DNA of 64,000 nucleotides from Pirellulaceae bacterium. Its GTDB lineage: Bacteria > Planctomycetota > Planctomycetia > Pirellulales > Pirellulaceae. The notes beneath the pieces are model-generated. The model was not told where the DNA came from. It did not search any database and saw only the letters and a list, made by a program, of their open reading frames with translations. Numbering within the stretch: the first letter of the stretch is position 1; each line of letters starts with the position of its first letter. This document shows positions 1 through 64,000 of this stretch, piece by piece. The stretch covers positions 1-64,000 of the forward strand of contig JBIIHW010000009.1 in assembly GCA_044235425.1 (NCBI GenBank). Reading direction: 5' to 3'. Made by a program: the position numbers and the translations under genes.

Positions 1-70
1 AACACGGGGGCAGTAACACGGGGGCAGTAACACGGGGGCAGTAACACGGGGGCAGTAACACGGGGGCAGT
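1..70. repeat. 14-bp tandem repeat (aacacgggggcagt) x5, truncated by the left window edge
   Basis: Five perfect head-to-tail copies are read directly in the sequence. The array lies upstream of tmk. Confidence 0.9.
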
Positions 71-230
71 GACGGATTAATTGTCTCAGCATGGTAACGG
101 GCGGAACTGGGTTGATAAAGCTTGTTTTTGGTGCGGGCAGGCCGACAGTCCCAAGAGACGATCGGGCAATTGTCGGCCGCGCCCTGGTGCCCCAGTTTGC
201 CGGCGGGCACGACTCGCTACAATTTCACCT

Positions 231-857
231 ATGTTTGTGAGCTTAGATGGAGTCGATGGTGGCGGAAAATCGACGCAACTGAGGTTGCTGGGAGAGTGGC
301 TGCGCGCTGCGGGGCAGGAGGTCGTGATGTGTCGCGATCCCGGTTCGACCCCCTTGGGGGATCAACTGCGCGAAGTCTTGCTGCATCGCCTGGATTTGTC
401 GATTGATCGCTGCAGCGAAATGCTGATCTATATGGCAGCCCGCGCCCAATTGGTGGCCGAAGTCATTCGCCCGGCGCTGACTGCTGGAAAAGTGGTACTT
501 TGCGATCGCTTTGTGCTCGCCAACATCGTCTATCAAGCTCATGCGGGCGGACTCGATGCGGCACAGGTGCGAGCGGTTGGAGAGATTGCGGTGTCCGGAG
601 TGCGTCCCGATCTGGTACTCATTCTCGATGTGCCACCAGAAATTGCCGCGCAGCGCATGGCTCGTTCGCGCGATCGCATGGAACAACAAGGAGAAGATTT
701 TTTTCGCCGTGTACGGGCGGGATTTTTGGCGGAAGCCGAGCGTGATCCGGAGCACTTACAAGTGATTGATGCCGGTCGGTCGGTAGACGAGGTGCAAGCG
801 GCGTTGCGGGCGGCCATTGAGGCAAAGCAGAGCGAGCTGCAGGCGCGCCGGAGATAA
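231..857 (+). CDS. tmk: thymidylate (dTMP) kinase
   Basis: P-loop MFVSLDGVDGGGKSTQ with a DRF/LID region is typical of Tmk. The ORF-track start at 81 adds a non-homologous N-terminal extension, so the internal ATG at 231 was chosen. Confidence 0.8.
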   Translation: MFVSLDGVDGGGKSTQLRLLGEWLRAAGQEVVMCRDPGSTPLGDQLREVLLHRLDLSIDRCSEMLIYMAARAQLVAEVIRPALTAGKVVLCDRFVLANIVYQAHAGGLDAAQVRAVGEIAVSGVRPDLVLILDVPPEIAAQRMARSRDRMEQQGEDFFRRVRAGFLAEAERDPEHLQVIDAGRSVDEVQAALRAAIEAKQSELQARRR

Positions 858-866
858 TAGTCGTCC

Positions 867-2054
867 ATGACGCAACCAGTTTACGGCCACGATGAGATCT
901 TCGAGCGGTTTCGCCGAGCGGTGGCTCAAGGGCGACTCGCCACCACTTTTCTATTCGTGGGCACGAGTGGGATTGGTAAACGGGCTTTTGCCGAACATCT
1001 GGCAGCTCACTTGCTGTGCGAACGAAATTCGCCCGGACAACTCGACCGCTGCGGTGAGTGTGAAAGTTGCCGTCTGACTCACGCTGGAAATCATCCCGAC
1101 TTGATTGTGGTCGAGAAGCAGCTTGGCCGTACCATGTTGATTGAGGATCAATTTCGGGAAGAGGGAAAATCGTGGGATGAAAAGGGGTTCTGTCCCAAGC
1201 TCGCCGCCAAGTCGATGCGTGGGGGCCGCAAGGTTGGCATCATCGACGATGCCGATTTGCTAAGTCACACCTGCGCGAATCTGCTGCTCAAGACGCTCGA
1301 GGAGCCGCCACCCGGCTCCATTTTAATTCTGATTGGTACTAGTTTGCAGCGGCAGTTACCCACGATTCGGTCTCGCTGTCAGGTCGTGCGATTTCAGCCG
1401 CTCTCAACTGACTTAGTTGCTCGCATTCTCCAGGAGCAACAGGTGATCGATTCGCCCGAGGTTGCTGCCGAGTGGGCGGCCCGCGGAAGCGGCAGTGTGG
1501 CTCAAGCCATGCTCTACTCGGAGGAGTCCTTGCTGGAGTTTCGTCGCTGGTTTCTTGGGGTCCTAAGTCAAGGACACCTGCTCGCTGCGCCGCTGGCTAG
1601 CACGATTGCAAGCTTCGCTTCTCCCAAAAAAGGTAGCGGTGACGACGACGATGATTCCACTGAGGGTGATGAGGAGAACGAGGAGCGTGCGAGTGCCACG
1701 AAAGGCTCGGCAAAAAAGAAAACAACTGGGGCTCATTGCATTGATCCGCTGGAAGCACTCAAGAAAAGCTTAAAGCCCCGTGACCGATTGCGGTTTGTCG
1801 TCCAAACTGCGATGGAGTTTTATTACGAGTTGTTGCTGAAGATTGTGGGGGCCCAGTCGCGTTGTCACGATCCGCTGGTACAGCAACTGGTCGCCCAACG
1901 AACTCGAACTTGGGGTGGTACAATCGATCATCTGTTCGCCTGCCTCAGTCGCTGCCTCGTCGCCCGGCAGCAGGTCGATGCCAATACGAACATCGCCACG
2001 ATGGTCGAAGCCTGGATCGACGACCTGGAACAACTGGAATGGCGCCGAGGCTAA
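867..2054 (+). CDS. holB: DNA polymerase III delta-prime subunit
   Basis: AAA+ clamp-loader motifs (GTSGIGKRAFAEHLA, zinc-module CGECESCRL, SRC-like SRCQVVRF). It starts 10 nt after tmk, matching the common tmk-holB order. It contains an acidic low-complexity insertion (GSGDDDDDSTEGDEENEE). Confidence 0.75.
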   Translation: MTQPVYGHDEIFERFRRAVAQGRLATTFLFVGTSGIGKRAFAEHLAAHLLCERNSPGQLDRCGECESCRLTHAGNHPDLIVVEKQLGRTMLIEDQFREEGKSWDEKGFCPKLAAKSMRGGRKVGIIDDADLLSHTCANLLLKTLEEPPPGSILILIGTSLQRQLPTIRSRCQVVRFQPLSTDLVARILQEQQVIDSPEVAAEWAARGSGSVAQAMLYSEESLLEFRRWFLGVLSQGHLLAAPLASTIASFASPKKGSGDDDDDSTEGDEENEERASATKGSAKKKTTGAHCIDPLEALKKSLKPRDRLRFVVQTAMEFYYELLLKIVGAQSRCHDPLVQQLVAQRTRTWGGTIDHLFACLSRCLVARQQVDANTNIATMVEAWIDDLEQLEWRRG

Positions 2055-2088
2055 TAGCTTGGCGAGCTTTGGGCCGCTGGAGCTGGGA

Positions 2089-2177
2089 TGGCTCACGCTA
2101 AGGCGTAGAGGCGCTCAGTGGAAAGCCCAATGACATTCAGAACCTTCGCGAGCTTTGCGCCTTGGCGTGAGCCTCCT
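2089..2177. repeat. imperfect inverted repeat (GGCTCACGCTAAGGCG ... CGCCTTGGCGTGAGCC) forming a REP/MITE-like stem around ~65 nt
   Basis: The 16-mer at 2089-2104 has a 15/16 reverse complement at ~2162-2177. The same 16-mer recurs at 3829-3844 downstream of the DUF1501 gene. Confidence 0.5.
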
Positions 2178-2354
2178 CCGCCCAGGACTCGCAGACGATT
2201 CCACCCTTAAAGTTCCGCAAAAACTTGAGTTCCGCATGGCATCCATGCGATTTTATTGATACAACGTTAGCACGTTCGGAATCCCGCTTGCGGGTCGACG
2301 ATCGCGTCTGGCAACCGGCTCAGAGACTGAACCGGTGGCTCGTGACGACCGCTG

Positions 2355-3788
2355 GTGGCCCGTACTCCCGCCCCTACCTACCTTCGAGTCTGTTCTATGC
2401 TATCTCTCGCTGGTCGCCCCGCTTCAGCTCGTGATTTTTGTGACGGAGTTTCTCGTCGCGACATCCTCCGCATCGGTACTTTGGCCGCGATGGGAACCTT
2501 GGGCGGCTGGACGTTGCCTGACCTGCTGCGAGCTGAAGCCCGAGCCGGCGTGAAGTCGCCGAAGTCCGTGATCATGATCTACTTGGTTGGAGGTCCCCCC
2601 CACCAAGACATGTTCGATCTGAAGCCACTTGCTCCCAAAGAGATTGCTGGACCATGGCGTCCGATCGCGACGAAGGTTCCTGGCTTTGAGATTTGCGAAG
2701 CCTTTCCGCAACTGGCAGCGATGACCGACAAGCTCACCGTCATTCGCTCGCTGGTGGGCAATCAGCACGATCACGATGCGATTCAAGTCTTCAATGGACG
2801 GGACCCCAAGAAACCGAAGCCGACCAACGGCTGGCCGCAATTTGGCACGATGGTTTCGCGACTCCAAGGTCCCGCTCGTCCAGAAACTCCGCCCTACGTC
2901 AGTTTGTGTTACACCTGCACTCACGGCCCCTACAATGAACCTGGTCCCGGTTTCCTGGGAGCAGCTCAATCGCCTCTCCGCCCGCTGGGTGACACGCGAA
3001 AAGACATGGTGCTCAACGGAGTTACCCTGGATCGTCTGTCCGATCGTCGCCAGTTGCTGAAAAGCTTCGACGTGCTGCGGCGTGATATCGACCACACTTC
3101 CATGATGGCTGGTTTTGACGCCTTCACCGAGCAGGCGATGGGACTACTGACCTCGTCACAACTGGCCGAAGCACTGGATCTATCCAAGGAAGACCCCAAA
3201 GTCGTCGCTCGCTATGGCACTGGCGATCCGAAAATCATGATGGATGGAAATGGGGCCCCCCGAGTGCCTCAAAGCCTGCTGCTGGCTCGACGACTTGTCG
3301 AAGCTGGTGTCCGCGTGGTGACACTCAACTACAGCAAATGGGATTGGCACGGCGGCATGAATGCCGAGGGCCGAGCGAACAATTCAATCTTCTTACGCGA
3401 ACAAGAAGACTTTCCGGTCTTTGACCAGTGCGTGAGTGCCTTGGTCGAGGACTTGCATCAGCGTGGCTTGGCCGATGACTGCGCGGTCGTGATTTGGGGC
3501 GAGTTCGGAAGAACGCCTAAGATCAGCCCGATTGTCGGTCGAGATCACTGGCCGAACGTCAATTGCGTACTCATGGCCGGTGGCAAGATGAAGCATGGTC
3601 AGGTGATTGGAGCAACCGATCGCATCGCCGGCGAAGCGGTCGCTCGTCCCGTCACCTTTGGCGAAGTTTATGCCACGTTGTTCAGGCATCTGGGGATCGA
3701 TGTGAACACCACCACCATCAACGACCTCAACGGTCGTCCGCAGTATCTGGTGGAAGATCACGCTCGACCGCTGCCCGAGCTGATCTAG
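2355..3788 (+). CDS. DUF1501 domain protein (sulfatase-like fold) with twin-arginine signal
   Basis: Tat motif SRRDILRIGTLAAMG. DUF1501 hallmarks (IMIYLVGGPPHQDMFDLKP, GRTP, DHW) are characteristic of a Planctomycetes family. An alternative start lies at the ATG at 2397. Confidence 0.7.
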   Translation: MARTPAPTYLRVCSMLSLAGRPASARDFCDGVSRRDILRIGTLAAMGTLGGWTLPDLLRAEARAGVKSPKSVIMIYLVGGPPHQDMFDLKPLAPKEIAGPWRPIATKVPGFEICEAFPQLAAMTDKLTVIRSLVGNQHDHDAIQVFNGRDPKKPKPTNGWPQFGTMVSRLQGPARPETPPYVSLCYTCTHGPYNEPGPGFLGAAQSPLRPLGDTRKDMVLNGVTLDRLSDRRQLLKSFDVLRRDIDHTSMMAGFDAFTEQAMGLLTSSQLAEALDLSKEDPKVVARYGTGDPKIMMDGNGAPRVPQSLLLARRLVEAGVRVVTLNYSKWDWHGGMNAEGRANNSIFLREQEDFPVFDQCVSALVEDLHQRGLADDCAVVIWGEFGRTPKISPIVGRDHWPNVNCVLMAGGKMKHGQVIGATDRIAGEAVARPVTFGEVYATLFRHLGIDVNTTTINDLNGRPQYLVEDHARPLPELI

Positions 3789-3892
3789 TGCGTAAAGGCC
3801 CGGAGTGGGTTCACGCAAACGCGCTAAGTAGGCTCACGCTAAGGCGCTTAGGGCGCCAAGGTTAGAAGTCGGATGACGCGGAGGCGCCGCGG

Positions 3893-5362
3893 TTACTTGG
3901 TGGGGCGAGTCCAGGTTTGGCCCTTCTTGTAACGAGTGGCGCGATCTTTCACGACCGGATCGTTGCTCAGCAGCAGAACTCGATCGAGTGCCTTTTCAAA
4001 TTCCGCTTTATTGGCATCGCGTAATTCGCGGTGATGAGCCAGTTCGACGACCGCTGCACAGGCTGGCTTGTTGAGTGATTGATCATCCAGGTAGGGAACG
4101 ACAAACCGTAACGATTCCACCGTACGAATGGCCGGCACACGCGCGAGCACCAATTGACGTTCGGCGTCGCGCTGAGACAACTGCATGCACTGTGACAGCA
4201 GCTTCAGACGTTCGGCAGCGGAGCGGTCATCGGGCAGCGGAGCGACTCGGATCAGGGCTCGTAGCAGTAGTGTTCGATGCTCATCGTGCTCCTCCGTTTT
4301 CAGCAATTCCAAATAGCGCGGTGCGATCGTGGCATCCGGCCAGTTACACAAGGCTCGCAGCCCTGTCTCATGCATCGTCGACTCACGACTGGCAATCGCC
4401 TTCTCCAGCACGTCGCGCACCGCGACTCCGCCCACTCGGCCGAGCACGCTGAGCAGCAAGGTCTGTTCCTGAGCACTGCGTCGCTTCCATTCGGTCAGCA
4501 ATCCCGTGGCACGCTGATCTAAATCCTCGACTCGCAGACAGACTTGTGCCACGTGCTTCTCAGCTGACTCCCGCTCCGCTCCCGCGTTCGCGCGTAACAC
4601 TCCAGCGAGTAAACCGTGAATGTCGGACGGACTAGCTAGTTGAGCCAAGGCGGCCATAGCAGCGGTGCGCCCCGCGGCATCGTTGCCGGTGGCGATCTGA
4701 ATCAAAGTCGGCACGGCACTCGTCGCCCGCCGAGTCACCAGGACGTCGATCAAACTGCCGCGTATGGTCCCTGAGGCAGTTCCGAGCGCCGTGGCAATCG
4801 CTCGCGACACATCTTCTCCCGACAAACGACTAAGACCCAGCCGAGCCGCGGCCGCCAATTCGGCATCTTCGGCCTTCCCACCTGCTTTTTCCAGGTACTG
4901 CAGCAGCAGTGCGACATCGGCCGTGCTGCCGATGTTACCAAGCGCCTTGAGTGCGGCGGCTTGAACCGACGGTGATTTGGCACCCCGCAAGAGTTCGATG
5001 ACCGCTGGCCGCGCGGCGCCGTCCGCTCGATCCGCCAGCGCCGCCAGCAGTCCGACTTGAGCTTCCGGCGACAACTTAGCTAGTTGAGCTGCAAACTGTT
5101 CGGTCGCTCGTTTCCCCTTCGCGTCGGTTCGCACTTGCTCAAAGCCGAGTGCGCGCACATCTTTATCCGAGTCGGAGAGTAATCCAATCACGAGCGTGAT
5201 GAGTTCCTCGTTGGCGTCTTCGGGGGTGTTGATCGGAGCGAAGACGGCCGTCGCAGCTGCGGCAGTTGCTATGGGTGTGCCAGGGATCGGCACAAACATG
5301 AAGGCGACAGAAACGAAGGCGACAGAAAGCGACTGCTGGCAACTAGCCCGTGGTAGGTACAT
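3893..5362 (-). CDS. HEAT/PBS-lyase-like repeat protein
   Basis: Ala/Leu-rich helical repeats with periodic (A)LxxLGxxxAxxAxPxL units and a hydrophobic N-terminus. Confidence 0.5.
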   Translation of the reverse strand: MYLPRASCQQSLSVAFVSVAFMFVPIPGTPIATAAAATAVFAPINTPEDANEELITLVIGLLSDSDKDVRALGFEQVRTDAKGKRATEQFAAQLAKLSPEAQVGLLAALADRADGAARPAVIELLRGAKSPSVQAAALKALGNIGSTADVALLLQYLEKAGGKAEDAELAAAARLGLSRLSGEDVSRAIATALGTASGTIRGSLIDVLVTRRATSAVPTLIQIATGNDAAGRTAAMAALAQLASPSDIHGLLAGVLRANAGAERESAEKHVAQVCLRVEDLDQRATGLLTEWKRRSAQEQTLLLSVLGRVGGVAVRDVLEKAIASRESTMHETGLRALCNWPDATIAPRYLELLKTEEHDEHRTLLLRALIRVAPLPDDRSAAERLKLLSQCMQLSQRDAERQLVLARVPAIRTVESLRFVVPYLDDQSLNKPACAAVVELAHHRELRDANKAEFEKALDRVLLLSNDPVVKDRATRYKKGQTWTRPTK

Positions 5363-5451
5363 GGCGAACTTTGTGGCTCCCAGGAAGCGATCAGCAGCTC
5401 ACGCCGGCGAGCCGTGGCTGGAGTGAGCAATTGCTGGAACGTGGCGAGCAG

Positions 5452-6150
5452 TTATTTGCTGGCGCACGCGAGCATGCCGCGCGTGGCGGCCAGTCGGACA
5501 TGCTTCGCCTGGTCGGGACCGGCAAAGGATTTGTAGATGGACAGGGCATCGGTCTTTTTGCCGGCGGCCAGCAGGGCTTCGGCACAGGCCAGAGAAGCGT
5601 CCGTCACGGCCCGCTTTGCCTCGTCGCTCGTCGGCCTGGCCTTCTTCAGCAGTTCGGCTGCTTCGGGAGTTTGGATGGCTCCCAGTGCCAAGGCGGCGGC
5701 CACGATCACCTTCTGATCCGCATCGGTAAGCAAGGCTCCGATGGCCCGGACACTGGCGGCATCGCGGCGAGTGCCGAGGGAGGAGAGCACGCCAATTTTT
5801 AGGGCTGGTGGTAACTTGGGGAGCGATTCACGGAGCGCAGTCGCTGCTTCGGGCGCCTGAATTCGCTCCAAGGCAAACCGTGCCATATGAGAATGATCAG
5901 GCTGTGCGAGTAAATCGATGAGCACGGGAATGGAGGCGGTGGTGCCCATCACCATTAGCTTGCGGCAGATATAGTCTTTGGCATCGCGCGAGATATCCGA
6001 CTTGAGTGTCGCAATCAATCGCGACTCCAAGTCTTGTCGTCCCGCGGCATCACCATGGGTGGTTACCACAGCTTCGTCGATTGGTTTGAGCGGCTGGCTG
6101 TCGGCGCCCCAGTCATACCCCTTCAAGGCATCAAACGCTTGATTCAACAT
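5452..6150 (-). CDS. HEAT-repeat protein
   Basis: Repeated 'AxxAL(G)xIGxxxAxxAL' HEAT-like units. It sits in tandem with the preceding HEAT protein on the same strand. Confidence 0.5.
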   Translation of the reverse strand: MLNQAFDALKGYDWGADSQPLKPIDEAVVTTHGDAAGRQDLESRLIATLKSDISRDAKDYICRKLMVMGTTASIPVLIDLLAQPDHSHMARFALERIQAPEAATALRESLPKLPPALKIGVLSSLGTRRDAASVRAIGALLTDADQKVIVAAALALGAIQTPEAAELLKKARPTSDEAKRAVTDASLACAEALLAAGKKTDALSIYKSFAGPDQAKHVRLAATRGMLACASK

Positions 6151-6218
6151 ACAACTCTCACCCTTGTCCTAAGTCGATCGGTAACAAAACTACACTTCCT
6201 GCGACAGATCCAAAAACA

Positions 6219-7448
6219 TTAAATCTGCCAAGGTTCGCGTCGCGCTCGATCCAGGAAACGATTCGCCTCGTCGTCTCCCACAAACGATTGAGCCGCCGCG
6301 TCCCATTTCAGGGAACGACGTAACGTATAAGCGATGATTCCCAGGTGACTCACCATCACCGAGTTCACCGCGTATTCGATATCGCGAAAGGGCTTTTCGC
6401 GTGTCTTCACGCATTCAATAAAATCGCCGTAAATGCCGCCGGTGCCTTTATAACTGGGGATCGCCTTGGGCTCGCGTTTTTCACCCGGCGTCCCTTCGAC
6501 GTGCAAATTCGCGGTATTGGGTTTGTTATGGTGGAGCAGAATTCCATTGGGATAGCGGAACGTCACATAATTGGCATCCGCGTGGTAGGTCACCTCTTCC
6601 GGCTGTAAGTCGCGGACGTCAATCGCGAACGTCGCGCCGCCGAAATGGTGGGCACCCCAGTCGGTCATGCCGCCACCCGAATAGTCGATGTACGAGCGCC
6701 AGCTGTTGCCGCTGGTGCCAAAATTGCCATCACAGCGAGCTTTGTTGTAGGGCGCCCAGGGAGCTGGGCCGAGCCACAAGTCCCAGTCGATATCGTCCGG
6801 CACCGCCTCGGCAGGCAGATTGCACGCTTGCGATAGCGGACCCACGTTGACGTTGATCGACTTGATGGCTCCCAGTTCGCCACCCCAGCACTTGTCGACC
6901 ACTCCCCGATAATCCTCCAGTACGCGCTGACTGCCCCCCGAAACCACGCGCGCGTAACGTCGAGCGGCGGCAATCATCAACGGCCCCTCGCGTAAGGTCC
7001 GCGTCTCCGGCTTTTGACAATAAACATCTTTGCCGCGGCGACACGCCTCAATCACCATCACAGCGTGCCAGTGATCGGGAGTTGCGATATGGACAGCATC
7101 GATGTCGCTGCGATCCAACAACTCACGAAAATCATTGTAGGCCTGGCAGTCACTGTTCTTGTAACGTTCATTGACCTTTGCCCGAGCATTTTCGCGAAAG
7201 CTCTTGCGCACATCACAGACGGCGACGTACTGCACATCCGCTCGCCCCAGGAAGGCGCCCATGTCACCGCGCCCCATGTTGCCGATACCAATCCCCCCCA
7301 TCACGATGCGATCACTCGCCGGCGGAACATCGGCATTTCCCAGCGCCGTGGAAGTGATAATGTAAGGAGTGGCCAGGGCGACGCCGGACGTCTTTAAAAA
7401 ATCACGGCGCGAACTTGCCGAATGAGCAGTCGCCGAAGGAGCGGACAT
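6219..7448 (-). CDS. Gfo/Idh/MocA family oxidoreductase, Tat-secreted
   Basis: Tat motif SRRDFLKTSGVALATP at the N-terminus, a Rossmann GGIGIGNMG motif and a Gfo/Idh/MocA C-terminal domain. Confidence 0.7.
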   Translation of the reverse strand: MSAPSATAHSASSRRDFLKTSGVALATPYIITSTALGNADVPPASDRIVMGGIGIGNMGRGDMGAFLGRADVQYVAVCDVRKSFRENARAKVNERYKNSDCQAYNDFRELLDRSDIDAVHIATPDHWHAVMVIEACRRGKDVYCQKPETRTLREGPLMIAAARRYARVVSGGSQRVLEDYRGVVDKCWGGELGAIKSINVNVGPLSQACNLPAEAVPDDIDWDLWLGPAPWAPYNKARCDGNFGTSGNSWRSYIDYSGGGMTDWGAHHFGGATFAIDVRDLQPEEVTYHADANYVTFRYPNGILLHHNKPNTANLHVEGTPGEKREPKAIPSYKGTGGIYGDFIECVKTREKPFRDIEYAVNSVMVSHLGIIAYTLRRSLKWDAAAQSFVGDDEANRFLDRARREPWQI

Positions 7449-7732
7449 GGTGCGGCCTCATCGTAAGGGTCTACGGATCTGGGGAGGTGAGAGGTGAGAG
7501 CGGGGCCACGGTACTCGGCAACACGGCGTAAAATCCGCGCTTTAGCTGGCACCGAGTGGCCACGTGGGGCACATTATTCCCTAATCGGTCCGTTTTTGTA
7601 AAGCGATTTTTGACGGCCGCGAGAACTTCAAGCATACTGACCGCCTCTTTTCCTGAAATACTGCACGGCGGTATCACCACCTCGTTCCATTTTCCTCGGT
7701 CGACTCAGGCATTTCCTCGCGGAGAAGCTTTC

Positions 7733-9835
7733 ATGCCCCCCACCCTGTTGTATCTGCTCATTGCCGCCGCCTCGCTGTTCCTCTTCGTGCTCCTGATACT
7801 CTGGCTGACCGTGCGCTACATTCCCAACAATCGAATTGGGATTGTCGAGAAGCTGTGGTCGAGCAAAGGATCGCTCGGGGAGGGCCAGATCATTGCCCTG
7901 AATGGGGAGGCGGGGTATCAAGCTGACGTCTTGCGCGGTGGTTTGCATTTCGGACTGTGGCGCTGGCAATATGCAGTCCACAAATTTCCGCTGATCACCA
8001 TCAAGCAAGGAAAAATTGGTTATGTGTTTTCTCGCGGCGGCAAGGAACTACTGCCCTCGCAGACACTCGGCTGCGTCGTCAATTGCAATAACTTTCAAGA
8101 CGCGCGCGCTTTTCTAGGACAACCAGGGGTGCACGGTAGCGTCGAGGGACAAAAAGGACGTCAGCGGGGAATTCTGCGCGAAGGTGTCTATGCAATTAAT
8201 ATCGCTCTGTTTAACGTCATCACCGAAGACATGGTCTATACACTCGATCACATCAAGGGATTAGAGCAGTGGCAATTACAGCTGCAGGCGATTGGGGGTT
8301 TTCTACCGCTGGTGATCAGCGGCAAGTCGGATCAGATCGGGATTGTCACGGTGCATGAAGGACCGACGCTTCCGCCCGGTGAGCTGATTGCACCGGCCGT
8401 GGGCATCGCGAAAGACGACCCCAACTTCCATAACAACTACCAGGATATCGAGGCATTCTTACGCGCGGGCGGTCGTCGTGGAGTGCAGTACACACCTCTG
8501 ATCGATGGCACCTATTTTCTCAATCGCTGGTTTGCCACGATAGAAATGATTCCCAAGCAAGTCGTGCCGATCGGACAGGTAGGGGTGGTGGTGAGTTTTT
8601 ATGGCAACAAGGGTGCGGACACTTCTGGGCAGCAGTTCCGACATGGTGAGCGTGTTCATGAAGGCGAGAAAGGTGTTTGGGATGTGGCTCTTGGGCCGGG
8701 CAAGTATGCGTTCAATACCAGTGCTGGTCAGGTTGTACTCGTACCCACCACAAATTTCGTCCTTCACTGGATCACGGGTCGCAGTGAAGATCATATGTAT
8801 GATGATTCCCTGACTAGCATTGAATTAATTACAGCGGATGCTTATGAGCCAACACTGCCGCTCAGCGTCGTCGTGCATATTGATTACCAAAAAGCGCCCT
8901 CGGTGATCCAGCGATTTGGGGACGTTAAGCAGCTCATCACACAAACGCTGGATCCGCTCTTGTCTGCCTATTTCCGTGATGTGGCTCACAAAAAGTCGAT
9001 GCTGCAGTTAATCCATGATCGTGATGAGATTCAGCGTCAATCGCGCGAAGAGCTGCGACGGAAGTTCCAGCAATTTGACATCGAGTGCGTGGACGTGCTG
9101 ATTGGACGACCGGAATCCAAACCCGGTGACCCAAAAATCGAGAACCTACTCGACCAGCTACGCCAACGACAGTTTGCCATTGAACAAGTCGAGACGTTCC
9201 AGAAGCAGCAGGAGGCAGCTCTGCGTCAAAAGTCCCTGAACGAAGCACAGGCCAATGCCAGCTTGCAGGCCGAGCTAACGAAGAGTCAGGTGCAGATTCG
9301 CATCTCGGAAAATACCGGCGACGCGGAGCTGGCACGAGCTCGCAAGCAGGCGGAGACAACCGTGGTGCAAGCCGAGGCCAGTGCCAAGCAAGCTCGACTG
9401 CAGGGTGAGGGCGAAGCAAACCGCCTACTGTTACTCGCCGAGGCGCAGTCCAAACAAGCGGCTTTGGTCGGTGATGGCGAAGGGAAAAAAGCGGCGCTGA
9501 TTGGTGAGGGTGAAGGCAAGCGCATCGCGAATGTGGGGAACGCCGAAGCGGCCGTGCTGCAGCAGAAAATCCTGTCCTATGGAGATCCGCGATTGTATGC
9601 GATGGCGATTGTGGCCGAGCAGTTGCGTCAGAGCCAACAGCCGCTCGTACCCTCACAGCTGTTTGTAACCGGTGGCGGCAGTAGCGGTGGAGGAGACCTG
9701 GGCGGCACGGCCAACATGCTGCAAACCTTGCTGAGTATCCTCACCGCAGAGAAGGTGGGAATGCCGATCAGTCCCCCCGTTCCGTCCCCTAGCCCCGCCC
9801 CACCTGCCTCCTCCACGACCACGCTCGGCAGCTAG
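7733..9835 (+). CDS. SPFH/band-7 (flotillin-like) membrane protein with long coiled-coil and Pro-rich tail
   Basis: An N-terminal TM helix (LLYLLIAAASLFLFVLLILWL) is followed by an SPFH-like region. A flotillin-type EA-repeat coiled coil (AEASAKQARLQGEGEANRLLLAEAQSKQAALVGDGEGKKAAL) is present. The start was set at the internal ATG at 7733 preceding the TM segment. Confidence 0.6.
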   Translation: MPPTLLYLLIAAASLFLFVLLILWLTVRYIPNNRIGIVEKLWSSKGSLGEGQIIALNGEAGYQADVLRGGLHFGLWRWQYAVHKFPLITIKQGKIGYVFSRGGKELLPSQTLGCVVNCNNFQDARAFLGQPGVHGSVEGQKGRQRGILREGVYAINIALFNVITEDMVYTLDHIKGLEQWQLQLQAIGGFLPLVISGKSDQIGIVTVHEGPTLPPGELIAPAVGIAKDDPNFHNNYQDIEAFLRAGGRRGVQYTPLIDGTYFLNRWFATIEMIPKQVVPIGQVGVVVSFYGNKGADTSGQQFRHGERVHEGEKGVWDVALGPGKYAFNTSAGQVVLVPTTNFVLHWITGRSEDHMYDDSLTSIELITADAYEPTLPLSVVVHIDYQKAPSVIQRFGDVKQLITQTLDPLLSAYFRDVAHKKSMLQLIHDRDEIQRQSREELRRKFQQFDIECVDVLIGRPESKPGDPKIENLLDQLRQRQFAIEQVETFQKQQEAALRQKSLNEAQANASLQAELTKSQVQIRISENTGDAELARARKQAETTVVQAEASAKQARLQGEGEANRLLLLAEAQSKQAALVGDGEGKKAALIGEGEGKRIANVGNAEAAVLQQKILSYGDPRLYAMAIVAEQLRQSQQPLVPSQLFVTGGGSSGGGDLGGTANMLQTLLSILTAEKVGMPISPPVPSPSPAPPASSTTTLGS

Positions 9836-9990
9836 TGCTGTGATTTAAGCGGTTCAGCCGACGAATACAACCACGAGCTTCATTGGGAGGCAGCGGACTT
9901 TGTATCGCGGGCCATCCCGAGGATGGCGGCCGCCCTGTTTTTTGAATTTCCATGGGGCGGAGCTTCCTCGATCGTGCAGCTTTGTCGGTG

Positions 9991-11382
9991 TTAGAAGTCG
10001 GCACTGCCGGGCGTACGGGGAAATGGGATCACGTCGCGGATATTGCCCATTCCCGTGATGAACTGAATCACACGTTCCAGCCCGAGTCCAAAACCGGCGT
10101 GCGGGACAGTGCCAAAGCGACGCAGGTCGAGATACCACCAATAAGCTTGGGGATCAAGTCCACTATCGCGCATGCGTTGTTCGAGCACATCCAGACGTTC
10201 TTCGCGCTGGCTGCCACCAATGATTTCGCCCACCTTGGGAACCAGCACATCCATGGCGCGTACGGTTCGCCCATCGTCGTTAAGTCGCATGTAGAAAGCT
10301 TTGATTTGCTTGGGATAGTCGTACAGGATTACGGGACGACGGAAATGCTGTTCCGTCAAATACCGCTCATGCTCAGATTGCAAATCAATTCCCCATTCCA
10401 CTGGATACTCAAACGTCTGACCGCTCCTCATCAGAATTTCCACGGCATCAGTATATGGCAGTCGTACGAAGTCACTGGAGAGAATCCCTTGGAGCGTTTC
10501 CAGAACCGTGGGATCGATGCGTTCATTGAAAAACGCCATATCTTCGGCACAGTGTGTCAGCACGTCGTGAAAGATTCGTTTGAGGAAGCGTTCGGCGAGC
10601 GTCATGTTGTCCTGGAGATCGAAGAATGCCATCTCTGGTTCAATCATCCAGAATTCCGCCAAATGCCGCGAGGTATTCGAGTTCTCAGCGCGGAACGTGG
10701 GGCCAAAGGTATACACTTTGCCTAAGGCGCAAGCGAAAATCTCTGCCTCCAACTGACCACTCACCGTAAGAAACGCCGGCTTTTGGAAAAAGTCCTGCTG
10801 ATAATCCACTTTGCCTTCCACCTTGGGCAGTTGGTTGGGATCGAGTGTCGAGACTCGAAACATCGCTCCAGCGCCTTCGCAATCGCTGGCGGTGATGATG
10901 GGTGGATGTACATACAGAAATCCATCCTCTTGAAAAAAGCGATGGATCGACTGACAGACTTGATTGCGCACACGGGCGATCGCGCCAAAGGTGTTGGTGC
11001 GGGGACGCAGATGCTGCCACTCACGTAGTTTCTCAAACGAATGCTGTTTTTTCTGGAGTGGGTAGAGGTCTGGATCAGCCCAGCCGTGAACGGTGATCGA
11101 GTCGGCCAGCAGTTCAGTTGCCTGCCCTTTTCCACCCGACTCCTTCAGCCGTCCCTCGATTGTCACGCTGCAGCCCGCTCCGAGCCGTTTCACCTCCGAC
11201 TCATAGTTATCCAAACGTGATTCCGCGATGACCTGCAAGTTGGAAAGGCAACTGCCGTCGTTGATTTCCAAGAAGCTGAAACCGCCTTTGGAATCGCGCC
11301 GAGTGCGAACCCAGCCGCGGAGGCGTACCTGTTGACCGATCGATGTGGGGCGGCGAGCGTCTTGGACGGAGATGAGTTGCAT
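9991..11382 (-). CDS. asnS: asparagine--tRNA ligase
   Basis: Class II aaRS motifs ([37 protein letters not shown]) and an N-terminal OB-fold anticodon-binding region. Confidence 0.85.
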
Positions 11383-11592
11383 AAGCGCGTCTCGGGAAAA
11401 TTCTAAAACGTCGTGACGAGTCTAAATAATCAGCGGTGCGGTATTGTGACGTTCGCAGGCGGGGCGTGACAAGCGGACAACCAACGCCCCACACATTCGT
11501 GATAGCCGTCCCAGAGCCGCTCCGCTTTCATTACTTCCCAAAGGCGATACGATGACCAAGATGATGTTCGCAGTCCCCCAGTTCATTCGATC
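11383..11592. promoter_or_regulatory. divergent promoter region between asnS (-) and the acyl-CoA synthetase operon (+)
   Basis: A 210-bp intergenic gap between divergently oriented genes. No specific boxes were identified. Confidence 0.3.
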
Positions 11593-13455
11593 ATGAACGA
11601 GCAGCACCTGATTGACTTTTTGTTACGCCGCGCGACGGACACTCCGTCACGACTGGCCCTGGTCTGGCCGAGTCTGGCGAAATTTCCTGAAGGGCGATCC
11701 CGTGGGGCAAGACTCTCTGGAGCCACGAAGATTATTGGCCCCACGGGATATCATCACCGCACTTGGAGCGAGCTGGCGGCGGACGTCTGGTACCTGACCG
11801 AATGGCTGGCAAGTCAACATGTCCAAGCGGGTGATCGCATCGTCCACGTATCCGAGAATCGATACGAATGGATCCTCGTTGATCTGGCAATTCTGGCACT
11901 CGGTGCCGTGCATGTGCCGCTGCATACAACGTTAAACAGTACGCAGTTTGCCGAGCAGATTGCTCATAGCCAACCAAGCTTGATCCTCGTTTCGAAGTCG
12001 ACCCAGTCGCTGGTCAGTGCGGCGCTGCGGCAGCGGCGCAAACGCAGCGTCAAAACCAAAATCACCGTCATCGACGAATTGAGTCCGTCGGCCAGCGACC
12101 ATGTACACGAGTCGACTCAACCCGGCCGTCGTCTGGCTGAGCAAACAGTCGCCGCGGCGGACGGTCACGCTCTGGCCACCATCCTGTACACCTCGGGAAC
12201 GCTCGGCGAGCCACGCGGGGTGATGCTGAGTCACGCCAATCTGATTGCCAACACGCGTGGCATCCTGCAAGCCTTCGGTGAAAACCCTCGTGAACGGCGT
12301 TTATCTTTTTTACCTCTAAGTCACATCTATGCGCGCACCTGTGATTTATATGTCTGGCTGGTAAGTGGCACGGAGATGGTCCTATCGCCCACACCCGCTA
12401 GCGTGCTTCCAATCGCGCAGGACACTCAGCCCACATTCCTCAATGGTGTTCCATTCTTCTACGAACGACTTGTCGCCGGTTTAGCGGATGCCCTGCGGGA
12501 CCGCGGAGGCCATGCACAGCCGGGAGTGCTGAAAACCGCTCTGGGTGGCAACATGGAACAGTGCAGCTGCGGAGGAGCAGCCGTTTCCGCGGCACTGGTT
12601 GACTATTTTCAGCGGCAGCAGGTTCATCTCTTGCCTGGCTATGGTCTTTCCGAAGCTGCCCCGGTAGTCGCTACGTCCACTCCCCTGCAGTCACGACGTG
12701 ACACCGTGGGACGCCCCTTGCCGAATCTTGATATCAAGATTTCGGCGGAAGGTGAAATTCTCGTACGCGGGCCCAATATCATGCTGGGCTACTATCGTGA
12801 TGAACCGCTCACCCAAGAAGTCTGCCGAGACGGCTGGTTATATACGGGCGATCTAGGTCGAGTCGACGCGGACGGGTTTCTTGTGATCACGGGTCGTTTG
12901 AAAGAATTGATTGCGACCAATCAGGGAAAAAAAATTCCACCTCTGCCTCTCGAACAACAGCTTACGGCCGATCCGCTCATCGCACAGGTTATGATCGTCG
13001 GGGAACAGCGCGACTACCTCACCGCGCTGGTCGTTCCCGATTGGGGACTCGTGAGGACCACGCTGGGACTTGCAGAACCCACGGAACGCTCGAAAACGAC
13101 AGCGAGGAAAAAAACTGCACCAGCAGCGGCAGCCACACCAGCAGCGGCAGCCACACCAGCAGCGGCAGCCACACCAGCCATGGTAAAACCGGCGGAGCTA
13201 CCGCTGGACTTGCGGGTGCAGCAGTTGCTGGCGGCCCGCATTGCCGCTGCTCAGCACGCGGCGACTCCGCTTGAGCAGGTGCGTCGAGCGGTATTATTGC
13301 CGGAACGTTTCTCGATCGAGAACGGTGGGTTGACCGCCAAACTCACCCTGCGACGAGCTCACCTGACCAGTCAGCATGCTGCGGTGATCGCAGCCATGTA
13401 TGCTGGTGACCGTCGCGAACGATCGTGGTTCGAAGTGCCAGCCACTGAAAAATAA
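11593..13455 (+). CDS. AMP-dependent synthetase/ligase (long-chain acyl-CoA synthetase-like)
   Basis: AMP-binding motif YTSGTLGEPRGVMLSH and adenylation core GYGLSEA...YTGDLG...RLKELI. It contains an in-frame (PAAAAT)x3 insertion encoded by an 18-bp tandem repeat at ~13123-13176. Confidence 0.75.
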   Translation: MNEQHLIDFLLRRATDTPSRLALVWPSLAKFPEGRSRGARLSGATKIIGPTGYHHRTWSELAADVWYLTEWLASQHVQAGDRIVHVSENRYEWILVDLAILALGAVHVPLHTTLNSTQFAEQIAHSQPSLILVSKSTQSLVSAALRQRRKRSVKTKITVIDELSPSASDHVHESTQPGRRLAEQTVAAADGHALATILYTSGTLGEPRGVMLSHANLIANTRGILQAFGENPRERRLSFLPLSHIYARTCDLYVWLVSGTEMVLSPTPASVLPIAQDTQPTFLNGVPFFYERLVAGLADALRDRGGHAQPGVLKTALGGNMEQCSCGGAAVSAALVDYFQRQQVHLLPGYGLSEAAPVVATSTPLQSRRDTVGRPLPNLDIKISAEGEILVRGPNIMLGYYRDEPLTQEVCRDGWLYTGDLGRVDADGFLVITGRLKELIATNQGKKIPPLPLEQQLTADPLIAQVMIVGEQRDYLTALVVPDWGLVRTTLGLAEPTERSKTTARKKTAPAAAATPAAAATPAAAATPAMVKPAELPLDLRVQQLLAARIAAAQHAATPLEQVRRAVLLPERFSIENGGLTAKLTLRRAHLTSQHAAVIAAMYAGDRRERSWFEVPATEK

Positions 13456-13457
13456 TC

Positions 13458-15164
13458 ATGGAATCCCGTACTACAGCTGATGGATCCTGGCAGTTGCGTC
13501 CGCAATACGCCGCCGCTGCCAGTCCCGTGTTTCGAGCCGTCTGGGATGTGTCCGCGGGCGAGGAATTATTTCGGACGGAGCCGGGTGTGATTCGTCCCCA
13601 GGTCGCTCACGTCATGAACGCCTGCGAACAGATTGTGAATCGCGCGTTTCTCGATTCAACACTCTACGACCACCAGGGCAAGCTCTCATCGGCGCTGATC
13701 GCGCAGCTGGCGCAGGCAGGATACTGGGGACTGCTGATCGATGAATCGTATGGGGGAACAGCTGCCCATTATCGCGAGTTCATGCCACTGCTGACTCGCC
13801 TGGCCCGCTGGACGGGCACGGTCGCGGGACTCGCGGCGGTCCACGGCTGCATCGGAGCGGCGGGGCAATTGCAACGTTTTGGCAACGACTGGCAACAGCG
13901 GCAGTGGTTACCCAGCCTGGCTCGCGGTGAACGACTCGCCGCCTTCGCACTCACCGAACCCGGAGCCGGTTCCGATCTCACTCGCTTGCAAACTCGAGCC
14001 GTGCGAGTGGGTGAGGAGCTGTCGATTACGGGAGACAAGTTATTCATCACGAACGCCGACTATGGCCGAACGATTGGACTTGTCTGCTTGCTCGATGAGC
14101 AGCCGGCGGTTGTGATCTGCGATTTACCTTGGCAAGAGACTGAGAGTTTTCAGCTGGTGCATTACGAACTGCATGCTTTGCAGCACAATCTGAATCGCGG
14201 CCTCCGTCTGCGGAACTTTCGCGTACCGGTTAAAAACCTGCTCGAGCCGCCCCGAGGCGACGGACTCACGATCGCCTACCATGGATTGAATCGAGGGCGA
14301 GTGGCATTGTGTGCGCAAGCGGCTGGTACCATGCGCCGACTGCTGGCCAGCATGGTCGCCTGGAGTCAGGAGCGAATCACGTATGGCCAGCCGCTCGTCA
14401 CCCGCGAACTGGTGTTACGACGAATCGGGCGACTCGCAGCACTCATCGTGGGCTGCGATGCTCTGACCTGCTGGTCCGCTACGCTCCTCGATCACGGTTA
14501 TCGCGGGGAGCTGGAAGGAATCGTGACGAAGGTGTTTGCGAGTGACGCGCTGCGGGAGGCGGCGGTCGAACTGGCATTGAAGACACACGGTGGCCGTTCC
14601 TTTCTCAAAGGCCATCCGGTCGGCGATTACTTGCATGACTATCTGGCGACGAGCATCTACGAGGGCGAGAGTGAGCTGCTGAGCCTGGCACTGATTCGGA
14701 CCTTGATGAAGCCCACGTCAAAACCTGGTGTGGACTCAGCAGCCGTCGGCAGTAGCCGTGGCGCTCATAGCCGTGGCGCTCATAGCCGTGGCGCTCATAG
14801 CAGTGGCGCTCATAGCAGTGGCGCTCATAGCAGTAGCATTCGTAGCGCTAGCCCGCAGCTCGCCGAGCTGCGATTGCTGGGTGAAGAACTGCGGGCGGCC
14901 CAGCACCAACAGGGTGTGCAGCTCGCCGCTCGACAATGCTGGCTGGCGGAGCTCTCCGGGCGCATCCAGCGGCTGATTGTGCAGCTTGTGGTACAGCAGT
15001 ATCGCGCCGAGCAGTCCGACGATCGCGTGCGGCAGGCGGCAATCGTACTGATGGACGACTTGCAACGTCAGCTGCGAGGGCATCGGCCCAGCGAAGACGA
15101 GTATCAGCGGGTGGTGGAACTGGGACGGCAGGTGAGCGAGCGTGGATTCGTCGCCAGCGCCTAA
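13458..15164 (+). CDS. acyl-CoA dehydrogenase family protein
   Basis: ACAD-like middle and C-terminal domains (FALTEPGAGSDL, ITGDKLFITNA). The start lies 3 nt after the synthetase stop, suggesting an operon. The C-terminal region carries an in-frame (SRGAH/SSGAH)x6 repeat. Confidence 0.65.
   Translation: MESRTTADGSWQLRPQYAAAASPVFRAVWDVSAGEELFRTEPGVIRPQVAHVMNACEQIVNRAFLDSTLYDHQGKLSSALIAQLAQAGYWGLLIDESYGGTAAHYREFMPLLTRLARWTGTVAGLAAVHGCIGAAGQLQRFGNDWQQRQWLPSLARGERLAAFALTEPGAGSDLTRLQTRAVRVGEELSITGDKLFITNADYGRTIGLVCLLDEQPAVVICDLPWQETESFQLVHYELHALQHNLNRGLRLRNFRVPVKNLLEPPRGDGLTIAYHGLNRGRVALCAQAAGTMRRLLASMVAWSQERITYGQPLVTRELVLRRIGRLAALIVGCDALTCWSATLLDHGYRGELEGIVTKVFASDALREAAVELALKTHGGRSFLKGHPVGDYLHDYLATSIYEGESELLSLALIRTLMKPTSKPGVDSAAVGSSRGAHSRGAHSRGAHSSGAHSSGAHSSSIRSASPQLAELRLLGEELRAAQHQQGVQLAARQCWLAELSGRIQRLIVQLVVQQYRAEQSDDRVRQAAIVLMDDLQRQLRGHRPSEDEYQRVVELGRQVSERGFVASA
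14752..14838 (+). repeat. in-frame 15-bp tandem repeat (ggcgctcatagccgt, ~6 copies) inside the acyl-CoA dehydrogenase gene
   Basis: Read directly from the sequence. It encodes SRGAHSRGAHSRGAHSSGAHSSGAHSS. Confidence 0.9.
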
Positions 15165-15236
15165 GGGGCTACCCAGCGGCAACAGGCGTAACTATGTTGG
15201 CGACGACTTGCGTGTGAGCGGCTAGTCGGTTGGTCG

Positions 15237-15303
15237 CGCCGGGTGCGGGGTTTGGGGTTCGGGGTTCGGGGTGCGGGGTGCGGGGTGCGGGGGTCGGGGT
15301 TCA
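15237..15303 (+). repeat. G-rich heptamer tandem repeat (GGGGTKC)x~8, candidate G-quadruplex-forming tract
   Basis: The sequence ggggtttggggttcggggttcggggtgcggggtgcggggtgcgggggtcggggtt lies immediately upstream of the cinA start codon. Confidence 0.85.
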
Positions 15304-15325
15304 GGCAAAGAGGATCAGCAGCGTC

Positions 15326-16588
15326 ATGGTGGCGGAAATCATTTCCATTGGCGATGAACTCACCAGTGGCGAGCGGCTGGACACTAACAGCCAGTGGCTA
15401 AGCCAGCGTCTTGGCGAAGTGGGGATTCGAGTGGCTTATCACACGACGGTCGCCGATGACTTGGAGGCGAACGTGCGTGTGCTACGGGAGTCCTTCGCGC
15501 GGGCCGACGTGATTATTTGTACGGGTGGACTGGGGCCTACCGCCGATGACCTCACTCGACAGGCACTGGCCGCAACCTTGGGGGTCGAATTGGAACTGGA
15601 TGCCGCGTCGCTCGCACATATCGAGCAGCTCTTCGCGCGACGCCAGCGTCCGATGCCGCCCGCCAATCAAATTCAGGCGATGTTCCCGGTGGGCAGTCGA
15701 GTGATTCCCAATCCCCACGGAACCGCTCCGGGAATTGACTATCAAGTGACTCGGCCTGGTCGCACGTCCGCTCGCATTTTTTGTCTACCCGGGGTACCTG
15801 CGGAAATGAAAGAAATGTGGGCTGCTACCGTGCTGCCGAGACTCACCGACGCTCACCTGGCCGCCCAACAACTCATTCGTCATAAGTGCCTGAAATGTTT
15901 TGGGGTGGGCGAGAGCGACCTGGAGGCGATGCTTCCCGATCTCATTCGTCGCGGACGGGAACCGCAGGTGGGGATCACGGTGAGTCAGGCGACGATCACG
16001 CTCCGCATCACCGCGTGCGCCGCGATAGCCGCTGATTGCGAAGCGCAGATGGCGCCGACGTTGGCGACGATTCGGGAATGCCTGGGAAACCTGGTGTATG
16101 GAGAAGATGACGAGGAGTTGCAGCATGTGGTGGGGCGTCAGTTGCAACAATGTGGCCAAACGCTCAGCACGTTAGAACTGGCCACACCGGGACTCCTCAG
16201 TCGTTGGCTGGCGGCGTTGCCGGCGGCCGGCAGTCCTTACCGCGGAGGCTTGGTCGTCCCCGCGGATGCTCGCTCGTGGCCGAGCCCACTGGTGGGGCTA
16301 GCCGCCGCACCGAGTACCGGCTGGACCGCTGAGTATGCGACGACCGTTGCCCGCCGTGTGCGGGAGCAATGGGGCACAGACTATGGCCTCGTGATTGGCC
16401 CGCGGCCAGCAGCCGAGCCGCCATCAAGCTCACCGCCGGCGGAGGTGGGACGAGTCTGGTTGGCTCTAGTGGGGCCGACGGCAGACGAGGTGGAGGTTGT
16501 GGCCTGGCCGTTCAGCGGGCATCCGGATGTAGTGGAAGCGCGGGCCGCCAAGACCGCCTTGAATCTCCTGCGATTAAAGATTCTGTAA
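15326..16588 (+). CDS. cinA: competence/damage-inducible protein CinA (NMN deamidase family)
   Basis: N-terminal MoCF-binding domain (MVAEIISIGDELTSGERLDTNSQWL, CTGGLGPTADDLT) and a C-terminal CinA domain. The ORF-track start at 15230 would translate the G-rich repeat, so ATG 15326 was preferred. Confidence 0.75.
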   Translation: MVAEIISIGDELTSGERLDTNSQWLSQRLGEVGIRVAYHTTVADDLEANVRVLRESFARADVIICTGGLGPTADDLTRQALAATLGVELELDAASLAHIEQLFARRQRPMPPANQIQAMFPVGSRVIPNPHGTAPGIDYQVTRPGRTSARIFCLPGVPAEMKEMWAATVLPRLTDAHLAAQQLIRHKCLKCFGVGESDLEAMLPDLIRRGREPQVGITVSQATITLRITACAAIAADCEAQMAPTLATIRECLGNLVYGEDDEELQHVVGRQLQQCGQTLSTLELATPGLLSRWLAALPAAGSPYRGGLVVPADARSWPSPLVGLAAAPSTGWTAEYATTVARRVREQWGTDYGLVIGPRPAAEPPSSSPPAEVGRVWLALVGPTADEVEVVAWPFSGHPDVVEARAAKTALNLLRLKIL

Positions 16589-16648
16589 CCGTAGTGCCAC
16601 AGATGGTGTACTGCGGGTACAACGGCCGCACTCACAAAGGTTTGTTTC

Positions 16649-18082
16649 ATGAACGATTTCCTCGAAAGCGCAGGAGCACGTGGTGCCAGTTGGCTGTTGG
16701 CAGCGATCGACTACGATCCGATTGCGCTGAGTTTAAAGAAGTTGCATGTGGAAGATGTGCTGCTGCCCGTCCTCGTGCAACTGGTCATCATTCTGATTGC
16801 CGCACGCGTGGCGGCTCGAGTGGCGATTCGACTGGGACAGCCGGGGGTGGTGGGGGAGATCGCCGCAGGCCTGCTGCTCGGCCCCTCACTGCTCGGCAAG
16901 TTTTTTCCAGAACTGTGGGGAGCGGTATTTCATCCCAATCCAGAGTTTCCGGGCTTGGTCGCGGGGTTATTCGACGTGACCCTCAACTGGATCTTTTCGG
17001 TTTTTAGTCAATTGGGGCTGATTTTGCTGCTGTTCCTGGTGGGACTGGAGTTTGATTTTGCGCATTTGAAAACAAGTGGACGTTCGGCGGCCGCGATTTC
17101 GCTGGCCGGCATCTTACTGCCGTTCACCTTGGGTGCCCTCGTCGGCTGGGGACTCCATCCCTTCTGTGAAGCTCATCCCGATTCGGGAGAAACTCCGCCG
17201 CTGTTCGGGATGCTGCTGTTTATGGGCACGGCGATGTCGATCACGGCGCTTCCGATTCTCGGACGCATGATGATGGAGTTTAACCTGACACGTACGCAGC
17301 TGGGGGTGGTGACGATTTCCGCCGCGGCGATCGACGATGTCGCAGGCTGGACGCTGCTGGCGACCGTCTCGTCGATCGTCAAAGGGGATTTCAAGCCGCA
17401 GGCAACCGCCTGGATGGTCTTGTCGACGGTCTTGTTTGCCGTGGTCATGATCTGGGTCGTCCGTCCGCTACTCGTGCGCTGGGTACGGTATGAAATGAAA
17501 CGCCGCAACGGACAACTGGGACTAGACGGGCTCGCCATCGTCTTCGTGCTCATCTTTGCGGCGTCAATCCTCACGAACAAGATTGGCATCTTTGCGATCT
17601 TTGGAGCCTTTACACTAGGGGCTTGCTTATCCACGGAGACTGAATTCCGGGAAGCGGTCTCGCGCCGTTTGCGAGATTTAGTAACGGCTTTTTTCCTGCC
17701 GATTTTCTTTACCTATACCGGACTGCGGACGAACATTGGGAGCTTGTCGAGCGGCACGCTGTGGCTCTGGTGCGGGCTGGTGCTAGCGGCGGCGGTCGTC
17801 GGCAAAATGTTGGGCTGTTCTCTGGCCGCCCGCATGACCGGCTTTTCCAAGCGCGAGGCGGGCTGCATCGGCGTGATGATGAATACGCGCGCCTTAATGG
17901 AACTGATCGTCATCAATGTCGGCTATCAGTTACGCGTGATTCCGCCGAGTGTTTTCTGCATGCTTGTCATCATGGCGCTGGTGACGACCGTGATGACGAC
18001 TCCACTCTTGACTCGTTTGATTCCCGGCACATCGGTCGCGGACTCGTTTCGCGAGTCGGAGTTCGCGCGGCGCACGTCGTAA
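16649..18082 (+). CDS. cation:proton antiporter (CPA2/Kef-type)
   Basis: About 12 predicted TM helices and Na+/H+ exchanger family motifs (GEIAAGLLLGPSLLG, conserved D/T in TM regions). Confidence 0.7.
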   Translation: MNDFLESAGARGASWLLAAIDYDPIALSLKKLHVEDVLLPVLVQLVIILIAARVAARVAIRLGQPGVVGEIAAGLLLGPSLLGKFFPELWGAVFHPNPEFPGLVAGLFDVTLNWIFSVFSQLGLILLLFLVGLEFDFAHLKTSGRSAAAISLAGILLPFTLGALVGWGLHPFCEAHPDSGETPPLFGMLLFMGTAMSITALPILGRMMMEFNLTRTQLGVVTISAAAIDDVAGWTLLATVSSIVKGDFKPQATAWMVLSTVLFAVVMIWVVRPLLVRWVRYEMKRRNGQLGLDGLAIVFVLIFAASILTNKIGIFAIFGAFTLGACLSTETEFREAVSRRLRDLVTAFFLPIFFTYTGLRTNIGSLSSGTLWLWCGLVLAAAVVGKMLGCSLAARMTGFSKREAGCIGVMMNTRALMELIVINVGYQLRVIPPSVFCMLVIMALVTTVMTTPLLTRLIPGTSVADSFRESEFARRTS

Positions 18083-18219
18083 GACACTCGTCGTAAGACA
18101 CTCGTCGTAAGACACTCGTCGTAAGACACTCGTCGTAAGACACTCGTCGTATGGCACTCGTCGTAAGACACTCGTCGTAAGACACTCGTCGTAAGACACT
18201 CGTCGTATGGCACTCGTCG
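18076..18219. repeat. 14-bp tandem repeat (cgtaagacactcgt with cgtatggcactcgt variants) x~10
   Basis: Read directly from the sequence. The first unit overlaps the TAA stop of the antiporter gene. Confidence 0.9.
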
Positions 18220-18418
18220 CAGGGCGAACGGGGCGACGGCGCAGCCTTTTTCGCAAGCTGCGCAGGCTAGGAAAGGCAGGCAAGTGCTCATTACCCACCG
18301 CTCATGATTTTGCCCCGATTTTCTTGGGTCTGGGGCTTTTCCGGTTGTAGCGGATATGTCGTTGATAGCCGATGTTAGAGAGGCTTAGTTTCGCAGTTTC
18401 TCGACGATAGGCGGTTCC

Positions 18419-21400
18419 ATGACGCATTCGACTTCCGACCGGCCCGGTTCCCTTCGCTCGACGTTCTTTTCGCGAACGGCGCTGGGGATCCTGATGGTGG
18501 TGTTCTTCCTGGTGCCGTTTGCCATGCGCGGGGCTCGAGTGTCGGTGCAAAACATGCGCAACGACGTGAAGGACTGGCTACCGGCCGAGTTCCAGGAGAC
18601 GAAGGACATCACTTGGTTCTGGCGTCATTTCCTGGGTGAACGGTTTGTGCTGGCAAGCTGGGATAACTGCACGGCGGACGATGAGTCGTACAAGTTGATG
18701 ATGGCCAAACTGTTGCCCGAAGTGCCGCCGTCGCTGGTGGGAGTGGATTTTGAGGCGATGGCGGAGGAGGCGGCGGCGAAGGTGGCAGCCGCGAGCGGGA
18801 ATGGTGCGGCGGGAGAAGGTGCGGCGGGCGAAGCGGCAGCCCCGAAGTCGGACGATCCGACTGCACTGAAGCTGGAGCGGGGGATGCACAACGTGCATTT
18901 GGAGCGGCCCTATCCGTTTATCGGCGATCGCTTGGGACTCTTCTTCACCGGCCACGATCACTACAACTGGGGTGGGCGGAAGGAAAAGTGGGTACAGGGA
19001 CTAAAAGGTCTGTGGTATTTCCTCACGCCGGAAGGTGAGTTGTATGAGTGGGATGGTGCGAAGGCGCCGATTGCGGCTTGGGCGGGCAAGTTGTGGCGTG
19101 GATTTACCGGTGCTCCGCTGGAGGCGAAGCGAGTGGCCACGTTCACCCCGGAGGATGCGGCTTGGTATTACGAGCGACCGCGGCGTTTGGACGCGCAGCT
19201 GTTCCGTTCGGTGACGACCGGACCGACGGTGCTCGAGGGTCTGACGGCGGAGGGTGGCGTGCTGGAGGGGAACGAGCAGGAGGCTCAGCGACGATTGCAG
19301 GGGAGCTTGTTCGGGAAGGATGGGAAGACGACCGCCTTCGTGCTGAACTTTACGGAAGCGGGACGTTTGGACTTACACCGAGTGATGGGGCGAGGGATGC
19401 TCGGTCGGCCGCGTGGCCGCCTTTATGACTTGGCGGAAGAGTGCGGGGTGTCGATGAGTCAGCTGCATTTGGGCGGTCCGACCGTCGACAATGTGGCGAT
19501 CGATGAGGAGGGGACGATCACGCTGGTGCGTCTGGTATCGCTGTGCGTGGTCCTGGGAATTGGCCTGTCGTATGCCTGTTTTCGGTCGATATCTGCCACG
19601 CTGATGGTGTTTTTTGTCGGTGGCGTAAGTGCGGTCGCGAGTATTGCGCTGGTGGGCTGGACCGGCGCGACACTCGACGCCGTCTTGATGTCGATGCCGT
19701 CGCTGGTCTACGTGCTGGGAATCTCCGGTGCCGTGCACCTGATCAACTATTATCGTGAGGCGGTGGAGGAGAATGGGGTAGCGGGTGCACCAGAGGCGGC
19801 GATCGCCCACGGCTGGAAACCCGCTTTAATGTGCAATCTGACGACGGCGTTCGGTCTGTTCTCGTTGTTTACGAGCGAAATCTTACCGATCAAAAAATTC
19901 GGTCTTTATTCGGGTGTGGCGGTGATGGCCACGCTGACGCTGCTCTTCACCTATTTACCAGCGGCGCTGCAGATCTGGCCGCAGAAACCACGTACGGCGG
20001 CGCAGCGGCACCGCGACGAGAATCCCTGGTACGAAAAGTATCTCAACAATTTCTGGAAGCGATTTGGGGACTTCATCATCGGGCATCACAACCTGGTGGC
20101 GATCAGCTGTGTAATCGTGATTGCCGTCGCGGGCTGGGGCTGCACGAAGATCAACACCTCGGTAAATATGCTCAAAATGTTCGATGATAGCGCCAAGATT
20201 CTGCATGACTATGCCTGGCTGGAGCAGAAGATTGGCAAGCTGGTCCCGATGGAAATTGTGGTGCGGGTGAAACCGGAGCTGCTAATGGCACCGGCCAGTG
20301 AGCGGCAACAGGCGGCGCAGGCCGATGGTTCCATGGAGCGACAGCGAGAAGAGGCCTATCAGCTAACGTTCCTCGATCGCATGGATATTGTGGAACGGGT
20401 GCAGCGAGTGATCGACGAGGAGTTTGGGGATGCGGGTCAGGGGGTCGCGGGCCGGTCGCTATCGGCAGTGACGTTTGCCCCGGTCCTACCAGCGGCGAAA
20501 GGCGATACGTTGTCGTTCGCGCGCCGGGGTGCCACGAATGCTCGCCTGGAATCGCATCGGGCGGAGTTCTTGCGATCGGAATACTTACGACTGGATCGGG
20601 ACGACGAATCGGAGTTATGGCGCTTGAGCCTGCGAATTGGGGCCTTGCAGAACGTTGATTATGGCGAGTTCGTGCATGAGTTGAAGTCGGCTGTGGAGCC
20701 GATATTTCAGGCTCATCACACGCGTGAACAGCTGCTGAAAAAATTGACGGCAGCGCGTGGTGACGAGCCGCTGGGGAAGGCCCGCGTGCTACTGGTCGGC
20801 GCACCTCTGGGAGCGCTGAAAAAGGCGTCGGGAAAAAGTGCCGAGAAAGCGAGCGACAAGGAGTCAGCGGCGAACGAGTTGGCAGCTGCTAAAGAGTCTG
20901 ACAAGGTAGCAGCTCAGGCGGATGTGCGGGAAATCAATCAAACACGGATTTTCTCGCAGACGCTCAAGGACCTGCTCACCGTCGCTCGACTGCAGGTTAC
21001 CTGGCATGATCCCAGTGTGGAGCCAGCGTCGGAGAAGTTTATCGAGAGGGTCGGCGGGTATGACTGTGTGGTGCTGGTGGGTGACCATGCGTCGTATGAT
21101 GTAGCTGCGATCGAGGAGCATGCCAAGCAGCTCATCGATGCTCGTGACCATCAGTTCGTGCAGCAGAAATCAACGACTGCAAGAGAGAACGACCGGAATG
21201 TATCGGCGGTGTATACCGGGGTTGTACCGATTGTCTACAAGGCGCAGCGAACCCTGCTCGATAGCCTCATCGAGAGCACGTTCTGGTCGTTTGTCACCAT
21301 CACTCCGCTGCTGATGTTTATCGCGCGCAGTTTCAGTGCTGGCATGGTCGCCATGCTGCCCAATGTGCTACCAGTATTTGTGATTTTTGGCGCGATGGGC

Positions 21401-21985
21401 TGGATGGGAATTCAGGTCGACATTGGTTCGATGATGACAGCCAGCATTGCGCTTGGGGTGGCGGTGGACGACACGATCCACTATCTGACCTGGTTTCGAG
21501 CGGAGCTGGATAAATCGGGGTCGCGTCATGCGGCAATTTTGGAAGCGTATCGGCGTTGTGCAACGCCGACATTTCAGGCGGCCCTCATTAGCGGTTTGGG
21601 GTTGTCGATCTTTGCCTTCAGCACCTTCACTCCCACACAGCGTTTTGGCTACTTGATGCTCTCCATTTTGATGATGGGCGTAGCTGCGGAGCTGATCTTC
21701 TTTCCCGCTTTACTGGCGGGACCGTTAGGTGGAGTGTTCAAGCCGACCAAGCGTCCGGGCGGGTCTGGCACGCCGCCGACCTCCGACCAGTCGGGGGTGG
21801 CGATGAATAGCGGTAACGAGCCGCTGGCCAGCAGTGGCAGTGCGGGGCCCGTTAAACAGGCCGCTCCGCGTGGCGAGCCGGTACGAAATGAGGCCGGAAG
21901 GCTTGATCCCGGACACGGATCAGCACCCGGCGAATCCCATCTTGGGGTACGTGACGGACAGTTAAAAAGTCGGTCACAGATTTGA
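18419..21985 (+). CDS. MMPL/RND superfamily exporter
   Basis: Two blocks of 6 TM helices separated by large soluble loops. Conserved RND/MMPL TM motifs are present (GISGAVHLINYY; GVAVDDTIHYLTWF). Confidence 0.65.
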   Translation: MTHSTSDRPGSLRSTFFSRTALGILMVVFFLVPFAMRGARVSVQNMRNDVKDWLPAEFQETKDITWFWRHFLGERFVLASWDNCTADDESYKLMMAKLLPEVPPSLVGVDFEAMAEEAAAKVAAASGNGAAGEGAAGEAAAPKSDDPTALKLERGMHNVHLERPYPFIGDRLGLFFTGHDHYNWGGRKEKWVQGLKGLWYFLTPEGELYEWDGAKAPIAAWAGKLWRGFTGAPLEAKRVATFTPEDAAWYYERPRRLDAQLFRSVTTGPTVLEGLTAEGGVLEGNEQEAQRRLQGSLFGKDGKTTAFVLNFTEAGRLDLHRVMGRGMLGRPRGRLYDLAEECGVSMSQLHLGGPTVDNVAIDEEGTITLVRLVSLCVVLGIGLSYACFRSISATLMVFFVGGVSAVASIALVGWTGATLDAVLMSMPSLVYVLGISGAVHLINYYREAVEENGVAGAPEAAIAHGWKPALMCNLTTAFGLFSLFTSEILPIKKFGLYSGVAVMATLTLLFTYLPAALQIWPQKPRTAAQRHRDENPWYEKYLNNFWKRFGDFIIGHHNLVAISCVIVIAVAGWGCTKINTSVNMLKMFDDSAKILHDYAWLEQKIGKLVPMEIVVRVKPELLMAPASERQQAAQADGSMERQREEAYQLTFLDRMDIVERVQRVIDEEFGDAGQGVAGRSLSAVTFAPVLPAAKGDTLSFARRGATNARLESHRAEFLRSEYLRLDRDDESELWRLSLRIGALQNVDYGEFVHELKSAVEPIFQAHHTREQLLKKLTAARGDEPLGKARVLLVGAPLGALKKASGKSAEKASDKESAANELAAAKESDKVAAQADVREINQTRIFSQTLKDLLTVARLQVTWHDPSVEPASEKFIERVGGYDCVVLVGDHASYDVAAIEEHAKQLIDARDHQFVQQKSTTARENDRNVSAVYTGVVPIVYKAQRTLLDSLIESTFWSFVTITPLLMFIARSFSAGMVAMLPNVLPVFVIFGAMGWMGIQVDIGSMMTASIALGVAVDDTIHYLTWFRAELDKSGSRHAAILEAYRRCATPTFQAALISGLGLSIFAFSTFTPTQRFGYLMLSILMMGVAAELIFFPALLAGPLGGVFKPTKRPGGSGTPPTSDQSGVAMNSGNEPLASSGSAGPVKQAAPRGEPVRNEAGRLDPGHGSAPGESHLGVRDGQLKSRSQI

Positions 21986-22144
21986 ATTCCGCTGCTTAGT
22001 TCGGTAGCTTGGAAACTTCCCGGTACGATGAGCCGTTTTCAGCTTGGGGAACCGAACAGAAACTGTTTGGTCTCTGGCTGCCCGGTTGTCGTGGGCGGGC
22101 GCGTCTGAATGAAAGTCGTCTCGATTCTGGAGGAGTGTGTATTC

Positions 22145-23470
22145 ATGGCTCGTAATGCGGATCGTCGTCAATTCTTAGGAACCAGCGCGGTGATTGGCGC
22201 TGGCTATTTCGTAGCATCGGGGCTACAGGCTCAGGAGAGCAAGTCGCCGAATGAGAAGATCAACTTTGCCTGTATTGGCATTGGTGGCAAGGGTCAAAGC
22301 GATTCCCAGGATGCCGCGGACAGCGGCAACATCGTGGCGGTCTGCGATGTGGATGAAAGCACGCTCGGCCGTGGTGCTCAGCGCAAGGGCTTTGAACAGG
22401 CCAAGCAGTATCATGATTTCCGCAAGATGTTCGATGAAATGGGCAAGAGCATTGATGCGGTGACGGTGAGCACGCCGGATCATACGCATGCGGTGGCGGC
22501 GGCGATGGCGATGAATTTGGGGAAGCACTGCTTCTGCCAAAAGCCCCTCACTCGGTCCTTGTTTGAAGCCCGCGTGCTGGGAAAGCTGGCCAAGACCAAG
22601 AAGGTGGCCACCCAGATGGGCAACCAGGGGACAGCGAACGTTGATTTGCGCAAAGGGGCCGCAATTCTACAGTCGGGGGTCCTGGGCAAGATCACGGAAG
22701 TGCACGTCTGGACGAATCGTCCCGTATGGCCTCAAGGGCTGGCCCGTCCCACCGAAACGGTGGCTGTGCCCAACACCTTGCACTGGAACGAATGGCTCGG
22801 CCCCGCTCCTGAACGTCCCTATCATCCCGCTTATCACCCATTCAAGTGGCGTGGCTGGTGGGATTTCGGCACCGGCGCCTTGGGAGACATGGCCTGCCAC
22901 ACACTCAACATGCCCTTTATGGGGTTGATGCTGCGCGATCCCACGTCGGTCGTGGCAGAGACTTCTGGGCACAACAAGGAGACCTATCCGAGCTGGTCGA
23001 TCATCACGATGGAATTCCCCGGCAATGAGAAGCGGGGGGCCTTGAAGTTCGTTTGGTATGATGGTGGCAAGCGGCCCGCGGCCGAACTGCTCAAGGGGGC
23101 CAAGATGGAGAGCAGCGGTGCCCTCATCATCGGCGACAAGGATTCGCTCTACGCCCCCGGAGACTATGCCGGTAACGGCCTGTTCCTCGTCGGTGGCTCG
23201 AAGGTCCCCGATGTGGATTTCAAGAAGTCTCCAGGCCATTTCAAGGAATGGGTGAATGCGATGCGTGGTGGTGAGGCGGCGATGAGCAACTTCCCTGACT
23301 ATGCCGTGCCGCTCACCGAAACCGTTCTGCTCGGCAATCTCGCCGTATGGGCCTCGGGCAAGAAAATCGAATGGGATGCCAAGAATCTGGTGGCGACCAA
23401 CGCCCCGGAAGTCGCCCACATTATCAAGCCTGAGTACCGCAAGGGCTACTCACTGGGCGACGTTGCCTAG
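22145..23470 (+). CDS. Gfo/Idh/MocA family oxidoreductase, Tat-secreted
   Basis: Tat motif RRQFLGTSAVIGAGYF, a Rossmann motif FACIGIGGKG and a Gfo/Idh/MocA C-terminal domain. It is a paralog of the gene at 6219-7448. Confidence 0.7.
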   Translation: MARNADRRQFLGTSAVIGAGYFVASGLQAQESKSPNEKINFACIGIGGKGQSDSQDAADSGNIVAVCDVDESTLGRGAQRKGFEQAKQYHDFRKMFDEMGKSIDAVTVSTPDHTHAVAAAMAMNLGKHCFCQKPLTRSLFEARVLGKLAKTKKVATQMGNQGTANVDLRKGAAILQSGVLGKITEVHVWTNRPVWPQGLARPTETVAVPNTLHWNEWLGPAPERPYHPAYHPFKWRGWWDFGTGALGDMACHTLNMPFMGLMLRDPTSVVAETSGHNKETYPSWSIITMEFPGNEKRGALKFVWYDGGKRPAAELLKGAKMESSGALIIGDKDSLYAPGDYAGNGLFLVGGSKVPDVDFKKSPGHFKEWVNAMRGGEAAMSNFPDYAVPLTETVLLGNLAVWASGKKIEWDAKNLVATNAPEVAHIIKPEYRKGYSLGDVA

Positions 23471-23523
23471 TGGTACACGAAGCCTACGAGCTCGCGGGGC
23501 CGAGGCCCCGCAGCTAAACGGAA

Positions 23524-23553
23524 AGAGCGACGCTCAGGCGTCGCTCTTTTTTT
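23524..23553 (+). terminator. rho-independent terminator
   Basis: A perfect 10-bp GC-rich stem (agagcgacgc tcag gcgtcgctct) is followed by TTTTTTT. Confidence 0.7.
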
Positions 23554-23661
23554 GTTCCTGGCCGAGTGATTGATGCAGGGCCGAAACGAACACAGCGAAC
23601 CACCGAAATGGTTCGCTGTGCTTCCTATTTTGATTCCCTAGCTCTCTTCCAGCAGCATTGA

Positions 23662-26600
23662 CTACACGACCGTCGTCACGCGGAATCGTTTATTGGCTGT
23701 ATCATTGGTGAGCGTGTACTTGGCCGCACTGGGAGCAGCCTGACCAGGGAAGGTCCCCAAGTTGGGAGCATTGGCACTGGAGTAGGTGTAGGTTCCCTCG
23801 GTCGTCAGTACATCGAACGGTCCTGCATTTTGCGTCGTCCCATACGCCAGCAGATTCAGACGCGATGAACCCGATAAGGTGAGGTTTCCCGCTCCAGTCT
23901 GCACGAAGCGGCCTGCGTTAGAGGTCGGTGATGAGGCCACAAACACGACCTGCAACAGGGCATTTCCTGAGAACGTGACATCCCCACCGCCACTCACGAC
24001 ATATCTGGACGCTCGAACCGAGGCCGCGAACGCAGCCGTGGATGAGTTGTTGAGTGTCAACTGGCCCTGACGGTTGGAAGAATCGACCAGCACGAGGAAG
24101 CCATTCACGTTCAGGGCTCCACTCGTTATGGAGAGACCACCGCCGTACGTACGCATGATATTCCCTGTGATTGCAGCACCGGACTTTAAGGTCACAGTAT
24201 TGGAACCGGCATTGATCGATGATGACGACTGAGTTCCACGAATGTTCGCCCAGACCAAATCGCCGATCGCCACATTACCTCCAGCGTTCAGCGTAAATCC
24301 GCCGCCCGTGAATCCCATCGTGGCGCTCCCTCCCATCGTCGTGCTGACAGTGGTAGGAGCTTGAGTCGTGAACGTGGTGCCGGCGGTCAAGCTACCCGTT
24401 CGTGCTCCTACGGGACCATTGATCAGGATCGTCGTTCCAAAATTCATCGTCAGACTTCCGACCGTCGAGGTGGCCGTAGTGCTCGAGATATCCGCGGTGT
24501 TCGTGGTTCCGCGAATCCATTTCCCAGCCGAGTTCGTGCGATAGGATCCACCAGTCAGCGAGATGTTCCCACCGTTGGTGTAAATATGAGCACTGGGAGC
24601 GAGTTCGCCGTTGACGGCGTTGATCGACAATGTATGAGTGCTGAGTGCGGAGGTACTGGTGAACACGTCGCCTTGCAGGCTGATATTTCCGTCGGATGTC
24701 AAACTGACATTGCCATAATCAGCCTCAATCATCGTGCCACTACCTTGAGTCGTAATGGTGGAGCCGGCTGTTATGGTGACGGCGCCACCCTGAACGGCGG
24801 CCGCCAGATTCACGGTAGAGCTAGCGTCGATTGTCAGTGTACCGCTCGACGAGACCGTTGTCCCATTCGTGGCATTGATCGTAGCCCCCGTCTGCGAACT
24901 GATAGCCGCTCCCGTTAGCGAAATGTTTCCACCAGTTGAGGAGAGCGTGCTGGTGACCGAGATGTTGCTGAATCCGTCGGTTAAGTTACCAGCATCTACC
25001 GTAATAGCGGCGGGACCACCGGCATTCGCTGCGGTTACTTGTCCGAGCGTGGCTGAACCAGTGCTCGTGATCTCAACAGCGCCCTGCGTAGTGGTGATAG
25101 CGCCCGTGCCGGTGAAGGTTCCCGTGGTTGTGATGGTGACGCTACCAGCCGTCAAGGTGCCTGTATTCACATTGCCCGTGTGATTCATCAGCAGCGGTGC
25201 GGACGACGTGTTAATCGTTCCAGCCGATCCACTAAATCCAACGCCCGAAGTGGAAATCTGGCCACCATCGGTCGACCAACTACCCATTTGATTGAGTGAC
25301 TGACCACCGGAGCTGATGGTGATGATCGCGGCGCCGCCATTCGACGCAGACAAATCGTTAATAGTGGCCGAGCCACTGCTGGTGATGCTGATATCACCGG
25401 CGGTGGTCGAAAGGGCGCCCTGGAGCGTGAAGGCGTTTGCTCCCGTCACCGCAAAGGACTTCGCCTGCCCACCTCCAACGCTCACATCCCCCGTTTGTCC
25501 AATCGAAACCGCACCAGTCCCCGTCCCACCCGTGGTGTCCAGAGAGTTCACGGCGAGGTTTGAGCTGTAGGTGCCGGATCCCGTCGTGGTGTAATCGCCG
25601 CCGGTCGTCGTGATCTTAGCTTGCTGCGAAATGGACTCGCTATTGATCGTCAGGTTAGCTCCGTCGGTTTGCAGCCCCTGACTATTATAATCGCCGATGG
25701 TGATAGTATCGTTGCCTATACCACCATTCACTGTAATGCTGCCGCTAGGTCGAGTGAAATTCACGGTTTCGATCGTCGCACCGCTGACGGTGGTCTGAGT
25801 GGCGCTGCTGTTGGCCACCGTTACCGCATCATCGCCACTGGTCAGGTTCAGCGTGGCACTGACAATCGGCATGGTGGTCGTGATCGGCTCTAAGCCCGCG
25901 AAGCTCACCGTGGAACTGTTCGGACCGGTCGTTTCGACACCGCTGGTTCCAACCACACCGAGATTGATGGTGCCAGAACTGGAATTGGTGGCATTGACCA
26001 CAAACGTGTCGAACGAATAGGTGCCATTCGTGGCTCCGTTGCTATCGACCAGAAACAGCGTGTCGGTACCGGTCCCCCCTAAGCCATCGTAGGACGCCGG
26101 AATAGCGACCGGGGTTTCCGCGATGCTGTTGAAGAGCGGGTCACCGTTGGCGTAGTCAATGGTAAGTGAGTCGGTCGAGTCGGCCAAGCCTGAAATGCTG
26201 ATGCTGGTGACGAGTCCAAGCGGCACCAAGTCGGCACCGGTGTTGATCACGTCTCCATTGCCATCCTTCAGCAGGATGTTCGGACCAAACGGAGTTGAAT
26301 TGGTGTCGAGCATCAGGGTGCAGGCCCCCGCACACGAGAAGATCATCGGCTGGTAAACATAGGCAGCCAGATCAAGGAACTGATTTGAAGTCTGATTCGT
26401 GAGGCTCGCGAGCAGCACGATCGACTCACCCTGTGCATCAACTGACGATACGGTGAGCTGATAGCCATTGTTCGTAATGGAATTCAATGGCCCCTTGACC
26501 AACTGGAAGACTTGATTGTTTTCGACGTCGGCGGTGACGGCATTGACATCGATCGTGGAACCATTGGCAAACACCGTCGGCCCGTTCGTTGTCATCGCTG

Positions 26601-28725
26601 GCGAGGGATTGGCAAGGTTGACCGACCAGATGCTCGTCGCACCAAAGGTAGTCGTCACGTTCTGTTGCACGTTGAAAGAGGTCGCGGAAAGCTTGCCGTT
26701 GATCGTGATCGCGCCGGATTGGTTCAGGTCCAACGCACCGACCGTCATCAGGGCATTAGCTGCTAAACTGAATGTGGTGCCACTCGTCGTAAACGAATTC
26801 GCGTTCGAACTGGTGGTACCTAGGGCGATGGCGCCCGTAACGTCAATCGAAACGTTTCCGGTCCCCGCTCGCACTCCTAGCGCACTGAAGGAGCTCCCTG
26901 TTGCAGAGATCTCTTGATTGGCCGTCTGAACATAAGAACTCACATCCACTGAGCCACCTGCCAGGGTGACCGTGCCAGTGCCACTGGTCCGCAAAAAGCC
27001 ACCGATGGTAATGGCGCTAGGGGCGGTAATGGAAATATTGTTGTTCTGCCCATCCACACTTCCTGTGATCGACAAGCTGGTGGCGGAATTCACAACGAAT
27101 CCGCCCGTAAACAAGCCGCTGTTAATGGTAATGCCACCCTGCGTGGAGCTGAGGGTGACCGTGCCACGGTTGGAAGCACCACCCGAGGCGATCGTACCAT
27201 GACCGGCGGGACTGGTGATCGAAGCGCCGGTCACCGCCACAGTTCCCCCGTCATTTTCGATGCGACGATAGGTAACGGTACCAGCACTGGTCAGACTGAT
27301 GTCACCTTTGGCTGGCGACGCATTAGTGGCTTTTACGGTCGCGAGGGTCAACGCGGCGGTGGAGTTCACCGTTACCGTGCCCTTCATCGCCGTCAGGTTC
27401 CCGGAAACGATGGAAATCGAATTGGCATCCAAGGAGATCGCACCAGCCGTAATCGTGGTCGCCACCGAGATACTACCACCCGCTCCAGCCCCACCCGTGA
27501 GCGTCACCGCTCCCCCGACCGATCCGGTCCAGGTGGTGATCCCCCCCGTAGAAATCTGAATCTGCGGCGCATTGATCGTAACCGCAGCCCCTGTGGTCAC
27601 GATATTCGGCAAGGTCACGGAACCAGCCGACGACGTGATTCCCATGGTACCGGTGTTCGCAGCTTGCCAACCCGTCGAAGAGCTGACATTACCAACGGCG
27701 CTCACGGTCAAATTGCCCACATAGGTACGAATACCAGCGGAGCTTAGTGTATGGGTTGTGGCGCTGAACGTACCTGCGGCGGCGTAAGAAGCTAGATTGA
27801 TGCTGTTGGCTGACGAGGTCGTGGGCGTCGTCAGGGTGATGGCGCCAAAGGGAGCCGTCAAACTTGACGATACAGCTCGGAGCGACGCCGATGTCGACGT
27901 CGTATTGATCCGCGAGCCCTCGATGGCGATATTACCACCATCTGTCAGTCCGCTGGCAATCGTCACCAAACCGCTCGCCAAGATCGACAAATTCCCTACG
28001 TTACTGCTGGGCCGCGACGCACTCACCGCACCCGCGGTGACGGCGCCAGCGGAGCGAATCGTGATGTCGCCGGCGGTTGAAGTCAGGTTCGCCAGCGTGA
28101 CACTAGAAGCTCCCTGGGACGCATTACCGATGTTCACAGAGCCAGCCGTAAGCGGCCCAGTGGAACTAATCGTGCCGGTCTGATCCAGCGTCAAAACACC
28201 GGTACCGTTGAGCGTGAATGAATTGGTCGCACCGCGGCTAAAACTGACACCTGTCGCGGTAAAATTACCGCCGTTGACCGCCAGAGCTGTGCTAGCCGTG
28301 ACCGTTTCCGCGGTGATCTGAATGCTCCGCCCTTGAGTGATGCCGCTGAATGTGAAACCAGTCGTGCCCGAAGGCCCGAGCGTCACGGAATCAGTACCTC
28401 CCTGGCCGTTCACAATCAAACCTGTCAGCGAAGCTACCGTGGCCGACTGCACACCGGGAGCGGTTGAGAGGTCAATTGCACTTTCAACACCACCACCGAG
28501 CGGCAAGTTGTGGGCCAGATTTCCGCCTGACCCGAGCGAGATCACAAGCGAATCGTTATTGCTATCGCCAATAAACTCGGCGACTCCACTAGTCAGACTC
28601 ACCCCCCAGGCCATTAAGTCTCTTTTCTCGAGGCCTTCGAAACGCAACTTGCCCTGCAACTTACTCCGCGACAGACGTTGCTTCCGAGCCGCAATCCGAC
28701 CACGATCCTGGGAAAACCGAAACAT
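23662..28725 (-). CDS. giant Thr/Ser/Gly-rich beta-helix-like surface protein (adhesin/autotransporter-associated beta-strand-repeat-like), paralog A
   Basis: 1687 aa with an extreme T/S/G/A/N composition. Repeated 'GxxTLxxxGxxTxTGxxTV'-like strands are present. The N-terminal motif is KLRFEGLEKRDLMA. A conserved central module is present (SCAGACTLML ... DSLTIDYANGDPL ... YDGLGGTGTDTLFLVDSNGATNGTYSFDTF). Confidence 0.7.
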   Translation of the reverse strand: MFRFSQDRGRIAARKQRLSRSKLQGKLRFEGLEKRDLMAWGVSLTSGVAEFIGDSNNDSLVISLGSGGNLAHNLPLGGGVESAIDLSTAPGVQSATVASLTGLIVNGQGGTDSVTLGPSGTTGFTFSGITQGRSIQITAETVTASTALAVNGGNFTATGVSFSRGATNSFTLNGTGVLTLDQTGTISSTGPLTAGSVNIGNASQGASSVTLANLTSTAGDITIRSAGAVTAGAVSASRPSSNVGNLSILASGLVTIASGLTDGGNIAIEGSRINTTSTSASLRAVSSSLTAPFGAITLTTPTTSSANSINLASYAAAGTFSATTHTLSSAGIRTYVGNLTVSAVGNVSSSTGWQAANTGTMGITSSAGSVTLPNIVTTGAAVTINAPQIQISTGGITTWTGSVGGAVTLTGGAGAGGSISVATTITAGAISLDANSISIVSGNLTAMKGTVTVNSTAALTLATVKATNASPAKGDISLTSAGTVTYRRIENDGGTVAVTGASITSPAGHGTIASGGASNRGTVTLSSTQGGITINSGLFTGGFVVNSATSLSITGSVDGQNNNISITAPSAITIGGFLRTSGTGTVTLAGGSVDVSSYVQTANQEISATGSSFSALGVRAGTGNVSIDVTGAIALGTTSSNANSFTTSGTTFSLAANALMTVGALDLNQSGAITINGKLSATSFNVQQNVTTTFGATSIWSVNLANPSPAMTTNGPTVFANGSTIDVNAVTADVENNQVFQLVKGPLNSITNNGYQLTVSSVDAQGESIVLLASLTNQTSNQFLDLAAYVYQPMIFSCAGACTLMLDTNSTPFGPNILLKDGNGDVINTGADLVPLGLVTSISISGLADSTDSLTIDYANGDPLFNSIAETPVAIPASYDGLGGTGTDTLFLVDSNGATNGTYSFDTFVVNATNSSSGTINLGVVGTSGVETTGPNSSTVSFAGLEPITTTMPIVSATLNLTSGDDAVTVANSSATQTTVSGATIETVNFTRPSGSITVNGGIGNDTITIGDYNSQGLQTDGANLTINSESISQQAKITTTGGDYTTTGSGTYSSNLAVNSLDTTGGTGTGAVSIGQTGDVSVGGGQAKSFAVTGANAFTLQGALSTTAGDISITSSGSATINDLSASNGGAAIITISSGGQSLNQMGSWSTDGGQISTSGVGFSGSAGTINTSSAPLLMNHTGNVNTGTLTAGSVTITTTGTFTGTGAITTTQGAVEITSTGSATLGQVTAANAGGPAAITVDAGNLTDGFSNISVTSTLSSTGGNISLTGAAISSQTGATINATNGTTVSSSGTLTIDASSTVNLAAAVQGGAVTITAGSTITTQGSGTMIEADYGNVSLTSDGNISLQGDVFTSTSALSTHTLSINAVNGELAPSAHIYTNGGNISLTGGSYRTNSAGKWIRGTTNTADISSTTATSTVGSLTMNFGTTILINGPVGARTGSLTAGTTFTTQAPTTVSTTMGGSATMGFTGGGFTLNAGGNVAIGDLVWANIRGTQSSSSINAGSNTVTLKSGAAITGNIMRTYGGGLSITSGALNVNGFLVLVDSSNRQGQLTLNNSSTAAFAASVRASRYVVSGGGDVTFSGNALLQVVFVASSPTSNAGRFVQTGAGNLTLSGSSRLNLLAYGTTQNAGPFDVLTTEGTYTYSSANAPNLGTFPGQAAPSAAKYTLTNDTANKRFRVTTVV

Positions 28726-28885
28726 TCGTAACTCCTAAAAAGCACACTCTAAAAACCTGAAACAGGTCACCCGATCCGCCACCACGGCCGAGCAACGACG
28801 CGAGGAACTTAGAAATAGTTCCCTCAGCTAGCATTTGGAACGCGAGTTCAGACGATAATTTATCTCATCGATTCCAAAAAAAAAT

Positions 28886-28926
28886 TTCGACGGCCGGCAT
28901 ATCCGACCGTCGAAATTGTAGGCTCA
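28886..28926 (-). terminator. rho-independent terminator (minus strand) downstream of giant paralog B
   Basis: On the minus strand the hairpin tttcgacgg-N13-ccgtcgaaa is followed by a T9 run (A-run 28886-28894 on plus). Confidence 0.5.
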
Positions 28927-28966
28927 TTCGACACGCGATTCCCAAGCTCGCGAATGGCATCTCCCA

Positions 28967-31900
28967 CTACGGGGCTACACGCACAATAACCCGTTTATTC
29001 GCTGTCTGCACGGAGATGGTGGTCACTTTGGCCGTGAGTCCAGTTTTCGTCGGTGTTGCACCAGCATACGTAAAGGTACCCGTGGTGGTGAGAATTGGAT
29101 AGTCGGTCGTCGTGTTCGACACGATTGAACCGGTGGCGATCCCGTTGATGACAAAGCCACCATTGGAAGCTGGCACCGTAAGATTACCGCCTCCAGTTTG
29201 CGTGAACACAACCTGAGGATTATTCACGTTAACTTGCATCGTCATCTTCGCCGCCGCCGTGCCTGCAAAGGTCATGTTGCCGCCACCCGTTACCGTATAC
29301 GAACGAGCGTTGAGGGATTGATTGATCGTGATCAAACCGGAATGATTCATCGTCAGACTTCCCATACGACTGACGCCTTCAAACAGATTCACCGGCCCAT
29401 TCGTGGTGAGCGTTCCACCGTTCAGGGTTAGATTACCACCAAACGTTCGCACGGCATTCGTGGTCGCCACTGTCTGCCGGAGCCGAATGGCGGCAGTGCC
29501 CGCCGAAAATGTACTGCTGGCTTGGCTTAAGAGGCGAGTATTCATCGTAACGGAGTCGAAGAGGGAAATGCCGCCCGGTGCGTTAATCACAATACCGCCC
29601 ATGTAGGCCACCAGGGTGTCGCCTGCCCCCACCGTTGTGAATGTGGTACCGGCAGTCAAATTCATCGAACCAGCAATCGTCGTCCCATTCAAGCTGATCG
29701 TCGTATCAAAGTTCATCGTCAACGTGCCTGTGGCTCCCGTCGTCGCACTGGCCGTTGCCGCTCGCACAGATTTCGAATTCAAATTCAAGAACGACCCGCC
29801 ACTCAATGTCACCCCCCCACCGTTTGATAAGATACTGCCGCGAGCCTCAAGAATACCTGTTCCAGAGTTGGCAGAAATCGTAGCCGAGCCAGATCCCGTC
29901 GCGGCCGCAATGGCCACATCGCCTCCCAGTGTCATGTTGCCAGCACTGGTTAAACCAATACTACCAACCAAAGCGGTGACGGCACCGCTCGTCGACAAGG
30001 TCGTGGCTGAATTGATCGTCACCGTCCCACCCAGCACTGCACCGGTGAAAGCCGTGGAGCCCGTCGTGGAGGTCACGGACAACGTATTTCCCGTGCCCGA
30101 AGCGGTACCGGTCGAGACCCCTGCCAAAGCCAACTGGCCGCCGGTGATGCTGATGGCCCCAACGGTACCCGTGGAAGCCGTGTTGATCGTACTGGTCGCT
30201 GTTACCGTCCCAGAAGCGTTGATCGTAACGGAACCCTCTCCCGTCGTCCCAGTCGCACTGACCGTCGTCAAATTCACCGTCCCCAGCGCGGTGATGGACA
30301 CCGCACCCGCACTGGCCGCCAAACCTGCCGTGGCGGTGACGTCGGTAGCGGAGTCCAGGGTAATCGAGCTACCGCCGACCGCTGCGGTGCGAATCGCTCC
30401 GGCTGTGGTCGTTATCGAAACCGGTCCAAAGCCCAGCACACTGTTGCCGGCATTCACCGCCACCAGAGTCGCTTGACTACCCGAAATCGTGACGGCACCT
30501 GCATTGGTCGTGATCGCCCCCGTAGCGGTCACTGCTCCAGTGGCTGCGAGGTTGACCGTACCCGGACCAATTGCTCCGGTGGCCGACACACCGGTCACGG
30601 AGAGGGAGCCAGCGGAGATAAAACCTATGTTTCCCGCACCGGCCGTCAAGACCCCGGTGGAAAGGTCGAAGGCCGATTGTATATCGATCGACGAACCCGT
30701 GACCGCTCCTAAGGTTCCCGCTTGAGTAGTCGTTGTAGTCGTGATGCTGACCGGTCCCAGGTTGGGAGACAAACCAGCAGCAATGCTGGTGGAAGTCGAT
30801 GCCAAGCTAATACGATCGGCGTTCAGGGTGATGCCACCGCCGTCCGTCGACATCGCCCCATTGATCGTTAAGGTACCAACTGCGGAAATCGCAATGGTTC
30901 CATTGCTACTCGGCCCCGACACGGCCGCTCCGGCAACTGTGATCGCTTGCGTGCCCGTCAGTTCCAGCGTACCACCGTTCAGATTGATGACGCCGGTCGA
31001 AATTGATCCGGAGGCACTCGACAGAGATAGCGTTGCTGCTGTCACGTTACCCGTCGACGCATTGCCGTCCGACGAAATATTAACTGCACCGCGCGTGGCA
31101 CCGCTGCCGGCGGTTACAGGCCCGAGGGACAACGTCCCGCTGTTGGCCGAAATCGTGATCGTCCCCCCATCGGTCGCCAAAGATTTCGAACCCGCGCCCG
31201 TGATCGAACCACCCGCACTGCTGACCGCAATCGTTCCACTTGGAGCACTCACTGCATTCAGCGAGATATTTCCCCCGGCGGTCACCGTGGCATTACCTTC
31301 AGCGGTGCTGAAGTCGAAAACACTGAGTGTGGTCGCAGCGGTCAGTGACACATCTCCCTTGGCCGTGCCACCCAACATGTTGATGGTACCTTGATTGATC
31401 GTTACCGTGCCGGCTCCCGTTCCCCCTAGCGTGTTGAAGTTCGTCGAATTGCCGATACCGCTGTAGGTTCCCGAGCCACTGTAGTTGAGGCTACCACCCA
31501 ATGTCACCACGGTATTATTTTGAGTGATATTCTCAGAATCAATTGTGACACTGGCACCGTTCGTCTGGTAATCGGTCGTAGTAATGGAGTAGGTGAGCGA
31601 GTCGGTACCGTCACCGCCGTAAATGTTCATCTGTACGCTCGGCTTCGGCGTCGACAACGTGGTGATGGTGCTGCCGTTGAAGCGAATGTTGGTCGCGCTC
31701 AGCTGCGTTAGCGTCACGGCGTCGTTCCCGCTGGTGAAGGTCACCGTTTCAGTGGCGATGGGCAGAGCCGTTGTGACCGCTTTCAGATTCAAATAACCGA
31801 TCTCACCCGGGCTGACCGCGGAAGCCCCTTCCTTCGCACCCGCGGCGATGATCCCCGAATTGGCATCAATCGACGTTGAGGAGAACGTGTCAAACTCATA

Positions 31901-33928
31901 GCTGCCATTCGTCGCCCCGTTTGCATCTACGAAGGTCAGCGTGTCCGTACCAGTTCCCACCCCCCCGTCATACACCGCCGGAAACTTCACACCCTGGTAG
32001 CTCAGTGGATCCCCATTGCTGTAATCCACCGTTAACGTATCGGTGGAATTTGCATTGCCGTTGATCTCGAGGTAGTCGACCAAGCCCACCGGAGTGTTCG
32101 TCGGAATAATGTTCACTCTGGAGCTATTCAGCACCATCAGCGTGGGACCGAAATGCGTCGAATCGGTTCCCAGAACCAACGTACATGATCCACCGCAGTT
32201 GACGACCAGGTTTTCTCGTACGTAGCCGAAAATCTTCAGGCCTTGACCGCCACCCGCCAGAGTCTCTACCTCGGGAATAAAAATCGTATACTCGTCTTCA
32301 TTGTCGATCGGCAAGATCGCCGTCAGGTTCATCCCGTTGTCGATGACTGATCCCGTGGTCTCGACAATCCGATAAATCGAGACATTTTCCACGTTGATCG
32401 CCCTGGGATCAAGATTCACCAGCGCCCCAGAAGCAAACTCCACATTGCCAACCGCACTCAACGCGGGCGTCGCCGTCGCCAAGTTCACATTCCAAACACT
32501 CGTGCTTCCGAAGACAATCTGGCCTGCGCCCGTGCTCGTAATTTTGTTCGTCGTCACTTCGCCGTTAAACGTTGAGGTGCCGCTGTGATCCAGCTTCAGT
32601 TCCGTCATAGGGACCGAAAACTTGCTGCCCGTCGTCTGCGTAAATGTAGTGCCCGATGACGTCAGCGTACCACCGACCCGCACGCTACCAATCGTGACGG
32701 CACCAGTGGCCGTGATCGTCAGATCGTTGCTATCGACTTGCGTTGTGCCGAGCGTCACGCTACTGCCGGATACCGTCACGTTCGCATTATTCGCCACCAA
32801 AAGGCTGGTGGAAACTCCCCCGCCGGCACTCAACGACACCGACGTCGCATCGGGCGCATCGACTCGCCCACCCAGAGCAATTGCTCCATCCGACGACAGG
32901 GACAGGCTACTACCGCGAATGAGGAAGGGCGAGGTGCTTGAAATACCCGCATTGGTGCCAACACTAAAGGAACTTGCATCAATGGGCGAACTGAGCGTTA
33001 CCGTGCCGGTCGCGGCGGGATTAAGCTGCACCGGACCACTGAGGGGCAGGGACCGGTTCGTTAAAATACCGGCAGCACCTGTCGTCGGCCTGCCAACGAT
33101 ATTGTTGCCCGAAATCGTGACCGAGCCACCGTCCGTGAGCACTGCTCCATAGGAAACATCACCGGTCGCCGAGACGGTCACATTGCCAACGGAGGAGCCA
33201 GTCGCAGCCGCAGAAACTCGGGCCGGCAAGTCCAAGTTTCCCGTGGCGGAAATCGAGATATCCCCCGTCAGCGAAGTCCACTCACCCGTACCCGTCACGC
33301 TGCCGCCGGTGAGCGAGATCGATCCGGAACTCACGTTGCCACTCCCCAGTGCGATGCCCGTCGTGGGGTAATTCAGCGACAGAGTTCCGCTATTGGTGGT
33401 CCAAGTCAAGCTGCCGGTCTTGACCAAGCTATTGCCGGACGCCGTGAACGTACCGCCAGAGACATTGATCGCGGTGGAGGTCAGCGTGAGGGTCTCGCTG
33501 GTAATACTGGCGCTGCGACCGCTGGTGATTTGCGTGAACCCAAAGTTGGTGCTCGATCCACTGAACGTGACCGCATCAGTGCCGTCACCGCCGTCAATCG
33601 TTAGCCCCGTGATGACACTCACGGCCCGCGCCTGCACACCCGCCGTGGTGGGGTCGAGGTCAGTGGCGCTTGCCAAGCCGCTAGTGGCCAGAGGAATATT
33701 ATGAGTGAGTACGCCTCCGGAACCCAGCGTGAGCACCAGCGAATCGTTATTCGAATCGCCCTGAAAGGTAACATCATTACCTGTGAGGGAGACATTGAAG
33801 GCCATGAGCGAGCGATCTTCCAGCCCTTCAAACCGTAGCCCGCCACGTCGCGCCCGTGCGTTTAAAGAACGACTCTTGCGAACCAGATTACGACGCCACG
33901 ATTTTTTCAGCCGACTTAACATACTCAC
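28967..33928 (-). CDS. giant Thr/Ser/Gly-rich beta-helix-like surface protein, paralog B
   Basis: 1653 aa. The N-terminal motif is RRGGLRFEGLEDRSLMA, followed by a region aligning to paralog A (DSNNDSLVLTLGSGGVLTHNIPL). The central module is conserved (CGGSCTLVLGTDSTHFGP ... DTLTVDYSNGDPL ... YDGGVGTGTDTLTFVDANGATNGSYEFDTF). Confidence 0.7.
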   Translation of the reverse strand: MSMLSRLKKSWRRNLVRKSRSLNARARRGGLRFEGLEDRSLMAFNVSLTGNDVTFQGDSNNDSLVLTLGSGGVLTHNIPLATSGLASATDLDPTTAGVQARAVSVITGLTIDGGDGTDAVTFSGSSTNFGFTQITSGRSASITSETLTLTSTAINVSGGTFTASGNSLVKTGSLTWTTNSGTLSLNYPTTGIALGSGNVSSGSISLTGGSVTGTGEWTSLTGDISISATGNLDLPARVSAAATGSSVGNVTVSATGDVSYGAVLTDGGSVTISGNNIVGRPTTGAAGILTNRSLPLSGPVQLNPAATGTVTLSSPIDASSFSVGTNAGISSTSPFLIRGSSLSLSSDGAIALGGRVDAPDATSVSLSAGGGVSTSLLVANNANVTVSGSSVTLGTTQVDSNDLTITATGAVTIGSVRVGGTLTSSGTTFTQTTGSKFSVPMTELKLDHSGTSTFNGEVTTNKITSTGAGQIVFGSTSVWNVNLATATPALSAVGNVEFASGALVNLDPRAINVENVSIYRIVETTGSVIDNGMNLTAILPIDNEDEYTIFIPEVETLAGGGQGLKIFGYVRENLVVNCGGSCTLVLGTDSTHFGPTLMVLNSSRVNIIPTNTPVGLVDYLEINGNANSTDTLTVDYSNGDPLSYQGVKFPAVYDGGVGTGTDTLTFVDANGATNGSYEFDTFSSTSIDANSGIIAAGAKEGASAVSPGEIGYLNLKAVTTALPIATETVTFTSGNDAVTLTQLSATNIRFNGSTITTLSTPKPSVQMNIYGGDGTDSLTYSITTTDYQTNGASVTIDSENITQNNTVVTLGGSLNYSGSGTYSGIGNSTNFNTLGGTGAGTVTINQGTINMLGGTAKGDVSLTAATTLSVFDFSTAEGNATVTAGGNISLNAVSAPSGTIAVSSAGGSITGAGSKSLATDGGTITISANSGTLSLGPVTAGSGATRGAVNISSDGNASTGNVTAATLSLSSASGSISTGVINLNGGTLELTGTQAITVAGAAVSGPSSNGTIAISAVGTLTINGAMSTDGGGITLNADRISLASTSTSIAAGLSPNLGPVSITTTTTTQAGTLGAVTGSSIDIQSAFDLSTGVLTAGAGNIGFISAGSLSVTGVSATGAIGPGTVNLAATGAVTATGAITTNAGAVTISGSQATLVAVNAGNSVLGFGPVSITTTAGAIRTAAVGGSSITLDSATDVTATAGLAASAGAVSITALGTVNLTTVSATGTTGEGSVTINASGTVTATSTINTASTGTVGAISITGGQLALAGVSTGTASGTGNTLSVTSTTGSTAFTGAVLGGTVTINSATTLSTSGAVTALVGSIGLTSAGNMTLGGDVAIAAATGSGSATISANSGTGILEARGSILSNGGGVTLSGGSFLNLNSKSVRAATASATTGATGTLTMNFDTTISLNGTTIAGSMNLTAGTTFTTVGAGDTLVAYMGGIVINAPGGISLFDSVTMNTRLLSQASSTFSAGTAAIRLRQTVATTNAVRTFGGNLTLNGGTLTTNGPVNLFEGVSRMGSLTMNHSGLITINQSLNARSYTVTGGGNMTFAGTAAAKMTMQVNVNNPQVVFTQTGGGNLTVPASNGGFVINGIATGSIVSNTTTDYPILTTTGTFTYAGATPTKTGLTAKVTTISVQTANKRVIVRVAP

Positions 33929-34259
33929 CCCTCTTATGACAAAACTGTCAGCTTCTCATCCGCAAGCGATGCCCATCCCTGAAACCCCTCGAGGACTGGC
34001 GACGCCTGGGAAAAAGATGCCCCTGATTGTCTGTAACTGCCCACGGCAACTATTAAATTTGTGTGCCGTCTCTCAAATCTGCCAGCCAATCCTGAAAGTG
34101 GCAGGCGACGATCGATGGCATAGTTGAGCATCGCATCCCGATTCGTGGAAGCGCGATTCGCGATAACGATAACGGCGTCCGTGATAAACGTCAAGCAATG
34201 ATCGTGAATCTTGTAAGCTCACCTTCCGCTATGACGTAAACGCAGCTTTCACCCGATAG

Positions 34260-35294
34260 TTATCGTGCGTTTCCGCCACGAAAGATGCGAAACTTGGTGG
34301 AAAAGAGAAGCTTTACTAGCCACTTCAGGGGACGCACGCGATCCTGCAGTGGGCCACCAACTCCGCTCAGCGCGTCGACGCAGCCGTTGAGTACGGCGTC
34401 CGCCCCTGCTAATCGGCCGGCACTTCGCTCATGCGCGTACATCCAGTAAACGTGCTGCCAATATTGCAGGCGTATTCGCCAGCGTCCGGCGCCCAAGACC
34501 GCCGCTCCGGCATGGGTGCGCACGAGCAATCCCAGGTTTCGCGCATCAAAATAGCGCTGCAGCGGCCGCGAATCGCGCGCAAAGGCACTCGAACCCTTGT
34601 GCCATACGAGCGGCTCGCTGACGATCCCGCAGCGCCACCCCGCGCGACGAGCCCGCAAACAAAATTCGGATTCCTCATGAATCAAAAAGAATCGTTCATC
34701 GATAAGTCCGACTTGGGCGAAGGTCGCGCTGCGGACCCACATCGCGCACCCATTCACCAGTTCGGTTTCCGCCACATGCGGAGGCTCGGTCGTCTGCCAC
34801 GGCACGGCGCGCCGCTGAAAAAATCCGCCGCCCACCGGATCGTTGAAAACCCAGCCGTCGGTGTTCACCTGCTGCGGTTCATCCATCCAGCAGATCACCG
34901 GCCCCAATATCCCGTGCTCGGGATGAGCCGCGGCGGCTGCCCGCATCCGCTCGAGCAGATTCTCGGCCACGATCGTGTCGTTATTCAGCAGTAAGATCGC
35001 CTCCGCTCCATCGTCCACAGCGCGGCGAATTCCTACGTTGTTTCCGCCCGACCAGCCCCTATTCTCCTCGCAGCGAATGATTTCGATCCAATCGTGCGCC
35101 GCTTGAATCTGTGCTACCGGTGACGGCTGAGTGCCATTTTCGACGAGGTAGACGCGCCAGTGGGGATCCCGCACGCGGCGCAGCGAATCCAGGCACTTCA
35201 GCGTGTCATCCAGCCCGCGGTAGCTGAGCACCACCACCGCCACGAGTCCCACCGCCGCTTCCGCGCTCGCTTCCACCCCGCTTGCTGCCCCCAT
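34260..35294 (-). CDS. family 2 glycosyltransferase
   Basis: GT-A fold motifs (VAVVVLSYRG..DTLKCLDSL, YLVENG, LLLNNDT, DxD-like). It is on the same strand as, and upstream of, the two giant genes. The start was set at the internal ATG (35294), preceded by GGAAG. The ORF could extend to 35435. Confidence 0.65.
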   Translation of the reverse strand: MGAASGVEASAEAAVGLVAVVVLSYRGLDDTLKCLDSLRRVRDPHWRVYLVENGTQPSPVAQIQAAHDWIEIIRCEENRGWSGGNNVGIRRAVDDGAEAILLLNNDTIVAENLLERMRAAAAAHPEHGILGPVICWMDEPQQVNTDGWVFNDPVGGGFFQRRAVPWQTTEPPHVAETELVNGCAMWVRSATFAQVGLIDERFFLIHEESEFCLRARRAGWRCGIVSEPLVWHKGSSAFARDSRPLQRYFDARNLGLLVRTHAGAAVLGAGRWRIRLQYWQHVYWMYAHERSAGRLAGADAVLNGCVDALSGVGGPLQDRVRPLKWLVKLLFSTKFRIFRGGNAR

Positions 35295-35519
35295 CCGCTT
35301 CCCCTCATTCCTGGTTCCTGCACCACGCGCCAGTCTGCCGCTCCAGCCACGCCTTCGAGAGACTAACTTGCCGCGCGCAGCCGAGCAATAAGCCAACTCG
35401 CCGAAAAACCTCCGGAATCTCCTGGTGGGAACCACTGCACCGGATTGACCCTAATCGCCAATCGTTCCACAATGCCAACTTTCACCCCAGGTCCGACTGC
35501 GGAGCGTCAAAGGAGCATC

Positions 35520-36977
35520 ATGGTCGAGTTTTCCGGAAAGATCTTGTTCGTCGGCTATGGAGCGGTCGCTCATTGCACCTTGCCGATCCTCCTCCAACAT
35601 GTTCGCGTCCCGCTGACCCAGATTTCGATCCTGGATTTTGAAGATCGAGCCGAGGACTTGCGGCCCTGGAGCGAGCAGGGTGTGAACTGGATTCGAGAGC
35701 GTGTCGAGCGGAGTAATTTACGTTCGCTGCTGGCCAAACATCTGAGCGCCGGCGACCTGCTCATCGACCTGGCTTGGAATATCGATTGCTGCGAAATCCT
35801 GCAGTGGTGCCACGATCACCAGGTCATGTATCTCAACACGTCCGTTGAGGTTTGGGACCCGTATGCCGGTGGCGACAACCAGCACCCGACCGAACGAACG
35901 CTCTACTGGCGGCACATGAACGTGCGGCGGATGATCGGCCGCTGGGAGCAGCCCGGGGCCACCGCTGTCCTGGAACATGGCGCCAACCCCGGACTCATTT
36001 CCCACTTCACTAAACAAGCTCTGCTCGATATCGCCGCCAAACTGGAAGAGGATGGCGAGCTGCAAGGCGCCTACGGAGAGCGGGTGCGACAGCACGTGCG
36101 TGACCAAGCCTTCAACCACCTCGCTCATCAGCTTGGTGTCAAAGTCATTCACTGCAGCGAGCGTGACACGCAAATCTCGAATGTCCCCAAAGAGGTCGAC
36201 GAGTTTGTCAACACGTGGAGCATCGAAGGGTTTCGAGAAGAGGGTACGACGACCGCGGAAATGGGCTGGGGAACTCACGAAAAAGAACTCCCACCGCTCG
36301 CCTTCGAACATGGCGATGGTCCGCGAAATCAGATCTGCCTGGCCAAAATGGGCATGAATACCTGGGTCCGCTCCTGGGTTCCCCATTACTGCATCCGCGG
36401 CATGGTGGTCCGCCACGGAGAAGCGTTCACCATCTCCGATGCACTCACCGTTTGGGAACAGGGCCAGCCGGTCTATCGTCCCACCGTGCACTATGCCTAC
36501 TGTCCCTGTGACGCCGCTCTCGTGTCGCTCAATGAACTGCGCGGCTACGATTACCAGCTGCAGCCGCGGCTGCGCATCATGTCGGATGAAATCACCAGCG
36601 GTGCCGACATCCTGGGAGCACTCGTCATGGGCCACGCCTACCAAAGCTGGTGGACGGGTAGCATCCTGAGCATCGAAGAGTCACGGCGGCTGGTACCCCA
36701 TCAGAATGCCACGACGATGCAAGTTGCCATCTCCGTCGTCGCCGCCGTCACTTGGATGATCGCCAACCCTACCCGCGGCGTCCTGGTTCCCGACCAGCTG
36801 CCGCACGAACATGTGCTGCGGATTTCCAAGCCCTACCTCGGAGAATTTGTCTCCGTGCCGTCCGCCTGGACGCCGCTCAAGCATGTCGCTCACTATTTTG
36901 GCGAGCACGGTCGACCAGACCTTGATCTGGCTGACCCCTGGCAGTTTAAGAACTTCGTCGTGGGCGAACGTGACTGA
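35520..36977 (+). CDS. hss: homospermidine synthase (NAD-dependent)
   Basis: Strong similarity to bacterial HSS blocks: N-terminal Rossmann ILFVGYGAVAHCTLP, then ERDTQ, FVNTWS.EGF, VYRPT.HYAY.PCD, LSIEE.RR, P.QNAT, PYLG and DPWQF. An AGGAG RBS lies 5 nt upstream of ATG 35520. The ORF-track start at 35445 is a TTG. Confidence 0.8.
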   Translation: MVEFSGKILFVGYGAVAHCTLPILLQHVRVPLTQISILDFEDRAEDLRPWSEQGVNWIRERVERSNLRSLLAKHLSAGDLLIDLAWNIDCCEILQWCHDHQVMYLNTSVEVWDPYAGGDNQHPTERTLYWRHMNVRRMIGRWEQPGATAVLEHGANPGLISHFTKQALLDIAAKLEEDGELQGAYGERVRQHVRDQAFNHLAHQLGVKVIHCSERDTQISNVPKEVDEFVNTWSIEGFREEGTTTAEMGWGTHEKELPPLAFEHGDGPRNQICLAKMGMNTWVRSWVPHYCIRGMVVRHGEAFTISDALTVWEQGQPVYRPTVHYAYCPCDAALVSLNELRGYDYQLQPRLRIMSDEITSGADILGALVMGHAYQSWWTGSILSIEESRRLVPHQNATTMQVAISVVAAVTWMIANPTRGVLVPDQLPHEHVLRISKPYLGEFVSVPSAWTPLKHVAHYFGEHGRPDLDLADPWQFKNFVVGERD

Positions 36978-37022
36978 TCGTTCCCTGTTCCGCTGTCCGT
37001 CTTACATCGGGAGAGTTCCTGA

Positions 37023-38165
37023 ATGATCACACCGCGAAAGTTGCAAAAGCTGGCGCGCGAACATGGCACTCCGTTATTCGTGATTGACCATGATGTAATT
37101 CGTAAAAACTACGCCACTTTTCGGCAGCATCTGCCGCGCGTGCAAGCCTACTACGCCGTGAAAGCCAACTCGGATCCCCTCATCGTCAAGACGCTGTTCG
37201 AGGAGGGAGCGAGCTTTGACGTGGCCAGCATGCCCGAATTCATGCTCGTCCACGACAACATCAAAAAGTTCTCTGCCAAAAAACGGCAGGAATTCATCTG
37301 GGACAAAGTCATCTACGCCAATCCCATCAAGCCCCCCAAGACCCTCGAGGAGCTGAACCAGTATCGACCGTTGGTCACGTACGATAATTTTGAAGAGGTG
37401 AAGAAGATCAAGCGGTATGCCCCCCAGGCGGGCGTGGTGCTGCGTGTCAAAGTGCCCAACACCGGCTCCGTCGTCGAACTCTCCTCCAAGTTTGGGGCCT
37501 CGTCGGGTGACGCCCTGCGCCTGATCGAAGCCGCCTTCGACGCCGGACTCACTGTCGAAGGACTCAGCTTCCACGTCGGAAGCCAGTGTGCCAATCCAAC
37601 CAACTACGTGCAGGCCCTGCAGTTGATGTCGAGCATCTTTCAGGAGGCGTGGCAGCGGGGCTACCCCCAGGTCAAAATACTCGACATCGGCGGCGGCTTT
37701 CCTGTCCCCTACGACGACCAGGTCCCCCCCTTCAAAACCCTCGCCAAAGTGCTCAACTCCGAATTCGACCGCCTGTTTCCCAAAGAAATGGAAATTGTGG
37801 CCGAGCCTGGTCGGTTCCTGGTCGCCACGGCAGCCCACCTGGTTACTGGCATCGTGGGCAAAGCGGTGCGCGACGGGAAACTCTGCTACTACATCGACGA
37901 TGGCGTCTACCATACGTTCTCCGGCGTGATCTTCGACCACATCCAGTATCACCTGCGCTCCTTCCGAGATGGCCCCAAACAGGTCTGCTCGGTGTTTGGC
38001 CCCACCTGCGACGCCCTCGACACCGTATCGTTGGCGGAACATCTGCCTGAGGATCTCGAGATCGGCGAACTGCTCTACAGCCAGAACGTCGGCGCCTACA
38101 CCCACGCCTCGTCGACCTATTTCAACGGTTTCCCACCGGCCAAAGTGATCCACGTGAATCGCTAG
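37023..38165 (+). CDS. ornithine (Orn/Lys/Arg-family) decarboxylase, PLP-dependent alanine-racemase-fold type
   Basis: PLP-lysine motif YAVKAN with FDVAS, the FHVGSQC motif and a C-terminal GAYT motif, all typical of eukaryotic-type ODC. It lies 45 nt downstream of hss. Confidence 0.75.
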   Translation: MITPRKLQKLAREHGTPLFVIDHDVIRKNYATFRQHLPRVQAYYAVKANSDPLIVKTLFEEGASFDVASMPEFMLVHDNIKKFSAKKRQEFIWDKVIYANPIKPPKTLEELNQYRPLVTYDNFEEVKKIKRYAPQAGVVLRVKVPNTGSVVELSSKFGASSGDALRLIEAAFDAGLTVEGLSFHVGSQCANPTNYVQALQLMSSIFQEAWQRGYPQVKILDIGGGFPVPYDDQVPPFKTLAKVLNSEFDRLFPKEMEIVAEPGRFLVATAAHLVTGIVGKAVRDGKLCYYIDDGVYHTFSGVIFDHIQYHLRSFRDGPKQVCSVFGPTCDALDTVSLAEHLPEDLEIGELLYSQNVGAYTHASSTYFNGFPPAKVIHVNR

Positions 38166-38419
38166 CGTGGTGATGAAAATCAAGCCGCCAGGGGCTGATG
38201 AGCCCCCCTGCCGGGGACGAGATAAAAAAGCCAGCCCCGTCCGCAGTTAAGCAGCTGAGCTGCCGACCGAATCTCGGGTAGTCGTGCGCGCCCACCAGTC
38301 GCTATACTCCCCCGCCAACTTGGATCGCGCTGGCTCACAAACACGGAAGTGAAACAACTCGCCAGCGCCCGAACGACTGCTAATTCCGGTTCACCTCCAT
38401 CGGACAGGGACGTCCGATC

Positions 38420-42832
<4,413 letters not shown>

Positions 42833-42843
42833 CGAAAGCGCCC

Positions 42844-43698
42844 ATGAATCTCGCCCACATGACCGCCGACCGCTGGTGGCAGCAGTTGCTACAGGTCCAG
42901 CAGCAAGCGCACGCCAGCGGGGCCCTGGTGCCGCTCACCACTCGCAGCGAATCGCTGTGGGACGGCACGCTCCGGTTTGCAGTTCGAGTGCTCCTGACCC
43001 CGCCGACGAAATCCGCGGCGCCAGCAGCGAATCCTTTTCTTCCCTACGAACGCGCGCTCTACGTCAGTGATCTGGGCGATCAGCACGTTTGTTTACTCAA
43101 CAAATACTGTGTCACCGATCATCACTTGCTAGTTGTCACCAAGGACTATCGCGCGCAGGAGGAACCGCTGCAGGCGGTCGATTTTGCGGCCATGGATTTG
43201 TGTCTCGCGGCGGCCCAGCAGATCGGATGGCAGGCACTGGCGTTCTTCAATGGTGGTCGCGTGGCCGGAGCGAGTCAGCCACACAAACATCTACAGCTGA
43301 TCTTGGGCTCACCCGGCCAGTCCCCGTTACCACTGTGGGACTGGCTGACGGCGGATCCGGCGGTTTGGGATCGGGGCTGTTTCCAGGCGCTGCCGTTTGA
43401 GCATCAACTGGTACGCTGCGGTGTTCGCTCGGCGGAAGCCGTCTATGCATCGCTGCGCTCCCAGCAACACGATGGGCCGTACAATTTGTTGTGGACGCGC
43501 GACTGGCTGCTGCATGTGCCACGACGAGCGGAATGTTTTGGCACGATCTCACTCAACGCGCTGGCCTTCGCCGGTGGCCTTCTGGTGCGGGGTGAATCCC
43601 AGTGGCAGGCGTTGCAAACGGCCGGCCCACTCGCGGCCCTCCAAGCCACCACGTTCTCTCACCCAACAAGCGGAGACAGGCGGGAGCCGTCGGCGTGA
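42844..43698 (+). CDS. ATP adenylyltransferase / Ap4A phosphorylase (Apa1/Apa2 family, HIT-like)
   Basis: The LLNKYCVTDHHLLVVTKDYRAQEEPL ... FFNGGRVAGASQPHKHLQLI region matches the yeast Apa1/2 LLNKFPV..HxLLVT ... YNCGP.SGASQDHKHLQ signature (H-x-H-x-Q). Confidence 0.6.
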   Translation: MNLAHMTADRWWQQLLQVQQQAHASGALVPLTTRSESLWDGTLRFAVRVLLTPPTKSAAPAANPFLPYERALYVSDLGDQHVCLLNKYCVTDHHLLVVTKDYRAQEEPLQAVDFAAMDLCLAAAQQIGWQALAFFNGGRVAGASQPHKHLQLILGSPGQSPLPLWDWLTADPAVWDRGCFQALPFEHQLVRCGVRSAEAVYASLRSQQHDGPYNLLWTRDWLLHVPRRAECFGTISLNALAFAGGLLVRGESQWQALQTAGPLAALQATTFSHPTSGDRREPSA

Positions 43699-43821
43699 CG
43701 GGAGCCAGGAAGTCGACCGACCTCACACATTGTCGGCTGTCTGACTTGTCCGCAAACTACGAGCACTTTATCTTGTGAGCTACTCGGTCGTCCTTCACCT
43801 CGTTCGATTCAGGTCTTTTTC

Positions 43822-44718
43822 ATGCATGACTTCCAATACGCAGCGCCTACGACGCTTGAGGCTGCCGTCTCGCTTCTCGCCCAGCAATCCACCAGCGCTC
43901 GGCCACTGGCTGGCGGCACCGATCTGATCGATCAGATGCGAGTGGGGCGGACGGCCCCTCAGCTGGTCATCGACATCAAGAAAATTGCCGAGCTGAATGT
44001 GCTCAGCTGCGACTCACAGGGTCTGCGTGTGGGAGCGGCAGTGCCCTGCTACCGCATCAGCGAACATGCTGCCGTTCGGCGCGACTACGCCGCTCTGGCC
44101 GATAGCTGTGCGATCATTGGCGGCGTGCAGATTCAAAGTCGCGCGACGGTGGGCGGTAATCTCTGCACCTCCGGCCCAGCAGGTGATACCACACCCAGCG
44201 TCATCGCACTGGGTGGCATCTGTGTCATTGCCGGCCCAAGTGGAACTCGGGAAGTTCCCGCGGAATCGTTCTGCACGGCTCCTGGGAAGAATGTGCTGCA
44301 GCCGGGCGAACTGCTGGTGGAACTGCGTTTTCCCGCTCCGACGCCCCACAGCGGCTCACACTATCGTCGGCTGATTCCCCGCAACGAAATGGATATCGCC
44401 GTCGTGGGCGTTGGCGTCCACGTGACGCTCGACAAACAGCAGCAAACGTTCTCGTCGGTGCGTTTGTCCCTGGGAGCCGTCGCGCCCACGCCCCTACTGG
44501 TGACCTCCATCGGCCAGGCCTTGGCCGGGCAGGCGGTTACGGACGCAGCCTTCGCGCAGGCCGGTGAACTTGCACGCGCAGCAGCGTCACCCATCACCGA
44601 CATGCGCGGCACCAAAGAGTATCGCTGGCATGTCACCGGAGTGCTGGTGGAACGAGCTCTGCGGGCAGCGGTCGATCGCGCTCGCGGTCTGACCATCGAC
44701 TATCGCCCCGGCCATTAA
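43822..44718 (+). CDS. molybdenum hydroxylase FAD-binding medium subunit (CoxM/XdhB-like)
   Basis: FAD-binding PCMH domain (AGGTDLIDQMR; ATVGGNL) and a CO-dehydrogenase flavoprotein C-terminal domain. Confidence 0.75.
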   Translation: MHDFQYAAPTTLEAAVSLLAQQSTSARPLAGGTDLIDQMRVGRTAPQLVIDIKKIAELNVLSCDSQGLRVGAAVPCYRISEHAAVRRDYAALADSCAIIGGVQIQSRATVGGNLCTSGPAGDTTPSVIALGGICVIAGPSGTREVPAESFCTAPGKNVLQPGELLVELRFPAPTPHSGSHYRRLIPRNEMDIAVVGVGVHVTLDKQQQTFSSVRLSLGAVAPTPLLVTSIGQALAGQAVTDAAFAQAGELARAAASPITDMRGTKEYRWHVTGVLVERALRAAVDRARGLTIDYRPGH

Positions 44719-44888
44719 CCCGTTGTCCGCTCGAGCGTTCGCCCTGGCGAGTGCTTCGCGCACCAGAACAGTTCGCCATATTTTAACCCCTGAAGACGCT
44801 TCCGCCACCTGCGAGGGTGGCAGTGAACAAGACTTTCGCTGAGCCCAATCCCTTTCGCCTTCTTCACCTCGGACGGTGCCTTTTCACT

Positions 44889-45386
44889 ATGTCACAAAAA
44901 CACGTTGTATCCGCGAACATCAATGGCGACCGAGTGGAGTTTCTTTGCGAGCCGCGTCAGACGCTACTCGAAGTGCTCCGCAATACGCTCGATTTGACCG
45001 GCACCAAAGAAGGCTGTTCCAACGGCAACTGCGGCGCCTGCACGGTACTCATGAATGGTCGGCCGGTGGTGAGCTGCTTGGTGCTAGCCATGGAGGCGGA
45101 GGGGAGCGAGATTCGCACGATTGAAGGGGTCGCCTGCGGCTCTCACCTCAACGAAATCCAGCAAGCATTTCTGGAAGGTGCGGCACTGCAGTGCGGAATC
45201 TGCACGCCCGGCATCATCATGCAATCCGAAGCCCTGCTGGCCAAGAATCCCCAGCCGACGGAAGACGAGATTCGTTTCCACTTGGCAGGCAACCTCTGCC
45301 GCTGCACGGGCTATGACAAGATCGTCCGCGCCGTCCAAGCGGCCGCTCAAAAACGTCAAGCTAACCTTGCTGCCAGCCCGTCCTAA
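44889..45386 (+). CDS. molybdenum hydroxylase (2Fe-2S)-binding small subunit (CoxS-like)
   Basis: Plant-type ferredoxin cluster CSNGNCGACTV and a second cluster QCGICTPG ... CRCTGY. The start was set at the internal ATG at 44889. Confidence 0.8.
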   Translation: MSQKHVVSANINGDRVEFLCEPRQTLLEVLRNTLDLTGTKEGCSNGNCGACTVLMNGRPVVSCLVLAMEAEGSEIRTIEGVACGSHLNEIQQAFLEGAALQCGICTPGIIMQSEALLAKNPQPTEDEIRFHLAGNLCRCTGYDKIVRAVQAAAQKRQANLAASPS

Positions 45387-45451
45387 AGGTGCGGCAGTCC
45401 GCCTGGCACAACGGTGGCAGCCATCGTGGCCCCCTGGTACGGACCATCACG

Positions 45452-45497
45452 CACTCCCAAAAAACGCACTCCCAAAAAACGCACTCCAACAACTCAC
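45452..45497 (+). repeat. 15-bp direct repeat (cgcactcccaaaaaa) x~2.7 upstream of the Mo-subunit gene
   Basis: Read directly from the sequence. It lies in the leader immediately upstream of the coxL-like ATG at 45545. Confidence 0.7.
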
Positions 45498-45544
45498 AGA
45501 TTAATCCCGCATTCCTCCCTCTGAACCGAACAGGTATCACTCCC

Positions 45545-47824
45545 ATGTCACTCGCCGATAAGCCCAAATACAAAGTGATTGGCACTCGCCCTATTCGCCA
45601 TGATGGCGTGGACAAAGTGACGGGGCGTGCGAAGTATGGAGCAGACATCAAGCTGAATGGGCTGCTCTACGCCGCCATGCTGCGCAGTCCTCACGCCCAC
45701 GCCCGGATCAAACGCATCGATACCTCGAAGGCGGAAAACATGCCGGGCGTACGGGCGATAGCGACGAGTGCCGATTTGCCCGAGCAGGGTGATCGGATTG
45801 TGGAACTAGGCGAAGGCGCGGTGAACATGCGGCACTTGAGCTGCAATGTTCTGGCGCGCGACAAAGTGCTCTATCGTGGTCATGCGATCGCCGCCGTCGC
45901 CGCCGACTCGATTCACCAAGCCGAAGAAGCGGTCAAGCAGATTGAAGTGGAGTATGAGTTATTGCCACCCGTGCTGCAGGTGCTCGACGCCATGCGTAGC
46001 GATGCGCCGATCCTGAACGACGACGTGCGCACCGAGACGCTCGGCGGCATCGGTGACTATTCCACTGGCCCCACAAACATCGCCAAACGGATCATCATCG
46101 AAAAGGGAAATCTGGAGCAGGGCTTTGCGGCTTGCGATGTGATTGTCGAGCGGACGTTTGATACGGCGATGGTCCATCAAGGCTACATTGAACCGCATAA
46201 TGCGACGGTGTTATGGAGTCCGGATGGCAAGATTACGGTCTGGATGAGCACGCAGGGTTCATTCACCGCTCGGCAACAGACGGCCGAGTTACTGCGGGTA
46301 CCGATTTCCGCGGTGAAGGTCGTGCCGATGGAAATTGGTGGTGGCTTTGGTGGAAAGATTTCAGTCTATCTGCCGCCGGTGGCGGCCGTGTTGTCGAAAA
46401 AGACGGGCCGCCCCGTGAAACTGGTCATGTCGCGCACGGATGTGCTCGAAGCGACCGGTCCCACCCCGGGCTCGCACATGAAAATCAAGCTCGGGGCGAC
46501 GCGTGATGGCCGGCTCATGGCGGGCGACGCCTGGGTGGCGTTTGAGGCTGGAGCGTTTCCGGGTTCGCCGATTGGTGCGGCCGTCATTTGCGTCTTTGCT
46601 TGCTACGATATTCCGCATGGACGAGTCGAGGGTTATGACGTCTGCGTGAATCGACCGCGCACCAACGCTTATCGCGCGCCAGGTTCCACGCAGGTCGCGT
46701 TCGCCGTGGAGACGGTGATCCAGGAGCTGTGCGGGAAGCTGGGAATTGACCCTGCCGAATTTCGGCTCAAAAACGCCGCTCGCGAAGGCACTCGCCGTGT
46801 CGACGGCCCGGTATTCCAGCGTGTGGGGCTGGTGGAAACGGTGCAGGCGATACGGGACAGCGAACATTACCGCTCGCCGCTGGGTGGCAAGCATCGCGGA
46901 CGTGGCATCGCGTCCGGTTTCTGGATGAACTGTGGTCTGAAGTCGGCGGTTACGGCCACGGTGAACCCCGACGGTACGGTGTCGCTGGTCGAAGGTTCGA
47001 CCGACATTGGCGGCAGTCGTACCGGTATCGCGATGCAGTTGGCCGAGACACTGGGAATTCGCGCCGAAGATGTCACTCCGACGATTGGCGATACCGACAG
47101 CGTGGGCTACACCGACGTGACGGGAGGTAGTCGAGTGACGTTTGCGACGGGCATCGCCGCCTACGAAGCGGCTCAGGACATTAAACGGCAACTCATTCAG
47201 CGTGCGGCATTGCTCTGGAGCGTACCGGCCAGCGAGGTGAGTTATCGCGACGGTGGCGTCACCGGCCCCGGCGATCAGCGACTTAGCTTTGCCGAAATCG
47301 CCGCCAAGATCGCCCACACGGGAGGCGCGGTGATTGGCAGCGGCACCTCCAGTGAAGCTCAGCAGGGTGGCGCGTTCGGCACGCACTGCGTGGATGTCGA
47401 GGTTGATCCGGACACCGGCAAAGTGCAGATTCTCCGCTACACCGCCGCTCAAGACGTCGGCACCGCAATTCACCCCAGCTACGTCGAAGGTCAGATTCAA
47501 GGGGGAGCGGTTCAAGGGATCGGCTGGGCGCTCAGTGAAGAGTACTGGTATGACGCACAAGGCACGATGCGAAACTCCACGTTACTCGATTACCGCACTC
47601 CCACCTGCTACGACGTGCCGATGATTGACACGATTCTGGTTGAAGTCCCCGATCCGGCTCATCCCTATGGGGTGCGCGGAGTAGGCGAGGTGCCGATTTG
47701 CCCGCCACCCGCGGCGATCGCCAACGCGATTGCTCAAGCCGTCGGCGTCCAGATGACGCAGTTGCCGATGTCGCCACCCCATCTGCTCGCCGCAATCCTC
47801 AAGTCTCGCGCCGCGAAGTCTTAA
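45545..47824 (+). CDS. molybdenum hydroxylase large molybdopterin-binding subunit (xanthine dehydrogenase/aldehyde oxidase/CoxL family)
   Basis: Aldehyde oxidase/xanthine dehydrogenase a/b hammerhead and MoCo-binding domains (GRAKYGAD, HAHARI, GGGFGGK, active-site E near C-terminus region GVGE). The start was set at ATG 45545. Confidence 0.8.
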   Translation: MSLADKPKYKVIGTRPIRHDGVDKVTGRAKYGADIKLNGLLYAAMLRSPHAHARIKRIDTSKAENMPGVRAIATSADLPEQGDRIVELGEGAVNMRHLSCNVLARDKVLYRGHAIAAVAADSIHQAEEAVKQIEVEYELLPPVLQVLDAMRSDAPILNDDVRTETLGGIGDYSTGPTNIAKRIIIEKGNLEQGFAACDVIVERTFDTAMVHQGYIEPHNATVLWSPDGKITVWMSTQGSFTARQQTAELLRVPISAVKVVPMEIGGGFGGKISVYLPPVAAVLSKKTGRPVKLVMSRTDVLEATGPTPGSHMKIKLGATRDGRLMAGDAWVAFEAGAFPGSPIGAAVICVFACYDIPHGRVEGYDVCVNRPRTNAYRAPGSTQVAFAVETVIQELCGKLGIDPAEFRLKNAAREGTRRVDGPVFQRVGLVETVQAIRDSEHYRSPLGGKHRGRGIASGFWMNCGLKSAVTATVNPDGTVSLVEGSTDIGGSRTGIAMQLAETLGIRAEDVTPTIGDTDSVGYTDVTGGSRVTFATGIAAYEAAQDIKRQLIQRAALLWSVPASEVSYRDGGVTGPGDQRLSFAEIAAKIAHTGGAVIGSGTSSEAQQGGAFGTHCVDVEVDPDTGKVQILRYTAAQDVGTAIHPSYVEGQIQGGAVQGIGWALSEEYWYDAQGTMRNSTLLDYRTPTCYDVPMIDTILVEVPDPAHPYGVRGVGEVPICPPPAAIANAIAQAVGVQMTQLPMSPPHLLAAILKSRAAKS

Positions 47825-47826
47825 CC

Positions 47827-48090
47827 ATGCCGCGACTGTTTATTCCCCCGCAGCTACGAGCGTCCGTGGGAGGCTGCGAGGTGGTGGAGGCTCCCAGTGG
47901 TACCCTGGGTGCCGTGGTGGAAGATGTGGAACGGCGGTTTCCGGGCTTTCGCGCACGGATCTGCGTGGCCGATCAGATCCGTCCGGGCCTGGCGATCTCC
48001 ATCGATGGGCGGTTCGCCTCCCTGGGCCTGCTGCAACCGGTTGGGGAGTCGGCCGAGGTGCATTTTTTGCCCGCGGTCGGCGGCGGATGA
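47827..48090 (+). CDS. MoaD/ThiS-family ubiquitin-like sulfur-carrier protein (C-terminal GG)
   Basis: An 87-aa protein ending ...FLPAVGGG-stop, as in MoaD/ThiS. It starts 3 nt after the large-subunit stop. Confidence 0.55.
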   Translation: MPRLFIPPQLRASVGGCEVVEAPSGTLGAVVEDVERRFPGFRARICVADQIRPGLAISIDGRFASLGLLQPVGESAEVHFLPAVGGG

Positions 48091-48183
48091 CCAGGCGGCG
48101 GATGGGACGCGGCGCCGCCCGGCACGCGATCCTCAGGATCCATCCGTGGAAAGAGTGGTATGGCAAAGCCTGCTCCCCCACAC

Positions 48184-48626
48184 GAAAAAAAGAGAAGTCA
48201 ATTCGCCGACGCGTCGCTTTCAGTTTTTTCCTGCGGGAGAGAAGGGATTTTTCTTACGTGAATGTGGATCGCGCTTGAGGGGTTTATTTTATGTGTAAAC
48301 GAATCTTCAAAGGAAACGTGCTCCCCTCTCCCCAATCAGAAAAATCGGGTTATTATCCATTTTGAAATAAGATGCCATTTTTCTGACTGGGGAGAGGGGC
48401 TGGGGGTGAGGGGCTAGAGCGACGCTTGCAGCACGCACACCAGCTTGTCTTATGGATACAACTCGCGGCAGAAAAAACGATCATCTCGCTGCGAGCCAAA
48501 GAGCAAAACCTGCTGGCTTGCCTGCGAACTGCTGGCCCCATCGGCCTCCTCATCCCCGTCGCTTCTCCCCCACAGGAAAAAGAGGTGAGTCAATTTGCCG
48601 ACGCAATGCTCAGCGTTTTTTCCTGC
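48184..48626. other. structured AT-richer non-coding island: ~60-bp imperfect direct repeats (48184-48243 and 48565-48626) flanking a 23-bp-stem hairpin (48322-48400)
   Basis: The direct repeats are gaaaaa(a)gag..agtcaatt(c/t)gccgacgc...ttttttcctgcgggagagaag, each ending in a T-run. The inverted repeat is cccctctccccaatcagaaaaat / atttttctgactggggagaggg with 1 mismatch and a 31-nt AT-rich loop. Local GC drops sharply. Confidence 0.6.
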
Positions 48627-48829
48627 GGGAGAGAAGTAACGCGATAAACCTTCGCGGCACGATGCCGTGATCCGAATGGCAGGATGCCCTCACCCATTTG
48701 CCAACTCGAGGTCATCAAAACTCCAGTTGCCGGTGAACCAGTTCAATTCTCACCAGGAACTTGCCGATTCACTGGAAGCCGAATACACTACTCACGTGTC
48801 CTTCCGATTTTGGCTACCGGCTTGTCGCC

Positions 48830-49360
48830 ATGACTCTTCATCCTCGTCACTCTCTGAGCTGGCTTTTTCTTGTGCCGCGCGGCATGGCCTCGACTGGGCG
48901 CTGGTTCCCCGTGAGCCTGACGTTTCTGGTGGCGCTGCTCCTGGTGCCGCTGATCTTGGCGGAGCGAGTAGAGGCTGGGTGCGGCAGTTATGTGCGAGTC
49001 GGCAACTGGCAGCATGGTGGGCGGCAGCTGAGGGCGAGCGGTGTAATGGACTGGCGAATGCACGGAACGGTCGGTCCGGCATCGCAGGGTCTGCAGCGCA
49101 CTTCTATGCGGTTGCACCTGGGTGGTCAGGATGAAGCGCCGAGTGACTGTCAGGGGCCGAACTGTTCACGACAATCGGCACCGCTGAAGGTTCCCGCCCC
49201 AACGTCTGTGCCACGTTCCCACTCGCCGGAGATCTTACCGCTTCGGTGGGAAGTTTGGGCGCCGCAATTCTGTTGTTGCGGTTGGTTAACACTGGACGCC
49301 GCAAGTCCGCTGCAGCGGGCAGCTTCTATCTTGCGTCCGCCGCGTGTGGCAGGCAGCTGA
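48830..49360 (+). CDS. hypothetical small membrane/secreted protein (very uncertain)
   Basis: An ORF with a hydrophobic segment (WFPVSLTFLVALLLVPLILA). It has no recognisable family. Overlapping ORFs in other frames mean the region may be non-coding. Confidence 0.2.
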   Translation: MTLHPRHSLSWLFLVPRGMASTGRWFPVSLTFLVALLLVPLILAERVEAGCGSYVRVGNWQHGGRQLRASGVMDWRMHGTVGPASQGLQRTSMRLHLGGQDEAPSDCQGPNCSRQSAPLKVPAPTSVPRSHSPEILPLRWEVWAPQFCCCGWLTLDAASPLQRAASILRPPRVAGS

Positions 49361-49663
49361 GTAGCCGTCGACAGGTGGTTGCGCTGCTGGCTGCTGGATG
49401 GAATCCCTGAATTTGAATCAGCTGGTGTCATACGAGCTGGTTTCGATTGAACTGGTTTCGCTATCGCGGATTTCCACAAAGCAGGTTGGCGTAAATCCCT
49501 CTTCGGCGAGTGTTGAAGCGTCTGTGACTCGGCATCTTTTGATGTTCGGAGTACAGTCTCAGCGACATCGGCGTTAACAGCCGCTGCGTTAGTCCGTTCT
49601 GTGAAACTCACGGTTGGCCTATTTCTTGCACATTCAGGCGCACTTTTTATAGGGATTCATCCC

Positions 49664-50755
49664 ATGCAGTTTTTTCCTCATTTGTTTGACCAGAGTATTC
49701 GTACTCATTTTTCATCCTGTGTAAGTCGCTTCTCAGTTCATCGCTTTTCGGTTGGCGACTCATCGGTCAGCACCACGTCCTCTCAATCCGCTGTCGTGTG
49801 CACGGTCTCGCGGAAGCGCGGCTTCACCTTGGTAGAGCTCCTGGTCGTGATCGCGATCATTGGGATCTTGGTGGCACTATTATTGCCGGCCGTGCAGGCG
49901 GCGCGCGAGGCAGCGCGGCGCACTCAGTGCACCAACAACATGCGTCAAATGGCGATCGCGGTTCACAATTACCATGATTCCTATTTGGCCTTTCCCTACG
50001 CCTATCAGCAGTCCATCTCCATGCACGCTCGACTGCTTCCTTACATGGAGCAGACGAATGTCTACAACATGATTGACTTTCGAGTGCCATGGAACGATCC
50101 GGCGAATGCTCCCGTTCTCCCGATTCGTATTCCCACCTTCATTTGTGCCTCCGATCCCGACATGCTGCCGACGAATCTAGGTGGCAGTAACAATTACTAC
50201 GGCAACATGGGGACGAACATTCTGTACCTGGCTCCATCGACGGTTCCGGGGAATCCGAATTTCGGCATGCCGGAACACAATGGAGCGTTTTCGGCGAGTG
50301 TCGCGGTTCGGTTTGGGGACATCCTGGATGGCACCAGCAACACCGCCATGTTCGGTGAGAAGAATCGGGGAGATGGATCGAATGGTCGCAGCACTCCGGC
50401 ATCGGACACCTATCGACCCGGAACCTTTCCGGCGACGGCCGACCAGGCCCTGGCGGATTGCATGGCAACCAACATCAATGACCTGGCGATGCAAGGTTAT
50501 TCCAACGTCGGTGCTCCTTGGTTGCAACCTTATCACTCCACCACCGCTTATTACCACATTCTGCCACCCAACTCGCGTTCCTGCATGTTCCCTCCAGGAC
50601 GCATCGCCACGACGGCGATGAGTCGTCACGCGGGTGGCATCGTGCAATTTGCCATGTGCGATGGTTCGGTGCGCGGGGTGCCGAGTTCGATTGATTTGCG
50701 CGTCTATCGAGCTGTAGGTACTCGCGATGGCGGCGATGTGGTGTCCGGTTTTTAA
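49664..50755 (+). CDS. DUF1559 protein with prepilin-type N-terminal cleavage/methylation motif (H-X9-DG family)
   Basis: It has the class-III signal G|[42 protein letters not shown] typical of Planctomycetes DUF1559. The start is uncertain. ATG 49664, preceded by AGGGA, gives a 49-aa leader. GTG 49796 would give the usual short MCTVSRKRG leader. Confidence 0.7.
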
Positions 50756-50862
50756 GCAAACTCAGTCGTTGTGATCAGATCAGTCTGAGTTCCTCAGACT
50801 GATTTGATCGCCCGAGAGCTGATTCAGATAGGTTTTCCGTGAAAGGTATAACGGTGCTTGGA

Positions 50863-51270
50863 ATGAGGGATCAGGATTTTGGATGGAGGCGGAATTGGTT
50901 GCGAATTGTGGGACTCATGATGTTCAGTTATGTTCTGCTGCTGACGGGCTGCGATCAAGGTGCTCGCTCACTGGCGCTGGACAAAGATCAAGCCCGCGAG
51001 TCGCTCAACAAATTCCTGCAATGCTGGGTGGATGGCGGGGAAGCGAAGTCGTTGAGCACGCAGAAGCCAGCGATCATTGGTCGAGACCCCGCCTGGGACG
51101 AAGGAACCAAACTGCTCCGCTACTCGCTGGTGCAGGAGTCGAGTGATGGTACGAATCTGCACATCACCGCCGAGTTGCATTTTCAGGGCACCGGCGACGA
51201 AACGCGAAGCCGCCACATTCGCTATGTGGTGGGCACGAGTCCGGTGATTACCGTCTTCCGGGCCGAGTAA
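50863..51270 (+). CDS. small lipoprotein
   Basis: A signal peptide with lipobox LLLTGC lies immediately downstream of the DUF1559 gene. Confidence 0.5.
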   Translation: MRDQDFGWRRNWLRIVGLMMFSYVLLLTGCDQGARSLALDKDQARESLNKFLQCWVDGGEAKSLSTQKPAIIGRDPAWDEGTKLLRYSLVQESSDGTNLHITAELHFQGTGDETRSRHIRYVVGTSPVITVFRAE

Positions 51271-51301
51271 ATCCGCGGGGAACGAGCGAGCGGAAGGAGA
51301 C

Positions 51302-52222
51302 TCAACTTCCGCTCGGCTTGCCTCGTAACGCATCCTCCTCACTGGGCTTGCCCAGCATCACATCCGCTACCTCGCCCAGTTTTCGCGACACGTTCTTGGC
51401 GAAGAGGCCGCCGAGCGCGGCGAGCAGCCAGAGTCCGTTCAAGTCGCTGCCCGCTGTCGCGACCTCGTTCCCCTTGAGCCAGCCACCTGAGCTCAAGAAG
51501 AACATGAGCAGCCCCATCACTGTGCCCTCGAGCGGCATGATGACGTAGTAGGGGATCCACGATTTCACCAGCCGATTCTTGGCAATGTACATCACCACCG
51601 AACTCAGCAGTCGCAAGCTGCCACCCAAACAACCAAACATCAGCACCATCAGGTAGATCGCCCGTGATGGCGAGTTGGATGATGGTTGTGTTTGATTCTC
51701 TTTCTGAGTTGGTGGCGAAGCTTGGGAATTGGCTGGTGTTGTTGGTGTTGATGCTGGTGTTGGTGTTGACGTTGTGACTCGTGCCGCGATGGGGGGCGTC
51801 ATTCGCATGGGTCGTTCCCACAGCAGTCCAATCCCGCTCAGCATCAGGATGGTCAGCACGGCACCGTAGATGAGTAGCGCCCAGCGCTGGAGAGGCGAGA
51901 TTTCTCGGCCCCTTAACTGCTGCAGGTCGTAATCCAGGCTTTCCAGTTCACTCTGCAGCGAGTCGACCTGATCGGCTGGCAAGCCGTCGAAGTTCGTGGC
52001 CTCCTGCTTACCGCCGGCGTCCTTCGGAGCACGGCCGATCAATCCATCGAGACGGCTGCTCCAAACGCCAAACTGCGCTGGAGGCGATTTTAGCTTCAGG
52101 TATTCATCGCGATGAGCGGCTAACTCTTCCAGACGCGTGCTAAGCTGAGCTGCGGAAATGGGCATAAGCTGGTTACTCCGGAGAGCCATCAAGGTGCGTT
52201 CTTCATCACCATAATCCCCCAA
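51302..52222 (-). CDS. hypothetical membrane protein with Thr/Pro-rich linker
   Basis: An N-terminal coiled/charged region, at least three predicted TM helices and a TSTPTPASTPTTP low-complexity linker. No family could be assigned. Confidence 0.4.
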   Translation of the reverse strand: MGDYGDEERTLMALRSNQLMPISAAQLSTRLEELAAHRDEYLKLKSPPAQFGVWSSRLDGLIGRAPKDAGGKQEATNFDGLPADQVDSLQSELESLDYDLQQLRGREISPLQRWALLIYGAVLTILMLSGIGLLWERPMRMTPPIAARVTTSTPTPASTPTTPANSQASPPTQKENQTQPSSNSPSRAIYLMVLMFGCLGGSLRLLSSVVMYIAKNRLVKSWIPYYVIMPLEGTVMGLLMFFLSSGGWLKGNEVATAGSDLNGLWLLAALGGLFAKNVSRKLGEVADVMLGKPSEEDALRGKPSGS

Positions 52223-52423
52223 ATCAGAGTTTCCAGCTTCCCCAGCTATTTTTGGGCCAGCCGGGATTTACGTGGGTAGAGGTCCGGTCCACCGAAATCA
52301 AAAAGCACGATTCGTAAAGCTGAGTGCTCCCTTCGCCCCGAAGAGTCCAGGTGTTCGCAGCGCGGCGCCCATACCGCGGTTCTGCCGCTCGGGCTTTTAA
52401 GCTGAGAATGATTCGTGGTGCCC

Positions 52424-52526
52424 GAAGTCTCAGAGTCTCAGGAACTACAAGTCTCAGGAACTACAAGTCTCAGGAGCTACAAGTCTCAGGAGCTACAAGT
52501 CTCAGGAGCTACAAGTCTCAGGAGCT
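52424..52526. repeat. 16-bp tandem repeat (agtctcaggaRctaca) x~6
   Basis: Read directly from the sequence. It is intergenic between the RTX-like giant gene stop and the membrane-protein gene start. Confidence 0.9.
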
Positions 52527-52622
52527 TGCGCACCTGGCTAACGAATGCCATCGCACCACGGATTCACTCCGGCAACCGGGACAGCGACCCACAGAAATCC
52601 GGGATGAACCTGACTCTTGAAT

Positions 52623-55600
52623 TCAATTCAGCTGTTCGTTCGCCTCATCCAGATCGCTGACCAGGTCCTCTCCGAACCGCCAGAACCAATCCAGTTCGTC
52701 GCCCCCGAGCAGCGTATCGACTGCGGCATCATCTAAGCAGGTCGTGGTGTCCAGGAGGGCGGTGCCATTGAGCCCTGGGGGCAGCGAGTTATCGGCAGCT
52801 CCAGTTCCGCCCGCACTCACCGAAACCACTCGCAGGTTGCCGATGCGCGCCGCGAAGACCAAGTCCGTGCGTTGCCATTCGGCGATGAGCGACTGATAGG
52901 ACGCTCGACTGACTGTCCCTGCCGCTTCATCCTGATAGGTTTGCAATCCGCCGATGAGGATATCGTCGGCAGAGTCGCCCGAGAGCTGATCGGAGCCGGA
53001 GCCACCGACGAGAATGTCGCGCCCGGCTCCTCCCGCCAGGACATCGTTTCCAGCTCCACCCAGTAGAACATTATCCAGCGAGTTACCTTGCAAGGTATCG
53101 GCCAACGGAGTGCCAACGATATGTTCGATCGGCGTGGCAGAGCCCAAGATGAGCTTGAGCTGCGCGTTCACGGTCTGCAGGCTGGTGCTTCCCAGATCGA
53201 CCGAGACGCCGGTGGTCGATGAGCGGGAAAAATCAAGCCAATCCTGGCCGGAATTATCAACGAGGGTATCGGTTCCTAAGGCCGAATCGGTGTTGAACAG
53301 GTACGTGTCATCGCCGTCACCACCATTGAGCGTGTCATTGCCGCTCGACCCGATCAGCAGATCCTGACCTTGCAGGCCGACGAGTTGATCATCGCCGCTC
53401 CCGCCGGTGAGCTGATTGTCGTTGGTATTGCCTGTGAGCAGGTCGGCCAGCGAGCCACCCGTGAGATTCTCAAAATCGCTTCCCAGTCCGACGTTAATCG
53501 TCAGGTTGGAATGCACCACTTGGGAACCATCGCTGGCGAGACTGAAGGTAATTGCCACGGTCGTGGTGAGCGAAAAATCAATGGTGTCGTTGCCACCAGC
53601 AGCTTCATCCAGTTGATCGGTGCCTTGGAGCGTGTCGACGTCGAATCGATACGTATCGTTGCCCGCTCCACCGCGCAGCAGATTGTTGAGGCGATTGGAG
53701 GTAAACGTGTCGTTGAGTGACGTGCCGTAAACATTTTCAAAGGACACATTCGTACCGAGGTTGAGCGACAGATTGCTGTTGACAACCTGGGCGACCGTCG
53801 TAGCCAAATTGAGACTCACACCGAGCGTTGTGGAACGGGAGAAATCGAGTAGATCGGTGCCTGCCGAATCAGTCAGCGTGTCGGATCCCAGCGCCGTGTC
53901 GGTATTGAAAATGTAGAGATCATCTCCGGCGCCGCCATTGAGCGTGTCATTTCCGGCGAGACCGATCAGCGTATCATCCCCCTCCAAGCCACTTAGCGAA
54001 TTCGCATTCCCATTTCCGGTCAGTAGATCATTGAGTGGCGTGCCAAGAATGTTTTCCAGGACGTTGCCGGCCCCGAGAGTAAGCTGGAGATTCGCATTCA
54101 CCGTTTGGGGCGCGGCTTGACTGAGATCCATCGTTACGGGTAGCAGCAGCGTGCTGGAAAAATCAAGTGTGTCGGTACCACCGCTGGCGGTCTCCGTGAC
54201 TGAGTCCGTACCTAAGTCGGTATCGGTATCAAACACAAAGCGATCATTTCCCGTACCGCCAATCAACTGATCGTCGCCGCCCAGTCCCGTGATCACATCG
54301 TCACCCGCGCCACCATTGATCACATTGGCCGCGTCATTGCCCGTCAAGTTATCATTTAAAGAACCACCGGTCAGGTTTTCAAAACTAAGATCCGTCCCCA
54401 GATCGATGGTGAGATTCGCATTAATCACCTGGATGCCGCTGGACAACAAACTGAAGGTCACCGGCACGCTGGTGGTCAGCGAGAAGTCGAGCGTATCGTT
54501 GCCGGAGCCCGCTTCGACCAGTCGGTCACGACCCTGGGCGCTTCCCACGTTGAAGCGATAGGTATCATTGCCCAGCCCGCCCATTAACACATTATCGGCT
54601 TGGTTACCGACGAGCGTATCGTTGTTGTTCGTGCCAATCACGTTTTCGATCAGACTGGAGGCGGTCAACGTGAGCCCCAAATTGGCATTCACCGTTTGCG
54701 CCGTCGTTTGGCTCAGATTGACAGCAACCCCGAGCAGCGTGCTGTCCGAAAAATCGAGTGTGTCCATTCCGGCGGAATCATTGATCGTCTCACTGCCAAG
54801 TGCGGTATTGGTGCCGAAGCGGTACGTATCATCTCCTTCGCCGCCATTGAGCGTATCACTGCCACCGAGACCGGACAGCGAGTCGTTACCAGCACCGCCA
54901 CTTAAGTTGTTCGCGTTCGTATTCCCCAAGATGGTGTCATTCAGCGGACTACCCACTACATTTTCTAACTGATCATTCGCCGTGAGGATCAAACTCAAGT
55001 TGCTGTTGATCACCTGGGCTGTTGTTTGGGAAAGATTGACTGCAATGGGCAAGAGTGTCCCGGTCGAAAAATCGAGCGTATCGCCGGTCCCTGACGTGTC
55101 ACTGATCGAATCGGTGTCCAGGTTGGTATCGGTGTTGAACAGATAGCGATCATTCCCAAGGCCGCCGATGAGCGAGTCGTCGCCGGCCAACCCGACCAGC
55201 AGATCATCGCCTCCATTGCCGGTCAGGACATTTTTACGCGCGTTACCGGTGAGCGAATCAGCGAGGGAGCCGCCGATGAGATTTTCAAAATTCGAGGAAT
55301 CAACCAGGTCGACGGTCAAATTCGCATTCACCACTTGCAAGCCATCCTGCGACAGCGAGAACGTCACTCCGACTGTGGTGGTGAGCGAGAAGTCGATGGT
55401 GTCGTTGCCGGTACCCGATTCCTGGATGAAGTCGACATCCTGGTACGTGTCCACATCAAATCGGTACGTATCATCCCCCAAGCCACCCCGCAAGTAATTG
55501 CTGAGTCGGTTGGAGGTCAGCGTATCATTGAGGGACGTGCCATGGACGTTCTCAAAGACCGCCGTCGTTCCCAGGTTCAAAATCAGATTACTGTTGACGG

Positions 55601-58469
55601 TCTGATTGCTCGTGGCCGAGAGATTAACCGCGACTCCCATCGTGGTAGACGAGGAGAAATCAAGCAGATCGGTACCGCCGGCATCGGTCAGGGTGTCGGT
55701 GCCGAGTGACGAATTGGTATTGAAAAAATAGATGTCATCGCCCAGACCGCCATTCAGGCTGTCATTTCCGCCGAGTCCTTGGAGCTGGTCATTACCGCCG
55801 CTACCCTGCAAGGAATTGGCGGATGCGTTGCCGATGAGCTGGTCATTTAAAGCGGTGCCCAAAATATTTTCGGTGCCCGTGGCCGAAGCCAGCGTGAGCG
55901 TCAGATTGCTGTTCACGACTTGAGCCGTGGTGAGGCCCAGATTCACCACAATCGGTAACGTGGTCGTGGCGGAGAAGTCGAGCGTATCGGAGCCGCCTTG
56001 AGTATCGTCGACTCGATCTGCCCCAAGCGGCGTATCCGTGTTGAAAAAATAGCGGTCGTTGCCGTCGCCACCGATGAGCGTGTCGTTGCCCGTGAGGCCG
56101 ATCAGGGAATCCGCGCCTGGACCGCCGCTGAGCGTATTGTTCAGGGAGTTTCCGATCAGCGTGTCGCCCAGTTCACCGCCCACGACATTCTCTATCGCGG
56201 TGCTGGAGCCGAGGATCAAACGATGATTGGTGTTGACGACTTGTGCCGTCGCAAGCCCCAAGTCAATTGTGACCGTCTGCGTGTTGGTAGGGGCATAATT
56301 CAGCGAGTCGGCAGTGCCCGACGAATCATCAATCGTGTCGGTGCCCTGAAATGTGTTGGTGATAAAGCCATAGGTATCACTGCCCGCTCCACCACGAAGC
56401 AGATTGTCACGTCGATTGCCCAACAGCACGTCGTTCAGCGGAGTGCCAATAACGTTTTCCAAATCATCCTGGCCGGGTAGTGAGAGGCGCAAATTGCGAT
56501 TCACCGTCTGATCATCGAGCGACGCTAAATCGACACTCACCGATAATGTGGTCGTTGCCGATAAATCCAGCGTATCGACGCCGCTGACGTCAAAAATCGT
56601 CACCGTCCCCAGGGCCGAATCGGCGTCGAAGAGATAGGTGTCATCCCCAGCTCCACCTTCCAGCAGATCATTGCCCGCTAATCCCTGCAGCAGATCCGCA
56701 CCAGGACCGCCCACCAGATGATTCGCCAGGTTATTTCCGATCAGAGTATCGTCCAGTGATCCTCCCACGACGCGTTCGATCACCGTGGCTGCCGAAAAAG
56801 TTAACGACAAATTCGCGTTGATTGTCTGCGCCGTGGCCTGACCGAAATTGAAGGCGATGACCTGATTCTCGGTGGCCGAAAAATCAACGGTATCCAGTCC
56901 GCTATTGCTGGCCTCGTTAATCGTGTCAGCACCGAGTGGGTTATCGGTGTCGAAGAGATAGGTGTCATCTCCCAGACCGCCGAAGAGCGAGTCATTGCCG
57001 CTTAAGCCGGCCAGCGTGTCGTCACCACTGCCGCCACCGATCGAGTTATTAGCAGCGTTGCCGGTCAGTTGATCGTTGAGAGATCCGCCTAGAAGATCTT
57101 CTAAAATCGTACCGGCGCCGATCGTCAGCGTCAGATTACTGGTGACGAGCTGTGCGGTGGTGAGCGAAAAGTCGAGCGTCAGTCCGACGGTCGTGGTGGG
57201 CGAGAAGTCGACGAAATCATTCGCACCGTCCGAATCCAGGATCATGTCGGCGCCGAGCGGGCCATCGGCGTCAAATCGATAAACATCGCTTCCTGCTCCA
57301 CCCTGAAACGTATTGTTCGCGGGACCACTAATGAACAGATCGTTGAGGGGTGTGCCGATGACGTTTTCAAAATTCTGATTGTTCGTAAGCAGCACGGTGA
57401 TATTGGCGTTGAGTGCCTGCGCTGAGAAGAATCCTGTATTGATGTTGATCGATTTGGTCGTCGTCGCAGAAAAATCCAGCGTGTCGATTCCATCCACATC
57501 CTGGAGGATATCAGTCCCCAGCGGCGAATCAGCATCAAACAGATAGGTGTCGTTCCCCGATCCGCCGATCAGTTCGTCGGCACCATCAAGCCCCAGCAGG
57601 ATGTCATTACCCGCGGCACCATCCAAGCGATTGGCACCGGCGTTCCCGGTCAGCACATCGTTGCCACCTCCTCCGACGACCTGCTCATAGTCGCTGCCCG
57701 AGCGCAAATTGAGCGCCAGATTGGAGTTGATGACTTGCGTCGTGGCAGAGCCTAAATTTATCCGGACCGGCTGAGACTGCGTGGGGGAAAAATCCAGAAC
57801 TTCAATTCCGCCGGGGGATTCGGTGAGAGTATCGGTGCCCAGCGACTCATCGGCGTTGAACTGATAGCGATCATTCCCGCTTCCACCACTGATCGCATCG
57901 TCGCCACCGCCACCCAGCAACAGATCATCACCTGCATCGCCAGACAACGAGTCCGCGTCAGCACCACCATCCAGCACGTCATTGCCGTTGCCACCAATTA
58001 ATCGATCGGTGCCCGCATCGCCAAACAGCTGATCGTTGCCATCGCCACCAGTCAGTGAATCGTTGCCTTCACCGCCGCGCAGCAAATCGGCCGCAGGCGA
58101 GCCAGTCAGTGTGTCGCGGCCAGGGCCACCATCGAGCGTCACGGTTAAATTGGTGCCTGCGGCGAGCCTTGAGGGAGCAGTCAGACGATCATTGCCCTCC
58201 AGCCCCAGCACCGTGATGGACGAAACCGTTCCGACCGCAAATCGCTGGCTCAACCCACGAATCGTGTAAAACCCTCGAGATTGACTTACCAAGATGTCAT
58301 CGTTTCGGGGCGTCCCCTCAATCCGCAACTCCGTGCCGACCAGGGAGGCGGTGAGGGTCGCCGCCATCACTTGACGCTGTTCGAGAAATTCGCAGGACAA
58401 TTGACGTCGGCGCTGCTCCTGTTGTACTCGTCGGGCTCGCGATAAAAAACGCATGCTGCTCTTCCCCAC
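52623..58469 (-). CDS. giant hemolysin-type calcium-binding (RTX-like GGxGxDxL) repeat protein
   Basis: 1948 aa. It carries dozens of GGAGNDxLxGGxGDDTYxF nonapeptide-type Ca-binding repeat blocks interspersed with 'LDFSxTTTxxVxxNL' modules. The N-terminal motif is RRQLSCEFLEQRQVMAA. Confidence 0.75.
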   Translation of the reverse strand: MGKSSMRFLSRARRVQQEQRRRQLSCEFLEQRQVMAATLTASLVGTELRIEGTPRNDDILVSQSRGFYTIRGLSQRFAVGTVSSITVLGLEGNDRLTAPSRLAAGTNLTVTLDGGPGRDTLTGSPAADLLRGGEGNDSLTGGDGNDQLFGDAGTDRLIGGNGNDVLDGGADADSLSGDAGDDLLLGGGGDDAISGGSGNDRYQFNADESLGTDTLTESPGGIEVLDFSPTQSQPVRINLGSATTQVINSNLALNLRSGSDYEQVVGGGGNDVLTGNAGANRLDGAAGNDILLGLDGADELIGGSGNDTYLFDADSPLGTDILQDVDGIDTLDFSATTTKSININTGFFSAQALNANITVLLTNNQNFENVIGTPLNDLFISGPANNTFQGGAGSDVYRFDADGPLGADMILDSDGANDFVDFSPTTTVGLTLDFSLTTAQLVTSNLTLTIGAGTILEDLLGGSLNDQLTGNAANNSIGGGSGDDTLAGLSGNDSLFGGLGDDTYLFDTDNPLGADTINEASNSGLDTVDFSATENQVIAFNFGQATAQTINANLSLTFSAATVIERVVGGSLDDTLIGNNLANHLVGGPGADLLQGLAGNDLLEGGAGDDTYLFDADSALGTVTIFDVSGVDTLDLSATTTLSVSVDLASLDDQTVNRNLRLSLPGQDDLENVIGTPLNDVLLGNRRDNLLRGGAGSDTYGFITNTFQGTDTIDDSSGTADSLNYAPTNTQTVTIDLGLATAQVVNTNHRLILGSSTAIENVVGGELGDTLIGNSLNNTLSGGPGADSLIGLTGNDTLIGGDGNDRYFFNTDTPLGADRVDDTQGGSDTLDFSATTTLPIVVNLGLTTAQVVNSNLTLTLASATGTENILGTALNDQLIGNASANSLQGSGGNDQLQGLGGNDSLNGGLGDDIYFFNTNSSLGTDTLTDAGGTDLLDFSSSTTMGVAVNLSATSNQTVNSNLILNLGTTAVFENVHGTSLNDTLTSNRLSNYLRGGLGDDTYRFDVDTYQDVDFIQESGTGNDTIDFSLTTTVGVTFSLSQDGLQVVNANLTVDLVDSSNFENLIGGSLADSLTGNARKNVLTGNGGDDLLVGLAGDDSLIGGLGNDRYLFNTDTNLDTDSISDTSGTGDTLDFSTGTLLPIAVNLSQTTAQVINSNLSLILTANDQLENVVGSPLNDTILGNTNANNLSGGAGNDSLSGLGGSDTLNGGEGDDTYRFGTNTALGSETINDSAGMDTLDFSDSTLLGVAVNLSQTTAQTVNANLGLTLTASSLIENVIGTNNNDTLVGNQADNVLMGGLGNDTYRFNVGSAQGRDRLVEAGSGNDTLDFSLTTSVPVTFSLLSSGIQVINANLTIDLGTDLSFENLTGGSLNDNLTGNDAANVINGGAGDDVITGLGGDDQLIGGTGNDRFVFDTDTDLGTDSVTETASGGTDTLDFSSTLLLPVTMDLSQAAPQTVNANLQLTLGAGNVLENILGTPLNDLLTGNGNANSLSGLEGDDTLIGLAGNDTLNGGAGDDLYIFNTDTALGSDTLTDSAGTDLLDFSRSTTLGVSLNLATTVAQVVNSNLSLNLGTNVSFENVYGTSLNDTFTSNRLNNLLRGGAGNDTYRFDVDTLQGTDQLDEAAGGNDTIDFSLTTTVAITFSLASDGSQVVHSNLTINVGLGSDFENLTGGSLADLLTGNTNDNQLTGGSGDDQLVGLQGQDLLIGSSGNDTLNGGDGDDTYLFNTDSALGTDTLVDNSGQDWLDFSRSSTTGVSVDLGSTSLQTVNAQLKLILGSATPIEHIVGTPLADTLQGNSLDNVLLGGAGNDVLAGGAGRDILVGGSGSDQLSGDSADDILIGGLQTYQDEAAGTVSRASYQSLIAEWQRTDLVFAARIGNLRVVSVSAGGTGAADNSLPPGLNGTALLDTTTCLDDAAVDTLLGGDELDWFWRFGEDLVSDLDEANEQLN

Positions 58470-58765
58470 CGGTCGGTTCAGTCTGAAAGGATCTTGTCAA
58501 AAGACTCGACGTACCGCCGCTGTCCTCGCTTTGCGCCGTTAAAGTCCTCTGCCGATCCTACGTTGAGTCTGCGGAAAAATCCAGTTATCGGAAAGCCGCC
58601 AAAATTTTCACCAGAGGGTGGGCGAGTGCGCGCATCGGGAGATTGAGGTCCGACGCGAGGTTCGAAATTACGACAAAAGGCACGAGGGTTAAACCACTCG
58701 TGCCTTTCGCCGATTACGATCTGAACAGGTAAGGTAGCGAGTGACCCCGCCACCCCTCCCAGCAA

Positions 58766-59317
58766 CTACTTCACCACGTTGCCCGCAGCGGCCACGACGG
58801 CCTTTACATCCTTCTCAGCCAGCTTGTCCTTGCCAAACGCATGGTTGGCCTGGACCTTGCCCTTGTTCCACACCATCACGGTGACGTCCGCGTCACGCGA
58901 AATCTTGTAGCCATCAGGACCTTCACTCGTCTGGAAGACGGTGAGTGGCGTGTTGGACAACTTCTGCGTCTTGGCCATGGCCTTGAGCTTCGGCTCGGCA
59001 GCATCTGGCTCGTCCGACAGATAGACCACGAAGGCCTTCATCGACTTGCCCTTGTTTTGACCAACCGTGTCATCGATCTGCTTCACCAAGCTGGCGACAT
59101 CATCGCCCAGACGTCGAGTGAAAACAGCGACCACGGGATTGTTGCCATACTGGCAGCGATAGCACAGAGTCTTGCCTTCGCTAGGACCCGAGCAATCCTT
59201 GACGTCAAACGCGCCAACGAACTCACCCACGGCCAAACCCGACTTCACGTCCGCCGCCCAGGCTACACCGGCAGTTGCCAGCAACACCGCTACCAACGCG
59301 AGCACTCGCTTCATCAT
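58766..59317 (-). CDS. secreted hypothetical protein with CxxC motif
   Basis: Cleavable signal peptide (MMKRVLALVAVLLATAGVAWA) and CYRC. A thioredoxin-like fold is possible but not supported. Confidence 0.4.
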   Translation of the reverse strand: MMKRVLALVAVLLATAGVAWAADVKSGLAVGEFVGAFDVKDCSGPSEGKTLCYRCQYGNNPVVAVFTRRLGDDVASLVKQIDDTVGQNKGKSMKAFVVYLSDEPDAAEPKLKAMAKTQKLSNTPLTVFQTSEGPDGYKISRDADVTVMVWNKGKVQANHAFGKDKLAEKDVKAVVAAAGNVVK

Positions 59318-59755
59318 TACTCTCCCTCATGAATGACTTTGGATGCCACGCCCGTCGCCCAGTGCGACAGACGGGGTTATTCTAAAGATTACGAATCAAT
59401 TGTCGAGCATGGATGGCGAATCCCGCCCTTTTAATTGGGAATATGCTCCGACCCTACCGGTTGCGCTAAGCCGCCCCCGCCCGGCTCAACTTCGCCACCC
59501 CGCCGGTCGATCCTCTAGCATTGCTATGGCGACAACCAGCACTCAGCCCGATCCCGCAGCCCTTTCCCCAGCCGCTCCGACTCGTGCGGACGGCCCACTC
59601 GACGACTTAGACCTGCTGCGACGCAAACTCCTGGAACTCATCGTGCGAAACGAGTCGGTGCGCAGCGCGTCCGTACGAAATGAGCCCGTACGAAAACAAA
59701 TCGCGCCGGACTGCAACTCGTAAAATGCGAGCTAGGATAGATTCGCGTCGAATTT

Positions 59756-61357
59756 TTGGCGAATCCCTGGCAAACGGTTCCTGTCGTGGTCGCTTTACCA
59801 ACTATCTCGGATGAACGACTAACCGCGGCGGCGGCTGGCGCACGGGCGTTTCCCGCTACGGCCCGCACCGAGGTCTGCCCCTGTTCCCAGACGCAGGTTC
59901 CCCGCAAGTCGCTCGTTACCCTGCTGCTCCTGGCCAGCACGCTGCTGCCCCTCTGCCCCAGCATTCCCGCCTGGGCCGGTCCATTCGGTAATCAGAATAA
60001 TGTCTTGTCGGGAATCTTTGGCGGTTCTGGAGCTCCCGCCGCCGCCCCTCCCCTGGCCACGAGTAACCTGCCGCACCCATCCGTCTGCCGCATCATTGTG
60101 GAAGAAGGCGACGGCTCGCAGTCACTCGGCAGCGGCACCCTGGTCGACCTCCGCGACGACTATGGCCTCGTGCTCACCAACTGGCACGTCGTGCGTGATG
60201 TCAAAGGAAAAATCACCGTCGTTTTTCCCGGCGGCTTTCAGTCGCTGGCACGTGTTCGAAAAGTAGATGCGGACTGGGACCTTGCGGCCCTCATCATCTG
60301 GCGCCCCCAAGGCCTGACCCCCGTTCCGCTGGCCCCCTACACGCCACGCCTGGGTGAAGTTCTCACCATTGCCGGCTACGGCTCGGGGAACTATCGAGCC
60401 GCCACCGGTCGCTGCAGCCAGTTCGTCTCCCCGGGCGTACGGTTTCCACCCGACATGCTGGAAATCTCCGTCGAAGCTCGTCAGGGCGATTCCGGCGGTC
60501 CAATCTTGAATGAACGCGGTGAGCTGGCGGGAGTCCTGTTCGGCGCGTCCCGCGGTAGCACCACCGGAAGCCACGCCGGCCGAGTGCGCTGGTTTCTCAC
60601 GAACGTCATCCCCGCTAACAGTCAGCCCGGAACCGCCGGCAACGCGGCCCTCGCCCGCAATCCAGCCGCCGGCCCCGGAACTGCCGCGCCCACGACCGGC
60701 TCCCTTACCCCCAACCCGGCTCTGCCGGGTTCAGTTCCACCGGGTTCGGCTCTACCGGGTTCGGTGGCGACGGCCATTCCTTATCCCGGCAGCGGTAGTC
60801 CCGTTGCGGCCGGACCTGTACCCAGTCCCGCACCCGCCCCGGCCGCTTCGCTGGTAGCAAGTGGTGCGGACAATCGTTCCTCCGGCAATTCAAATTTCCC
60901 CGCCACCGATTCCCTGGGACCACTCGTTCCCGTCCCGCCACTCACCACCGATCAAGATCGCCTGCCCGTGGCCGCTGACCCACTCGCGATCGGCACCAAT
61001 TCCTCGTCGCCACCGCGATTGGCGACGCGAGATGAGGATGAGGCCGCACGGGAGTTCCGCACCGGTTCCGAAAGCGGCGCGACCGGCGAGCTAGCGGCAC
61101 TGAGCGGGCGCCCCGCTACCGCGTATGACGAAGTGCCGCGTGCGATGGCGGCTCATCAAGCAGATCATGCCGCTGCCAGCAGCAATTCGCAGGATCGTTC
61201 CACCGCCGCTCCCCGTGGCCTGTTCCTCGATGCCAAGATGTTTGAACATCTGAAATCGATTTTCGCTATCATGGGGCTCGTCGCTCTTGGCATGCGTCTG
61301 CTGAGCGGCGGTACGCCGGCGAAGTCCGAATCAAAATCCAAGTCTTCGCGGCGCTAA
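59756..61357 (+). CDS. trypsin-like (S1/PA clan) serine protease with Pro-rich C-terminal region and C-terminal hydrophobic anchor
   Basis: Catalytic-triad contexts TNWHVV (His), DxD/DLAAL (Asp) and GDSGGPI (Ser). The Pro/Ala-rich tail ends in a TM-like IFAIMGLVALGMRLL segment. Confidence 0.65.
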   Translation: MANPWQTVPVVVALPTISDERLTAAAAGARAFPATARTEVCPCSQTQVPRKSLVTLLLLASTLLPLCPSIPAWAGPFGNQNNVLSGIFGGSGAPAAAPPLATSNLPHPSVCRIIVEEGDGSQSLGSGTLVDLRDDYGLVLTNWHVVRDVKGKITVVFPGGFQSLARVRKVDADWDLAALIIWRPQGLTPVPLAPYTPRLGEVLTIAGYGSGNYRAATGRCSQFVSPGVRFPPDMLEISVEARQGDSGGPILNERGELAGVLFGASRGSTTGSHAGRVRWFLTNVIPANSQPGTAGNAALARNPAAGPGTAAPTTGSLTPNPALPGSVPPGSALPGSVATAIPYPGSGSPVAAGPVPSPAPAPAASLVASGADNRSSGNSNFPATDSLGPLVPVPPLTTDQDRLPVAADPLAIGTNSSSPPRLATRDEDEAAREFRTGSESGATGELAALSGRPATAYDEVPRAMAAHQADHAAASSNSQDRSTAAPRGLFLDAKMFEHLKSIFAIMGLVALGMRLLSGGTPAKSESKSKSSRR

Positions 61358-61383
61358 CGAACTCCGACCAGCGAAAGTCAGCC

Positions 61384-62460
61384 GTGTCCGCGCAGCGTGA
61401 TCAGCGTCGACGTTTTTTACAGCAAGCGATCCCAGCCGGTGCCGCTTGCTACCTGGCCGCCAATACCGCTTGGCAGATAAGTCCCGGTGGCCGCTCCCCG
61501 CCAAGGGCGGAGTTTTCGAGCGGTTTATTGGCGGCAGCCGAACCGCCAGCCGTGACCAGTCAGCCGCTACCGCAGCTAGGTTTCAGCCTCTATGGCATGA
61601 AAACATGGGCCTGGGCGGATGCCCTGCGAGAGCTGGCCGCCATTGGTTACCGCTGTGTGGAACTACCGGTAATGGCCGATTGGCCCTGGGACAGTCGGCG
61701 CTGGACCGCCGCCGAGCAGCGTGAATTTAAGCAGGGACTGGAGCGTCACGGCCTGCGTCTCAGCGCGCTGATGGAAAACCTCTCGTTGCTGCCGAACCTG
61801 CCCGCTAACTCCTCTCCCGCCGACAGGCTTCGGCTGGCACGTGAACAGCAGCAAGCCAACCTGCAGCGACTAGCCTACGCTGCCGATCTGGCACTCGCAT
61901 GGTCCAATCAGCACTCGACGCCGGCCGCACCGGCCCCCGTCATCGAAACGATCTTGGGCGGCAAACCTGCCGATTGGGCTCAGGACCGACAGCGAATGGT
62001 GGATGAACTCGGTGCCTGGGCCGAAGTGGCTGGACGCCAGCAGGTCGTCCTGGCGATCAAGCCGCATGTCACCGGCGCCTTGCATCGGCCCGAAGATGCC
62101 GCGTGGTTAATCGAACAGGTGCAGAGTCGTTGGATACGAGCCACGTTCGACTATAGCCACTACCAGCTACGCAACTGGAAGTTCGCCGACTGCTGGAAAA
62201 CGCTCGCCTCGGTCACGTCTTTCATTCATGTGAAAGATGCCGCTGGCGATGCGGGCAAGTTTCAGTTTTTACTGCCCGGCGCAGGCTCGATCGACTACCA
62301 CGAATACTTTCGCGCCGTGATCGCCAGTGGTTATCGCGGTGATGTCGTGGTCGAAGTCAGCAGCCAGCTGCATGGTCGTCCCGACTATGACGCGCGACGA
62401 GCGGCACGAGAATCCTTTGGGCCTTTGCAGAAAGCTCTGGCAGCCGCTGCACAGCCATGA
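61384..62460 (+). CDS. sugar phosphate isomerase/epimerase (xylose-isomerase-like TIM barrel), Tat signal
   Basis: An RRRFLQQAIPAGAAC Tat-like N-terminus and a TIM-barrel AP-endonuclease/xylose isomerase-like pattern. The start codon is GTG. Confidence 0.5.
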   Translation: MSAQRDQRRRFLQQAIPAGAACYLAANTAWQISPGGRSPPRAEFSSGLLAAAEPPAVTSQPLPQLGFSLYGMKTWAWADALRELAAIGYRCVELPVMADWPWDSRRWTAAEQREFKQGLERHGLRLSALMENLSLLPNLPANSSPADRLRLAREQQQANLQRLAYAADLALAWSNQHSTPAAPAPVIETILGGKPADWAQDRQRMVDELGAWAEVAGRQQVVLAIKPHVTGALHRPEDAAWLIEQVQSRWIRATFDYSHYQLRNWKFADCWKTLASVTSFIHVKDAAGDAGKFQFLLPGAGSIDYHEYFRAVIASGYRGDVVVEVSSQLHGRPDYDARRAARESFGPLQKALAAAAQP

Positions 62461-63344
62461 CCCACGACTCGCTCCGCCCCTACCTCTGGATGCTCTGTGG
62501 AGCTCTGTCGTTTGCCGCGATGAGCACCTTGGTGACCGTGCTGGGAGCCACCTGCGACTGGCAACTGATTGCCATCGTCCGCACGTTTTTGGCGATGGTG
62601 TTTGCGGCGGGACTGGCGGTCGCCTCCGGCGTGCCACTGGTCTATTTCCGCCCCGTCACACTCTGGATGCGAAGCTTGGCGGGAAGCATGTCGCTCGTCT
62701 GCGGCTTCTACTCGCTGACCCGCTTACCCACCACGGAGGTGATCGCCCTGACGAACATGTTTCCGATCTGGGTGGCACTGCTGTCGTGGCCCCTCCTGGG
62801 AACTCGACCGCCACGCGATGTCTGGCCCGCTGCCACGTGTGGCATCAGCGGCGTGCTGCTCATGCATCACTTGGATTTAAGTCACGGCAATCACGTCTGG
62901 CTGATCGCACTGGCCAGCTCCTTTTTTAGCGCCATTGCCATGATTGGACTCCATAAGCTTCAAGGGATCGACCCGCGGGCCGTTGTCACACATTTTTCCG
63001 CAGTTTCGCTCATCTTTGCGCTGGCCACTTGGTTCATCTTTCCGCGTCGAGAAACCTTCGAACCCCTGGGACTCTCCCAGCTCCTGATGCTCCTTGGAGT
63101 CGGCCTGACCGCGACGGTCGGACAGATTTTTTTAACCAAAGCGTTCGCCGCTGGTTCGCCTGGGCGAGTGTCGGTGGTGAGTCTTTCGCAAGTGGGATTT
63201 GGGATGCTGATTGAATGGATCTTTTTGCGCCGCGCGTATGGCGGGACCACAATGCTCGGCATTATCTTAGTGCTGGTTCCGACTGCTTGGCTGATGTGGC
63301 GCGCCCCTCGTCCGGTCGTTCACACTCCGCTGGCTGACGAGTGA
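62457..63344 (+). CDS. EamA/DMT-family transporter
   Basis: Ten predicted TM helices with two EamA-like repeats. Its start overlaps the upstream stop by 4 nt. Confidence 0.6.
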   Translation: MTHDSLRPYLWMLCGALSFAAMSTLVTVLGATCDWQLIAIVRTFLAMVFAAGLAVASGVPLVYFRPVTLWMRSLAGSMSLVCGFYSLTRLPTTEVIALTNMFPIWVALLSWPLLGTRPPRDVWPAATCGISGVLLMHHLDLSHGNHVWLIALASSFFSAIAMIGLHKLQGIDPRAVVTHFSAVSLIFALATWFIFPRRETFEPLGLSQLLMLLGVGLTATVGQIFLTKAFAAGSPGRVSVVSLSQVGFGMLIEWIFLRRAYGGTTMLGIILVLVPTAWLMWRAPRPVVHTPLADE

Positions 63345-63406
63345 CATCGCATCCATGACCGCACGCGCGATCGCGCCGCTTTCTTCTCTCGCAAGGATCA
63401 TCGTCC

Positions 63407-64000
63407 ATGGTTAGAAAACGAGTTCCGATTGCGGCCGCTTTCCTGCTCAGCGGCTTCTGGACGCTCGTGGCAGCCCACGTCTCAGCTCAGCCCAATACCG
63501 CGCCCAATACCGCGCCCGCCGCAGCGCGTTTGCCTGCCGATTACGTGCGGGATCTCGAACAAGGGCCACAGCCGGCTCGCGTGACAGCGCTGCGCGAACT
63601 GGAACGCTTGGGAGCCAAAGCGGCTCCTGCCGTCCCCGCCCTCATCGCCCTCATCGAAAAAGATAACGAGGACTATCGCACCGCCGCAGTCGCGATTCTC
63701 AAGTCCATCGGACCGGAAGCTCGAGCTGCCGTGCCCGTGCTCCGCAAATCACTCACCCATCAAGACATCCACACGCAGTACTGGTCCTGTCGCGCCCTCG
63801 GGGCCATCGGCAATGAAGCCCAGGATGCTGTCCCCGATTTGATCGCCCTGTTGCCACGCAAGAACGCCTCCGCCTCAGTCCGCCGTCACGCCGCTTTAGC
63901 TCTCGGCCAACTCGCCGAAGTCTCCGCACCGGCCGCCATCGAACCACTTATCCAAACACTGCGCGATCCGGTCGCGCAAGTCCGCTGCGATGCCGCCTGG
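63407..64000 (+). CDS. HEAT-repeat protein with signal peptide (3' end beyond window)
   Basis: The open frame from ATG 63407 runs to the window end. It encodes a signal peptide plus repeated HEAT-like AxPALIxLLxDxxxxVRxxAAxALGxIG units. Confidence 0.55.
   Translation, partial: MVRKRVPIAAAFLLSGFWTLVAAHVSAQPNTAPNTAPAAARLPADYVRDLEQGPQPARVTALRELERLGAKAAPAVPALIALIEKDNEDYRTAAVAILKSIGPEARAAVPVLRKSLTHQDIHTQYWSCRALGAIGNEAQDAVPDLIALLPRKNASASVRRHAALALGQLAEVSAPAAIEPLIQTLRDPVAQVRCDAAW

Follow-up and report, generated by a model that had tools for sequence, protein, structure and literature searches.

Why do two adjacent genes for metabolic enzymes each carry a short, almost perfect tandem repeat within the reading frame, and what does this reveal about the genome that harbours them? 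In the window, i.e., the whole 64-kb stretch of planctomycete DNA that was analysed, an acyl-CoA synthetase (ACS) gene ends 2 nt ahead of the start codon of an acyl-CoA dehydrogenase (ACAD) gene, and each gene contains one such array (the focal arrays; Table 1). Both arrays are present, in frame, lineage-specific and situated in predicted disorder, and arrays are over-represented in the window as a whole. The explanation that fits these observations best, to which we assign a probability of roughly 80%, is that the focal arrays are young minisatellites of the VNTR type that arose by slippage and were kept in disordered linkers, in a lineage with frequent array turnover.

Table 1. Genes and tandem arrays of the window considered in the text
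Feature	Position	Strand	Basis
14-bp x5.0 perfect array, start of window, upstream of tmk	1..70		TRF score 140
ACS gene, ANL superfamily, long-chain type, 620 aa	11593..13455	+	Pfam AMP-binding, AMP-binding_C_3
18-bp x3.4 tandem array, (PAAAAT)x3, ACS residues ~509-529	13118..13178	+	TRF score 122, 100% matches
VLCAD-type ACAD gene, 568 aa, core and C-terminal helical domain	13458..15164	+	Pfam Acyl-CoA_dh_N/M/1; fold matches
15-bp x5.3 tandem array, SRGAH x3 and SSGAH x2, ACAD residues ~432-458	14753..14831	+	TRF score 144, 98% matches
G-rich 7/14-bp array (GGGGTTC/GGGGTGC), 24 nt upstream of cinA start codon (15326)	15241..15302	+	TRF
14-bp x10.4 intergenic array (CGTCGTAAGACACT)	18075..18219		TRF score 262
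1470-aa signal-peptide protein with three in-frame arrays	38420..42832	+	TRF, translation
15-bp x2.6 perfect array in spacer between 2Fe-2S subunit gene and molybdopterin subunit gene	45449..45487		TRF
16-bp x5.8 intergenic array, two unit variants in blocks	52434..52526		TRF score 172
12-bp x2.3 perfect array, (PNTA)x2, just after signal peptide of HEAT-repeat protein	63490..63517	+	TRF

The two enzymes and their repeats

The ACS shows the features of the ANL superfamily, namely an AMP-binding N-terminal domain with a P-loop, a C-terminal domain and a conserved C-terminal lysine. Pfam assigns it to PF00501 (AMP-binding, 4e-70) and PF23562 (AMP-binding_C_3), its orthologues carry the name long-chain acyl-CoA synthetase, and its relatives in the PDB are fatty-acyl-CoA synthetases. 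The motifs TSGTLGEPRG, GYGLSE and TGD, together with the C-terminal K583, fall in conserved alignment columns, and the columns of E354, T418-G419-D420 and K583 are invariant or nearly so. The peptide encoded by the array reads T-PAAAAT-PAAAAT-PAAAAT-PA, with 0% indels between units according to TRF; the (PAAAAT)x3 segment encoded by an 18-bp repeat, as described in the initial annotation, holds both by TRF (x3.4, 100%) and by direct reading.

The ACAD carries all three Pfam domains of its family (PF02771, PF02770, and PF00441) and a C-terminal helical domain (helices at 466-562 in the AlphaFold2 (AF2) model). In Foldseek, the closest folds over the full length, which include human VLCAD (7s7g/3b96) and ACAD9, are 7s7g, 3b96, 2z1q, 3owa, and 8phe, with TM scores of 0.71-0.77. 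Residues Y401-E402-G403-E404, which are invariant in 68 sequences, form the YEGE catalytic-base motif (E402). Genes for a thiolase, a 3-hydroxyacyl-CoA dehydrogenase and an enoyl-CoA hydratase lie beside orthologues of the two enzymes. The 15-bp array was originally counted as six SRGAH/SSGAH copies; the array itself is confirmed, and the copy number is corrected to 5.3, with five clean units that show 0% indels between them (TRF) and are directly followed by a degenerate SSSIR. Along the array, position 4 of the unit reads C, C, C, A and A, and such a block-wise distribution of unit variants points to at least two rounds of expansion.

Structure prediction by AF2 (two models, with mean pLDDT values of 85 and 86.5) places each repeat in the only long low-confidence coil of its protein, residues 502-529 in ACS (pLDDT <50) and 421-463 in ACAD (pLDDT 22-27), both without secondary structure. 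The linker or surface position proposed for the repeats from the sequence is thus borne out by the models.

Comparison with orthologues shows how differently the two sites have evolved. A syntenic 15-kb contig of a sister species (L001), whose coding DNA is approximately 20% different from that of the window, encodes an ACS linker of practically equal length (41 vs. 40 aa) that is likewise Ala-rich but non-repetitive, and the PAAAAT repeat is absent from L001/P0002, from the more distant L004/P0003 and from sister-species MAG proteins. Because the linker length is approximately equal, the ACS array represents the homogenisation of a low-complexity linker that was already there rather than a net insertion. 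The ACAD of L001 is 81% identical, and its linker is 24 aa shorter and lacks the repeat; indeed, SRGAH/SSGAH repeats are found neither in L001/P0002 nor in L004/P0003, nor in the sister-species MAG proteins. Pirellulales orthologues of approximately 640 aa have a different, conserved segment of approximately 60 aa at the repeat site, which has been lost in the window ACAD and its two closest relatives; in these three proteins, the linker is a Ser/Gly/His low-complexity sequence unrelated to the lost segment. The earlier suggestion that both repeats are lineage-specific insertions can therefore be kept as regards lineage specificity and, for ACAD, as regards the gain in length, but not as regards a net insertion in ACS. 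When collections of genome and metagenome contigs were scanned with the ACAD protein, L001 was the one true relative, and two other matches (25-29% identity) were unrelated. A chimeric query, composed of the C-termini of ACS and ACAD and directed at near-identical fragments in other samples, returned nothing beyond P0001, P0121, and P0002.

Tandem arrays across the window

The focal arrays belong to a larger population. In the 64-kb window, TRF reports 17 arrays with a score of at least 50, six of them with a score of at least 100, whereas Markov simulations (40 sequences each at orders 1, 3, and 5) yielded a mean of 0.3-0.6 arrays scoring at least 50 and none scoring at least 100. The maximum simulated score was 72, compared with 122 and 144 for the focal arrays, which rules out chance as an explanation. 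Relative to five other Pirellulales loci, which amount to only 110 kb in total, array density in the window is 3.2 times higher (p=0.003), and that of near-perfect arrays is 13.7 times higher (p=0.002). Among the 11 coding arrays, 10 have a period divisible by 3, as opposed to one of the six intergenic arrays (Fisher p=0.005).

Intergenic arrays of 14, 14, 7 and 16 bp had been attributed to the neighbourhood of the two enzyme genes. All four exist (1-70, 18075-18219, 15241-15302, and 52434-52526, respectively), but they are spread over the whole 64 kb. Similarly, the PANxAN and NNGSAS repeats of a secreted protein are real, but the protein is not adjacent, as its ORF starts approximately 23 kb beyond the ACAD stop codon. 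This ORF, for which a Pfam search matched no family, contains arrays at 38597-38665 (18 bp, PANxAN), 40001-40032 (6 bp, PA), and 42671-42735 (18 bp, NNGSAS). The first unit of the array at 18075-18219 supplies the stop codon of a Na+/H+ antiporter gene (which ends at 18082), and L001 has only one copy-like sequence at this site. The array upstream of cinA is the longest G4-type motif within the window, and L001 also has an array at the same position. The genes flanking the array at 45449-45487 form a xanthine-dehydrogenase-family operon according to Pfam. No RNA family was detected by Rfam anywhere in the window.

A dispersed repeat family or a mobile-element origin was considered and rejected, given that neither the rest of the window nor L001 contains further copies of any unit, save for a single 14-mer match at chance level. 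CRISPR or iterons were also rejected, as the units abut without spacers and there are no replication or Cas genes nearby. The unit sequences are unique and have no dispersed copies, which indicates that the arrays arose in place, and the block-wise unit variants, which are seen in the arrays at 18075-18219 and 52434-52526 as well as in that of ACAD, indicate that they expanded stepwise.

Differences between strains

Four strain-pair alignments, 15.9 kb in total and 98.9-99.6% identical, contain one indel each in three cases and none in the fourth. Each of the three falls within a tandem array and corresponds to whole units, namely -14 bp (one unit), -12 bp (one unit) and -21 bp (three units). 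A contig that is 99.1% identical to the window over 8.4 kb (L015) has one unit fewer in the array at 18075-18219, which is the sole indel in that alignment; another (L013) has one unit fewer in the array at 63490-63517; and two strains of the sister species represented by L001 differ by exactly three heptamers in the array upstream of cinA. In a further contig (L012), the identical A>C change is present in both units of the array at 63490-63517. Taken together with the excess of arrays (3.2- and 13.7-fold), the confinement of all strain indels in 15.9 kb to whole units of arrays supports the active slippage postulated in the initial annotation. Extrapolation from these other arrays of the genome and of the sister species suggests that the copy number of both focal arrays is variable as well. 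As unit-sized array changes are the only indels between near-identical strains, the arrays could be used as strain markers across metagenomes.

Origin and maintenance of the repeats

Replication slippage, or other RecA-independent misalignment of adjacent units, would create the arrays and keep their units homogeneous, and in the lineage of the host planctomycete such arrays would arise and turn over often. The mutation process would be blind to the period, and selection would act as the filter, such that an array inside a gene would persist solely where its unit length is divisible by 3 and the site is a linker that is disordered and tolerant of length changes. In ACS, this site would be a clade-specific Ala-rich loop within the C-terminal domain; in ACAD, it would be the transition from the catalytic core to the C-terminal helical domain, roughly where human VLCAD has its flexible membrane-binding region. 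It is most likely that the PAAAAT and S(R/S)GAH units act as flexible spacers only. We infer both slippage as the mechanism and the neutrality of the encoded peptides; slippage and unequal recombination are indistinguishable from sequence alone. Methyl-directed mismatch repair is poor at loops of more than 3 nt (PMC4060949), which fits the survival of slippage products with long units. The window may be regarded as a clear example from nature of how selection sifts the products of a mutation process that is blind to period, with multiples of 3 predominating inside genes and any period outside them.

It might be argued that the repeats are functional and selected, and that their copy number tunes the length of enzyme linkers or the spacing of intergenic promoters in the manner of contingency-type loci. 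The roles proposed include, e.g., domain rotation in ACS, contact with a membrane or partner in ACAD, and metal binding by a histidine every five residues. Three observations could be accommodated in this way: the ACS linker keeps its length between species though its sequence differs; the ACAD repeat lies roughly where the membrane-binding region of VLCAD sits (PMC9237092); and the G-rich heptamer array upstream of cinA occupies the same position in both the window and the sister species, with a difference of three units between strains. The first of these hints at a constraint on length, and expansion in ACS may not be purely neutral. However, no orthologue conserves either focal repeat sequence, and both repeats are predicted to be disordered. 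With coding units of 15 and 18 nt, the reading frame is retained whatever the copy number, which makes on/off switching impossible, and ACS and ACAD are metabolic genes rather than surface or host-interaction genes. Moreover, consensus scans at the array upstream of cinA and at the 14-bp array recognised neither a sigma-70-like promoter nor a terminator. We therefore consider selected function an unlikely explanation of the repeats.

That short-read metagenome assembly created or distorted the repeats or their copy numbers is very improbable, even though all sequences compared are short-read metagenome assemblies. Arrays do break assemblies: the window begins exactly on unit 1 of the array at 1-70, which suggests an assembly break in this array, L001 ends in another, and in the Logan data (k=31) for the same sample one contig breaks off after 30 nt of the ACS array. 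The array at 18075-18219, with its 145 bp, is also near the typical read length. Nonetheless, the focal arrays (61 and 79 bp) are probably below the length of a typical 150-nt short read, and long ORFs stay in frame across both of them, with conserved domains on both sides. Two contigs of one JGI+NCBI sample (140,679 and 142,265 bp) have the same 568-aa ACAD, the 620-aa ACS call is present in the gene table of one of them, and the 14-bp and 12-bp arrays recur in assemblies from different samples and assemblers with differences that are unit-sized only. Since independent assemblies, including those of other samples, reproduce arrays, the initial premise that these are not artefacts stands; the arrays are also predictable break points in assemblies of this uncultured planctomycete. 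The notion that the focal repeats are old, conserved low-complexity segments scarcely deserves credence, for although an Ala-rich ACS insertion is common to the window, L001 and, in part, P0122, and TRF reports a weak 15-bp x2.1 trace at the corresponding site of L001, the units are 100% and 98% identical against the ~20% divergence of the surrounding coding DNA, the sister species shows no periodicity at either focal site, and the ACAD linker differs from that of L001 in length.

Young, slippage-derived minisatellites in disordered linkers remain the preferred reading, which could be taken further. Conceivably, though with the odds rather against it, the clade that unites the window organism with its sister species has the highest density of young minisatellites yet seen in any bacterium (approximately 60-100/Mb vs. 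the published maximum of 23/Mb), owing to some alteration, particular to this lineage, in how faithfully loops of 7-18 nt are replicated or repaired. Some arrays may then have acquired a use; a candidate is the G-quadruplex-type heptamer array upstream of cinA, conserved in position and variable in copy number, which might serve to adjust gene regulation.

Comparison with known systems

The focal repeats are of a known kind: real, lineage-specific, slippage-type VNTRs in disordered linkers. They can be viewed as textbook slippage products that survive because of their location in such linkers, and their existence is thus of little surprise.

In the contingency loci of Neisseria and Haemophilus, units of 1-7 nt change in number and thereby alter the frame of genes for surface structures or the spacing of their promoters. 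The likeness would lie in slipped-strand mispairing at tandem repeats, through which mutations occur often and can be reversed (PMC2651432 and PMC5084427). In contrast, the focal arrays are internal to ORFs, where their 15- and 18-nt units leave the frame intact, and these ORFs encode metabolic enzymes rather than structures for surface or environmental interactions. The phase-variable promoter repeats of Mycobacterium tuberculosis (PMC12817950) resemble the array upstream of cinA in that copy number changes just upstream of a gene between close strains (here by three heptamers); however, no promoter was recognised at the cinA array, and the focal coding arrays are not promoter elements.

Human VLCAD provides a structural parallel for the ACAD site. 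Both proteins consist of an ACAD core and a C-terminal helical domain, with a disordered junction at roughly the same position (421-463 in the window ACAD), and the alignment of the window ACAD with PDB chain 7s7g extends to approximately residue 452. In the human enzyme, residues 446-478 of this inter-domain segment are unresolved in crystals and bind the membrane (PMC9237092); the same place in the window ACAD is occupied by the repeat-bearing Ser/Gly/His linker, which is predicted to be disordered.

The closest counterparts are bacterial VNTR or minisatellite loci, which include MLVA markers, many of them inside ORFs. The shared features are head-to-tail units of 7-18 bp, few copies, high purity and whole-unit differences between strains, the last observed here at three non-focal arrays; the focal arrays themselves have spacer-free head-to-tail units with high unit identity, and their orthologous sites differ. 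The difference is that the host is an uncultured planctomycete known from metagenomes only, with no typing scheme or phenotype attached to its repeats. The coding periods are also multiples of 3, as in most bacterial satellites, and since coding satellites with such periods are in fact the commonest class in bacteria (PMC6749651), the view expressed at the outset that in-frame VNTRs are uncommon in enzymes is true only in a relative sense.

With regard to abundance, an approximate re-implementation of the SATFIND criterion gives four strict arrays in 64 kb, that is, 62/Mb (95% CI 17-160), a figure that derives from one 64-kb window, accompanied by a 15-kb sister contig, and whose lower bound of 17/Mb overlaps known repeat-rich bacteria. 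The maximum among 119 reference bacteria is 23/Mb, with 12.8-23 satellites/Mb in Burkholderia mallei/pseudomallei, 14 in Chloroflexus aurantiacus and 4 in Rhodopirellula baltica (PMC6749651). Satellite density may therefore exceed that of any reference bacterium, albeit as judged on 64 kb by a re-implemented criterion and against whole genomes. The Burkholderia and Chloroflexus genomes are similar to the window in having many GC-rich arrays with short units (12-16 bp) in genes as well as spacers. However, the arrays of Burkholderia constitute sequence families derived from microsatellites of 6-8 nt, and those of Chloroflexus constitute a single heptamer family, whereas the units in the window are all unique. 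If the density holds genome-wide, this clade would offer, alongside those repeat-rich genomes, a natural system for studying what sets the birth rates of bacterial minisatellites.

Focal Arrays and the Genes That Carry Them

The genes for an acyl-CoA synthetase (ACS) and an acyl-CoA dehydrogenase (ACAD) lie 2 nt apart (window 13453-13460), and each contains an in-frame tandem array (Table). The ACS array translates as ...KKT-APAAAAT-PAAAAT-PAAAAT-PAMV... and the ACAD array as ...VGS-SRGAH-SRGAH-SRGAH-SSGAH-SSGAH-SSSIRS.... TRF and translation thus bear out the (PAAAAT)x3 from an 18-bp repeat proposed in the initial annotation, as well as its 15-bp SRGAH/SSGAH unit, but the six ACAD copies that it counted are five clean units and a degenerate sixth.

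Table. Arrays, genes and other features of the window
Feature	Position	Strand	Remarks
ACS ORF	11593-13455	+	620 aa; Pfam: AMP-binding (ANL) acyl-CoA synthetase
ACS insertion	11695-11730		30 bp; residues ~35-46
ACS array	13118-13178		18-bp unit x3.4, zero mismatches (TRF)
ACAD ORF	13458-15164	+	568 aa; Pfam: three-domain acyl-CoA dehydrogenase
ACAD array	14753-14831		15-bp unit x5.3, 98% matches (TRF)
Conserved stretch after ACAD stop	15165-15240
Intergenic 14-bp array	1-70		perfect, x5; window begins on its very first base
Intergenic G-rich heptamer array	15241-15302		GGGGTTC/GGGGTGC; ends 24 nt before cinA start codon
Intergenic 14-bp array	18075-18219		x10.4 (TRF)
Intergenic 16-bp array	52434-52526		TRF
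15-bp array (ACGCACTCCCAAAAA)	45387-45565 (180-nt spacer)		perfect, x2.6; 2Fe-2S / molybdopterin subunit genes, xanthine-dehydrogenase-family operon
12-bp array	63490-63517		encodes (PNTA)2 after signal peptide
Giant ORF	23662-28725	-
Giant ORF	28967-33928	-
Giant ORF	38420-42832	+	PANxAN, PAPAPA and NNGSAS repeats
Giant ORF	52623-58469	-

With mean pLDDT values of 85.1 and 86.5, the AlphaFold2 models from 68- and 70-sequence alignments are on the whole confident, and both repeats fall in low-pLDDT segments, in agreement with the surface or linker location suggested initially. ACAD residues 421-463, the sole internal low-confidence segment (pLDDT 22-27, no secondary structure), form a coil that links the final helix of the core (404-416) to the four-helix C-terminal domain (466-562), and the repeat lies inside it at about residues 432-458. 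The ACS repeat (about residues 509-529) falls in the C-terminal domain, where residues 492-538 are unstructured and 502-529 have pLDDT <50. Disorder (pLDDT <50) is likewise predicted for the in-frame, non-repetitive ACS insertion relative to the sister species (KFPEGRSRGARL).

In a more distant relative (L004, 5130-5133) the orthologous genes overlap by 4 nt, and a partial Pirellulaceae protein of 914 aa (P0123) is apparently their fusion; ACS and ACAD form a conserved pair, probably with translational coupling. Because thiolase, 3-hydroxyacyl-CoA dehydrogenase/enoyl-CoA hydratase and AMP-binding genes adjoin ACAD orthologues in other Pirellulales, the pair can be assigned to fatty-acid beta-oxidation. 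The gene content (DUF1501, DUF1559 with an N-terminal methylation motif, tmk, DNA polymerase III delta' subunit, class II aminoacyl-tRNA synthetase) identifies the window as core planctomycete chromosome, and PSCyt/PSD-domain proteins are encoded just past its end on the same contig. An identical ACAD protein is on record in JGI metagenome 3300059473 and an NCBI MAG (contigs of 140,679 and 142,265 bp).

Comparison with Related Species

When GTDB representative genomes were scanned, a single true relative emerged: L001, a 15-kb sister-species contig from a Planctomycetota MAG, which has the gene order of the window and encodes an 81% identical ACAD. At the ACAD site, L001 reads ...STPPADSTGSSSGNIGSGGSN-PQLAEL..., with no repeat and a linker 24 aa shorter than that of the window, which indicates that the ACAD array is a net expansion. 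At the ACS site, ~32 residues are absent in other Pirellulales orthologues, and an Ala-rich insertion is common to the window and L001 (41 vs 40 aa) but periodic in the window only; given the near-equal lengths, the ACS array is more aptly seen as the recent homogenisation of a low-complexity linker that was already present. Three sister-species MAG ACS proteins have an Ala/Gly-rich, non-repetitive linker, and their mutual differences are substitutions and a 1-aa indel. The earlier view of both repeats as lineage-specific insertions therefore holds in that neither is periodic in L001 and the ACAD linker is longer, but not for the length of the ACS linker.

L004 (protein P0003, 67% identical) has an unrelated linker at the ACAD site. 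Pirellulales ACAD orthologues of ~640 aa carry a conserved junction segment of roughly 60 aa (GKAL..AAGI..NP.NP.H.WALR...PY..W), which is absent from the window ACAD (14718-14860; alignment A1) and its two closest relatives, this small clade having lost it. The best full-length structural matches of the ACAD model are of the VLCAD type (human VLCAD 7s7g/3b96, T. thermophilus 2z1q, B. anthracis 3owa, ACAD9), and sequence match to 7s7g places the repeat at about the human VLCAD junction. This junction (446-478) binds membranes, is flexible in solution and is unresolved in crystals (PMC9237092). Loss of the segment at about this position may have abolished membrane anchoring in the clade.

Between the window and L001 (5670-5745), the first ~60 nt downstream of the ACAD stop (CTACCCAGCGG...GGCGT.ACTATGTTGGCGACGA) are more conserved than adjoining coding DNA; neither an Rfam match nor a terminator-like site was found in the stretch.

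Abundance, Frame and Growth of Arrays

Arrays in the window exceed chance: 17 have a TRF score of at least 50 and 6 of at least 100, and Markov simulations (order 1, 3 and 5) gave 0.3-0.6 and 0 per 64 kb, respectively, with a top score of 72. Five 22-kb loci around ACAD orthologues of other Pirellulales (110 kb) contain 9 arrays scoring at least 50, a 3.2-fold difference in density (binomial p=0.003), and one near-perfect array (at least 95% matches, at least 2.5 copies, period at least 6) vs 8 in the window (13.7-fold, p=0.002). L001 matches the window in density: its 15 kb contain 7 arrays, one of which, with an 18-bp unit x11.7, closes the contig (14832-15042). When the SATFIND criterion (at least 4 occurrences of a decamer at constant spacing) was re-implemented approximately, rather than run with the original program, 7 hits were obtained; 4 were strict (period at least 10, at least four true copies), which corresponds to 62/Mb (95% Poisson interval 17-160) in a sample of only 64 kb. 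The published survey in which this criterion was applied to 119 reference bacteria gives group medians of 0-3/Mb, a highest bacterial density of 23/Mb (B. pseudomallei chromosome II) and, for Rhodopirellula baltica, 4.06/Mb (PMC6749651); with a re-made implementation and a 64-kb sample, the comparison is suggestive only.

The intergenic 14-, 14-, 7- and 16-bp arrays reported initially were all located. The secreted protein described as downstream does carry PANxAN and NNGSAS repeats, but its start is ~23 kb past the ACAD stop. It is among four giant ORFs (1470-1948 aa), three of which (1687, 1653 and 1470 aa) were scanned and matched no Pfam family; the 1948-aa ORF has HemolysinCabind in the collection's precomputed record. 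The sister-species orthologue of the 1687-aa ORF has a C-terminus with long Gln/Ser/Thr-coding arrays, which the window lacks.

Assignment of the 17 arrays by long ORFs, JGI gene calls and Pfam gave 11 coding arrays, 10 of which have a period divisible by 3, and 6 intergenic arrays, of which only one does (Fisher p=0.005); the lone coding exception is weak (1.9 copies, 83% match). Unit variants occur in blocks: AGCCGT... x3, then AGCAGT... x2 in ACAD; A x5, B, A x3, B in the x10.4 array, with the same two substitutions in both B; and two units of a first variant, then three to four of a second, in the 16-bp array. Such blocks are signs of stepwise growth. No array unit recurs elsewhere in the window or L001, and each array thus originated in situ. 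The TAA stop of the Na+/H+ antiporter gene lies within the first unit of the x10.4 array, and in the sister species the stop is likewise contained in the one unit-like copy present.

Copy-Number Change between Strains

Exact-protein look-ups led to contigs from other samples that represent near-identical strains. Along 8.4 kb, L015 (ENA ERZ23496920; 99.1-99.2% identical to window 16318-24751) differs by a single indel, one 14-bp unit fewer in the x10.4 array, and its substitutions are concentrated in the last units of that array. L013 (ERR10034878; 98.9% identical, window 62280-63680) likewise has a single indel, having one 12-bp unit in the (PNTA)2 array; L012 (99.5% identical) keeps both units without an indel, and both carry an identical A>C, a case of concerted evolution in the pattern expected from contraction and re-expansion. 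Within the sister species, L016 (SRR29270190) is 99.6% identical to L001 over 4.5 kb, and the sole indel, 21 bp or three heptamers, is in the G-rich array upstream of cinA (L001 5749-5812; L016 ~150-200). Every indel in the four alignments (15.9 kb) is thus a whole-unit change in a tandem array, which, together with the excess density, upholds the active slippage or expansion process proposed in the initial annotation. From the behaviour of these other arrays, we infer that the focal arrays may also vary in copy number.

No promoter was recognised at the cinA-upstream array, which could be a candidate copy-variable regulatory element. It exceeds every other G-quadruplex-type motif of the window in length, and the sister species has an array at the equivalent position.

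It is unlikely that assembly artefacts created the arrays, as independent assemblies of other samples contain the 14-bp and 12-bp arrays and differ there by unit-sized changes only. Assemblies of this clade seem to break at arrays (window 1-70, L001 14832-15042), so that true copy numbers at both may differ from those assembled. L011 and L014 (SRR27423045) are 100% identical to the window and, for this reason, were probably assembled from its own sample; L014 stops 30 nt into the ACS array, as expected of a k=31 graph at a 61-bp repeat.

Origin of the Arrays and Known Systems

The arrays most probably arose by replication slippage between neighbouring units in a lineage in which such events are frequent, and purifying selection would then spare in-frame arrays only in disordered linkers. 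Methyl-directed mismatch repair corrects loops >3 nt poorly (PMC4060949), which is consistent with the long units here but leaves the clade's array excess over its relatives unexplained. The alternative that the repeat peptides are functional, by tuning linker length or by binding metal through a His every five residues, is unlikely and finds no support, because their sequences show no conservation and fall in predicted disorder. The strain-level evidence of instability is clean, and an exceptional genome-wide density is a possibility.

A reading of the focal arrays as contingency loci was rejected because their units preserve the frame and the genes are metabolic. They are, instead, of the same kind as the VNTR minisatellites used in bacterial typing. 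Burkholderia mallei/pseudomallei offers a parallel in its repeat-rich genome, although its units belong to families, whereas those described here are unique.

What the first reader, a model, noticed from the sequence alone, without database searches (positions are those of the whole stretch)
23662..35294. Tandem paralogous giant beta-helix-like surface proteins with a GT2 glycosyltransferase upstream
Two ~1650-1690-aa proteins lie head-to-tail on the minus strand. Both are extremely rich in Thr, Ser, Gly and Asn, consistent with beta-helix/adhesin-like strands. They are clearly duplicated but strongly diverged. Each keeps a conserved ~130-aa central module: C-x3-C, then 'DTLTVDYSNGDPL', then 'YDG.GGTGTDTLxxVDxNGATNGxYxFDTF'. 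Each has its own promoter gap, and paralog B has its own hairpin/T-run terminator. A family-2 glycosyltransferase sits directly upstream on the same strand. This suggests the Thr/Ser-rich giants may be glycosylated, or that the locus makes a glycan-decorated surface structure. The GT2-giant link rests on adjacency and strand only. None of these giants is likely to have a characterised function.
Basis: partly seen in the sequence, partly recalled or inferred. Interest (0 to 1): 0.7.

Follow-up and report, generated by a model that had tools for sequence, protein, structure and literature searches.

The report
Paired planctomycete beta-helix surface proteins
Two neighbouring duplicated genes encode very long rod-shaped (beta-helix) proteins carrying the planctomycete surface-export tag, an ordinary kind of gene for this phylum, and the neighbouring sugar-transferase gene cannot be shown to act on them.

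Summary
Two minus-strand ORFs of 1687 aa (A) and 1653 aa (B) are diverged paralogues. T, G, S and A make up 54% of their residues. Each has one conserved central module. A strong terminator separates them, and a 344-aa GT2 lies 331 bp upstream.

The core of the central module, about 190 aa, is a widespread extracellular domain with no Pfam or NCBIfam model. It matches 943 protein clusters and has no close solved structure. The full-length family is tiny, about four lineages, and evolves fast: 51-55% identity where flanking housekeeping genes keep 92-94%.

The GT2 belongs to a large planctomycete family. In all seven outgroup loci examined, its 48-55% identical homologues sit inside multi-glycosyltransferase polysaccharide clusters. 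GT2-giant adjacency is kept only in close relatives that share the wider synteny.

The most likely reading is calcium-stabilised surface fibres or adhesins. Glycosylation by the GT2 is unproven. This is a new member of a known kind, of modest interest.

The parts
23662..28725 (-). Giant paralogue A, 1687 aa. Layout: export motif, short N-module, beta-helix I, cap I, central module, beta-helix II, cap II.
28967..33928 (-). Giant paralogue B, 1653 aa (1651 aa from the ATG at 33922). Same layout as A, with a shorter helix I and a longer helix II.
28609..28647 (-). A residues 27-39, LRFEGLEKRDLMA: planctomycete N-terminal export / cell-surface motif. It follows a basic stretch, and there is no hydrophobic Sec h-region.
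   Evidence: (PF07595, 14.2 bits, below cut-off)
33800..33838 (-). B residues 31-43, LRFEGLEDRSLMA: the same export motif.
26686..28305 (-). A beta-helix I (approx. aa 141-680), irregular T/S/G/N-rich coils. Only aa 488-680 were modelled.
26383..26685 (-). A cap I (approx. aa 681-781), weakly similar to the C-terminal cap.
   Evidence: hhalign, 81.5% probability
25621..26382 (-). A central module (aa 782-1035). The family-specific Cx3C lead-in is aa 782-844. The widespread ~190-aa core is aa 845-1035.
31517..32242 (-). B central module (aa 563-804).
26320..26334 (-). A Cx3C (C798, C802), the only cysteines in the protein.
32183..32197 (-). B Cx3C (C578, C582), the only cysteines in the protein.
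26053..26079 (-). A GGTGTDTLF: an isolated RTX-type nonapeptide (GGxGxDxUx) inside the module.
25699..25725 (-). A GGIGNDTIT: a second isolated RTX-type nonapeptide at the module end.
33566..33592 (-). B GGDGTDAVT: RTX-type nonapeptide in the N-module.
31592..31618 (-). B GGDGTDSLT: RTX-type nonapeptide at the module end.
24046..25605 (-). A beta-helix II (approx. aa 1041-1560). About three short strands per coil of roughly 18-23 residues.
23665..24045 (-). A cap II (approx. aa 1561-1687), conserved between the paralogues. It ends ...TANKR.... There is no membrane anchor or beta-barrel.
28883..28917 (-). Intrinsic terminator after B: 15-bp stem plus U9.
23591..23620 (.). Hairpin of 12-14 bp between A and the convergent oxidoreductase gene. 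Probably a terminator usable on both strands, but the U-tract on the minus strand is weak.
34260..35294 (-). GT2 glycosyltransferase, 344 aa, soluble with no TM segment. It lies 331 bp upstream of B. A functional link to the giants is not established.

Best explanation
A and B are duplicated, fast-evolving, exported cell-surface proteins of a planctomycete. The N-terminal basic stretch plus LxFExLExRxLMA is the phylum's proposed export / cell-surface signal.

The body of each protein is a long right-handed parallel beta-helix rod. It is built as two units, each consisting of a module, a helix and a cap. With about 70 coils at 4.8 A rise, the rod would be roughly 30-35 nm long; that figure is my estimate.

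The central ~190-aa module is a beta-roll-like domain with isolated GGxGxD motifs. It probably binds Ca2+ and acts as a rigid joint or a ligand-binding site. The single Cx3C pair fits an oxidising, extracytoplasmic location.

The rods most likely work as adhesive or structural surface fibres. The two genes are transcribed separately.

The upstream GT2 is most likely a lipid-linked polysaccharide (O-antigen or EPS type) glycosyltransferase. Its position next to the giants is conserved only within this narrow lineage.

Shown: the ORFs, the paralogy, the predicted fold, the motif, the domain's distribution and the gene contexts. Inferred: export, Ca2+ binding, adhesion, and the GT2's substrate.
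For: Fold:
- AF2 of A 488-1687 has pLDDT 77.3, 50% strand and a strand periodicity of ~19-21 residues.

Export motif:
- The motif matches the consensus RRLxxExLExRxLLA, described as a putative planctomycete export signal. Tuwongella immobilis has 52 such genes, some of whose products were found only in the SDS-soluble fraction (PMC8567305).
- In all six frames of the window the motif regex hits only three times. Each hit is at the N-terminus of a giant ORF.

Central module:
- AF2 with a 41-sequence alignment gives pLDDT 86.4 and pTM 0.86, all-beta.
- The module matches 943 clusters at E<=1e-3. It occurs 1-8 times in proteins of up to 7004 aa, alongside He_PIG, cadherin-like, Big_9, RTX and PATR domains.

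Two-unit build: hhalign supports the repeated layout.

Fast evolution: A and B are 55% and 51% identical to their L001 orthologues, against 92-94% for the flanking genes.

Separate transcription: a strong terminator lies between B and A.

Phylum background: planctomycetes carry dozens of giant genes, thought to be mostly surface proteins (PMC5177795).

GT2: its homologues lie in multi-GT polysaccharide clusters, several with Wzm/Wzt and Wzy_C.
Against: - No experiment shows export or adhesion.
- The Pfam export-motif HMM scores below its cut-off for A (14.2 against 25.5 bits) and gives no hit for B.
- There is no classical signal peptide, and no secretion partner gene lies in the 64-kb window.
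- The model of the long tile comes from only 6 sequences (pTM 0.52), and Foldseek found no significant PDB match.
- The GT2 is not inside a polysaccharide cluster here.
- GT2-B-A adjacency is conserved in three related genomes, so a functional link cannot be excluded.
Confidence: 0.6

Rival explanations
1. One reading: the soluble GT2 glycosylates the Thr/Ser-rich beta-helices before or during export. This would be a functional analogue of HMW1C-HMW1, EtpC-EtpA or TibC-TibA.
For: - The GT2 is on the same strand, immediately upstream, and has no TM segment.
- The GT2-B-A order is kept in L001, L003 and L004.
- The best structural matches, EtpA and HMW1, are adhesins known to be glycosylated by enzymes encoded next to them. 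That fact is established knowledge, not tested here.
- The GT2 evolves faster (74% identity) than the flanking housekeeping genes.
Against: - The GT2 family's other members lie in lipid-linked polysaccharide clusters.
- A 331-bp gap with promoter-like sites separates the GT2 from B.
- Adjacency is seen only where the wider synteny is also kept.
- Distant relatives lack this GT2.
- The known adhesin glycosyltransferases belong to other GT families.
- NxS/T sequons are not enriched.
Confidence: 0.12
2. A and B bind or process a surface polysaccharide. They would anchor or trim the glycan that the GT2 helps to build, as tailspike-like beta-helix proteins do in EPS loci.
For: - In the nearest outgroup GT2 clade (L011, L017), the GT2 is followed on the same strand by an export-tagged protein with Beta_helix/NosD and Golvesin_C domains.
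- Other GT2 clusters carry PcRGLX-type lyase-like proteins.
- The distant full-length relative P0016 lies 154 bp downstream of a polysaccharide deacetylase, at the end of a glycan cluster.
Against: - A and B show no sequence similarity to those beta-helix enzymes.
- No catalytic or CBM domain was detected.
- Beta-helix matches to depolymerases reflect the shared fold only.
- There are only two or three independent adjacency events.
Confidence: 0.15
3. A and B have another surface role, such as an S-layer-like coat or envelope scaffold, or an ice- or mineral-binding Thr-rich beta-helix, rather than adhesion.
- RsaA appears among the weak Foldseek hits.
- Thr is about 16% of residues.
Against: - No regular TxT/TxN ladder or fixed repeat period is visible in the sequence.
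- No lattice-forming domains were found.
- The matches are generic to the fold.
Confidence: 0.08

Closest known systems
Planctomycete 'giant gene' surface proteins carrying the N-terminal Planc_extracel (PF07595) motif, which I recall NCBI names 'LEPR-XLL'
   Same: - N-terminal basic stretch followed by LxxExLExRxL(L/M)A.
- Very long, repetitive, predicted extracellular body.
- Lineage-specific and fast-evolving.
- A third such gene, the RTX-rich 1948-aa ORF, lies in the same window.
   Different: - The HMM score is below Pfam's cut-off.
- This particular full-length family has only about four known lineages.
- The function of the motif itself is not proven experimentally.
Two-partner-secretion (type Vb) adhesins: EtpA, HMW1, FHA, HxuA
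   Same: - Long right-handed beta-helix shaft with coils of about 20 residues.
- The T/S/G/N-rich composition is also shared, as I recall.
   Different: - No TPS domain (no Haemagg_act hit, no NPNL/NPNGI motifs).
- No TpsB gene nearby.
- A different N-terminal signal.
- The neighbouring glycosyltransferase is GT2, not GT41.
RTX beta-roll domains (CyaA blocks, serralysin / LipA C-terminal domains)
   Same: - The module contains GGxGxDxUx nonapeptides.
   Different: - The nonapeptides are isolated, 2-3 per protein, and not in tandem arrays.
- No HemolysinCabind Pfam hit.
- No C-terminal T1SS context.
WbbL/GlfT1-like GT2 enzymes of ABC-transporter-dependent polysaccharide pathways
   Same: - The GT2 has the Glycos_transf_2 fold.
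- Its weak best NCBIfam matches are rhamnosyltransferase and GlfT1.
- Homologues at 48-55% identity sit in multi-GT clusters, several with Wzm/Wzt and a Wzy_C protein.
   Different: - All NCBIfam scores are far below their cut-offs (57.9 against 200.55 bits).
- No transporter or other GT genes lie next to it in this window.

Membership tests
Planc_extracel (PF07595), which I recall NCBI names 'LEPR-XLL': N-terminal export-motif proteins | Consensus RRLxxExLExRxLLA within about the first 50 residues | tested here: met
   A 27-39 is LRFEGLEKRDLMA and B 31-43 is LRFEGLEDRSLMA. The regex hits only at the N-termini of three giant ORFs in the window. The consensus is taken from PMC8567305.
Planc_extracel (PF07595), which I recall NCBI names 'LEPR-XLL': N-terminal export-motif proteins | Score at or above Pfam's gathering threshold (25.5 bits) | tested here: not met
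   A scores 14.2 bits, E 0.035. B has no hit at E<=0.1. NCBIfam gives no hit. The model is only 20 positions long, so sub-threshold scores are common.
Right-handed parallel beta-helix (pectin-lyase-like / adhesin shaft) fold | Three short strands per coil stacked into a solenoid, with structural similarity to solved beta-helices | tested here: met
Two-partner secretion TpsA exoproteins | N-terminal TPS domain (PF05860; NPNL / NPNGI motifs) | tested here: not met
   No Pfam hit and no NPN motif in A or B.
Two-partner secretion TpsA exoproteins | Adjacent TpsB (POTRA plus beta-barrel) gene | tested here: not met
   None among the ORFs of the 64-kb window scanned with Pfam.
Classical autotransporters (type Va) | C-terminal beta-barrel translocator, and PATR repeats | tested here: not met
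   No Pfam hit. The C-terminus is a conserved beta-helix cap ending ...TANKR....
RTX / T1SS proteins | Tandem arrays of GGxGxDxUx (PF00353) and a C-terminal T1SS signal with ABC/MFP genes | tested here: not met
   Only 2-3 isolated nonapeptides per protein, no PF00353 hit, and no T1SS genes in the window.
Glycosyltransferase family 2 | Glycos_transf_2 domain above the Pfam threshold | tested here: met
   PF00535 scores 53.1 bits against 23.3. PF13641 scores 39.5 against 27.
Adhesin-specific glycosyltransferase pairs (HMW1C/EtpC, TibC/Aah) | Enzyme of the GT41 or heptosyltransferase type encoded beside its beta-helix substrate | tested here: not met
   The enzyme here is GT2. Only the adjacency is shared.
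Adhesin-specific glycosyltransferase pairs (HMW1C/EtpC, TibC/Aah) | Demonstrated glycan on the adhesin that depends on the enzyme | not testable with these tools
   Needs glycoproteomics and a knockout.
ABC-transporter-dependent polysaccharide cluster glycosyltransferase | Located in a cluster with Wzm/Wzt, other GTs and a Wzy_C/ligase-like gene | tested here: not met
   Met for the homologues: all 7 outgroup loci are multi-GT clusters, and several carry Wzm/Wzt and Wzy_C. Not met in this window, where the GT2 is solitary between polyamine genes and B.

The most novel reading that the evidence does not exclude
The GT2 and the beta-helix giants form a functional pair. There are two versions. 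In the first, a cytoplasmic GT2-type enzyme decorates a Thr/Ser-rich beta-helix adhesin, which would be a GT2 counterpart of HMW1C/EtpC/TibC. In the second, the rods are glycan-binding scaffolds for the polysaccharide the GT2 helps to build. In both versions, the ~190-aa module, which has no Pfam or NCBIfam model and no close solved structure, would be a new Ca2+-dependent ligand-binding domain shared by hundreds of giant surface proteins, mostly planctomycete where a source names the organism.
Probability: 0.12. Interest if true: 0.6.

Novelty: new member of a known kind. Interest (0 to 1): 0.3.

Why it matters
Planctomycete giant surface proteins are numerous and almost entirely uncharacterised. 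This locus adds a well-delimited example with a clear layout: export motif, then two module-helix-cap units.

It also delimits a widespread ~190-aa extracellular domain with a confident predicted fold that neither Pfam nor NCBIfam covers and that has no close solved structure. That domain could be turned into a family model and a structural target.

The GT2 question matters only if experiments show a link. In that case it would extend adhesin glycosylation to a new enzyme family and a new phylum.

Tried and rejected
- Word-indexed homologue search. Whole A returned only 5 proteins, and the module alignment returned only 7 weak hits, not even the query proteins. Low-complexity words swamp the prefilter. 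The exhaustive HMMER search was needed.
The 5-sequence alignment gave 7 loci.
- Hydrophobic-residue autocorrelation showed no clean repeat period in the sequence. Periodicity appears only in the predicted strands.
- The afdb50 library was unavailable.
- PDB sequence searches found nothing for A, the module profile or the GT2.
- Rfam found nothing in the window.
- The literature search for 'LEPR-XLL' was uninformative.
- TPS, autotransporter and RTX/T1SS memberships were considered and rejected on failed defining features.
- A polymorphic-toxin reading was rejected because the C-terminus is a cap conserved between the paralogues, with no variable toxin tip.
Full report
**1. Observation**

The minus strand carries three ORFs. 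ORF A is 23662..28725, 1687 aa. ORF B is 28967..33928, 1653 aa, or 1651 aa from the ATG at 33922. The GT2 gene is 34260..35294, 344 aa, with a maximal ORF reaching 35435.

T, G, S and A make up about 54% of both giants, and N is about 7%. They are true paralogues. BLASTP without composition correction aligns A 315-1680 with B 81-1646 at 29% identity, E 2e-166. With correction the C-terminal ~600 aa still give E 2e-40. MAFFT shows three well-conserved islands: the N-terminus, a central block and the C-terminal ~130 aa.

The Cx3C uses the only two cysteines of each protein.

The intergenic gaps are 331 bp (GT2-B) and 241 bp (B-A). A 15-bp hairpin followed by U9 sits 50 bp after B's stop codon. 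Its dG is -24.3 kcal/mol, z -4.5, and none of 200 shuffles folds as well. A is followed by a hairpin of 12-14 bp shared with the convergent oxidoreductase gene.

**2. What the giants are**

*No family match by sequence.* Pfam, NCBIfam and PDB sequence searches find nothing in A or B. The one exception is a sub-threshold Planc_extracel hit at A 25-39.

*Export motif.* Both proteins start with a basic stretch followed by LRFEGLE(K/D)R(D/S)LMA. This fits the consensus RRLxxExLExRxLLA, described as a putative planctomycete N-terminal export / cell-surface signal. Tuwongella immobilis has 52 such genes; 20 of the products were detected, and 8 of those only in the SDS-soluble fraction (PMC8567305). 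There is no hydrophobic Sec-type h-region. A relaxed regex for the motif hits only three times in all six frames of the window. Each hit lies at the N-terminus of a giant ORF: A, B and the 1948-aa RTX protein at 52623..58469.

**3. Architecture**

Profile-profile comparison suggests two tandem units, each a module followed by a helix and a cap:
- The end of the N-terminal region matches the end of the central module (79.5% probability).
- Cap I matches cap II (81.5%).
- Helix I matches helix II (99.3%, though composition inflates this).

A deep-module HMM finds one full module per protein, at A 789-1034 and B 569-803. It also finds weak partial matches in B's N-terminus.

**4. The central module**

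An exhaustive HMMER search of 1.84 billion representative proteins found 943 clusters at E<=1e-3, 324 at E<=1e-10 and 14 at E<=1e-30. The shared core covers profile positions ~50-240, from 'S.DSLTIDxxxGNPIP' to 'PtgSLtInGGxGxDtI'. It occurs 1-8 times in proteins of up to 7004 aa.

The Cx3C lead-in is confined to closer relatives. The named sources are mostly Planctomycetota (Gimesia, Pirellulaceae, Gemmataceae, Planctomycetaceae), plus one Chthoniobacterales protein. The sources call these proteins hypothetical, 'beta strand repeat-containing' or 'RTX toxin-like'.

No Pfam model covers the module. It co-occurs with He_PIG, cadherin-like, Big_9, RTX and PATR domains, which fits an extracellular role.

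**5. Family size and rate**

Outside the module, only P0002, P0003, P0013 and P0016 match A's N- and C-terminal parts. That makes about four lineages.

Between the window and contig L001, identities are:

| Protein | Identity |
|---|---|
| Ornithine-decarboxylase-like | 94% |
| Saccharopine-dehydrogenase-like | 92% |
| GT2 | 74% |
| A | 55% |
| B | 51% |

. The giants evolve quickly, as exposed surface proteins usually do. Planctomycete genomes are known to hold dozens of giant genes, thought to be mostly surface proteins (PMC5177795).

**6. The GT2**

It is a soluble Glycos_transf_2 protein. Its weak best NCBIfam matches are rhamnosyltransferase and GlfT1, both far below threshold. It has 953 homologues at E<=1e-20, many at about 50% identity and mostly from planctomycetes where named.

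I examined seven loci holding homologues 48-55% identical to it. All seven are multi-glycosyltransferase clusters. Several also carry a Wzm/Wzt ABC transporter, a Wzy_C protein, methyltransferases and acetyltransferases. This points to lipid-linked polysaccharide assembly rather than protein glycosylation.

The GT2-B-A order is kept only in L001, L003 and L004, which also keep the flanking synteny where the contig extends far enough. More distant module-bearing loci have no homologue of this GT2 within 10 kb.

Two hints keep a looser glycan link alive:
- In the nearest outgroup GT2 clade (P0164 and P0165, 80% identical to each other), the GT2 is followed on the same strand by an export-tagged protein with Beta_helix/NosD and Golvesin_C domains. 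That protein is unrelated in sequence to A and B.
- The most distant full-length relative, P0016, lies 154 bp downstream of a polysaccharide deacetylase. This is at the end of a different glycan cluster that contains a membrane GT2, two AsnB-like genes, an ACP and an AMP-ligase.

These are two or three events, too few to decide.

**7. Comparison with known systems**

The shafts look like TpsA or autotransporter adhesins, but several defining features are absent:
- the TPS domain and its NPNL/NPNGI motifs
- a TpsB gene
- a C-terminal barrel
- PATR repeats
- RTX arrays
- T1SS genes

. The best description is planctomycete export-motif beta-helix surface proteins. The HMW1C/EtpC/TibC analogy for the GT2 rests on adjacency alone, and the enzyme family differs.

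**8. Verdict**

The locus is real and correctly described. The beta-helix reading is supported. The central module is in fact a widespread domain without a Pfam or NCBIfam model. The GT2-glycosylation idea remains unproven and is less likely than an unrelated or only loosely related polysaccharide role. This is a new member of a known kind, and I score interest at 0.3.

Noticed in passing
window 52623-58469 (-): A 1948-aa protein with 21 RTX nonapeptide stretches (PF00353, E 6.8e-100). It has the same planctomycete N-terminal motif (LSCEFLEQRQVMAA). RTX repeats are therefore paired here with an N-terminal tag rather than the usual C-terminal T1SS signal, and no T1SS genes are nearby.
   Followed up: partly
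window 35445-36977 (+) and 37023-38165 (+): A saccharopine-dehydrogenase-like gene and an Orn/DAP-decarboxylase-like gene lie divergent from the GT2. My inference is that they are a carboxy(nor)spermidine dehydrogenase / decarboxylase polyamine pair. They are 92-94% identical in contig L001.
   Followed up: partly
window 38420-42832 (+): A 1470-aa protein with an N-terminal hydrophobic signal-like segment. It has PANPAN-type and SNNG(S/N)A low-complexity repeats and no Pfam or NCBIfam hit.
   Followed up: no
L011 9206-11680 and L017 2495-5719: In the nearest outgroup clade of the GT2, the GT2 is followed by a protein with Planc_extracel, Beta_helix/NosD and Golvesin_C domains. It is probably a secreted carbohydrate-active enzyme. 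The two copies are 49% identical to each other and unrelated in sequence to A and B.
   Followed up: partly
L002 10001-16384 (Gimesia algae CP036343.1): A 2127-aa protein with two copies of the module and long near-identical internal repeats. As called, it lacks the N-terminal export motif. It is preceded by an ECF sigma factor and a Ser/Thr kinase, and followed by a 492-aa TadE-domain protein.
   Followed up: no
L015 991-9847: Upstream of the distant relative P0016 lies a glycan-modification cluster. It holds a membrane GT2, a hexapeptide acetyltransferase, an ACP, an AMP-ligase, two asparagine-synthase-like genes, an NAD-synthase-like gene and a polysaccharide deacetylase. A 943-aa export-motif protein lies further downstream.
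   Followed up: no
window 49601-50755 (+) and 2355-3788 (+): A DUF1559 protein with an N-terminal methylation (pilin-like) motif, and a DUF1501 protein. From memory, both families are typical of planctomycetes, consistent with the window's origin.
   Followed up: no
L006 10001-10621: The tblastn module match in this Planctomycetaceae MAG lies in a stretch with no complete ORF of 150 aa or more on that strand. It could be a gene fragment, a frameshift or a masked region.
   Followed up: no

Follow-up and report, generated by a model that had tools for sequence, protein, structure and literature searches.

Three giant proteins of a planctomycetal genome carry the presumed N-terminal export-signal box PF07595 (Planc_extracel)

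Three giant genes within 64 kb of DNA begin with the same short, charged motif, which raises the question of what this motif is and whether it takes the place of a Sec signal peptide. The window, i.e. the whole 64-kb stretch of DNA that was analysed, is planctomycetal by content, with DUF1501, DUF1559 (with N_methyl), and GFO/IDH/MocA proteins present, and the one close homologue recovered comes from a Planctomycetota MAG. The contig derives from an uncultured metagenome. All three genes lie on the minus strand. Giant A (23662..28725, 1687 aa; ORF and translation) is a Thr/Ser/Gly-rich beta-repeat protein, with identical gene calls on two public contigs. Its body contains no Pfam domain, the only Pfam match being PF07595 at the N-terminus, and a sequence search of the PDB returned no relatives (0 matches). 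Giant B (28967..33922) has 1651 aa when read from the ATG at 33922, the start also chosen by the gene caller, while the longest ORF begins at GTG 33928. It is a tandem paralogue of giant A, the C-terminal 620 aa being 32% identical (E = 2e-40) and the first 400 aa 41%; the window thus holds two independent occurrences of the motif, not three. Giant C (52623..58454; 1943 aa from ATG 58454, longest ORF from GTG 58469) is an RTX-repeat protein with 28 matched stretches of HemolysinCabind (Pfam, E = 6.8e-100). The ATG starts at 28725, 33922, and 58454 are backed by Shine-Dalgarno-like sequences (AGGAG in giant A). To judge from their architecture, all three are probably extracellular or cell-surface proteins, giant C by its RTX repeats and giants A and B by a beta-repeat organization whose relatives have RTX-like and cadherin bodies.

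The N-terminal peptides quoted in the preliminary description were found exactly (A, KLRFEGLEKRDLMA; B, GLRFEGLEDRSLMA; C, CEFLEQRQVMAA), and its central observation holds: a 13-residue box, L-x-x-E-x-L-E-x-R-x-[LV]-M-A, follows an Arg/Lys-rich run near the N-terminus of each giant. In giant A, the basic region spans aa 1-26 (28648..28725, minus strand; 10 Lys and Arg in the first 30 aa) and the box LRFEGLEKRDLMA aa 27-39 (28609..28647, minus strand). The corresponding elements in giant B are aa 1-28 (33839..33922, minus strand; 12 Lys and Arg) and the box LRFEGLEDRSLMA at aa 29-41 (33800..33838, minus strand), and in giant C aa 1-18 (58401..58454, minus strand; 8 Lys and Arg) and the box LSCEFLEQRQVMA at aa 19-31 (58362..58400, minus strand). 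The interval originally assigned to the motif, 28610-28725, does run from Met1 to Met38 of giant A and stops one base short of the end of the last Ala codon. The leaders had also been called charged rather than hydrophobic, unlike Sec signal peptides, and hydropathy agrees: within the first 70 aa, the maximal 9-residue Kyte-Doolittle mean is 1.50, 1.48, and 1.67 for A, B, and C, the level of the window's cytoplasmic proteins, whereas the window's two classical signal peptides reach 3.28 and 3.49. Only 31-41 codons separate the previous in-frame stop from the box in the three giants, so that a hidden hydrophobic segment upstream is impossible. The box does not qualify as an amphipathic helix either (helical hydrophobic moment 0.14-0.31).

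The motif is the Planctomycetota-specific, presumed N-terminal export-signal box of Pfam PF07595 “Planc_extracel” (‘Planctomycete extracellular’), and it is already known, named, and published; the recurring planctomycete signature proposed earlier for the giants is a real one. It was described in 2004 for Rhodopirellula baltica, with the consensus RRLxxExLExRxLLA, and in 2021 for Tuwongella immobilis as LxLExLExRxxP, where it occurs in 8 of the 10 longest proteins and where proteomics detected 20 of 52 carriers, 8 of them solely in the SDS fraction (PMC8567305). The giants share with the family the E-x-L-E-x-R core, its placement behind an Arg-rich run at the N-terminus, the planctomycetal host, the large extracellular-type carriers, and the lack of a classical hydrophobic core. 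All three fit the consensus (R-rich)-L-x-x-E-x-L-E-x-R-x-L-L-A and differ in the ending, which is [LV]-M-A in the giants, whereas R. baltica has L-L-A and T. immobilis x-x-P; Met at box position 12 was also found in 4/45 independent cases. With 60-aa queries, PF07595 matched giant A at E = 5e-4 (20.1 bits), giant B at 9e-3 (16.1 bits), and giant C at 5e-3 (16.9 bits), all below the gathering cutoff of 25.5 bits, which is the operational threshold of a 20-position model. This model is narrow and misses the xPA, LLS, and LMA variants: it reached E <= 1e-3 in 13/45 box-bearing Planctomycetota ORFs and E <= 0.01 in 3/28 relatives of giant A. NCBIfam has no model for the box. The published accounts say that the motif is “thought to be” a novel export signal peptide and give no mechanism (PMC8567305), and a literature search on the consensus strings, secretomes, giant genes, and ‘planctomycete-specific signal’ found no mechanistic study and, more than twenty years after the first description, no experiment in the accessible literature that demonstrates a transport route, export dependence, cleavage, or a receptor, in line with the earlier remark that the role of the signature was not established.

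A back-translated pattern scan of one genome per species, in which L, E, L, E, R, L, and A were forced by the pattern, yielded a sample of matches in unknown order, with taxa taken from record titles. Among the matches listed, 51/122 were in Planctomycetota-named records. Where the upstream frame was closed, 41/47 of the listed Planctomycetota matches lay <=80 codons from the previous in-frame stop (median 45), compared with 12/63 of those from other phyla (median 218; Fisher p = 4e-13), and 39/51 versus 5/69 combined an N-terminal position with a long ORF. Among these matches, the N-terminal box on long ORFs is largely restricted to Planctomycetota. Carriers contained dockerin, Big_9, cadherin-like, RTX, PATR, and M10 and M36 domains, and further phytase, RG lyase, PHA depolymerase, malectin, EEP, and 5'-nucleotidase domains. 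The association with very large extracellular proteins proposed in the preliminary description holds, but the box is not specific to giants, since the same variant occurs on proteins of 230-280 aa and the fourth-largest protein of the window (1470 aa, 38420-42832) has a classical Sec signal peptide and lacks the box. An HMM built from pattern-selected leaders found no more than 2-3 additional cases among the fetched loci, gave the window's own variant 9-13.5 bits, and was therefore left out of the evidence.

Where the box ends, the folded protein begins. A word-indexed homologue search with aa 1-300 of giant A had returned one partial protein, from a Planctomycetota MAG, and an exhaustive HMMER search was therefore needed to find relatives. 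The 35 relatives of giant A examined here were picked by HMMER through the downstream domain, with the L, E, R, and small-residue positions of the box forced by the search pattern. In 35/35, the gap between the end of the box and the first strand of the downstream domain is zero. Counting back from the junction, position -1 is occupied by A in 21, S in 10, and T in 4 relatives, the small residue being forced by the pattern, as are R at -5 and L-E at -8/-7; L, P, or M stands at -2 in 35/35, and position -3 is L, V, T, P, or A. The invariant residues of the box are L-E-x-R and the small last one, which is Ala in all three giants. Box endings among relatives comprise LLA, LMA, VPA/TPA, LLS, and PLA, so the search expression initially proposed, which closed on [LV]-[LM]-[AS], was too narrow at its C-terminal end. 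The same abutment is seen with other domains: in one carrier, position 1 of the Malectin profile is the residue right after ...RRLLA, and in another the LTD domain starts at residue 39 with the box ending at about residue 38-40. In the AlphaFold model of giant A, residues 6-22 form a helix at pLDDT 63-75, the box has no regular secondary structure, and the first strand follows A39 at 40-45, with pLDDT >90 over residues 40-110. An earlier model of aa 1-400 from a 3-sequence alignment had a mean pLDDT of 48, which made it unusable, and it was kept out of the fold search. The first folded domain of giant A (about aa 40-116; 28378..28608, minus strand), a beta domain common to about 35 relatives, has no significant Pfam, PDB, or fold match, and a PDB search with the leader-plus-domain profile gave 0 matches. 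The box and first beta-hairpin of giant C align to the A/B-family profile (probability 95.4%, E = 1.8e-8). In the giant A family, the zero-gap junction may exist simply because box and domain were inherited together, with no processing site involved.

Taken as a whole, the box is probably the conserved part of a Planctomycetota-specific N-terminal export or sorting leader that is used in place of a Sec signal peptide. An atypical but ordinary Sec signal peptide would be the nearest alternative: the basic stretch would serve as n-region and the Leu/Phe/Met of the box would supply a minimal h-region, with cleavage after the final Ala or Ser by signal peptidase I and no dedicated factor. We regard this as unlikely, while giving it more weight than any other alternative. 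Like Sec type I signal peptides, the leaders are N-terminal, start strongly basic, and stand directly before the mature domain with a small residue ahead of the junction; L, V, or T at -3 and the absence of Pro at +1 in 45 leaders fit too, as does the use of Sec signal peptides by the organism, seen in the window. Sec cleavage calls for small, uncharged residues at -1 and -3; with Ala in the giants and the pattern-forced A, S, or T in 35/35 relatives at -1, and L, V, T, P, or A at -3, a putative cleavage site at the end of the box would be compatible with this rule. However, Sec signals have an h-region of about 7-15 residues, and the box has none; the median maximal 9-residue mean of the 45 leaders is 1.56, and the 1.5-1.7 of the giants compares with 3.3-3.5 in true signal peptides. 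Sec signals are degenerate in sequence, whereas here conservation is highest at three charged residues (E, E, and R) that fall within the would-be core. Pro at -2 in 15/35 relatives and Thr at -1 in 4/35 also speak against it.

Other known signals share single traits with the leader. Tat signal peptides (PF10518) also have a conserved Arg-containing N-terminal motif, but the giants lack S/T-R-R-x-F-L-K followed by an h-region, and TAT_signal gave no Pfam match on them even at E <= 10. A weak, below-cutoff TAT_signal match was seen on the GFO/IDH/MocA protein of the window. ESPR (PF13018) of autotransporters and two-partner-secretion exoproteins and YSIRK-G/S (PF04650) of Gram-positive surface proteins likewise mark very large surface proteins with a conserved N-terminal motif. 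Both extend a classical n-h-c signal peptide, whereas no hydrophobic segment precedes or follows the box. The double-glycine leaders of C39-peptidase ABC exporters offer a functional analogy only: they are non-hydrophobic linear-motif leaders with conserved Leu and acidic residues and a small-residue end, but the box lacks Gly-Gly and has another consensus, and double-glycine substrates are usually small peptides. No C39-peptidase ABC exporter was found in the window.

It is improbable that the box is instead an N-terminal retention, anchoring, or quality-control tag with a role like the retention module of LapA-type RTX adhesins, export being driven by another signal, in the RTX giant for instance by a type I signal at the C-terminus. 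Among the three proteins, type I secretion is a meaningful comparison for giant C only, which has RTX repeats. The 64-kb window showed no ABC exporter, membrane-fusion protein, or TolC-like gene, and the fold matches were not significant. Moreover, the box precedes soluble-type hydrolases without RTX repeats (M36, phytase, RG lyase, EEP, PHA depolymerase), and such enzymes depend on N-terminal signal peptides elsewhere. For C-terminal type I secretion signals, no reliable sequence model exists.

A chance or compositional resemblance, or an element acting at the nucleotide level (mRNA structure or translation-initiation region), has a negligible probability even though the motif is short and its sharing by A and B is partly due to descent, given that the window's six-frame translation contains L..E.LE.R.[LVIM][LM]A 3 times, in the giants and nowhere else, whereas 300 shuffles preserving dinucleotides average 0.007, and that the box recurs at the N-termini of unrelated Planctomycetota proteins. 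The three further matches obtained with a generalised consensus were all short ORFs in non-coding frames. Boxes A and B agree in 11/13 residues but share only 3 identical codons, and this heavy synonymous divergence shows selection on the box at the peptide level; with the codons so diverged and no Rfam match in the window, a nucleotide-level element was rejected.

The Planctomycetota-specific leader that we favour consists of Met and a 15-30-residue Arg/Lys-rich stretch followed by the 13-residue box L-x-Phi-E-x-L-E-x-R-x-[LVT]-[LPM]-[AST], behind which the folded protein starts directly. This leader would mark proteins for the cell surface or the medium, in this case giants A and B, paralogues with beta repeats, and the RTX giant C. 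That the box acts as an export address is the part we consider most probable. Removal of the leader after the small last residue has about an even chance; a small -1 and an aliphatic -3 are also accepted by signal peptidase I, so that a dedicated peptidase is not required. Since the box lacks both hydrophobic and amphipathic character and its invariant residues carry charge (L-E-x-R), a specific receptor or leader peptidase may recognise it as a linear motif, without recourse to partitioning into the membrane; to this we attach somewhat less than even confidence. More tentatively, the box with its invariant L-E-x-R four residues before the small junction residue is possibly the address label of a phylum-specific export or processing pathway that operates without a hydrophobic core and uses a dedicated receptor or leader peptidase. 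The partner in such a pathway would cope with proteins ranging from about 230 aa up to the megadalton scale, and lineage-specific endings (LLA, LMA, xPA, LLS) would reflect co-evolution with it. No candidate export machinery adjoins the giant genes in the 64-kb window.

As an export address, the box would flag much of the proteome that Planctomycetota secrete or carry at the surface, most giant proteins included, which a hydrophobic-core signal-peptide logic is not expected to recognise. For annotation, it would thus provide a cheap call of extracellular proteins in planctomycetal genomes and MAGs, and the leader may offer a testable handle on the export of very large proteins in planctomycetes.

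The three largest proteins of the window, giants A, B and C, are encoded by very long minus-strand ORFs (A, 23662-28725, 1687 aa; B, 28967-33928, more likely from the ATG at 33922, 1651 aa; C, 52623-58469, more likely from the ATG at 58454, 1943 aa). All three carry the same 13-residue N-terminal box, L-x-x-E-x-L-E-x-R-x-[LV]-M-A, which confirms the preliminary description, whose N-terminal peptides and coordinates were right to within one base. Shine-Dalgarno-like sequences lie upstream of the ATGs at 28725, 33922 and 58454, and 33922 is also the start of giant B in the public gene call. From these preferred starts, the N-terminus of each giant is strongly basic (10, 12 and 8 Lys+Arg among the first 30 residues of A, B and C) and leads into the box, LRFEGLEKRDLMA in A (aa 27-39, 28647-28609), LRFEGLEDRSLMA in B (aa 29-41, 33838-33800) and LSCEFLEQRQVMA in C (aa 19-31, 58400-58362), all on the minus strand. 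The pattern L..E.LE.R.[LVIM][LM]A has 3 matches in the six-frame translation of the window and a mean of 0.007 in 300 dinucleotide-preserving shuffles, while a looser generalised consensus adds just three matches, all in short ORFs in non-coding frames. Judging by alignment, A and B are tandem paralogues (41% identity across the first 400 residues; 32% across the C-terminal 620 residues, E = 2e-40), and the window thus holds two independent occurrences of the box, not three. Their boxes have 11/13 residues in common but only 3 identical codons, so that the peptide is conserved and not the DNA; an Rfam search of the window gave no match. An intrinsic-terminator-like hairpin (28883-28917, minus strand; 15-bp stem with 8 G-C pairs, then a T-run) separates the stop of giant B from the start of giant A, suggesting that each paralogue is a transcription unit of its own. 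Their extreme C-termini are also conserved (…TANKR[FV].V…; 23662-23730 and 28967-29035, minus strand) and could represent a sorting or anchoring element.

The sole Pfam family matching the three N-termini is PF07595 (Planc_extracel, Planctomycete extracellular), with E-values of 5e-4, 9e-3 and 5e-3 and scores of 20.1, 16.1 and 16.9 bits for A, B and C, all below the gathering score of 25.5 bits; NCBIfam holds no model for the box. PMC8567305, citing Studholme et al., gives RRLxxExLExRxLLA as the consensus reported for Rhodopirellula baltica cell-surface proteins, and PMC3343278 restates the 2004 description. In Tuwongella immobilis, 52 genes carry LxLExLExRxxP, among them those of 8/10 longest proteins, and 20/52 carriers were detected by proteomics, 8 of them exclusively in the SDS-soluble fraction (PMC8567305). 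The literature searched gives no mechanism for the motif. By sequence content the window itself is planctomycetal: the only close homologue found came from a Planctomycetota MAG, and encoded are DUF1501, GFO/IDH/MocA oxidoreductases, of which one gives a weak Tat-signal match, and a DUF1559 protein bearing the prepilin-type N_methyl motif. An identical stretch is present on a metagenome contig of 140 kb. In this DUF1559 (SBP_bac_10) protein (49601-50755, plus strand), the longest ORF has the N-methylation motif at residues 70-95, and the listed GTG is probably ~60-65 codons upstream of the true start.

A scan of one genome per bacterial and archaeal species with the back-translated box (CTN NNN NNN GAR NNN CTN GAR NNN CGN NNN CTN NTN GCN) gave at least 122 matches in at least 120 stretches; with taxa assigned from names in record titles, 51 of the 122 matches listed belonged to Planctomycetota. 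Among the matches listed with a closed upstream frame, the previous in-frame stop lay within 80 codons in 41/47 from Planctomycetota (median 45) versus 12/63 from other phyla (median 218; Fisher p = 4e-13), and among the matches listed the box was N-terminal and followed by a long ORF in 39/51 versus 5/69. Each non-Planctomycetota match listed lies in an antisense frame or in an internal frame that recurs (…LALE[AR]LEQRRLLA…) and belongs to some conserved GC-rich gene. This recurrent frame, …RRERRLEAR..LLALE[AR]LEQRRLLAADVGAGA…, makes up most of them; it occurs in Proteobacteria and Actinobacteria, about 200-650 residues from the start of 260-800-aa ORFs (L002, L014, L023, L031, L034, L076, L078, L102, L109, L120 and other loci), and is probably an alternative or antisense frame unrelated to the leader, i.e. 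the Arg/Lys-rich start plus the box. Among the matches listed, the leader is limited to Planctomycetota.

Across 45 Planctomycetota ORFs from the matches listed (one, L049, probably spurious), nothing but the leader is common: mean column identity is 8%, and only box columns are invariant. Features not forced by the search pattern agree with the three giants, namely the box start (median residue 27), the 20 residues preceding it (median 6 K+R and 0 D+E), Arg at -2 (30/45), a hydrophobic residue at box position 3 (36/45) and a median maximum 9-residue hydropathy of 1.56. The bodies behind the leader are of extracellular type, comprising dockerin, Big_9, cadherin-like, RTX, PATR, FG-GAP, matrixin, fungalysin M36, phytase, rhamnogalacturonan lyase, PHA depolymerase, malectin and lamin-tail domains. 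A metagenome scan with the window's own variant, F-E-G-L-E-x-R-x-L-M-A, matched 19 contigs, about 15 of them with the same N-terminal anatomy, and added DUF11, SdrD_B, EEP with cadherin and PKD, a 5'-nucleotidase with choice-of-anchor I and CHRD, and PPC-domain proteins of just 230-280 aa. The box had been taken for a signature of very large extracellular proteins; the extracellular-type character holds, but such short carriers show that the box is not tied to giant size, and the window's fourth-largest protein, a secreted one of 1470 aa, lacks it.

In three of the genome and metagenome loci the first domain starts at or close behind the box: the Malectin profile begins, at its position 1, on the residue right after RRLLA in L033, the lamin-tail domain of L019 starts at residue 39 with the box ending at about residue 38-40, and the EEP domain of L131 starts at residue 62, a few residues past the box. 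Giant A aa 1-1200, searched exhaustively with HMMER, yielded 63 relatives, about 35 of which match only the first ~120 residues, i.e. the box and a beta domain of ~85 residues. With the box core as anchor, 35/35 relatives have the box, and in all of them the last box residue abuts the first strand of this domain with zero gap; some of the conservation was imposed by the anchoring regex, though neither the register to the domain nor positions -2, -3, -10, -11 and -13. Counted back from the junction, these relatives have A (21), S (10) or T (4) at -1, L (15), P (15) or M (5) at -2, L, V, T, P or A at -3, Arg at -5 (35/35), Glu at -7 (34/35), Leu at -8 (34/35) and Glu at -10 (26/35), and Arg is the commonest residue in most columns between -25 and -14. 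The box ends in LLA, LMA, VPA/TPA, LLS or PLA, which explains the differing published consensus strings and why PF07595 detects just 3/28 giant A relatives. For giant A aa 1-135, AlphaFold on the relatives' alignment (mean pLDDT 81; >90 over residues 40-110) models a helix at 6-22 in the basic region, leaves the box (27-39) without regular structure and places the first strand at 40-45.

The ~85-residue domain (…VSLTG..V.F.GD..NDSL.L.V…G.L.HNL…G.L.S..DLD….G.QS……T.L.V.G..G.D) directly follows the box in giant A (28378-28608, minus strand), in the equivalent region of B and in about 35 database proteins (among P0003-P0059), and gave no Pfam, PDB-sequence or significant fold match. Beyond it, bodies vary between Thr/Ser-rich repeats, RTX-like repeats and cadherin. 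The box and first beta-hairpin are common to giant C and the giant A family (hhalign probability 95.4%). A strand-turn-strand G-x-x-Phi-x-Phi-x-G-[DT]-x-x-N-D-x-[LI]-V stands right behind the box in all three giants (C aa 32-55, 58290-58361, minus strand; A aa 47-64; B aa 49-66) and also in scan proteins L003, L024 and L081.

As the preliminary description held, the leader is charged and no classical Sec signal: over the first 70 residues, the 9-residue Kyte-Doolittle mean peaks at 1.50, 1.48 and 1.67 in A, B and C, in the range of the window's cytoplasmic enzymes, compared with 3.28 and 3.49 for textbook Sec signal peptides on the 1470-aa protein (38420-42832, plus strand; ...LLLLLLPLI...AVAHA/DD) and a 183-aa protein (58766-59317). 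The box follows the previous in-frame stop by only 31-41 codons, which leaves no space for a hidden hydrophobic segment. The two Sec signals indicate that the organism uses ordinary ones, and the 1470-aa case shows that its large secreted proteins can do so too; behind the signal peptide this protein has PAN-type low-complexity repeats and a C-terminal ASNNGS-repeat, with no Pfam match. An amphipathic helix in the box was ruled out by a helical hydrophobic moment of 0.14-0.31.

The residues under the strongest conservation (L-E-x-R) carry charge, and the segment has neither a hydrophobic nor an amphipathic character. We therefore think that recognition of the box would depend on a specific partner, such as a receptor or leader peptidase, that reads it as a linear motif, and not on membrane partitioning. 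We also think that the leader ends behind the small last residue of the box, where it is probably removed. It is possible that the leader is an odd but ordinary substrate of Sec and signal peptidase I, with which the residues at -1 and -3 are compatible, although its hydropathy is far from that of the Sec controls. Because ordinary secreted hydrolases also carry this box, we consider a retention or anchor role, with some other signal driving export, less likely. Next to the giants, the window encodes no candidate export machinery.

As the motif is known from PF07595 and the 2004 and 2021 papers, this is a correct re-identification and not a discovery. Modestly new are a generalised box consensus whose endings differ by lineage, an invariant junction at which the mature domain follows the box without a gap, and an undescribed first domain of ~85 residues found in A, B and about 35 further proteins. 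The tripartite leader of basic run, box and junction is under peptide-level selection and sits exactly at the place of a signal peptide on extracellular-type proteins, and we infer that it would serve as the export or sorting address of the proteins that carry it.

Follow-up and report, generated by a model that had tools for sequence, protein, structure and literature searches.

Two adjacent genes in the window (the whole 64-kb stretch of DNA that was analysed) most probably form a two-gene operon for homospermidine biosynthesis from ornithine via putrescine, a reading to which we give a probability of around 80%. The first gene, hss (35520-36977, + strand), codes for a 485 aa protein assigned to the NAD+-dependent bacterial homospermidine synthases (HSS) by Pfam, PDB matches and catalytic residues. 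The second, odc (37023-38165, + strand), codes for a 380 aa homolog of the PLP-dependent ornithine, or possibly ornithine/lysine, decarboxylases of alanine-racemase (AR) fold, as assigned by Pfam, PDB matches and active-site positions. In the proposed route, the PLP-dependent AR-fold enzyme encoded by odc would convert L-ornithine into putrescine, and possibly also L-lysine into cadaverine, as in its nearest solved relatives. The NAD+-dependent HSS would then oxidize one putrescine, pass the 4-aminobutyl moiety on to another and reduce the imine, yielding sym-homospermidine and ammonia. The same two steps were put forward in the original prediction, and they agree with the literature reading of clusters in which hss adjoins an AR-fold odc in diverse bacteria, namely that homospermidine is made from ornithine with putrescine as the intermediate (Li et al., J Biol Chem 2026; PMC13625781). 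We observed directly that both proteins belong to these families and keep the catalytic residues, and that the gene pair is conserved in different phyla. That the two genes are transcribed together, that the physiological substrate is ornithine and that the organism makes homospermidine is inferred.

Judged from its sequence, the first gene is a bacterial homospermidine synthase, the identity that had been predicted for it. Its product carries the Pfam domains PF03435 Sacchrp_dh_NADP (residues 8-150, E 5e-30) and PF16653 Sacchrp_dh_C (residues 154-444, E 7e-24), both above the cut-offs and far beyond chance. A total of 14 PDB sequences were matched over query residues 5-481, all of them HSS (E 6e-98 to 1e-87), including the structures from Blastochloris viridis (E about 1e-97), Legionella and P. 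aeruginosa, and no match other than HSS appeared in the PDB even at E up to 10. Identity amounts to 42% with B. viridis HSS and to 50% with a Legionella HSS homolog, values that fall inside the 38-77% spread found among annotated HSS proteins, and near relatives of the protein carry the name homospermidine synthase at NCBI and JGI. Length, two-domain architecture and end-to-end alignment are shared with the known enzymes (EC 2.5.1.44) of B. viridis (4PLP/4TVB), L. pneumophila (2PH5) and P. aeruginosa (6Y87).

The residues N162, E210, W229, E237, H296, E298, Y323 and D361 have been described as the substrate-binding and catalytic set of B. viridis HSS (Krossa et al. 2016). The window protein has the same residue at each of these positions (N156, E214, W233, E241, H299, E301, Y325 and D363, respectively), and among 120 clade homologs seven of them are invariant, with the N162 equivalent kept in 119. 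Identity with the known HSS extends to E117, E232 and Y325, and also to the N-terminal GxGxxA/G NAD-binding motif, which reads GYGAVA in the window protein, GFGSIG in the aligned B. viridis HSS and GFGGVA in the aligned Legionella homolog. The acidic residues D94, E117 and E237 of the B. viridis enzyme form an "ionic slide" that guides putrescine into the pocket. Here, E117 and E237 are kept and D94 is replaced by Asn across the clade and by Tyr in the Legionella homolog, so that D94 is not universal in the HSS family. Compared with B. viridis HSS, the outer positions of the slide are altered in the window protein (V93W, D94N, V115S), and there are around 10 extra residues at 176-195, which are common to the Legionella type.

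The open reading frame of hss extends from a first TTG (35445-36977, with the TGA stop codon at 36975-36977). With the ATG at 35520 as start, the product has 485 aa, which is also the length of the homologs aligned at 100% coverage, one database protein among them being 100% identical. An AGGAG Shine-Dalgarno core (35511-35515, + strand), read from the sequence, lies 4 nt 5' of this ATG; it had been described as strong and unusual for the window, and in a rough test a core of at least 5 nt before any candidate start was found in only 6 of the 35 large open reading frames, hss included, which fits that description. The spacer between both genes (36978-37022, + strand) is 45 nt long, as predicted, and contains GGGAGAG at 37009-37015, ahead of the ATG start codon of odc at 37023. 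A scan for terminators found no + strand terminator-like site between or after hss and odc and, as the spacer has none, the two genes are probably co-transcribed. Upstream of hss, a GT2 glycosyltransferase gene assigned by Pfam (34260-35435, - strand) is divergently oriented, with a 1653-aa protein without Pfam match beyond it, which bears out the arrangement first described with respect to a GT2/giant-protein locus. On its other side, the pair is flanked by a gene for a 1470-aa protein, also without Pfam match. The divergent intergenic region holds a weak sigma-70-like promoter candidate (35445-35473, + strand; TTGACC, 17 nt, CACAAT), the sole match between 35000 and 38700, where 0.9 matches are expected by chance; only its position is suggestive. 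An Rfam scan of 35000-38700 gave a single sub-threshold chance match, and no riboswitch or leader RNA.

By family models and structure matches, the second gene groups with ODC and dual lysine/ornithine decarboxylases (L/ODC), not with NspC, LysA or SpeA. Its product has the PF02784 Orn_Arg_deC_N barrel (E 3e-51) and the PF00278 Orn_DAP_Arg_deC beta-sheet domain (E 6e-17), both common to V. vulnificus L/ODC (2PLJ), S. ruminantium L/ODC (5GJM) and human ODC. These three gave the best PDB matches, with 258, 242 and 195 bits, respectively, and identities of around 38% to both solved L/ODC enzymes and 36% to human ODC. Lower scores were obtained with PBCV arginine decarboxylase (172 bits), diaminopimelate decarboxylases (at most 111), FslC-type enzymes (54) and SpeA (24), and the protein stays far below every cut-off of the NCBIfam models LysA, SpeA, NspC and FslC. 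On these family-model and PDB scores, diaminopimelate decarboxylase and N-citrylornithine decarboxylase were rejected as identities for the gene.

The active site was checked on the alignment with human ODC, whose numbering is used here. The window protein and all 68 clade homologs compared keep the ODC residue at each of the 19 positions checked, including the PLP lysine K69, D88, E94, R154, H197, S200, G235-237, E274, R277, D332, the catalytic C360, D361, Y389, F397 and N398. The YAVKAN, FHVGSQC and GAYT motifs on which the gene had been called a eukaryotic-type (AR-fold) ODC are all present in the translation, and the call stands, the closest enzymes being the Vibrio and Selenomonas L/ODC and then eukaryotic ODC. 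A conserved insertion of around 10 residues (NIKxLPAKxRQDWIWDK, window residues ~78-95) is specific to the clade and absent from the V. vulnificus, S. ruminantium and human enzymes.

The hss-odc pair is a conserved two-gene unit. Of the 73 related loci that extend far enough beyond hss, 70 have a same-strand odc after it, at 300 nt or less in 69 of them and mostly with gaps of 5-100 nt. Represented among these related loci are at least seven phyla (Planctomycetota, Verrucomicrobiota, Myxococcota, Acidobacteriota, Gemmatimonadota, Elusimicrobiota and Nitrospirota), the proteins of this cross-phylum clade being about 70% identical. The pairwise identities of the HSS and ODC proteins co-vary (r = 0.78), and no further gene is conserved beside the pair among 80 related loci.

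Ornithine specificity of the second enzyme is likely, given that no agmatinase, agmatine deiminase or SpeY-like/deoxyhypusine-synthase-like gene is encoded in the 64-kb window, where SpeA and SpeE/SpeD were also looked for and not found. One other possibility, rather improbable in our view, is that odc encodes a dual lysine/ornithine decarboxylase, in which case the pair would produce not just homospermidine but several polyamines together (putrescine, cadaverine, homospermidine and aminobutylcadaverine). The two top solved matches are precisely such dual enzymes, from V. vulnificus and S. ruminantium, and the specificity-helix stretch has the same length as theirs, one residue shorter than that of human ODC. 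HSS is also said to be able to form N1-aminobutylcadaverine. Nevertheless, the L/ODC enzymes share only around 38% identity with the window protein, and cadaverine is reported as absent in every planctomycete row of the excerpt of Table 8 of a polyamine compilation. A dual specificity would refine rather than contradict the main explanation.

Less probable still, and in our opinion clearly unlikely, is that the odc product is a neofunctionalised arginine decarboxylase, whose agmatine would be converted into putrescine by enzymes encoded outside the window. The hss-odc pair would not then be self-sufficient, as agmatinase, or agmatine deiminase plus N-carbamoylputrescine amidohydrolase, would be needed. 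Such a change of function is documented in HSS-linked and SpeY-linked AR-fold ODC homologs of alpha-Proteobacteria and in PBCV-1. Some HSS-linked ODC homologs next to an agmatinase gene have been shown to be arginine decarboxylases, and the HSS-linked AR-fold homolog of Rhodophila globiformis acts on arginine only (PMC13625781). However, in the documented HSS cases the agmatinase gene adjoins odc, whereas the window and the great majority of the 80 related loci lack it. An intact two-gene unit in seven phyla with variable flanks is also easier to explain if it is self-sufficient. The position equivalent to D332, which in the PBCV-1 arginine decarboxylase is reportedly Glu, is Asp in the window protein, as in ODC and L/ODC, and the PBCV enzyme scores below both of these groups.

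On the side of arginine, the sequence at hand covers 64 kb of the genome, and genes for the conversion of agmatine into putrescine could sit elsewhere. Furthermore, five Verrucomicrobia loci have an agmatine deiminase homolog at 0.1 to about 2.5 kb from the hss-odc pair, and their ODC proteins are 67-70% identical to that of the window, with a near-identical specificity-helix sequence. Some of the Verrucomicrobia members of the clade have hss-odc next to both a deoxyhypusine-synthase-family gene and an agmatine deiminase homolog. Such neighbours are a hint that genes of agmatine metabolism accompany close relatives of the window ODC.

A pair formed by carboxy(nor)spermidine dehydrogenase (CASDH) and carboxy(nor)spermidine decarboxylase, which would lead to spermidine or norspermidine, shares with hss-odc the saccharopine-dehydrogenase-like and AR-fold decarboxylase superfamilies, but it is refuted at the sequence level and extremely improbable, since gene 1 matches HSS structures and no CASDH structure and has all the HSS-specific catalytic residues, while gene 2 reaches 22 bits against a cut-off of 409 with the NspC model and finds no carboxynorspermidine decarboxylase structure among its PDB matches. 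Grouping with CASDH and NspC was the outcome that the original prediction had named as contrary to it, and by the PDB search and the NspC model neither gene groups there.

Regarding published systems, the clusters of Li et al. (2026; PMC13625781) resemble the locus preferred here as an ornithine-to-homospermidine operon in having a same-strand hss adjoining an AR-fold odc, and no speB lies beside odc in the window. Their tested examples are alpha-Proteobacteria (B. abortus, R. globiformis, M. gryphiswaldense), whereas the window clade spans Planctomycetota, Verrucomicrobiota and five further phyla. In a search of plasmid records for HSS together with ODC, a cluster was found in the alpha-proteobacterium Methylobacterium bullatum only, and no odc lies beside the HSS genes on the Sinorhizobium, Legionella, Methylorubrum, Leisingera, Alteromonas, Microvirga and Pseudomonas replicons. 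The M. bullatum order is odc, a 181-aa open reading frame whose product was taken, on its sequence alone, for a GNAT-like acetyltransferase, and hss, in contrast to the hss-then-odc order of the window, and its ODC is only around 31% identical to that of the window. The pathway of the chlorovirus PBCV-1 (ADC, AIH, NCPAH, HSS) has, like the window, an ODC-fold decarboxylase at its start and a bacterial-type HSS at its end, but its decarboxylase is arginine-specific and two more enzymes are needed to reach putrescine, genes for which are lacking in the window. No Glu occurs at the D332 position in any of the 80 ODC-homolog loci from a viral-contig scan, and a viral 372/407-aa ODC homolog considered as a PBCV-1-type arginine decarboxylase was rejected, as it matched eukaryotic ODC.

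The predicted product fits what is reported of the group, as had been anticipated: in the same excerpt of Table 8 of the polyamine compilation, most tested planctomycetes are listed as containing homospermidine. In planctomycetes this polyamine may also arise via the unrelated SpeY route, for example in Gimesia maris. This route and the arginine-specific HSS-linked ODC homologs are caveats that the original prediction did not contain.

The two enzymes, their pathway and this arrangement of genes have all been described before, and the research value of the locus is confined to the substrate specificity of a widespread decarboxylase clade. It is quite improbable that the decarboxylase of the cross-phylum clade has been neofunctionalised for arginine, or accepts a broad range of substrates, instead of being an ornithine decarboxylase. 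If so, the two-gene module would need genes for agmatine processing from other parts of the genome, that of the Verrucomicrobia relatives would be wired with the adjoining SpeY-like and agmatine deiminase genes, and the published "mutually exclusive" split between putrescine/HSS and agmatine/SpeY would be blurred. For the planctomycete-like organism, the annotation of the locus provides the most probable way in which it makes its characteristic polyamine, and for the family it adds hss-odc as a two-gene unit tightly conserved, at about 70% protein identity, in at least seven bacterial phyla.

The two genes of the locus are real ORFs on the same strand, and their coordinates and spacing could be read directly in the sequence. 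In its longest form, gene 1 (hss) begins with the TTG at 35445 and stops at a TGA (36975-36977, +), and the ATG at 35520 yields a protein of 485 aa, the length common to more than 100 full-coverage homologs; in the database comparison, one full-coverage homolog was 100% identical to the window protein. Gene 2 (odc) runs from an ATG at 37023, 45 nt past the stop of gene 1, to 38165 (+), and encodes 380 aa. The sequences AGGAG (35511-35515, +) and GGGAGAG (37009-37015, +) precede the respective starts. The original prediction held that the strong Shine-Dalgarno (SD) sequence of hss is unusual in the window, and this stands, because in a rough test only 6 of 35 large ORFs had an SD core of at least 5 nt ahead of their candidate starts. 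Neither a known RNA element nor a + strand terminator was found in or between hss and odc, and the single promoter-like site 47 nt 5' of hss is no more than expected by chance. A gene assigned by family match to family-2 glycosyltransferases (34260-35435, -) lies 5' of gene 1 on the opposite strand.

To gene 1, Pfam assigned the saccharopine-dehydrogenase NAD(P)-binding and C-terminal domains. When the protein was compared with all solved structures, 14 distinct sequences were matched over residues 5-481 (E 6e-98 to 1e-87), all of them homospermidine synthases (HSS) of Blastochloris viridis, Legionella pneumophila or Pseudomonas aeruginosa, and no other solved structure matched even with E-values up to 10. 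The substrate-binding and catalytic residues N162, E210, W229, E237, H296, E298, Y323 and D361 (Krossa et al. 2016) are all identical in the window HSS (N156, E214, W233, E241, H299, E301, Y325 and D363 in the HMMER alignment); seven of them are invariant across 120 homologs, and the equivalent of N162 is kept in 119. The window HSS carries Asn in place of D94, an outer "ionic slide" residue that the Legionella-type enzyme does not share either. Identities of 42% to the B. viridis HSS, 50% to a Legionella homolog and 39% to the HSS homolog of Sinorhizobium meliloti, whose hss gene has been the subject of a genetic study, fall inside the range found among annotated HSS proteins. Since domains, structure matches, residues and identity range all fit, gene 1 belongs to the HSS family on each sequence criterion testable here.

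Gene 2 has both Pfam domains of the alanine-racemase-fold basic amino acid decarboxylases. Its top solved matches were two dual lysine/ornithine decarboxylases, from Vibrio vulnificus (258 bits) and from Selenomonas ruminantium (242 bits), followed by human, mouse and trypanosome ornithine decarboxylases (ODC, around 185-195 bits), as compared with 172 bits for the arginine decarboxylase of PBCV-1 and at most 111 bits for diaminopimelate decarboxylases. Scores were far under the cut-offs of the NCBIfam LysA, SpeA, NspC, FslC and DokD models, which argues against an NspC-type enzyme. With residues numbered by alignment to human ODC (K69 within YAVKCN), the window protein and 68 clade homologs are identical at K69, D88, E94, R154, H197, S200, G235-237, E274, R277, D332, C360, D361, Y389, F397 and N398, and these active-site positions, together with the ranking of solved matches, group gene 2 with the ODC and lysine/ornithine decarboxylases. 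The clade ODC homologs differ from the three solved relatives in carrying a conserved insertion of around 10 residues (NIKxLPAKxRQDWIWDK).

Conservation of the pair was analyzed in 80 related loci, one genome per species, with HSS at 67-77% identity, from Planctomycetota, Verrucomicrobiota, Myxococcota/delta-Proteobacteria, Acidobacteriota, Gemmatimonadota, Elusimicrobiota and Nitrospirota. Of these loci, 73 have room downstream; 70 of the 73 carry an ODC homolog, at 61-78% identity, 3' of hss in the same orientation, and the gap is 300 nt or less in 69 of the 70. No further gene is conserved beside the pair. HSS and ODC pairwise identities co-vary (r = 0.78), and the same two loci, one from a Pirellulaceae MAG and one from a Planctomycetia MAG, are the nearest neighbours of both window proteins. 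Arginine/ornithine biosynthesis genes were seen near the pair in some loci (L numbers designate loci from other genomes or contigs, with local coordinates): argJ in seven of Opitutaceae type (L016, L024, L030, L054, L057, L059 and L069; in L057 at 8618-9934, -), and an amino-acid-kinase plus GNAT gene resembling N-acetylglutamate synthase or kinase in five of Opitutus/Opitutae or Bryobacter type (L016, L038, L057, L072 and L078). Clade members also occur on two contigs that IMG/VR lists as viral: a complete pair at around 69% identity (L090, IMGVR_UViG_3300010376_001890, 4427-7122) and, on a 144-kb contig, an ODC homolog that is 56% identical and has the clade-specific insertion (L089, IMGVR_UViG_3300037089_000505, 6001-7137). 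Either the contigs are bacterial DNA that was misclassified, or the copies are carried by viruses.

The window looks planctomycete by gene content, with DUF1501, DUF1559 with an N-terminal methylation motif, and giant proteins. Downstream of the divergent glycosyltransferase gene, two giant ORFs without Pfam match lie in tandem (23662-28725, -, 1687 aa; 28967-33928, -, 1653 aa, rich in Thr/Ser/Gly/Ala repeats), and their products may be secreted or surface proteins. Directly 3' of odc lies a 1470-aa ORF without Pfam match (38420-42832, +), whose product has a signal-like stretch with ANPANL-type repeats at the N-terminus and a SNNGSA repeat at the C-terminus. The end of this ORF shares 22 nt with the beginning of an Ap4A phosphorylase gene (42811-43698). 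Further on are a three-gene molybdenum hydroxylase set of the xanthine/CO dehydrogenase family (43822-47824, +; FAD-binding, 2Fe-2S and molybdopterin-binding large subunits) and a 1948-aa protein (52623-58469, -) with RTX calcium-binding nonapeptide repeats (21 matched stretches, HemolysinCabind E 7e-100).

An hss gene adjoining an alanine-racemase-fold ODC gene has been described in diverse bacteria and read as a route from ornithine through putrescine to homospermidine (Li et al., J Biol Chem 2026, PMC13625781). The family matches, the conserved pair and these published clusters support the same two-step route in the window, as originally predicted, with a probability of around 0.8. A different arrangement, odc (388 aa), a 181-aa ORF and hss (481 aa), was seen on a replicon of the alpha-proteobacterium Methylobacterium bullatum (L088, NZ_LR743510.1, 3010-6808), in a region that carries no annotation in the PLSDB record; judged from its sequence, the 181-aa ORF may encode a GNAT-like acetyltransferase. 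The one real rival is that the window ODC is an arginine-specific decarboxylase. In Rhodophila globiformis, where odc has an agmatinase gene next to it, the "ODC" strictly decarboxylates arginine, whereas the enzyme of Brucella abortus is strict for ornithine (Li et al. 2026, PMC13625781); the same change of specificity is known in Pelagibacterales and PBCV-1. In line with this possibility, an agmatine deiminase homolog is located 0.1 to around 2.5 kb from the pair in five Verrucomicrobia loci of this clade (all -: L013, 8690-10003; L015, 3364-4599; L020, 2310-3470; L022, 2332-3546; L045, 3374-4567), several Verrucomicrobiia genomes have a SpeY-like gene of the deoxyhypusine synthase family directly 5' of hss on the same strand (L013, 4725-5897, +, Pfam DS, E 2e-66; L060, 4886-5956, +; weaker matches in L020, 4922-5884, and L022, 4877-5884), and the specificity helix of the ODC homologs in the five loci is near-identical in sequence to that of the window ODC. 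No N-carbamoylputrescine amidohydrolase was seen beside these genes. By contrast, homologs of agmatinase, agmatine deiminase, N-carbamoylputrescine amidohydrolase, SpeA and SpeY are all absent from the 64-kb window, the great majority of the 80 loci lack such genes beside the pair, and self-sufficiency is the simplest explanation for a two-gene unit that seven phyla have kept intact. Arginine specificity appears unlikely.

Ornithine specificity of the window ODC is a well-supported prediction. Homospermidine has been reported in most planctomycetes examined, although this polyamine pattern alone is no proof of the hss-odc pathway, because at least Gimesia maris seems to rely on the unrelated SpeY route. 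Polyamine operons of this kind are ordinary and have been described before; the one here belongs to an uncharacterised clade.

Follow-up and report, generated by a model that had tools for sequence, protein, structure and literature searches.

We conclude that a structured island in the spacer between a ThiS/MoaD-like gene and a conserved 176-aa gene is probably an insertion of a non-autonomous, MITE/REPIN-like family of nested-palindrome repeats, and we infer the mobility of this family from sequence comparisons. The island lies in a 64-kb stretch of DNA from a Pirellulaceae bacterium, referred to here as the window. A non-autonomous mobile repeat fits because the family is dispersed in many copies, some of them near-identical with unrelated flanks; because copies are truncated, decayed or mosaic; and because the family occupies intergenic sites, is polymorphic at the site in the window and is non-coding. 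The family is best read as a previously undescribed set of small, hairpin-forming interspersed repeats in Planctomycetota. Full-text searches on REPs and MITEs in Planctomycetes yielded one relevant report (PMC3733652), and it contains no description of the present family. The repeats would be an addition to a phylum with little-described mobile and repetitive DNA. For annotation, the analysis offers an explanation of the island, restores a missed gene at 48830-49360 and flags nine database proteins (P0124-P0132) as probable translations of the repeat.

Layout, composition and folding of the island

The island begins ~15 nt beyond the stop codon of the ThiS/MoaD-like gene (Table 1). The orthologue of this gene in the closest relative, contig L034, gives a weak PF02597 match, and an exact look-up of the window protein returned no identical entry on record. 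A first-pass annotation had described a gene-free gap of ~1.7 kb at this place. The island is indeed non-coding, but the gap as drawn also contains the 176-aa gene, which is annotated at the matching position in L034 and in a further relative, L044. Its product has a hydrophobic N-terminal segment, matches no Pfam family and has orthologues confined to close relatives (P0121, 100% identity; P0122, 63%; P0123, 46%). An antisense ORF of 113 aa (47840-48181, minus strand) lies opposite the ThiS/MoaD-like gene and enters the left edge of the island; it is without support and looks like a GC-rich antisense artefact.

Table 1 Features of the locus, with sites of 'hypothetical proteins' that overlap repeat copies elsewhere
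Feature	Position	Strand	Basis or remark
ThiS/MoaD-like gene, 87 aa	47827..48090	+	ORF; last of xanthine-dehydrogenase-family cluster
Island, present here and absent at the relatives' orthologous site	48106..48721	.	blastn against L034 and L044; junction alignments; edges precise to roughly 10-20 nt
H1, solo hairpin-B module (first direct repeat)	48169..48247	+	repeat D1; nhmmer; fold; upstream portion of unit missing
AT-rich spacer separating H1 from the full unit	48248..48318	.	GC 0.42-0.46
Complete repeat unit (hairpin A, central imperfect palindrome, hairpin B)	48319..48640	+	alignment; nhmmer; fold
Hairpin A (H2), the long hairpin of the first-pass annotation	48323..48399	+	inverted repeat; fold
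G-run motif GGGGAGAGGGGCTGGGGGTGAGGGG	48389..48413	+	regex scan; TRF row
Central long imperfect palindrome, 156 nt	48402..48557	+	domain boundaries from MFE fold
Hairpin B (H3), second direct repeat (repeat copy 48562-48636)	48558..48640	+	repeat finder; fold
176-aa conserved gene	48830..49360	+	ORF; orthologues; gene calls in L034 and L044
Repeat-overlapping 'hypothetical protein' sites	L018 2049-2468; L049 135-446		

The locus carries three hairpins of 75-83 nt, H1, H2 and H3. The outer two correspond to direct repeats that had been noted as ~60 bp long. These repeats are real and lie close to where they had been placed, but a repeat finder gives them a length of 75 nt each (48170-48244 and 48562-48636, 81% identical), and a 21-mer common to both, TTTTTTCCTGCGGGAGAGAAG, has three matches in the window against 0.01 expected. 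Each direct repeat is a long imperfect hairpin of ~80 nt, with the arms of H3 at 48557-48589 and 48609-48641. The 23-bp inverted repeat reported between them was confirmed at 48323-48345 and 48377-48399, with a single mismatch and 31 nt between the arms; the 31-nt loop is AT-rich and includes TTATCCATT, which is common to the copies from another genome described below. The AT-richer character of this segment was likewise borne out, with a GC content of 0.42-0.46 over 48175-48399, compared with flanks of 0.58-0.70 and a window average of 0.587. In the central palindrome, GGGGGTGAGGGGC... is paired with ...CCTCCTCATCCCC. No further copies of any hairpin arm were found elsewhere in the 64-kb window.

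About 400 of the 616 bp of the island belong to the repeat family. The three non-family segments, including the spacer between H1 and the full unit, have no significant similarity to one another in either orientation and no match among the loci compared. We rejected the possibility that the 616-bp island is a single element with its own terminal repeats, given that these three segments are mutually dissimilar. The ends of the repeat unit itself are inverted, with GCTCCCYTCTCCCC at the left and GGGGAGARGGG(AGC) at the right. On the minus strand, hairpin B and its inner flank are arranged just as hairpin A and its inner flank are on the plus strand. These matching inverted layouts suggest that the unit consists of two diverged half-elements arranged head to head.

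Folding was assessed against dinucleotide shuffles. The z-scores on the plus and minus strands were -7.0 and -8.2 for H3, -5.2 and -6.6 for H2, and -1.7 and -4.1 for H1, for which the folding energies are -26.1 kcal/mol (plus) and -35.8 kcal/mol (minus). For the whole unit (48316-48640) they were -9.2 and -11.0 on the two strands, and the full unit on contig L029 folds comparably (z of -9 to -11, either strand). Covariation, which the first-pass annotation had proposed to check, is present: among five copies (window, L029, L019, L030 and L004), 5 of the 33 predicted pairs of hairpin A have changed in both partners and still pair, as in C-G to U-A and A-U to C-G. The pairing of hairpin A is thus maintained by compensatory change. 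The central long-range consensus stem is also kept in five copies and is mostly invariant; this stem and the outer stem of hairpin B are near-invariant, and hence uninformative for covariation.

Strong fold z-scores on both strands and the conservation of central blocks between the window and the other copies are compatible with the unit, or each hairpin, being a structured small-RNA gene in several copies per genome; a small-RNA gene was among the options in the first-pass annotation. So is the greater stability of hairpins A and B on the minus strand, by 4 kcal/mol on average. However, this strand signal is inconsistent. The minus-strand advantage arises because G-U pairs replace A.C mismatches, and for hairpin B (mean 4 kcal/mol, in 23 of 26 copies) it is due mostly to one inherited A.C position; in the window copy's central stem and in hairpin A of L019, the wobbles fall on the plus strand. 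No one strand is favoured throughout, and this speaks against a function as a single-strand RNA. A search of the whole window with Rfam gave no match at gathering thresholds. Permissive matches scored 14-27 bits, the best being H2 against eukaryotic miRNA-precursor models (20-27 bits, where the thresholds are 72-245 bits), and the L029 copy gave only generic miRNA-precursor noise (thresholds of 73-150 bits). A promoter scan found no promoter-like site. In addition, copies are truncated at many differing points, and the island is absent from a close relative. We regard a small-RNA gene as improbable.

Each direct repeat had also been described as ending in a terminator-like hairpin with a T-run. 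We rejected an intrinsic terminator, since the T-run at 48614-48621 pairs with an A-run at 48577-48581 within the long stem and leaves no free tail; a scan for terminator-like sites was at chance level, with 3 found and 3.0 expected. Where hairpin A meets the central stem lies the G-run motif GGGGAGAGGGGCTGGGGGTGAGGGG, which has four G-runs with 2-4-nt loops and is also found in L029 (~6562-6587). Its sequence could allow a G-quadruplex, in competition with the hairpins. The entire window contains four G-run motifs of quadruplex pattern on the plus strand and three on the minus strand.

Copies of the repeat in other genomes

The 20-mer TTTTTCCTGYGGGRGAGAAG, taken from hairpin B, was scanned against one representative genome per species (596 Gb, in which we estimate that ~4 matches would arise by chance). 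It matched 33 stretches: 26 contigs of a single Planctomycetota MAG, JBJSXJ01, and 7 unrelated singles. The first-pass annotation had called for a search of the genome for further copies; the scans covered the 64-kb window, which has none beyond this locus, and other genomes, among which this MAG has many. The MAG copies led us to reject the proposal that the direct repeats are target duplications: with the same hairpin module on 26 contigs of another genome, sequence comparison identifies the direct repeats as copies of a family module. The earlier suggestion of a miniature mobile element stands in so far as the family is multicopy and absent at the relatives' site, but not in its target-duplication detail.

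In the JBJSXJ copies, which were ascertained through an intact hairpin-B arm, hairpin B is intact at full length in 24 of the 26 contigs. Of the 26 copies, at least 16 are no more than a few hundred nt from a contig end, and several are cut by the end. Dispersed repeats usually leave this pattern when they interrupt short-read assemblies, and the present repeats appear to break metagenome assemblies of these genomes. Window positions 48504-48636 are 76-82% identical to ~20 JBJSXJ copies, and the block 48319-48636 aligns end to end, over 350-365 nt at ~66% identity, with L029 6491-6852, L019 3880-3517, L030 and L015. A family profile built from the full-unit alignment (nhmmer) matched the window block with E = 4e-84 and H1 with E = 3.6e-17, the latter at model positions 273-351. 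By this profile the 64-kb window contains one full unit and one solo hairpin, at a single locus.

The window unit measures 322 bp, against 360-370 bp for the MAG copies, and its centre is ~50 bp shorter than theirs. The L016 copy and H3 of the window both end exactly after ...GAGAAG. Most JBJSXJ copies continue after hairpin B into a 58-nt 'tail' module, which is also found beside hairpin A; an inverted tail module to the left of hairpin A in the window was considered and rejected, as the alignment was unconvincing. The JBJSXJ copies include 5'-truncation classes that start at ~6490, 6593, 6643 and 6686 (reference positions), and some have a degenerate hairpin A. All are embedded in classical GTAG-tagged REP arrays, and mosaics with these arrays occur. 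Truncation, degenerate hairpins and REP mosaics of this kind are decay typical of dispersed repeats. The same MAG has intergenic GTAG REP-like arrays (GTAGCGGCACGGCGTCAGCCGTCCGGCC; tandem units of 37 nt and 44 nt) at L029 6270-6460 and 6900-7180 and at L018 34-229, and in the first 400 nt of L003 and L021 REP-like arrays take the place of the left half of hairpin B. The window contains no REPs of the JBJSXJ GTAG type.

Copies at separate JBJSXJ loci can be 93-95% identical over 480-650 bp with unrelated flanks, which we take as signs of recent copying. No segment longer than 730 bp is common to the 26 loci. The near-identical stretches take in neighbouring modules, and this would also be expected if the repeats were inert, either as degraded termini of an insertion sequence that was formerly autonomous or as products of spread by recombination or gene conversion, with no current mobility. 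The mosaic architecture, in which tails are common to either hairpin, the copies within REP arrays and the lack of a detectable target-site duplication (TSD) point the same way. On the other hand, in two genomes that are otherwise dissimilar over the regions compared, full-length units have preserved the three domains and the paired arms, and no longer parent element is seen among the 26 loci. We consider inert remnants quite unlikely.

The family is not confined to JBJSXJ. Searching a protein database with the translated repeat returned only 'hypothetical proteins', from three MAGs with the locus-tag prefixes ACKOBW, ACKOU6 and ACKOUR, which look like the product of one study. These repeat-derived ORF matches extend the family to the MAGs JBJTKQ and JBJTKC, whose contigs bear further copies. 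JBJTKQ is also home to the closest relative of the window locus, and its repeat-bearing contigs are short and may be mis-binned. The matches comprise nine proteins of 78-135 aa (P0124-P0132); the four whose contigs were examined overlap repeat copies (examples in Table 1). A coding repeat was considered, given a consensus that is stop-free for ~100 codons and PGAP calls of hypothetical proteins, and was rejected because the phase and extent of the open frame vary by copy. The length of an A-run differs between copies, and such indels shift the frame, which counts against coding. ORFs within the island are at most 73 aa long and cross the hairpins. We conclude that the repeat unit is non-coding, no phase being consistently open across copies, and that P0124-P0132 are probably translations of the repeat and not genes.

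Searches of other collections did not enlarge the family. A metagenome scan with the 20-mer gave four chance matches, none from the family; scans of viral contigs gave no family match, nor did blastn searches of plasmid and phage collections. The absence of other nucleotide similarity between JBJSXJ and the window is no evidence of phylogenetic distance, since it reflects only the non-overlapping samples of the two genomes.

Presence or absence at the orthologous site and genomic siting

The first-pass annotation had proposed a comparison with syntenic genomes for presence or absence of the island, and this comparison was informative. The closest relative, L034, is a contig of JBJTKQ whose xanthine dehydrogenase (XDH) is 97% identical at the protein level, with DNA identity of ~86%. 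In L034 and L044 the gene order is as in the window: XDH, ThiS-like gene, 176-aa gene, DUF1559 gene. By blastn, window positions 45000-48103 and 48742-49397 align to both contigs, and nothing between them does, so that ~616 bp of the window (roughly 48106-48721) stands against 14 bp in L034. L044 is an independent assembly, and its empty site is identical to that of L034. In the more distant relatives L036-L038, which have another downstream gene, the spacer after the ThiS-like gene is only ~60-90 bp. The contig encoding P0002, from another MAG, has a gene order unlike that of the window locus.

The simpler explanation of this contrast is an insertion in the lineage of the window, although it is not proven; a deletion in the relative could instead have produced the same pattern. 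We found no TSD at the island edges or at the copies on L004, L016, L019 and L029, where the ends are fuzzy by ~5 nt and a TSD of 2-3 bp is possible. Similarly, neither the island edges nor the MAG copies show a defined target sequence. A Logan contig, L043, is 100% identical to the window and starts at 48653, 17 nt after H3. This start hints at a repeat boundary without establishing one. At its other end, L043 stops inside a tandem array (52434-52526).

All copies examined are intergenic and nearly always lie at gene 3' ends or between convergent genes; flanking ORFs have their 3' end facing the repeat in 6 of 6 cases on the left and in most on the right. This siting raises the possibility that the repeats are host structural or regulatory elements of gene 3' ends, such as attenuators, stabilisers of mRNA 3' ends, RNase III targets, or sites for nucleoid proteins or gyrase. 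Such roles have been proposed for REP/BIME, ERIC and Correia elements. At the window locus, the island would then insulate the xdh-thiS-like cluster from the 176-aa gene, a role compatible with a mobile origin. Consistent with a host role, the hairpins are very stable, hairpin A is preserved through compensatory changes, and the island begins almost directly after the ThiS-like stop codon. However, the close relative has the same gene pair without the island, no U-tail follows the stems, terminator-like sites occur at chance level and many copies are truncated or degenerate. Moreover, selection against insertions into promoters would equally explain the siting at 3' ends. We consider a host element of this kind unlikely as the main explanation.

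Relation to known elements and a candidate mode of spread

REPINs are REP doublets that form hairpins and are mobilised by RAYT transposases (Bertels & Rainey 2011, PMC3116915). Like REPINs, the present family is non-coding, extragenic and multicopy, and two inverted half-units fold into a long hairpin as single-stranded DNA or RNA. Singlets occur beside doublets, with the solo hairpin B at 48169-48247 and the head-to-head halves corresponding to the two forms; there is no obvious target duplication; and the JBJSXJ copies sit among classical GTAG-tagged REP arrays. The family differs in size, with a unit of 320-370 bp in which each half has its own 75-83-nt hairpin, whereas REPINs are about 100 bp. 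Its arms are not short REP palindromes and carry no conserved GTAG or CGTC tag. The sequence CGTC precedes H3 in the window only (48557-48560), the MAG copies having CAGCCCTTAC instead. Measured against a REP, defined as a palindrome of 20-40 bp with a GTAG or CGTC tag, the hairpins are too long (75-83 nt) and untagged. Nor was a RAYT found among the ORFs scanned here.

Tagged REPs of 20-40 bp with a tetranucleotide tag have been described in the PVC superphylum (Di Nocera et al. 2013, PMC3733652). The family resembles these and BIMEs in forming mosaic clusters of palindromic modules at gene 3' ends, in alternative combinations and orientations, but its modules are several-fold longer and untagged, and the window itself is without GTAG-type REPs.

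The family also resembles MITEs such as Correia and ERIC/IRU elements: it is small, non-coding, intergenic and interspersed, with inverted ends and a fold that takes in the whole element, and its insertion is polymorphic between related genomes. The unit falls within the size of a non-coding MITE (<~600 bp) and has terminal inverted repeats in the two end motifs given above. Many copies are found in JBJSXJ (26 contigs), and one unit plus one solo hairpin in the 64-kb window. Correia elements of Neisseria are 100-155 bp long and are flanked by a TA duplication, and the enterobacterial ERIC elements are ~127 bp. Unlike Correia elements, the family shows no target-site duplication, and so departs from MITEs in this feature; it is larger than Correia and ERIC elements and has three nested stem-loops compared with their one. 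We know of no cognate IS with the ends of this family.

PATEs, which derive from IS200/IS605 elements, lack a TSD and carry bulged or mismatched imperfect hairpins close to each end, and the hairpins of IS200/IS605 elements are roughly 20 nt long. They are a possible parallel, to which the family would be similar in its imperfect end hairpins, its lack of a TSD and a slight strand asymmetry in stability. Its hairpins are far longer, and neither a conserved cleavage tetranucleotide nor a TnpA or TnpB was found. On balance, the family would function most like REPINs and MITEs with long terminal inverted repeats (Correia, ERIC).

We rejected integron attC sites as an identity for the hairpins, since the ends CTTCTCCCCC / GGGAGAGAAG are without the AAC/GTT cores (RYYYAAC ... 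GTTRRRY). The first-pass annotation had also suggested an attachment site, and none of the features observed here indicates one. Protein-family scans covered 20 window ORFs, including one shorter ORF and 18 of the 39 that are 220 aa or longer. Among these 20 there was no integrase, no transposase and no PF01797-type protein (RAYT, Y1 HUH). An autonomous partner IS with the ends of the family was found neither among the 26 JBJSXJ loci nor among the 20 ORFs.

Taken with the data above, the favoured reading of a non-autonomous mobile repeat suggests the following route. The family would have spread through copying by a transposase encoded elsewhere in the genome, which would recognise the hairpin ends, and one such event may have placed a copy in the spacer between the ThiS/MoaD-like gene and the 176-aa gene. 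A hairpin-recognising single-strand enzyme (HUH/Y1, RAYT or IS200-type) would fit slightly better than a DDE enzyme, because there is no target duplication, long bulged or mismatched hairpins lie at both ends, and REP arrays occur alongside the copies in the MAG. We infer that copies arise by transposition, with an enzyme of RAYT or IS200 type as the candidate. If a cognate enzyme is found, the unusually long nested hairpins could help to explain substrate reading by hairpin-recognising transposases.

It is improbable that the three hairpins together form a lineage-specific structured nucleic acid (~320-370 nt) with a function, acting as a multicopy RNA or as the substrate of hairpin-guided single-stranded DNA transposition. 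If they did, the conserved G-runs at the junction and the TTATCCATT loop would play a role. In the case of a transposition substrate, the enzyme would lie outside the recognised REP/RAYT or IS200 pairings.

Other repeats are present in the window. Short-period tandem arrays, perfect or near-perfect, lie at 1-70 (14 nt x 5), 14753-14831 (15 nt x 5.3), 18075-18219 (14 nt x 10.4) and 52434-52526 (16 nt x 5.8), and a distant orthologue contig, L045, likewise opens with a short tandem array. An 84-nt hairpin at 2090-2173, with 21-nt arms that are 86% complementary, lies between the genes for DNA polymerase III delta' and a DUF1501 protein. A second occurrence of its 16-nt core, GGCTCACGCTAAGGCG, is found downstream of the DUF1501 gene at 3828-3845, where it adjoins a 23-nt x 2 repeat (3804-3848). 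To judge by this recurrence, the two palindromes may represent a second small palindromic repeat family.
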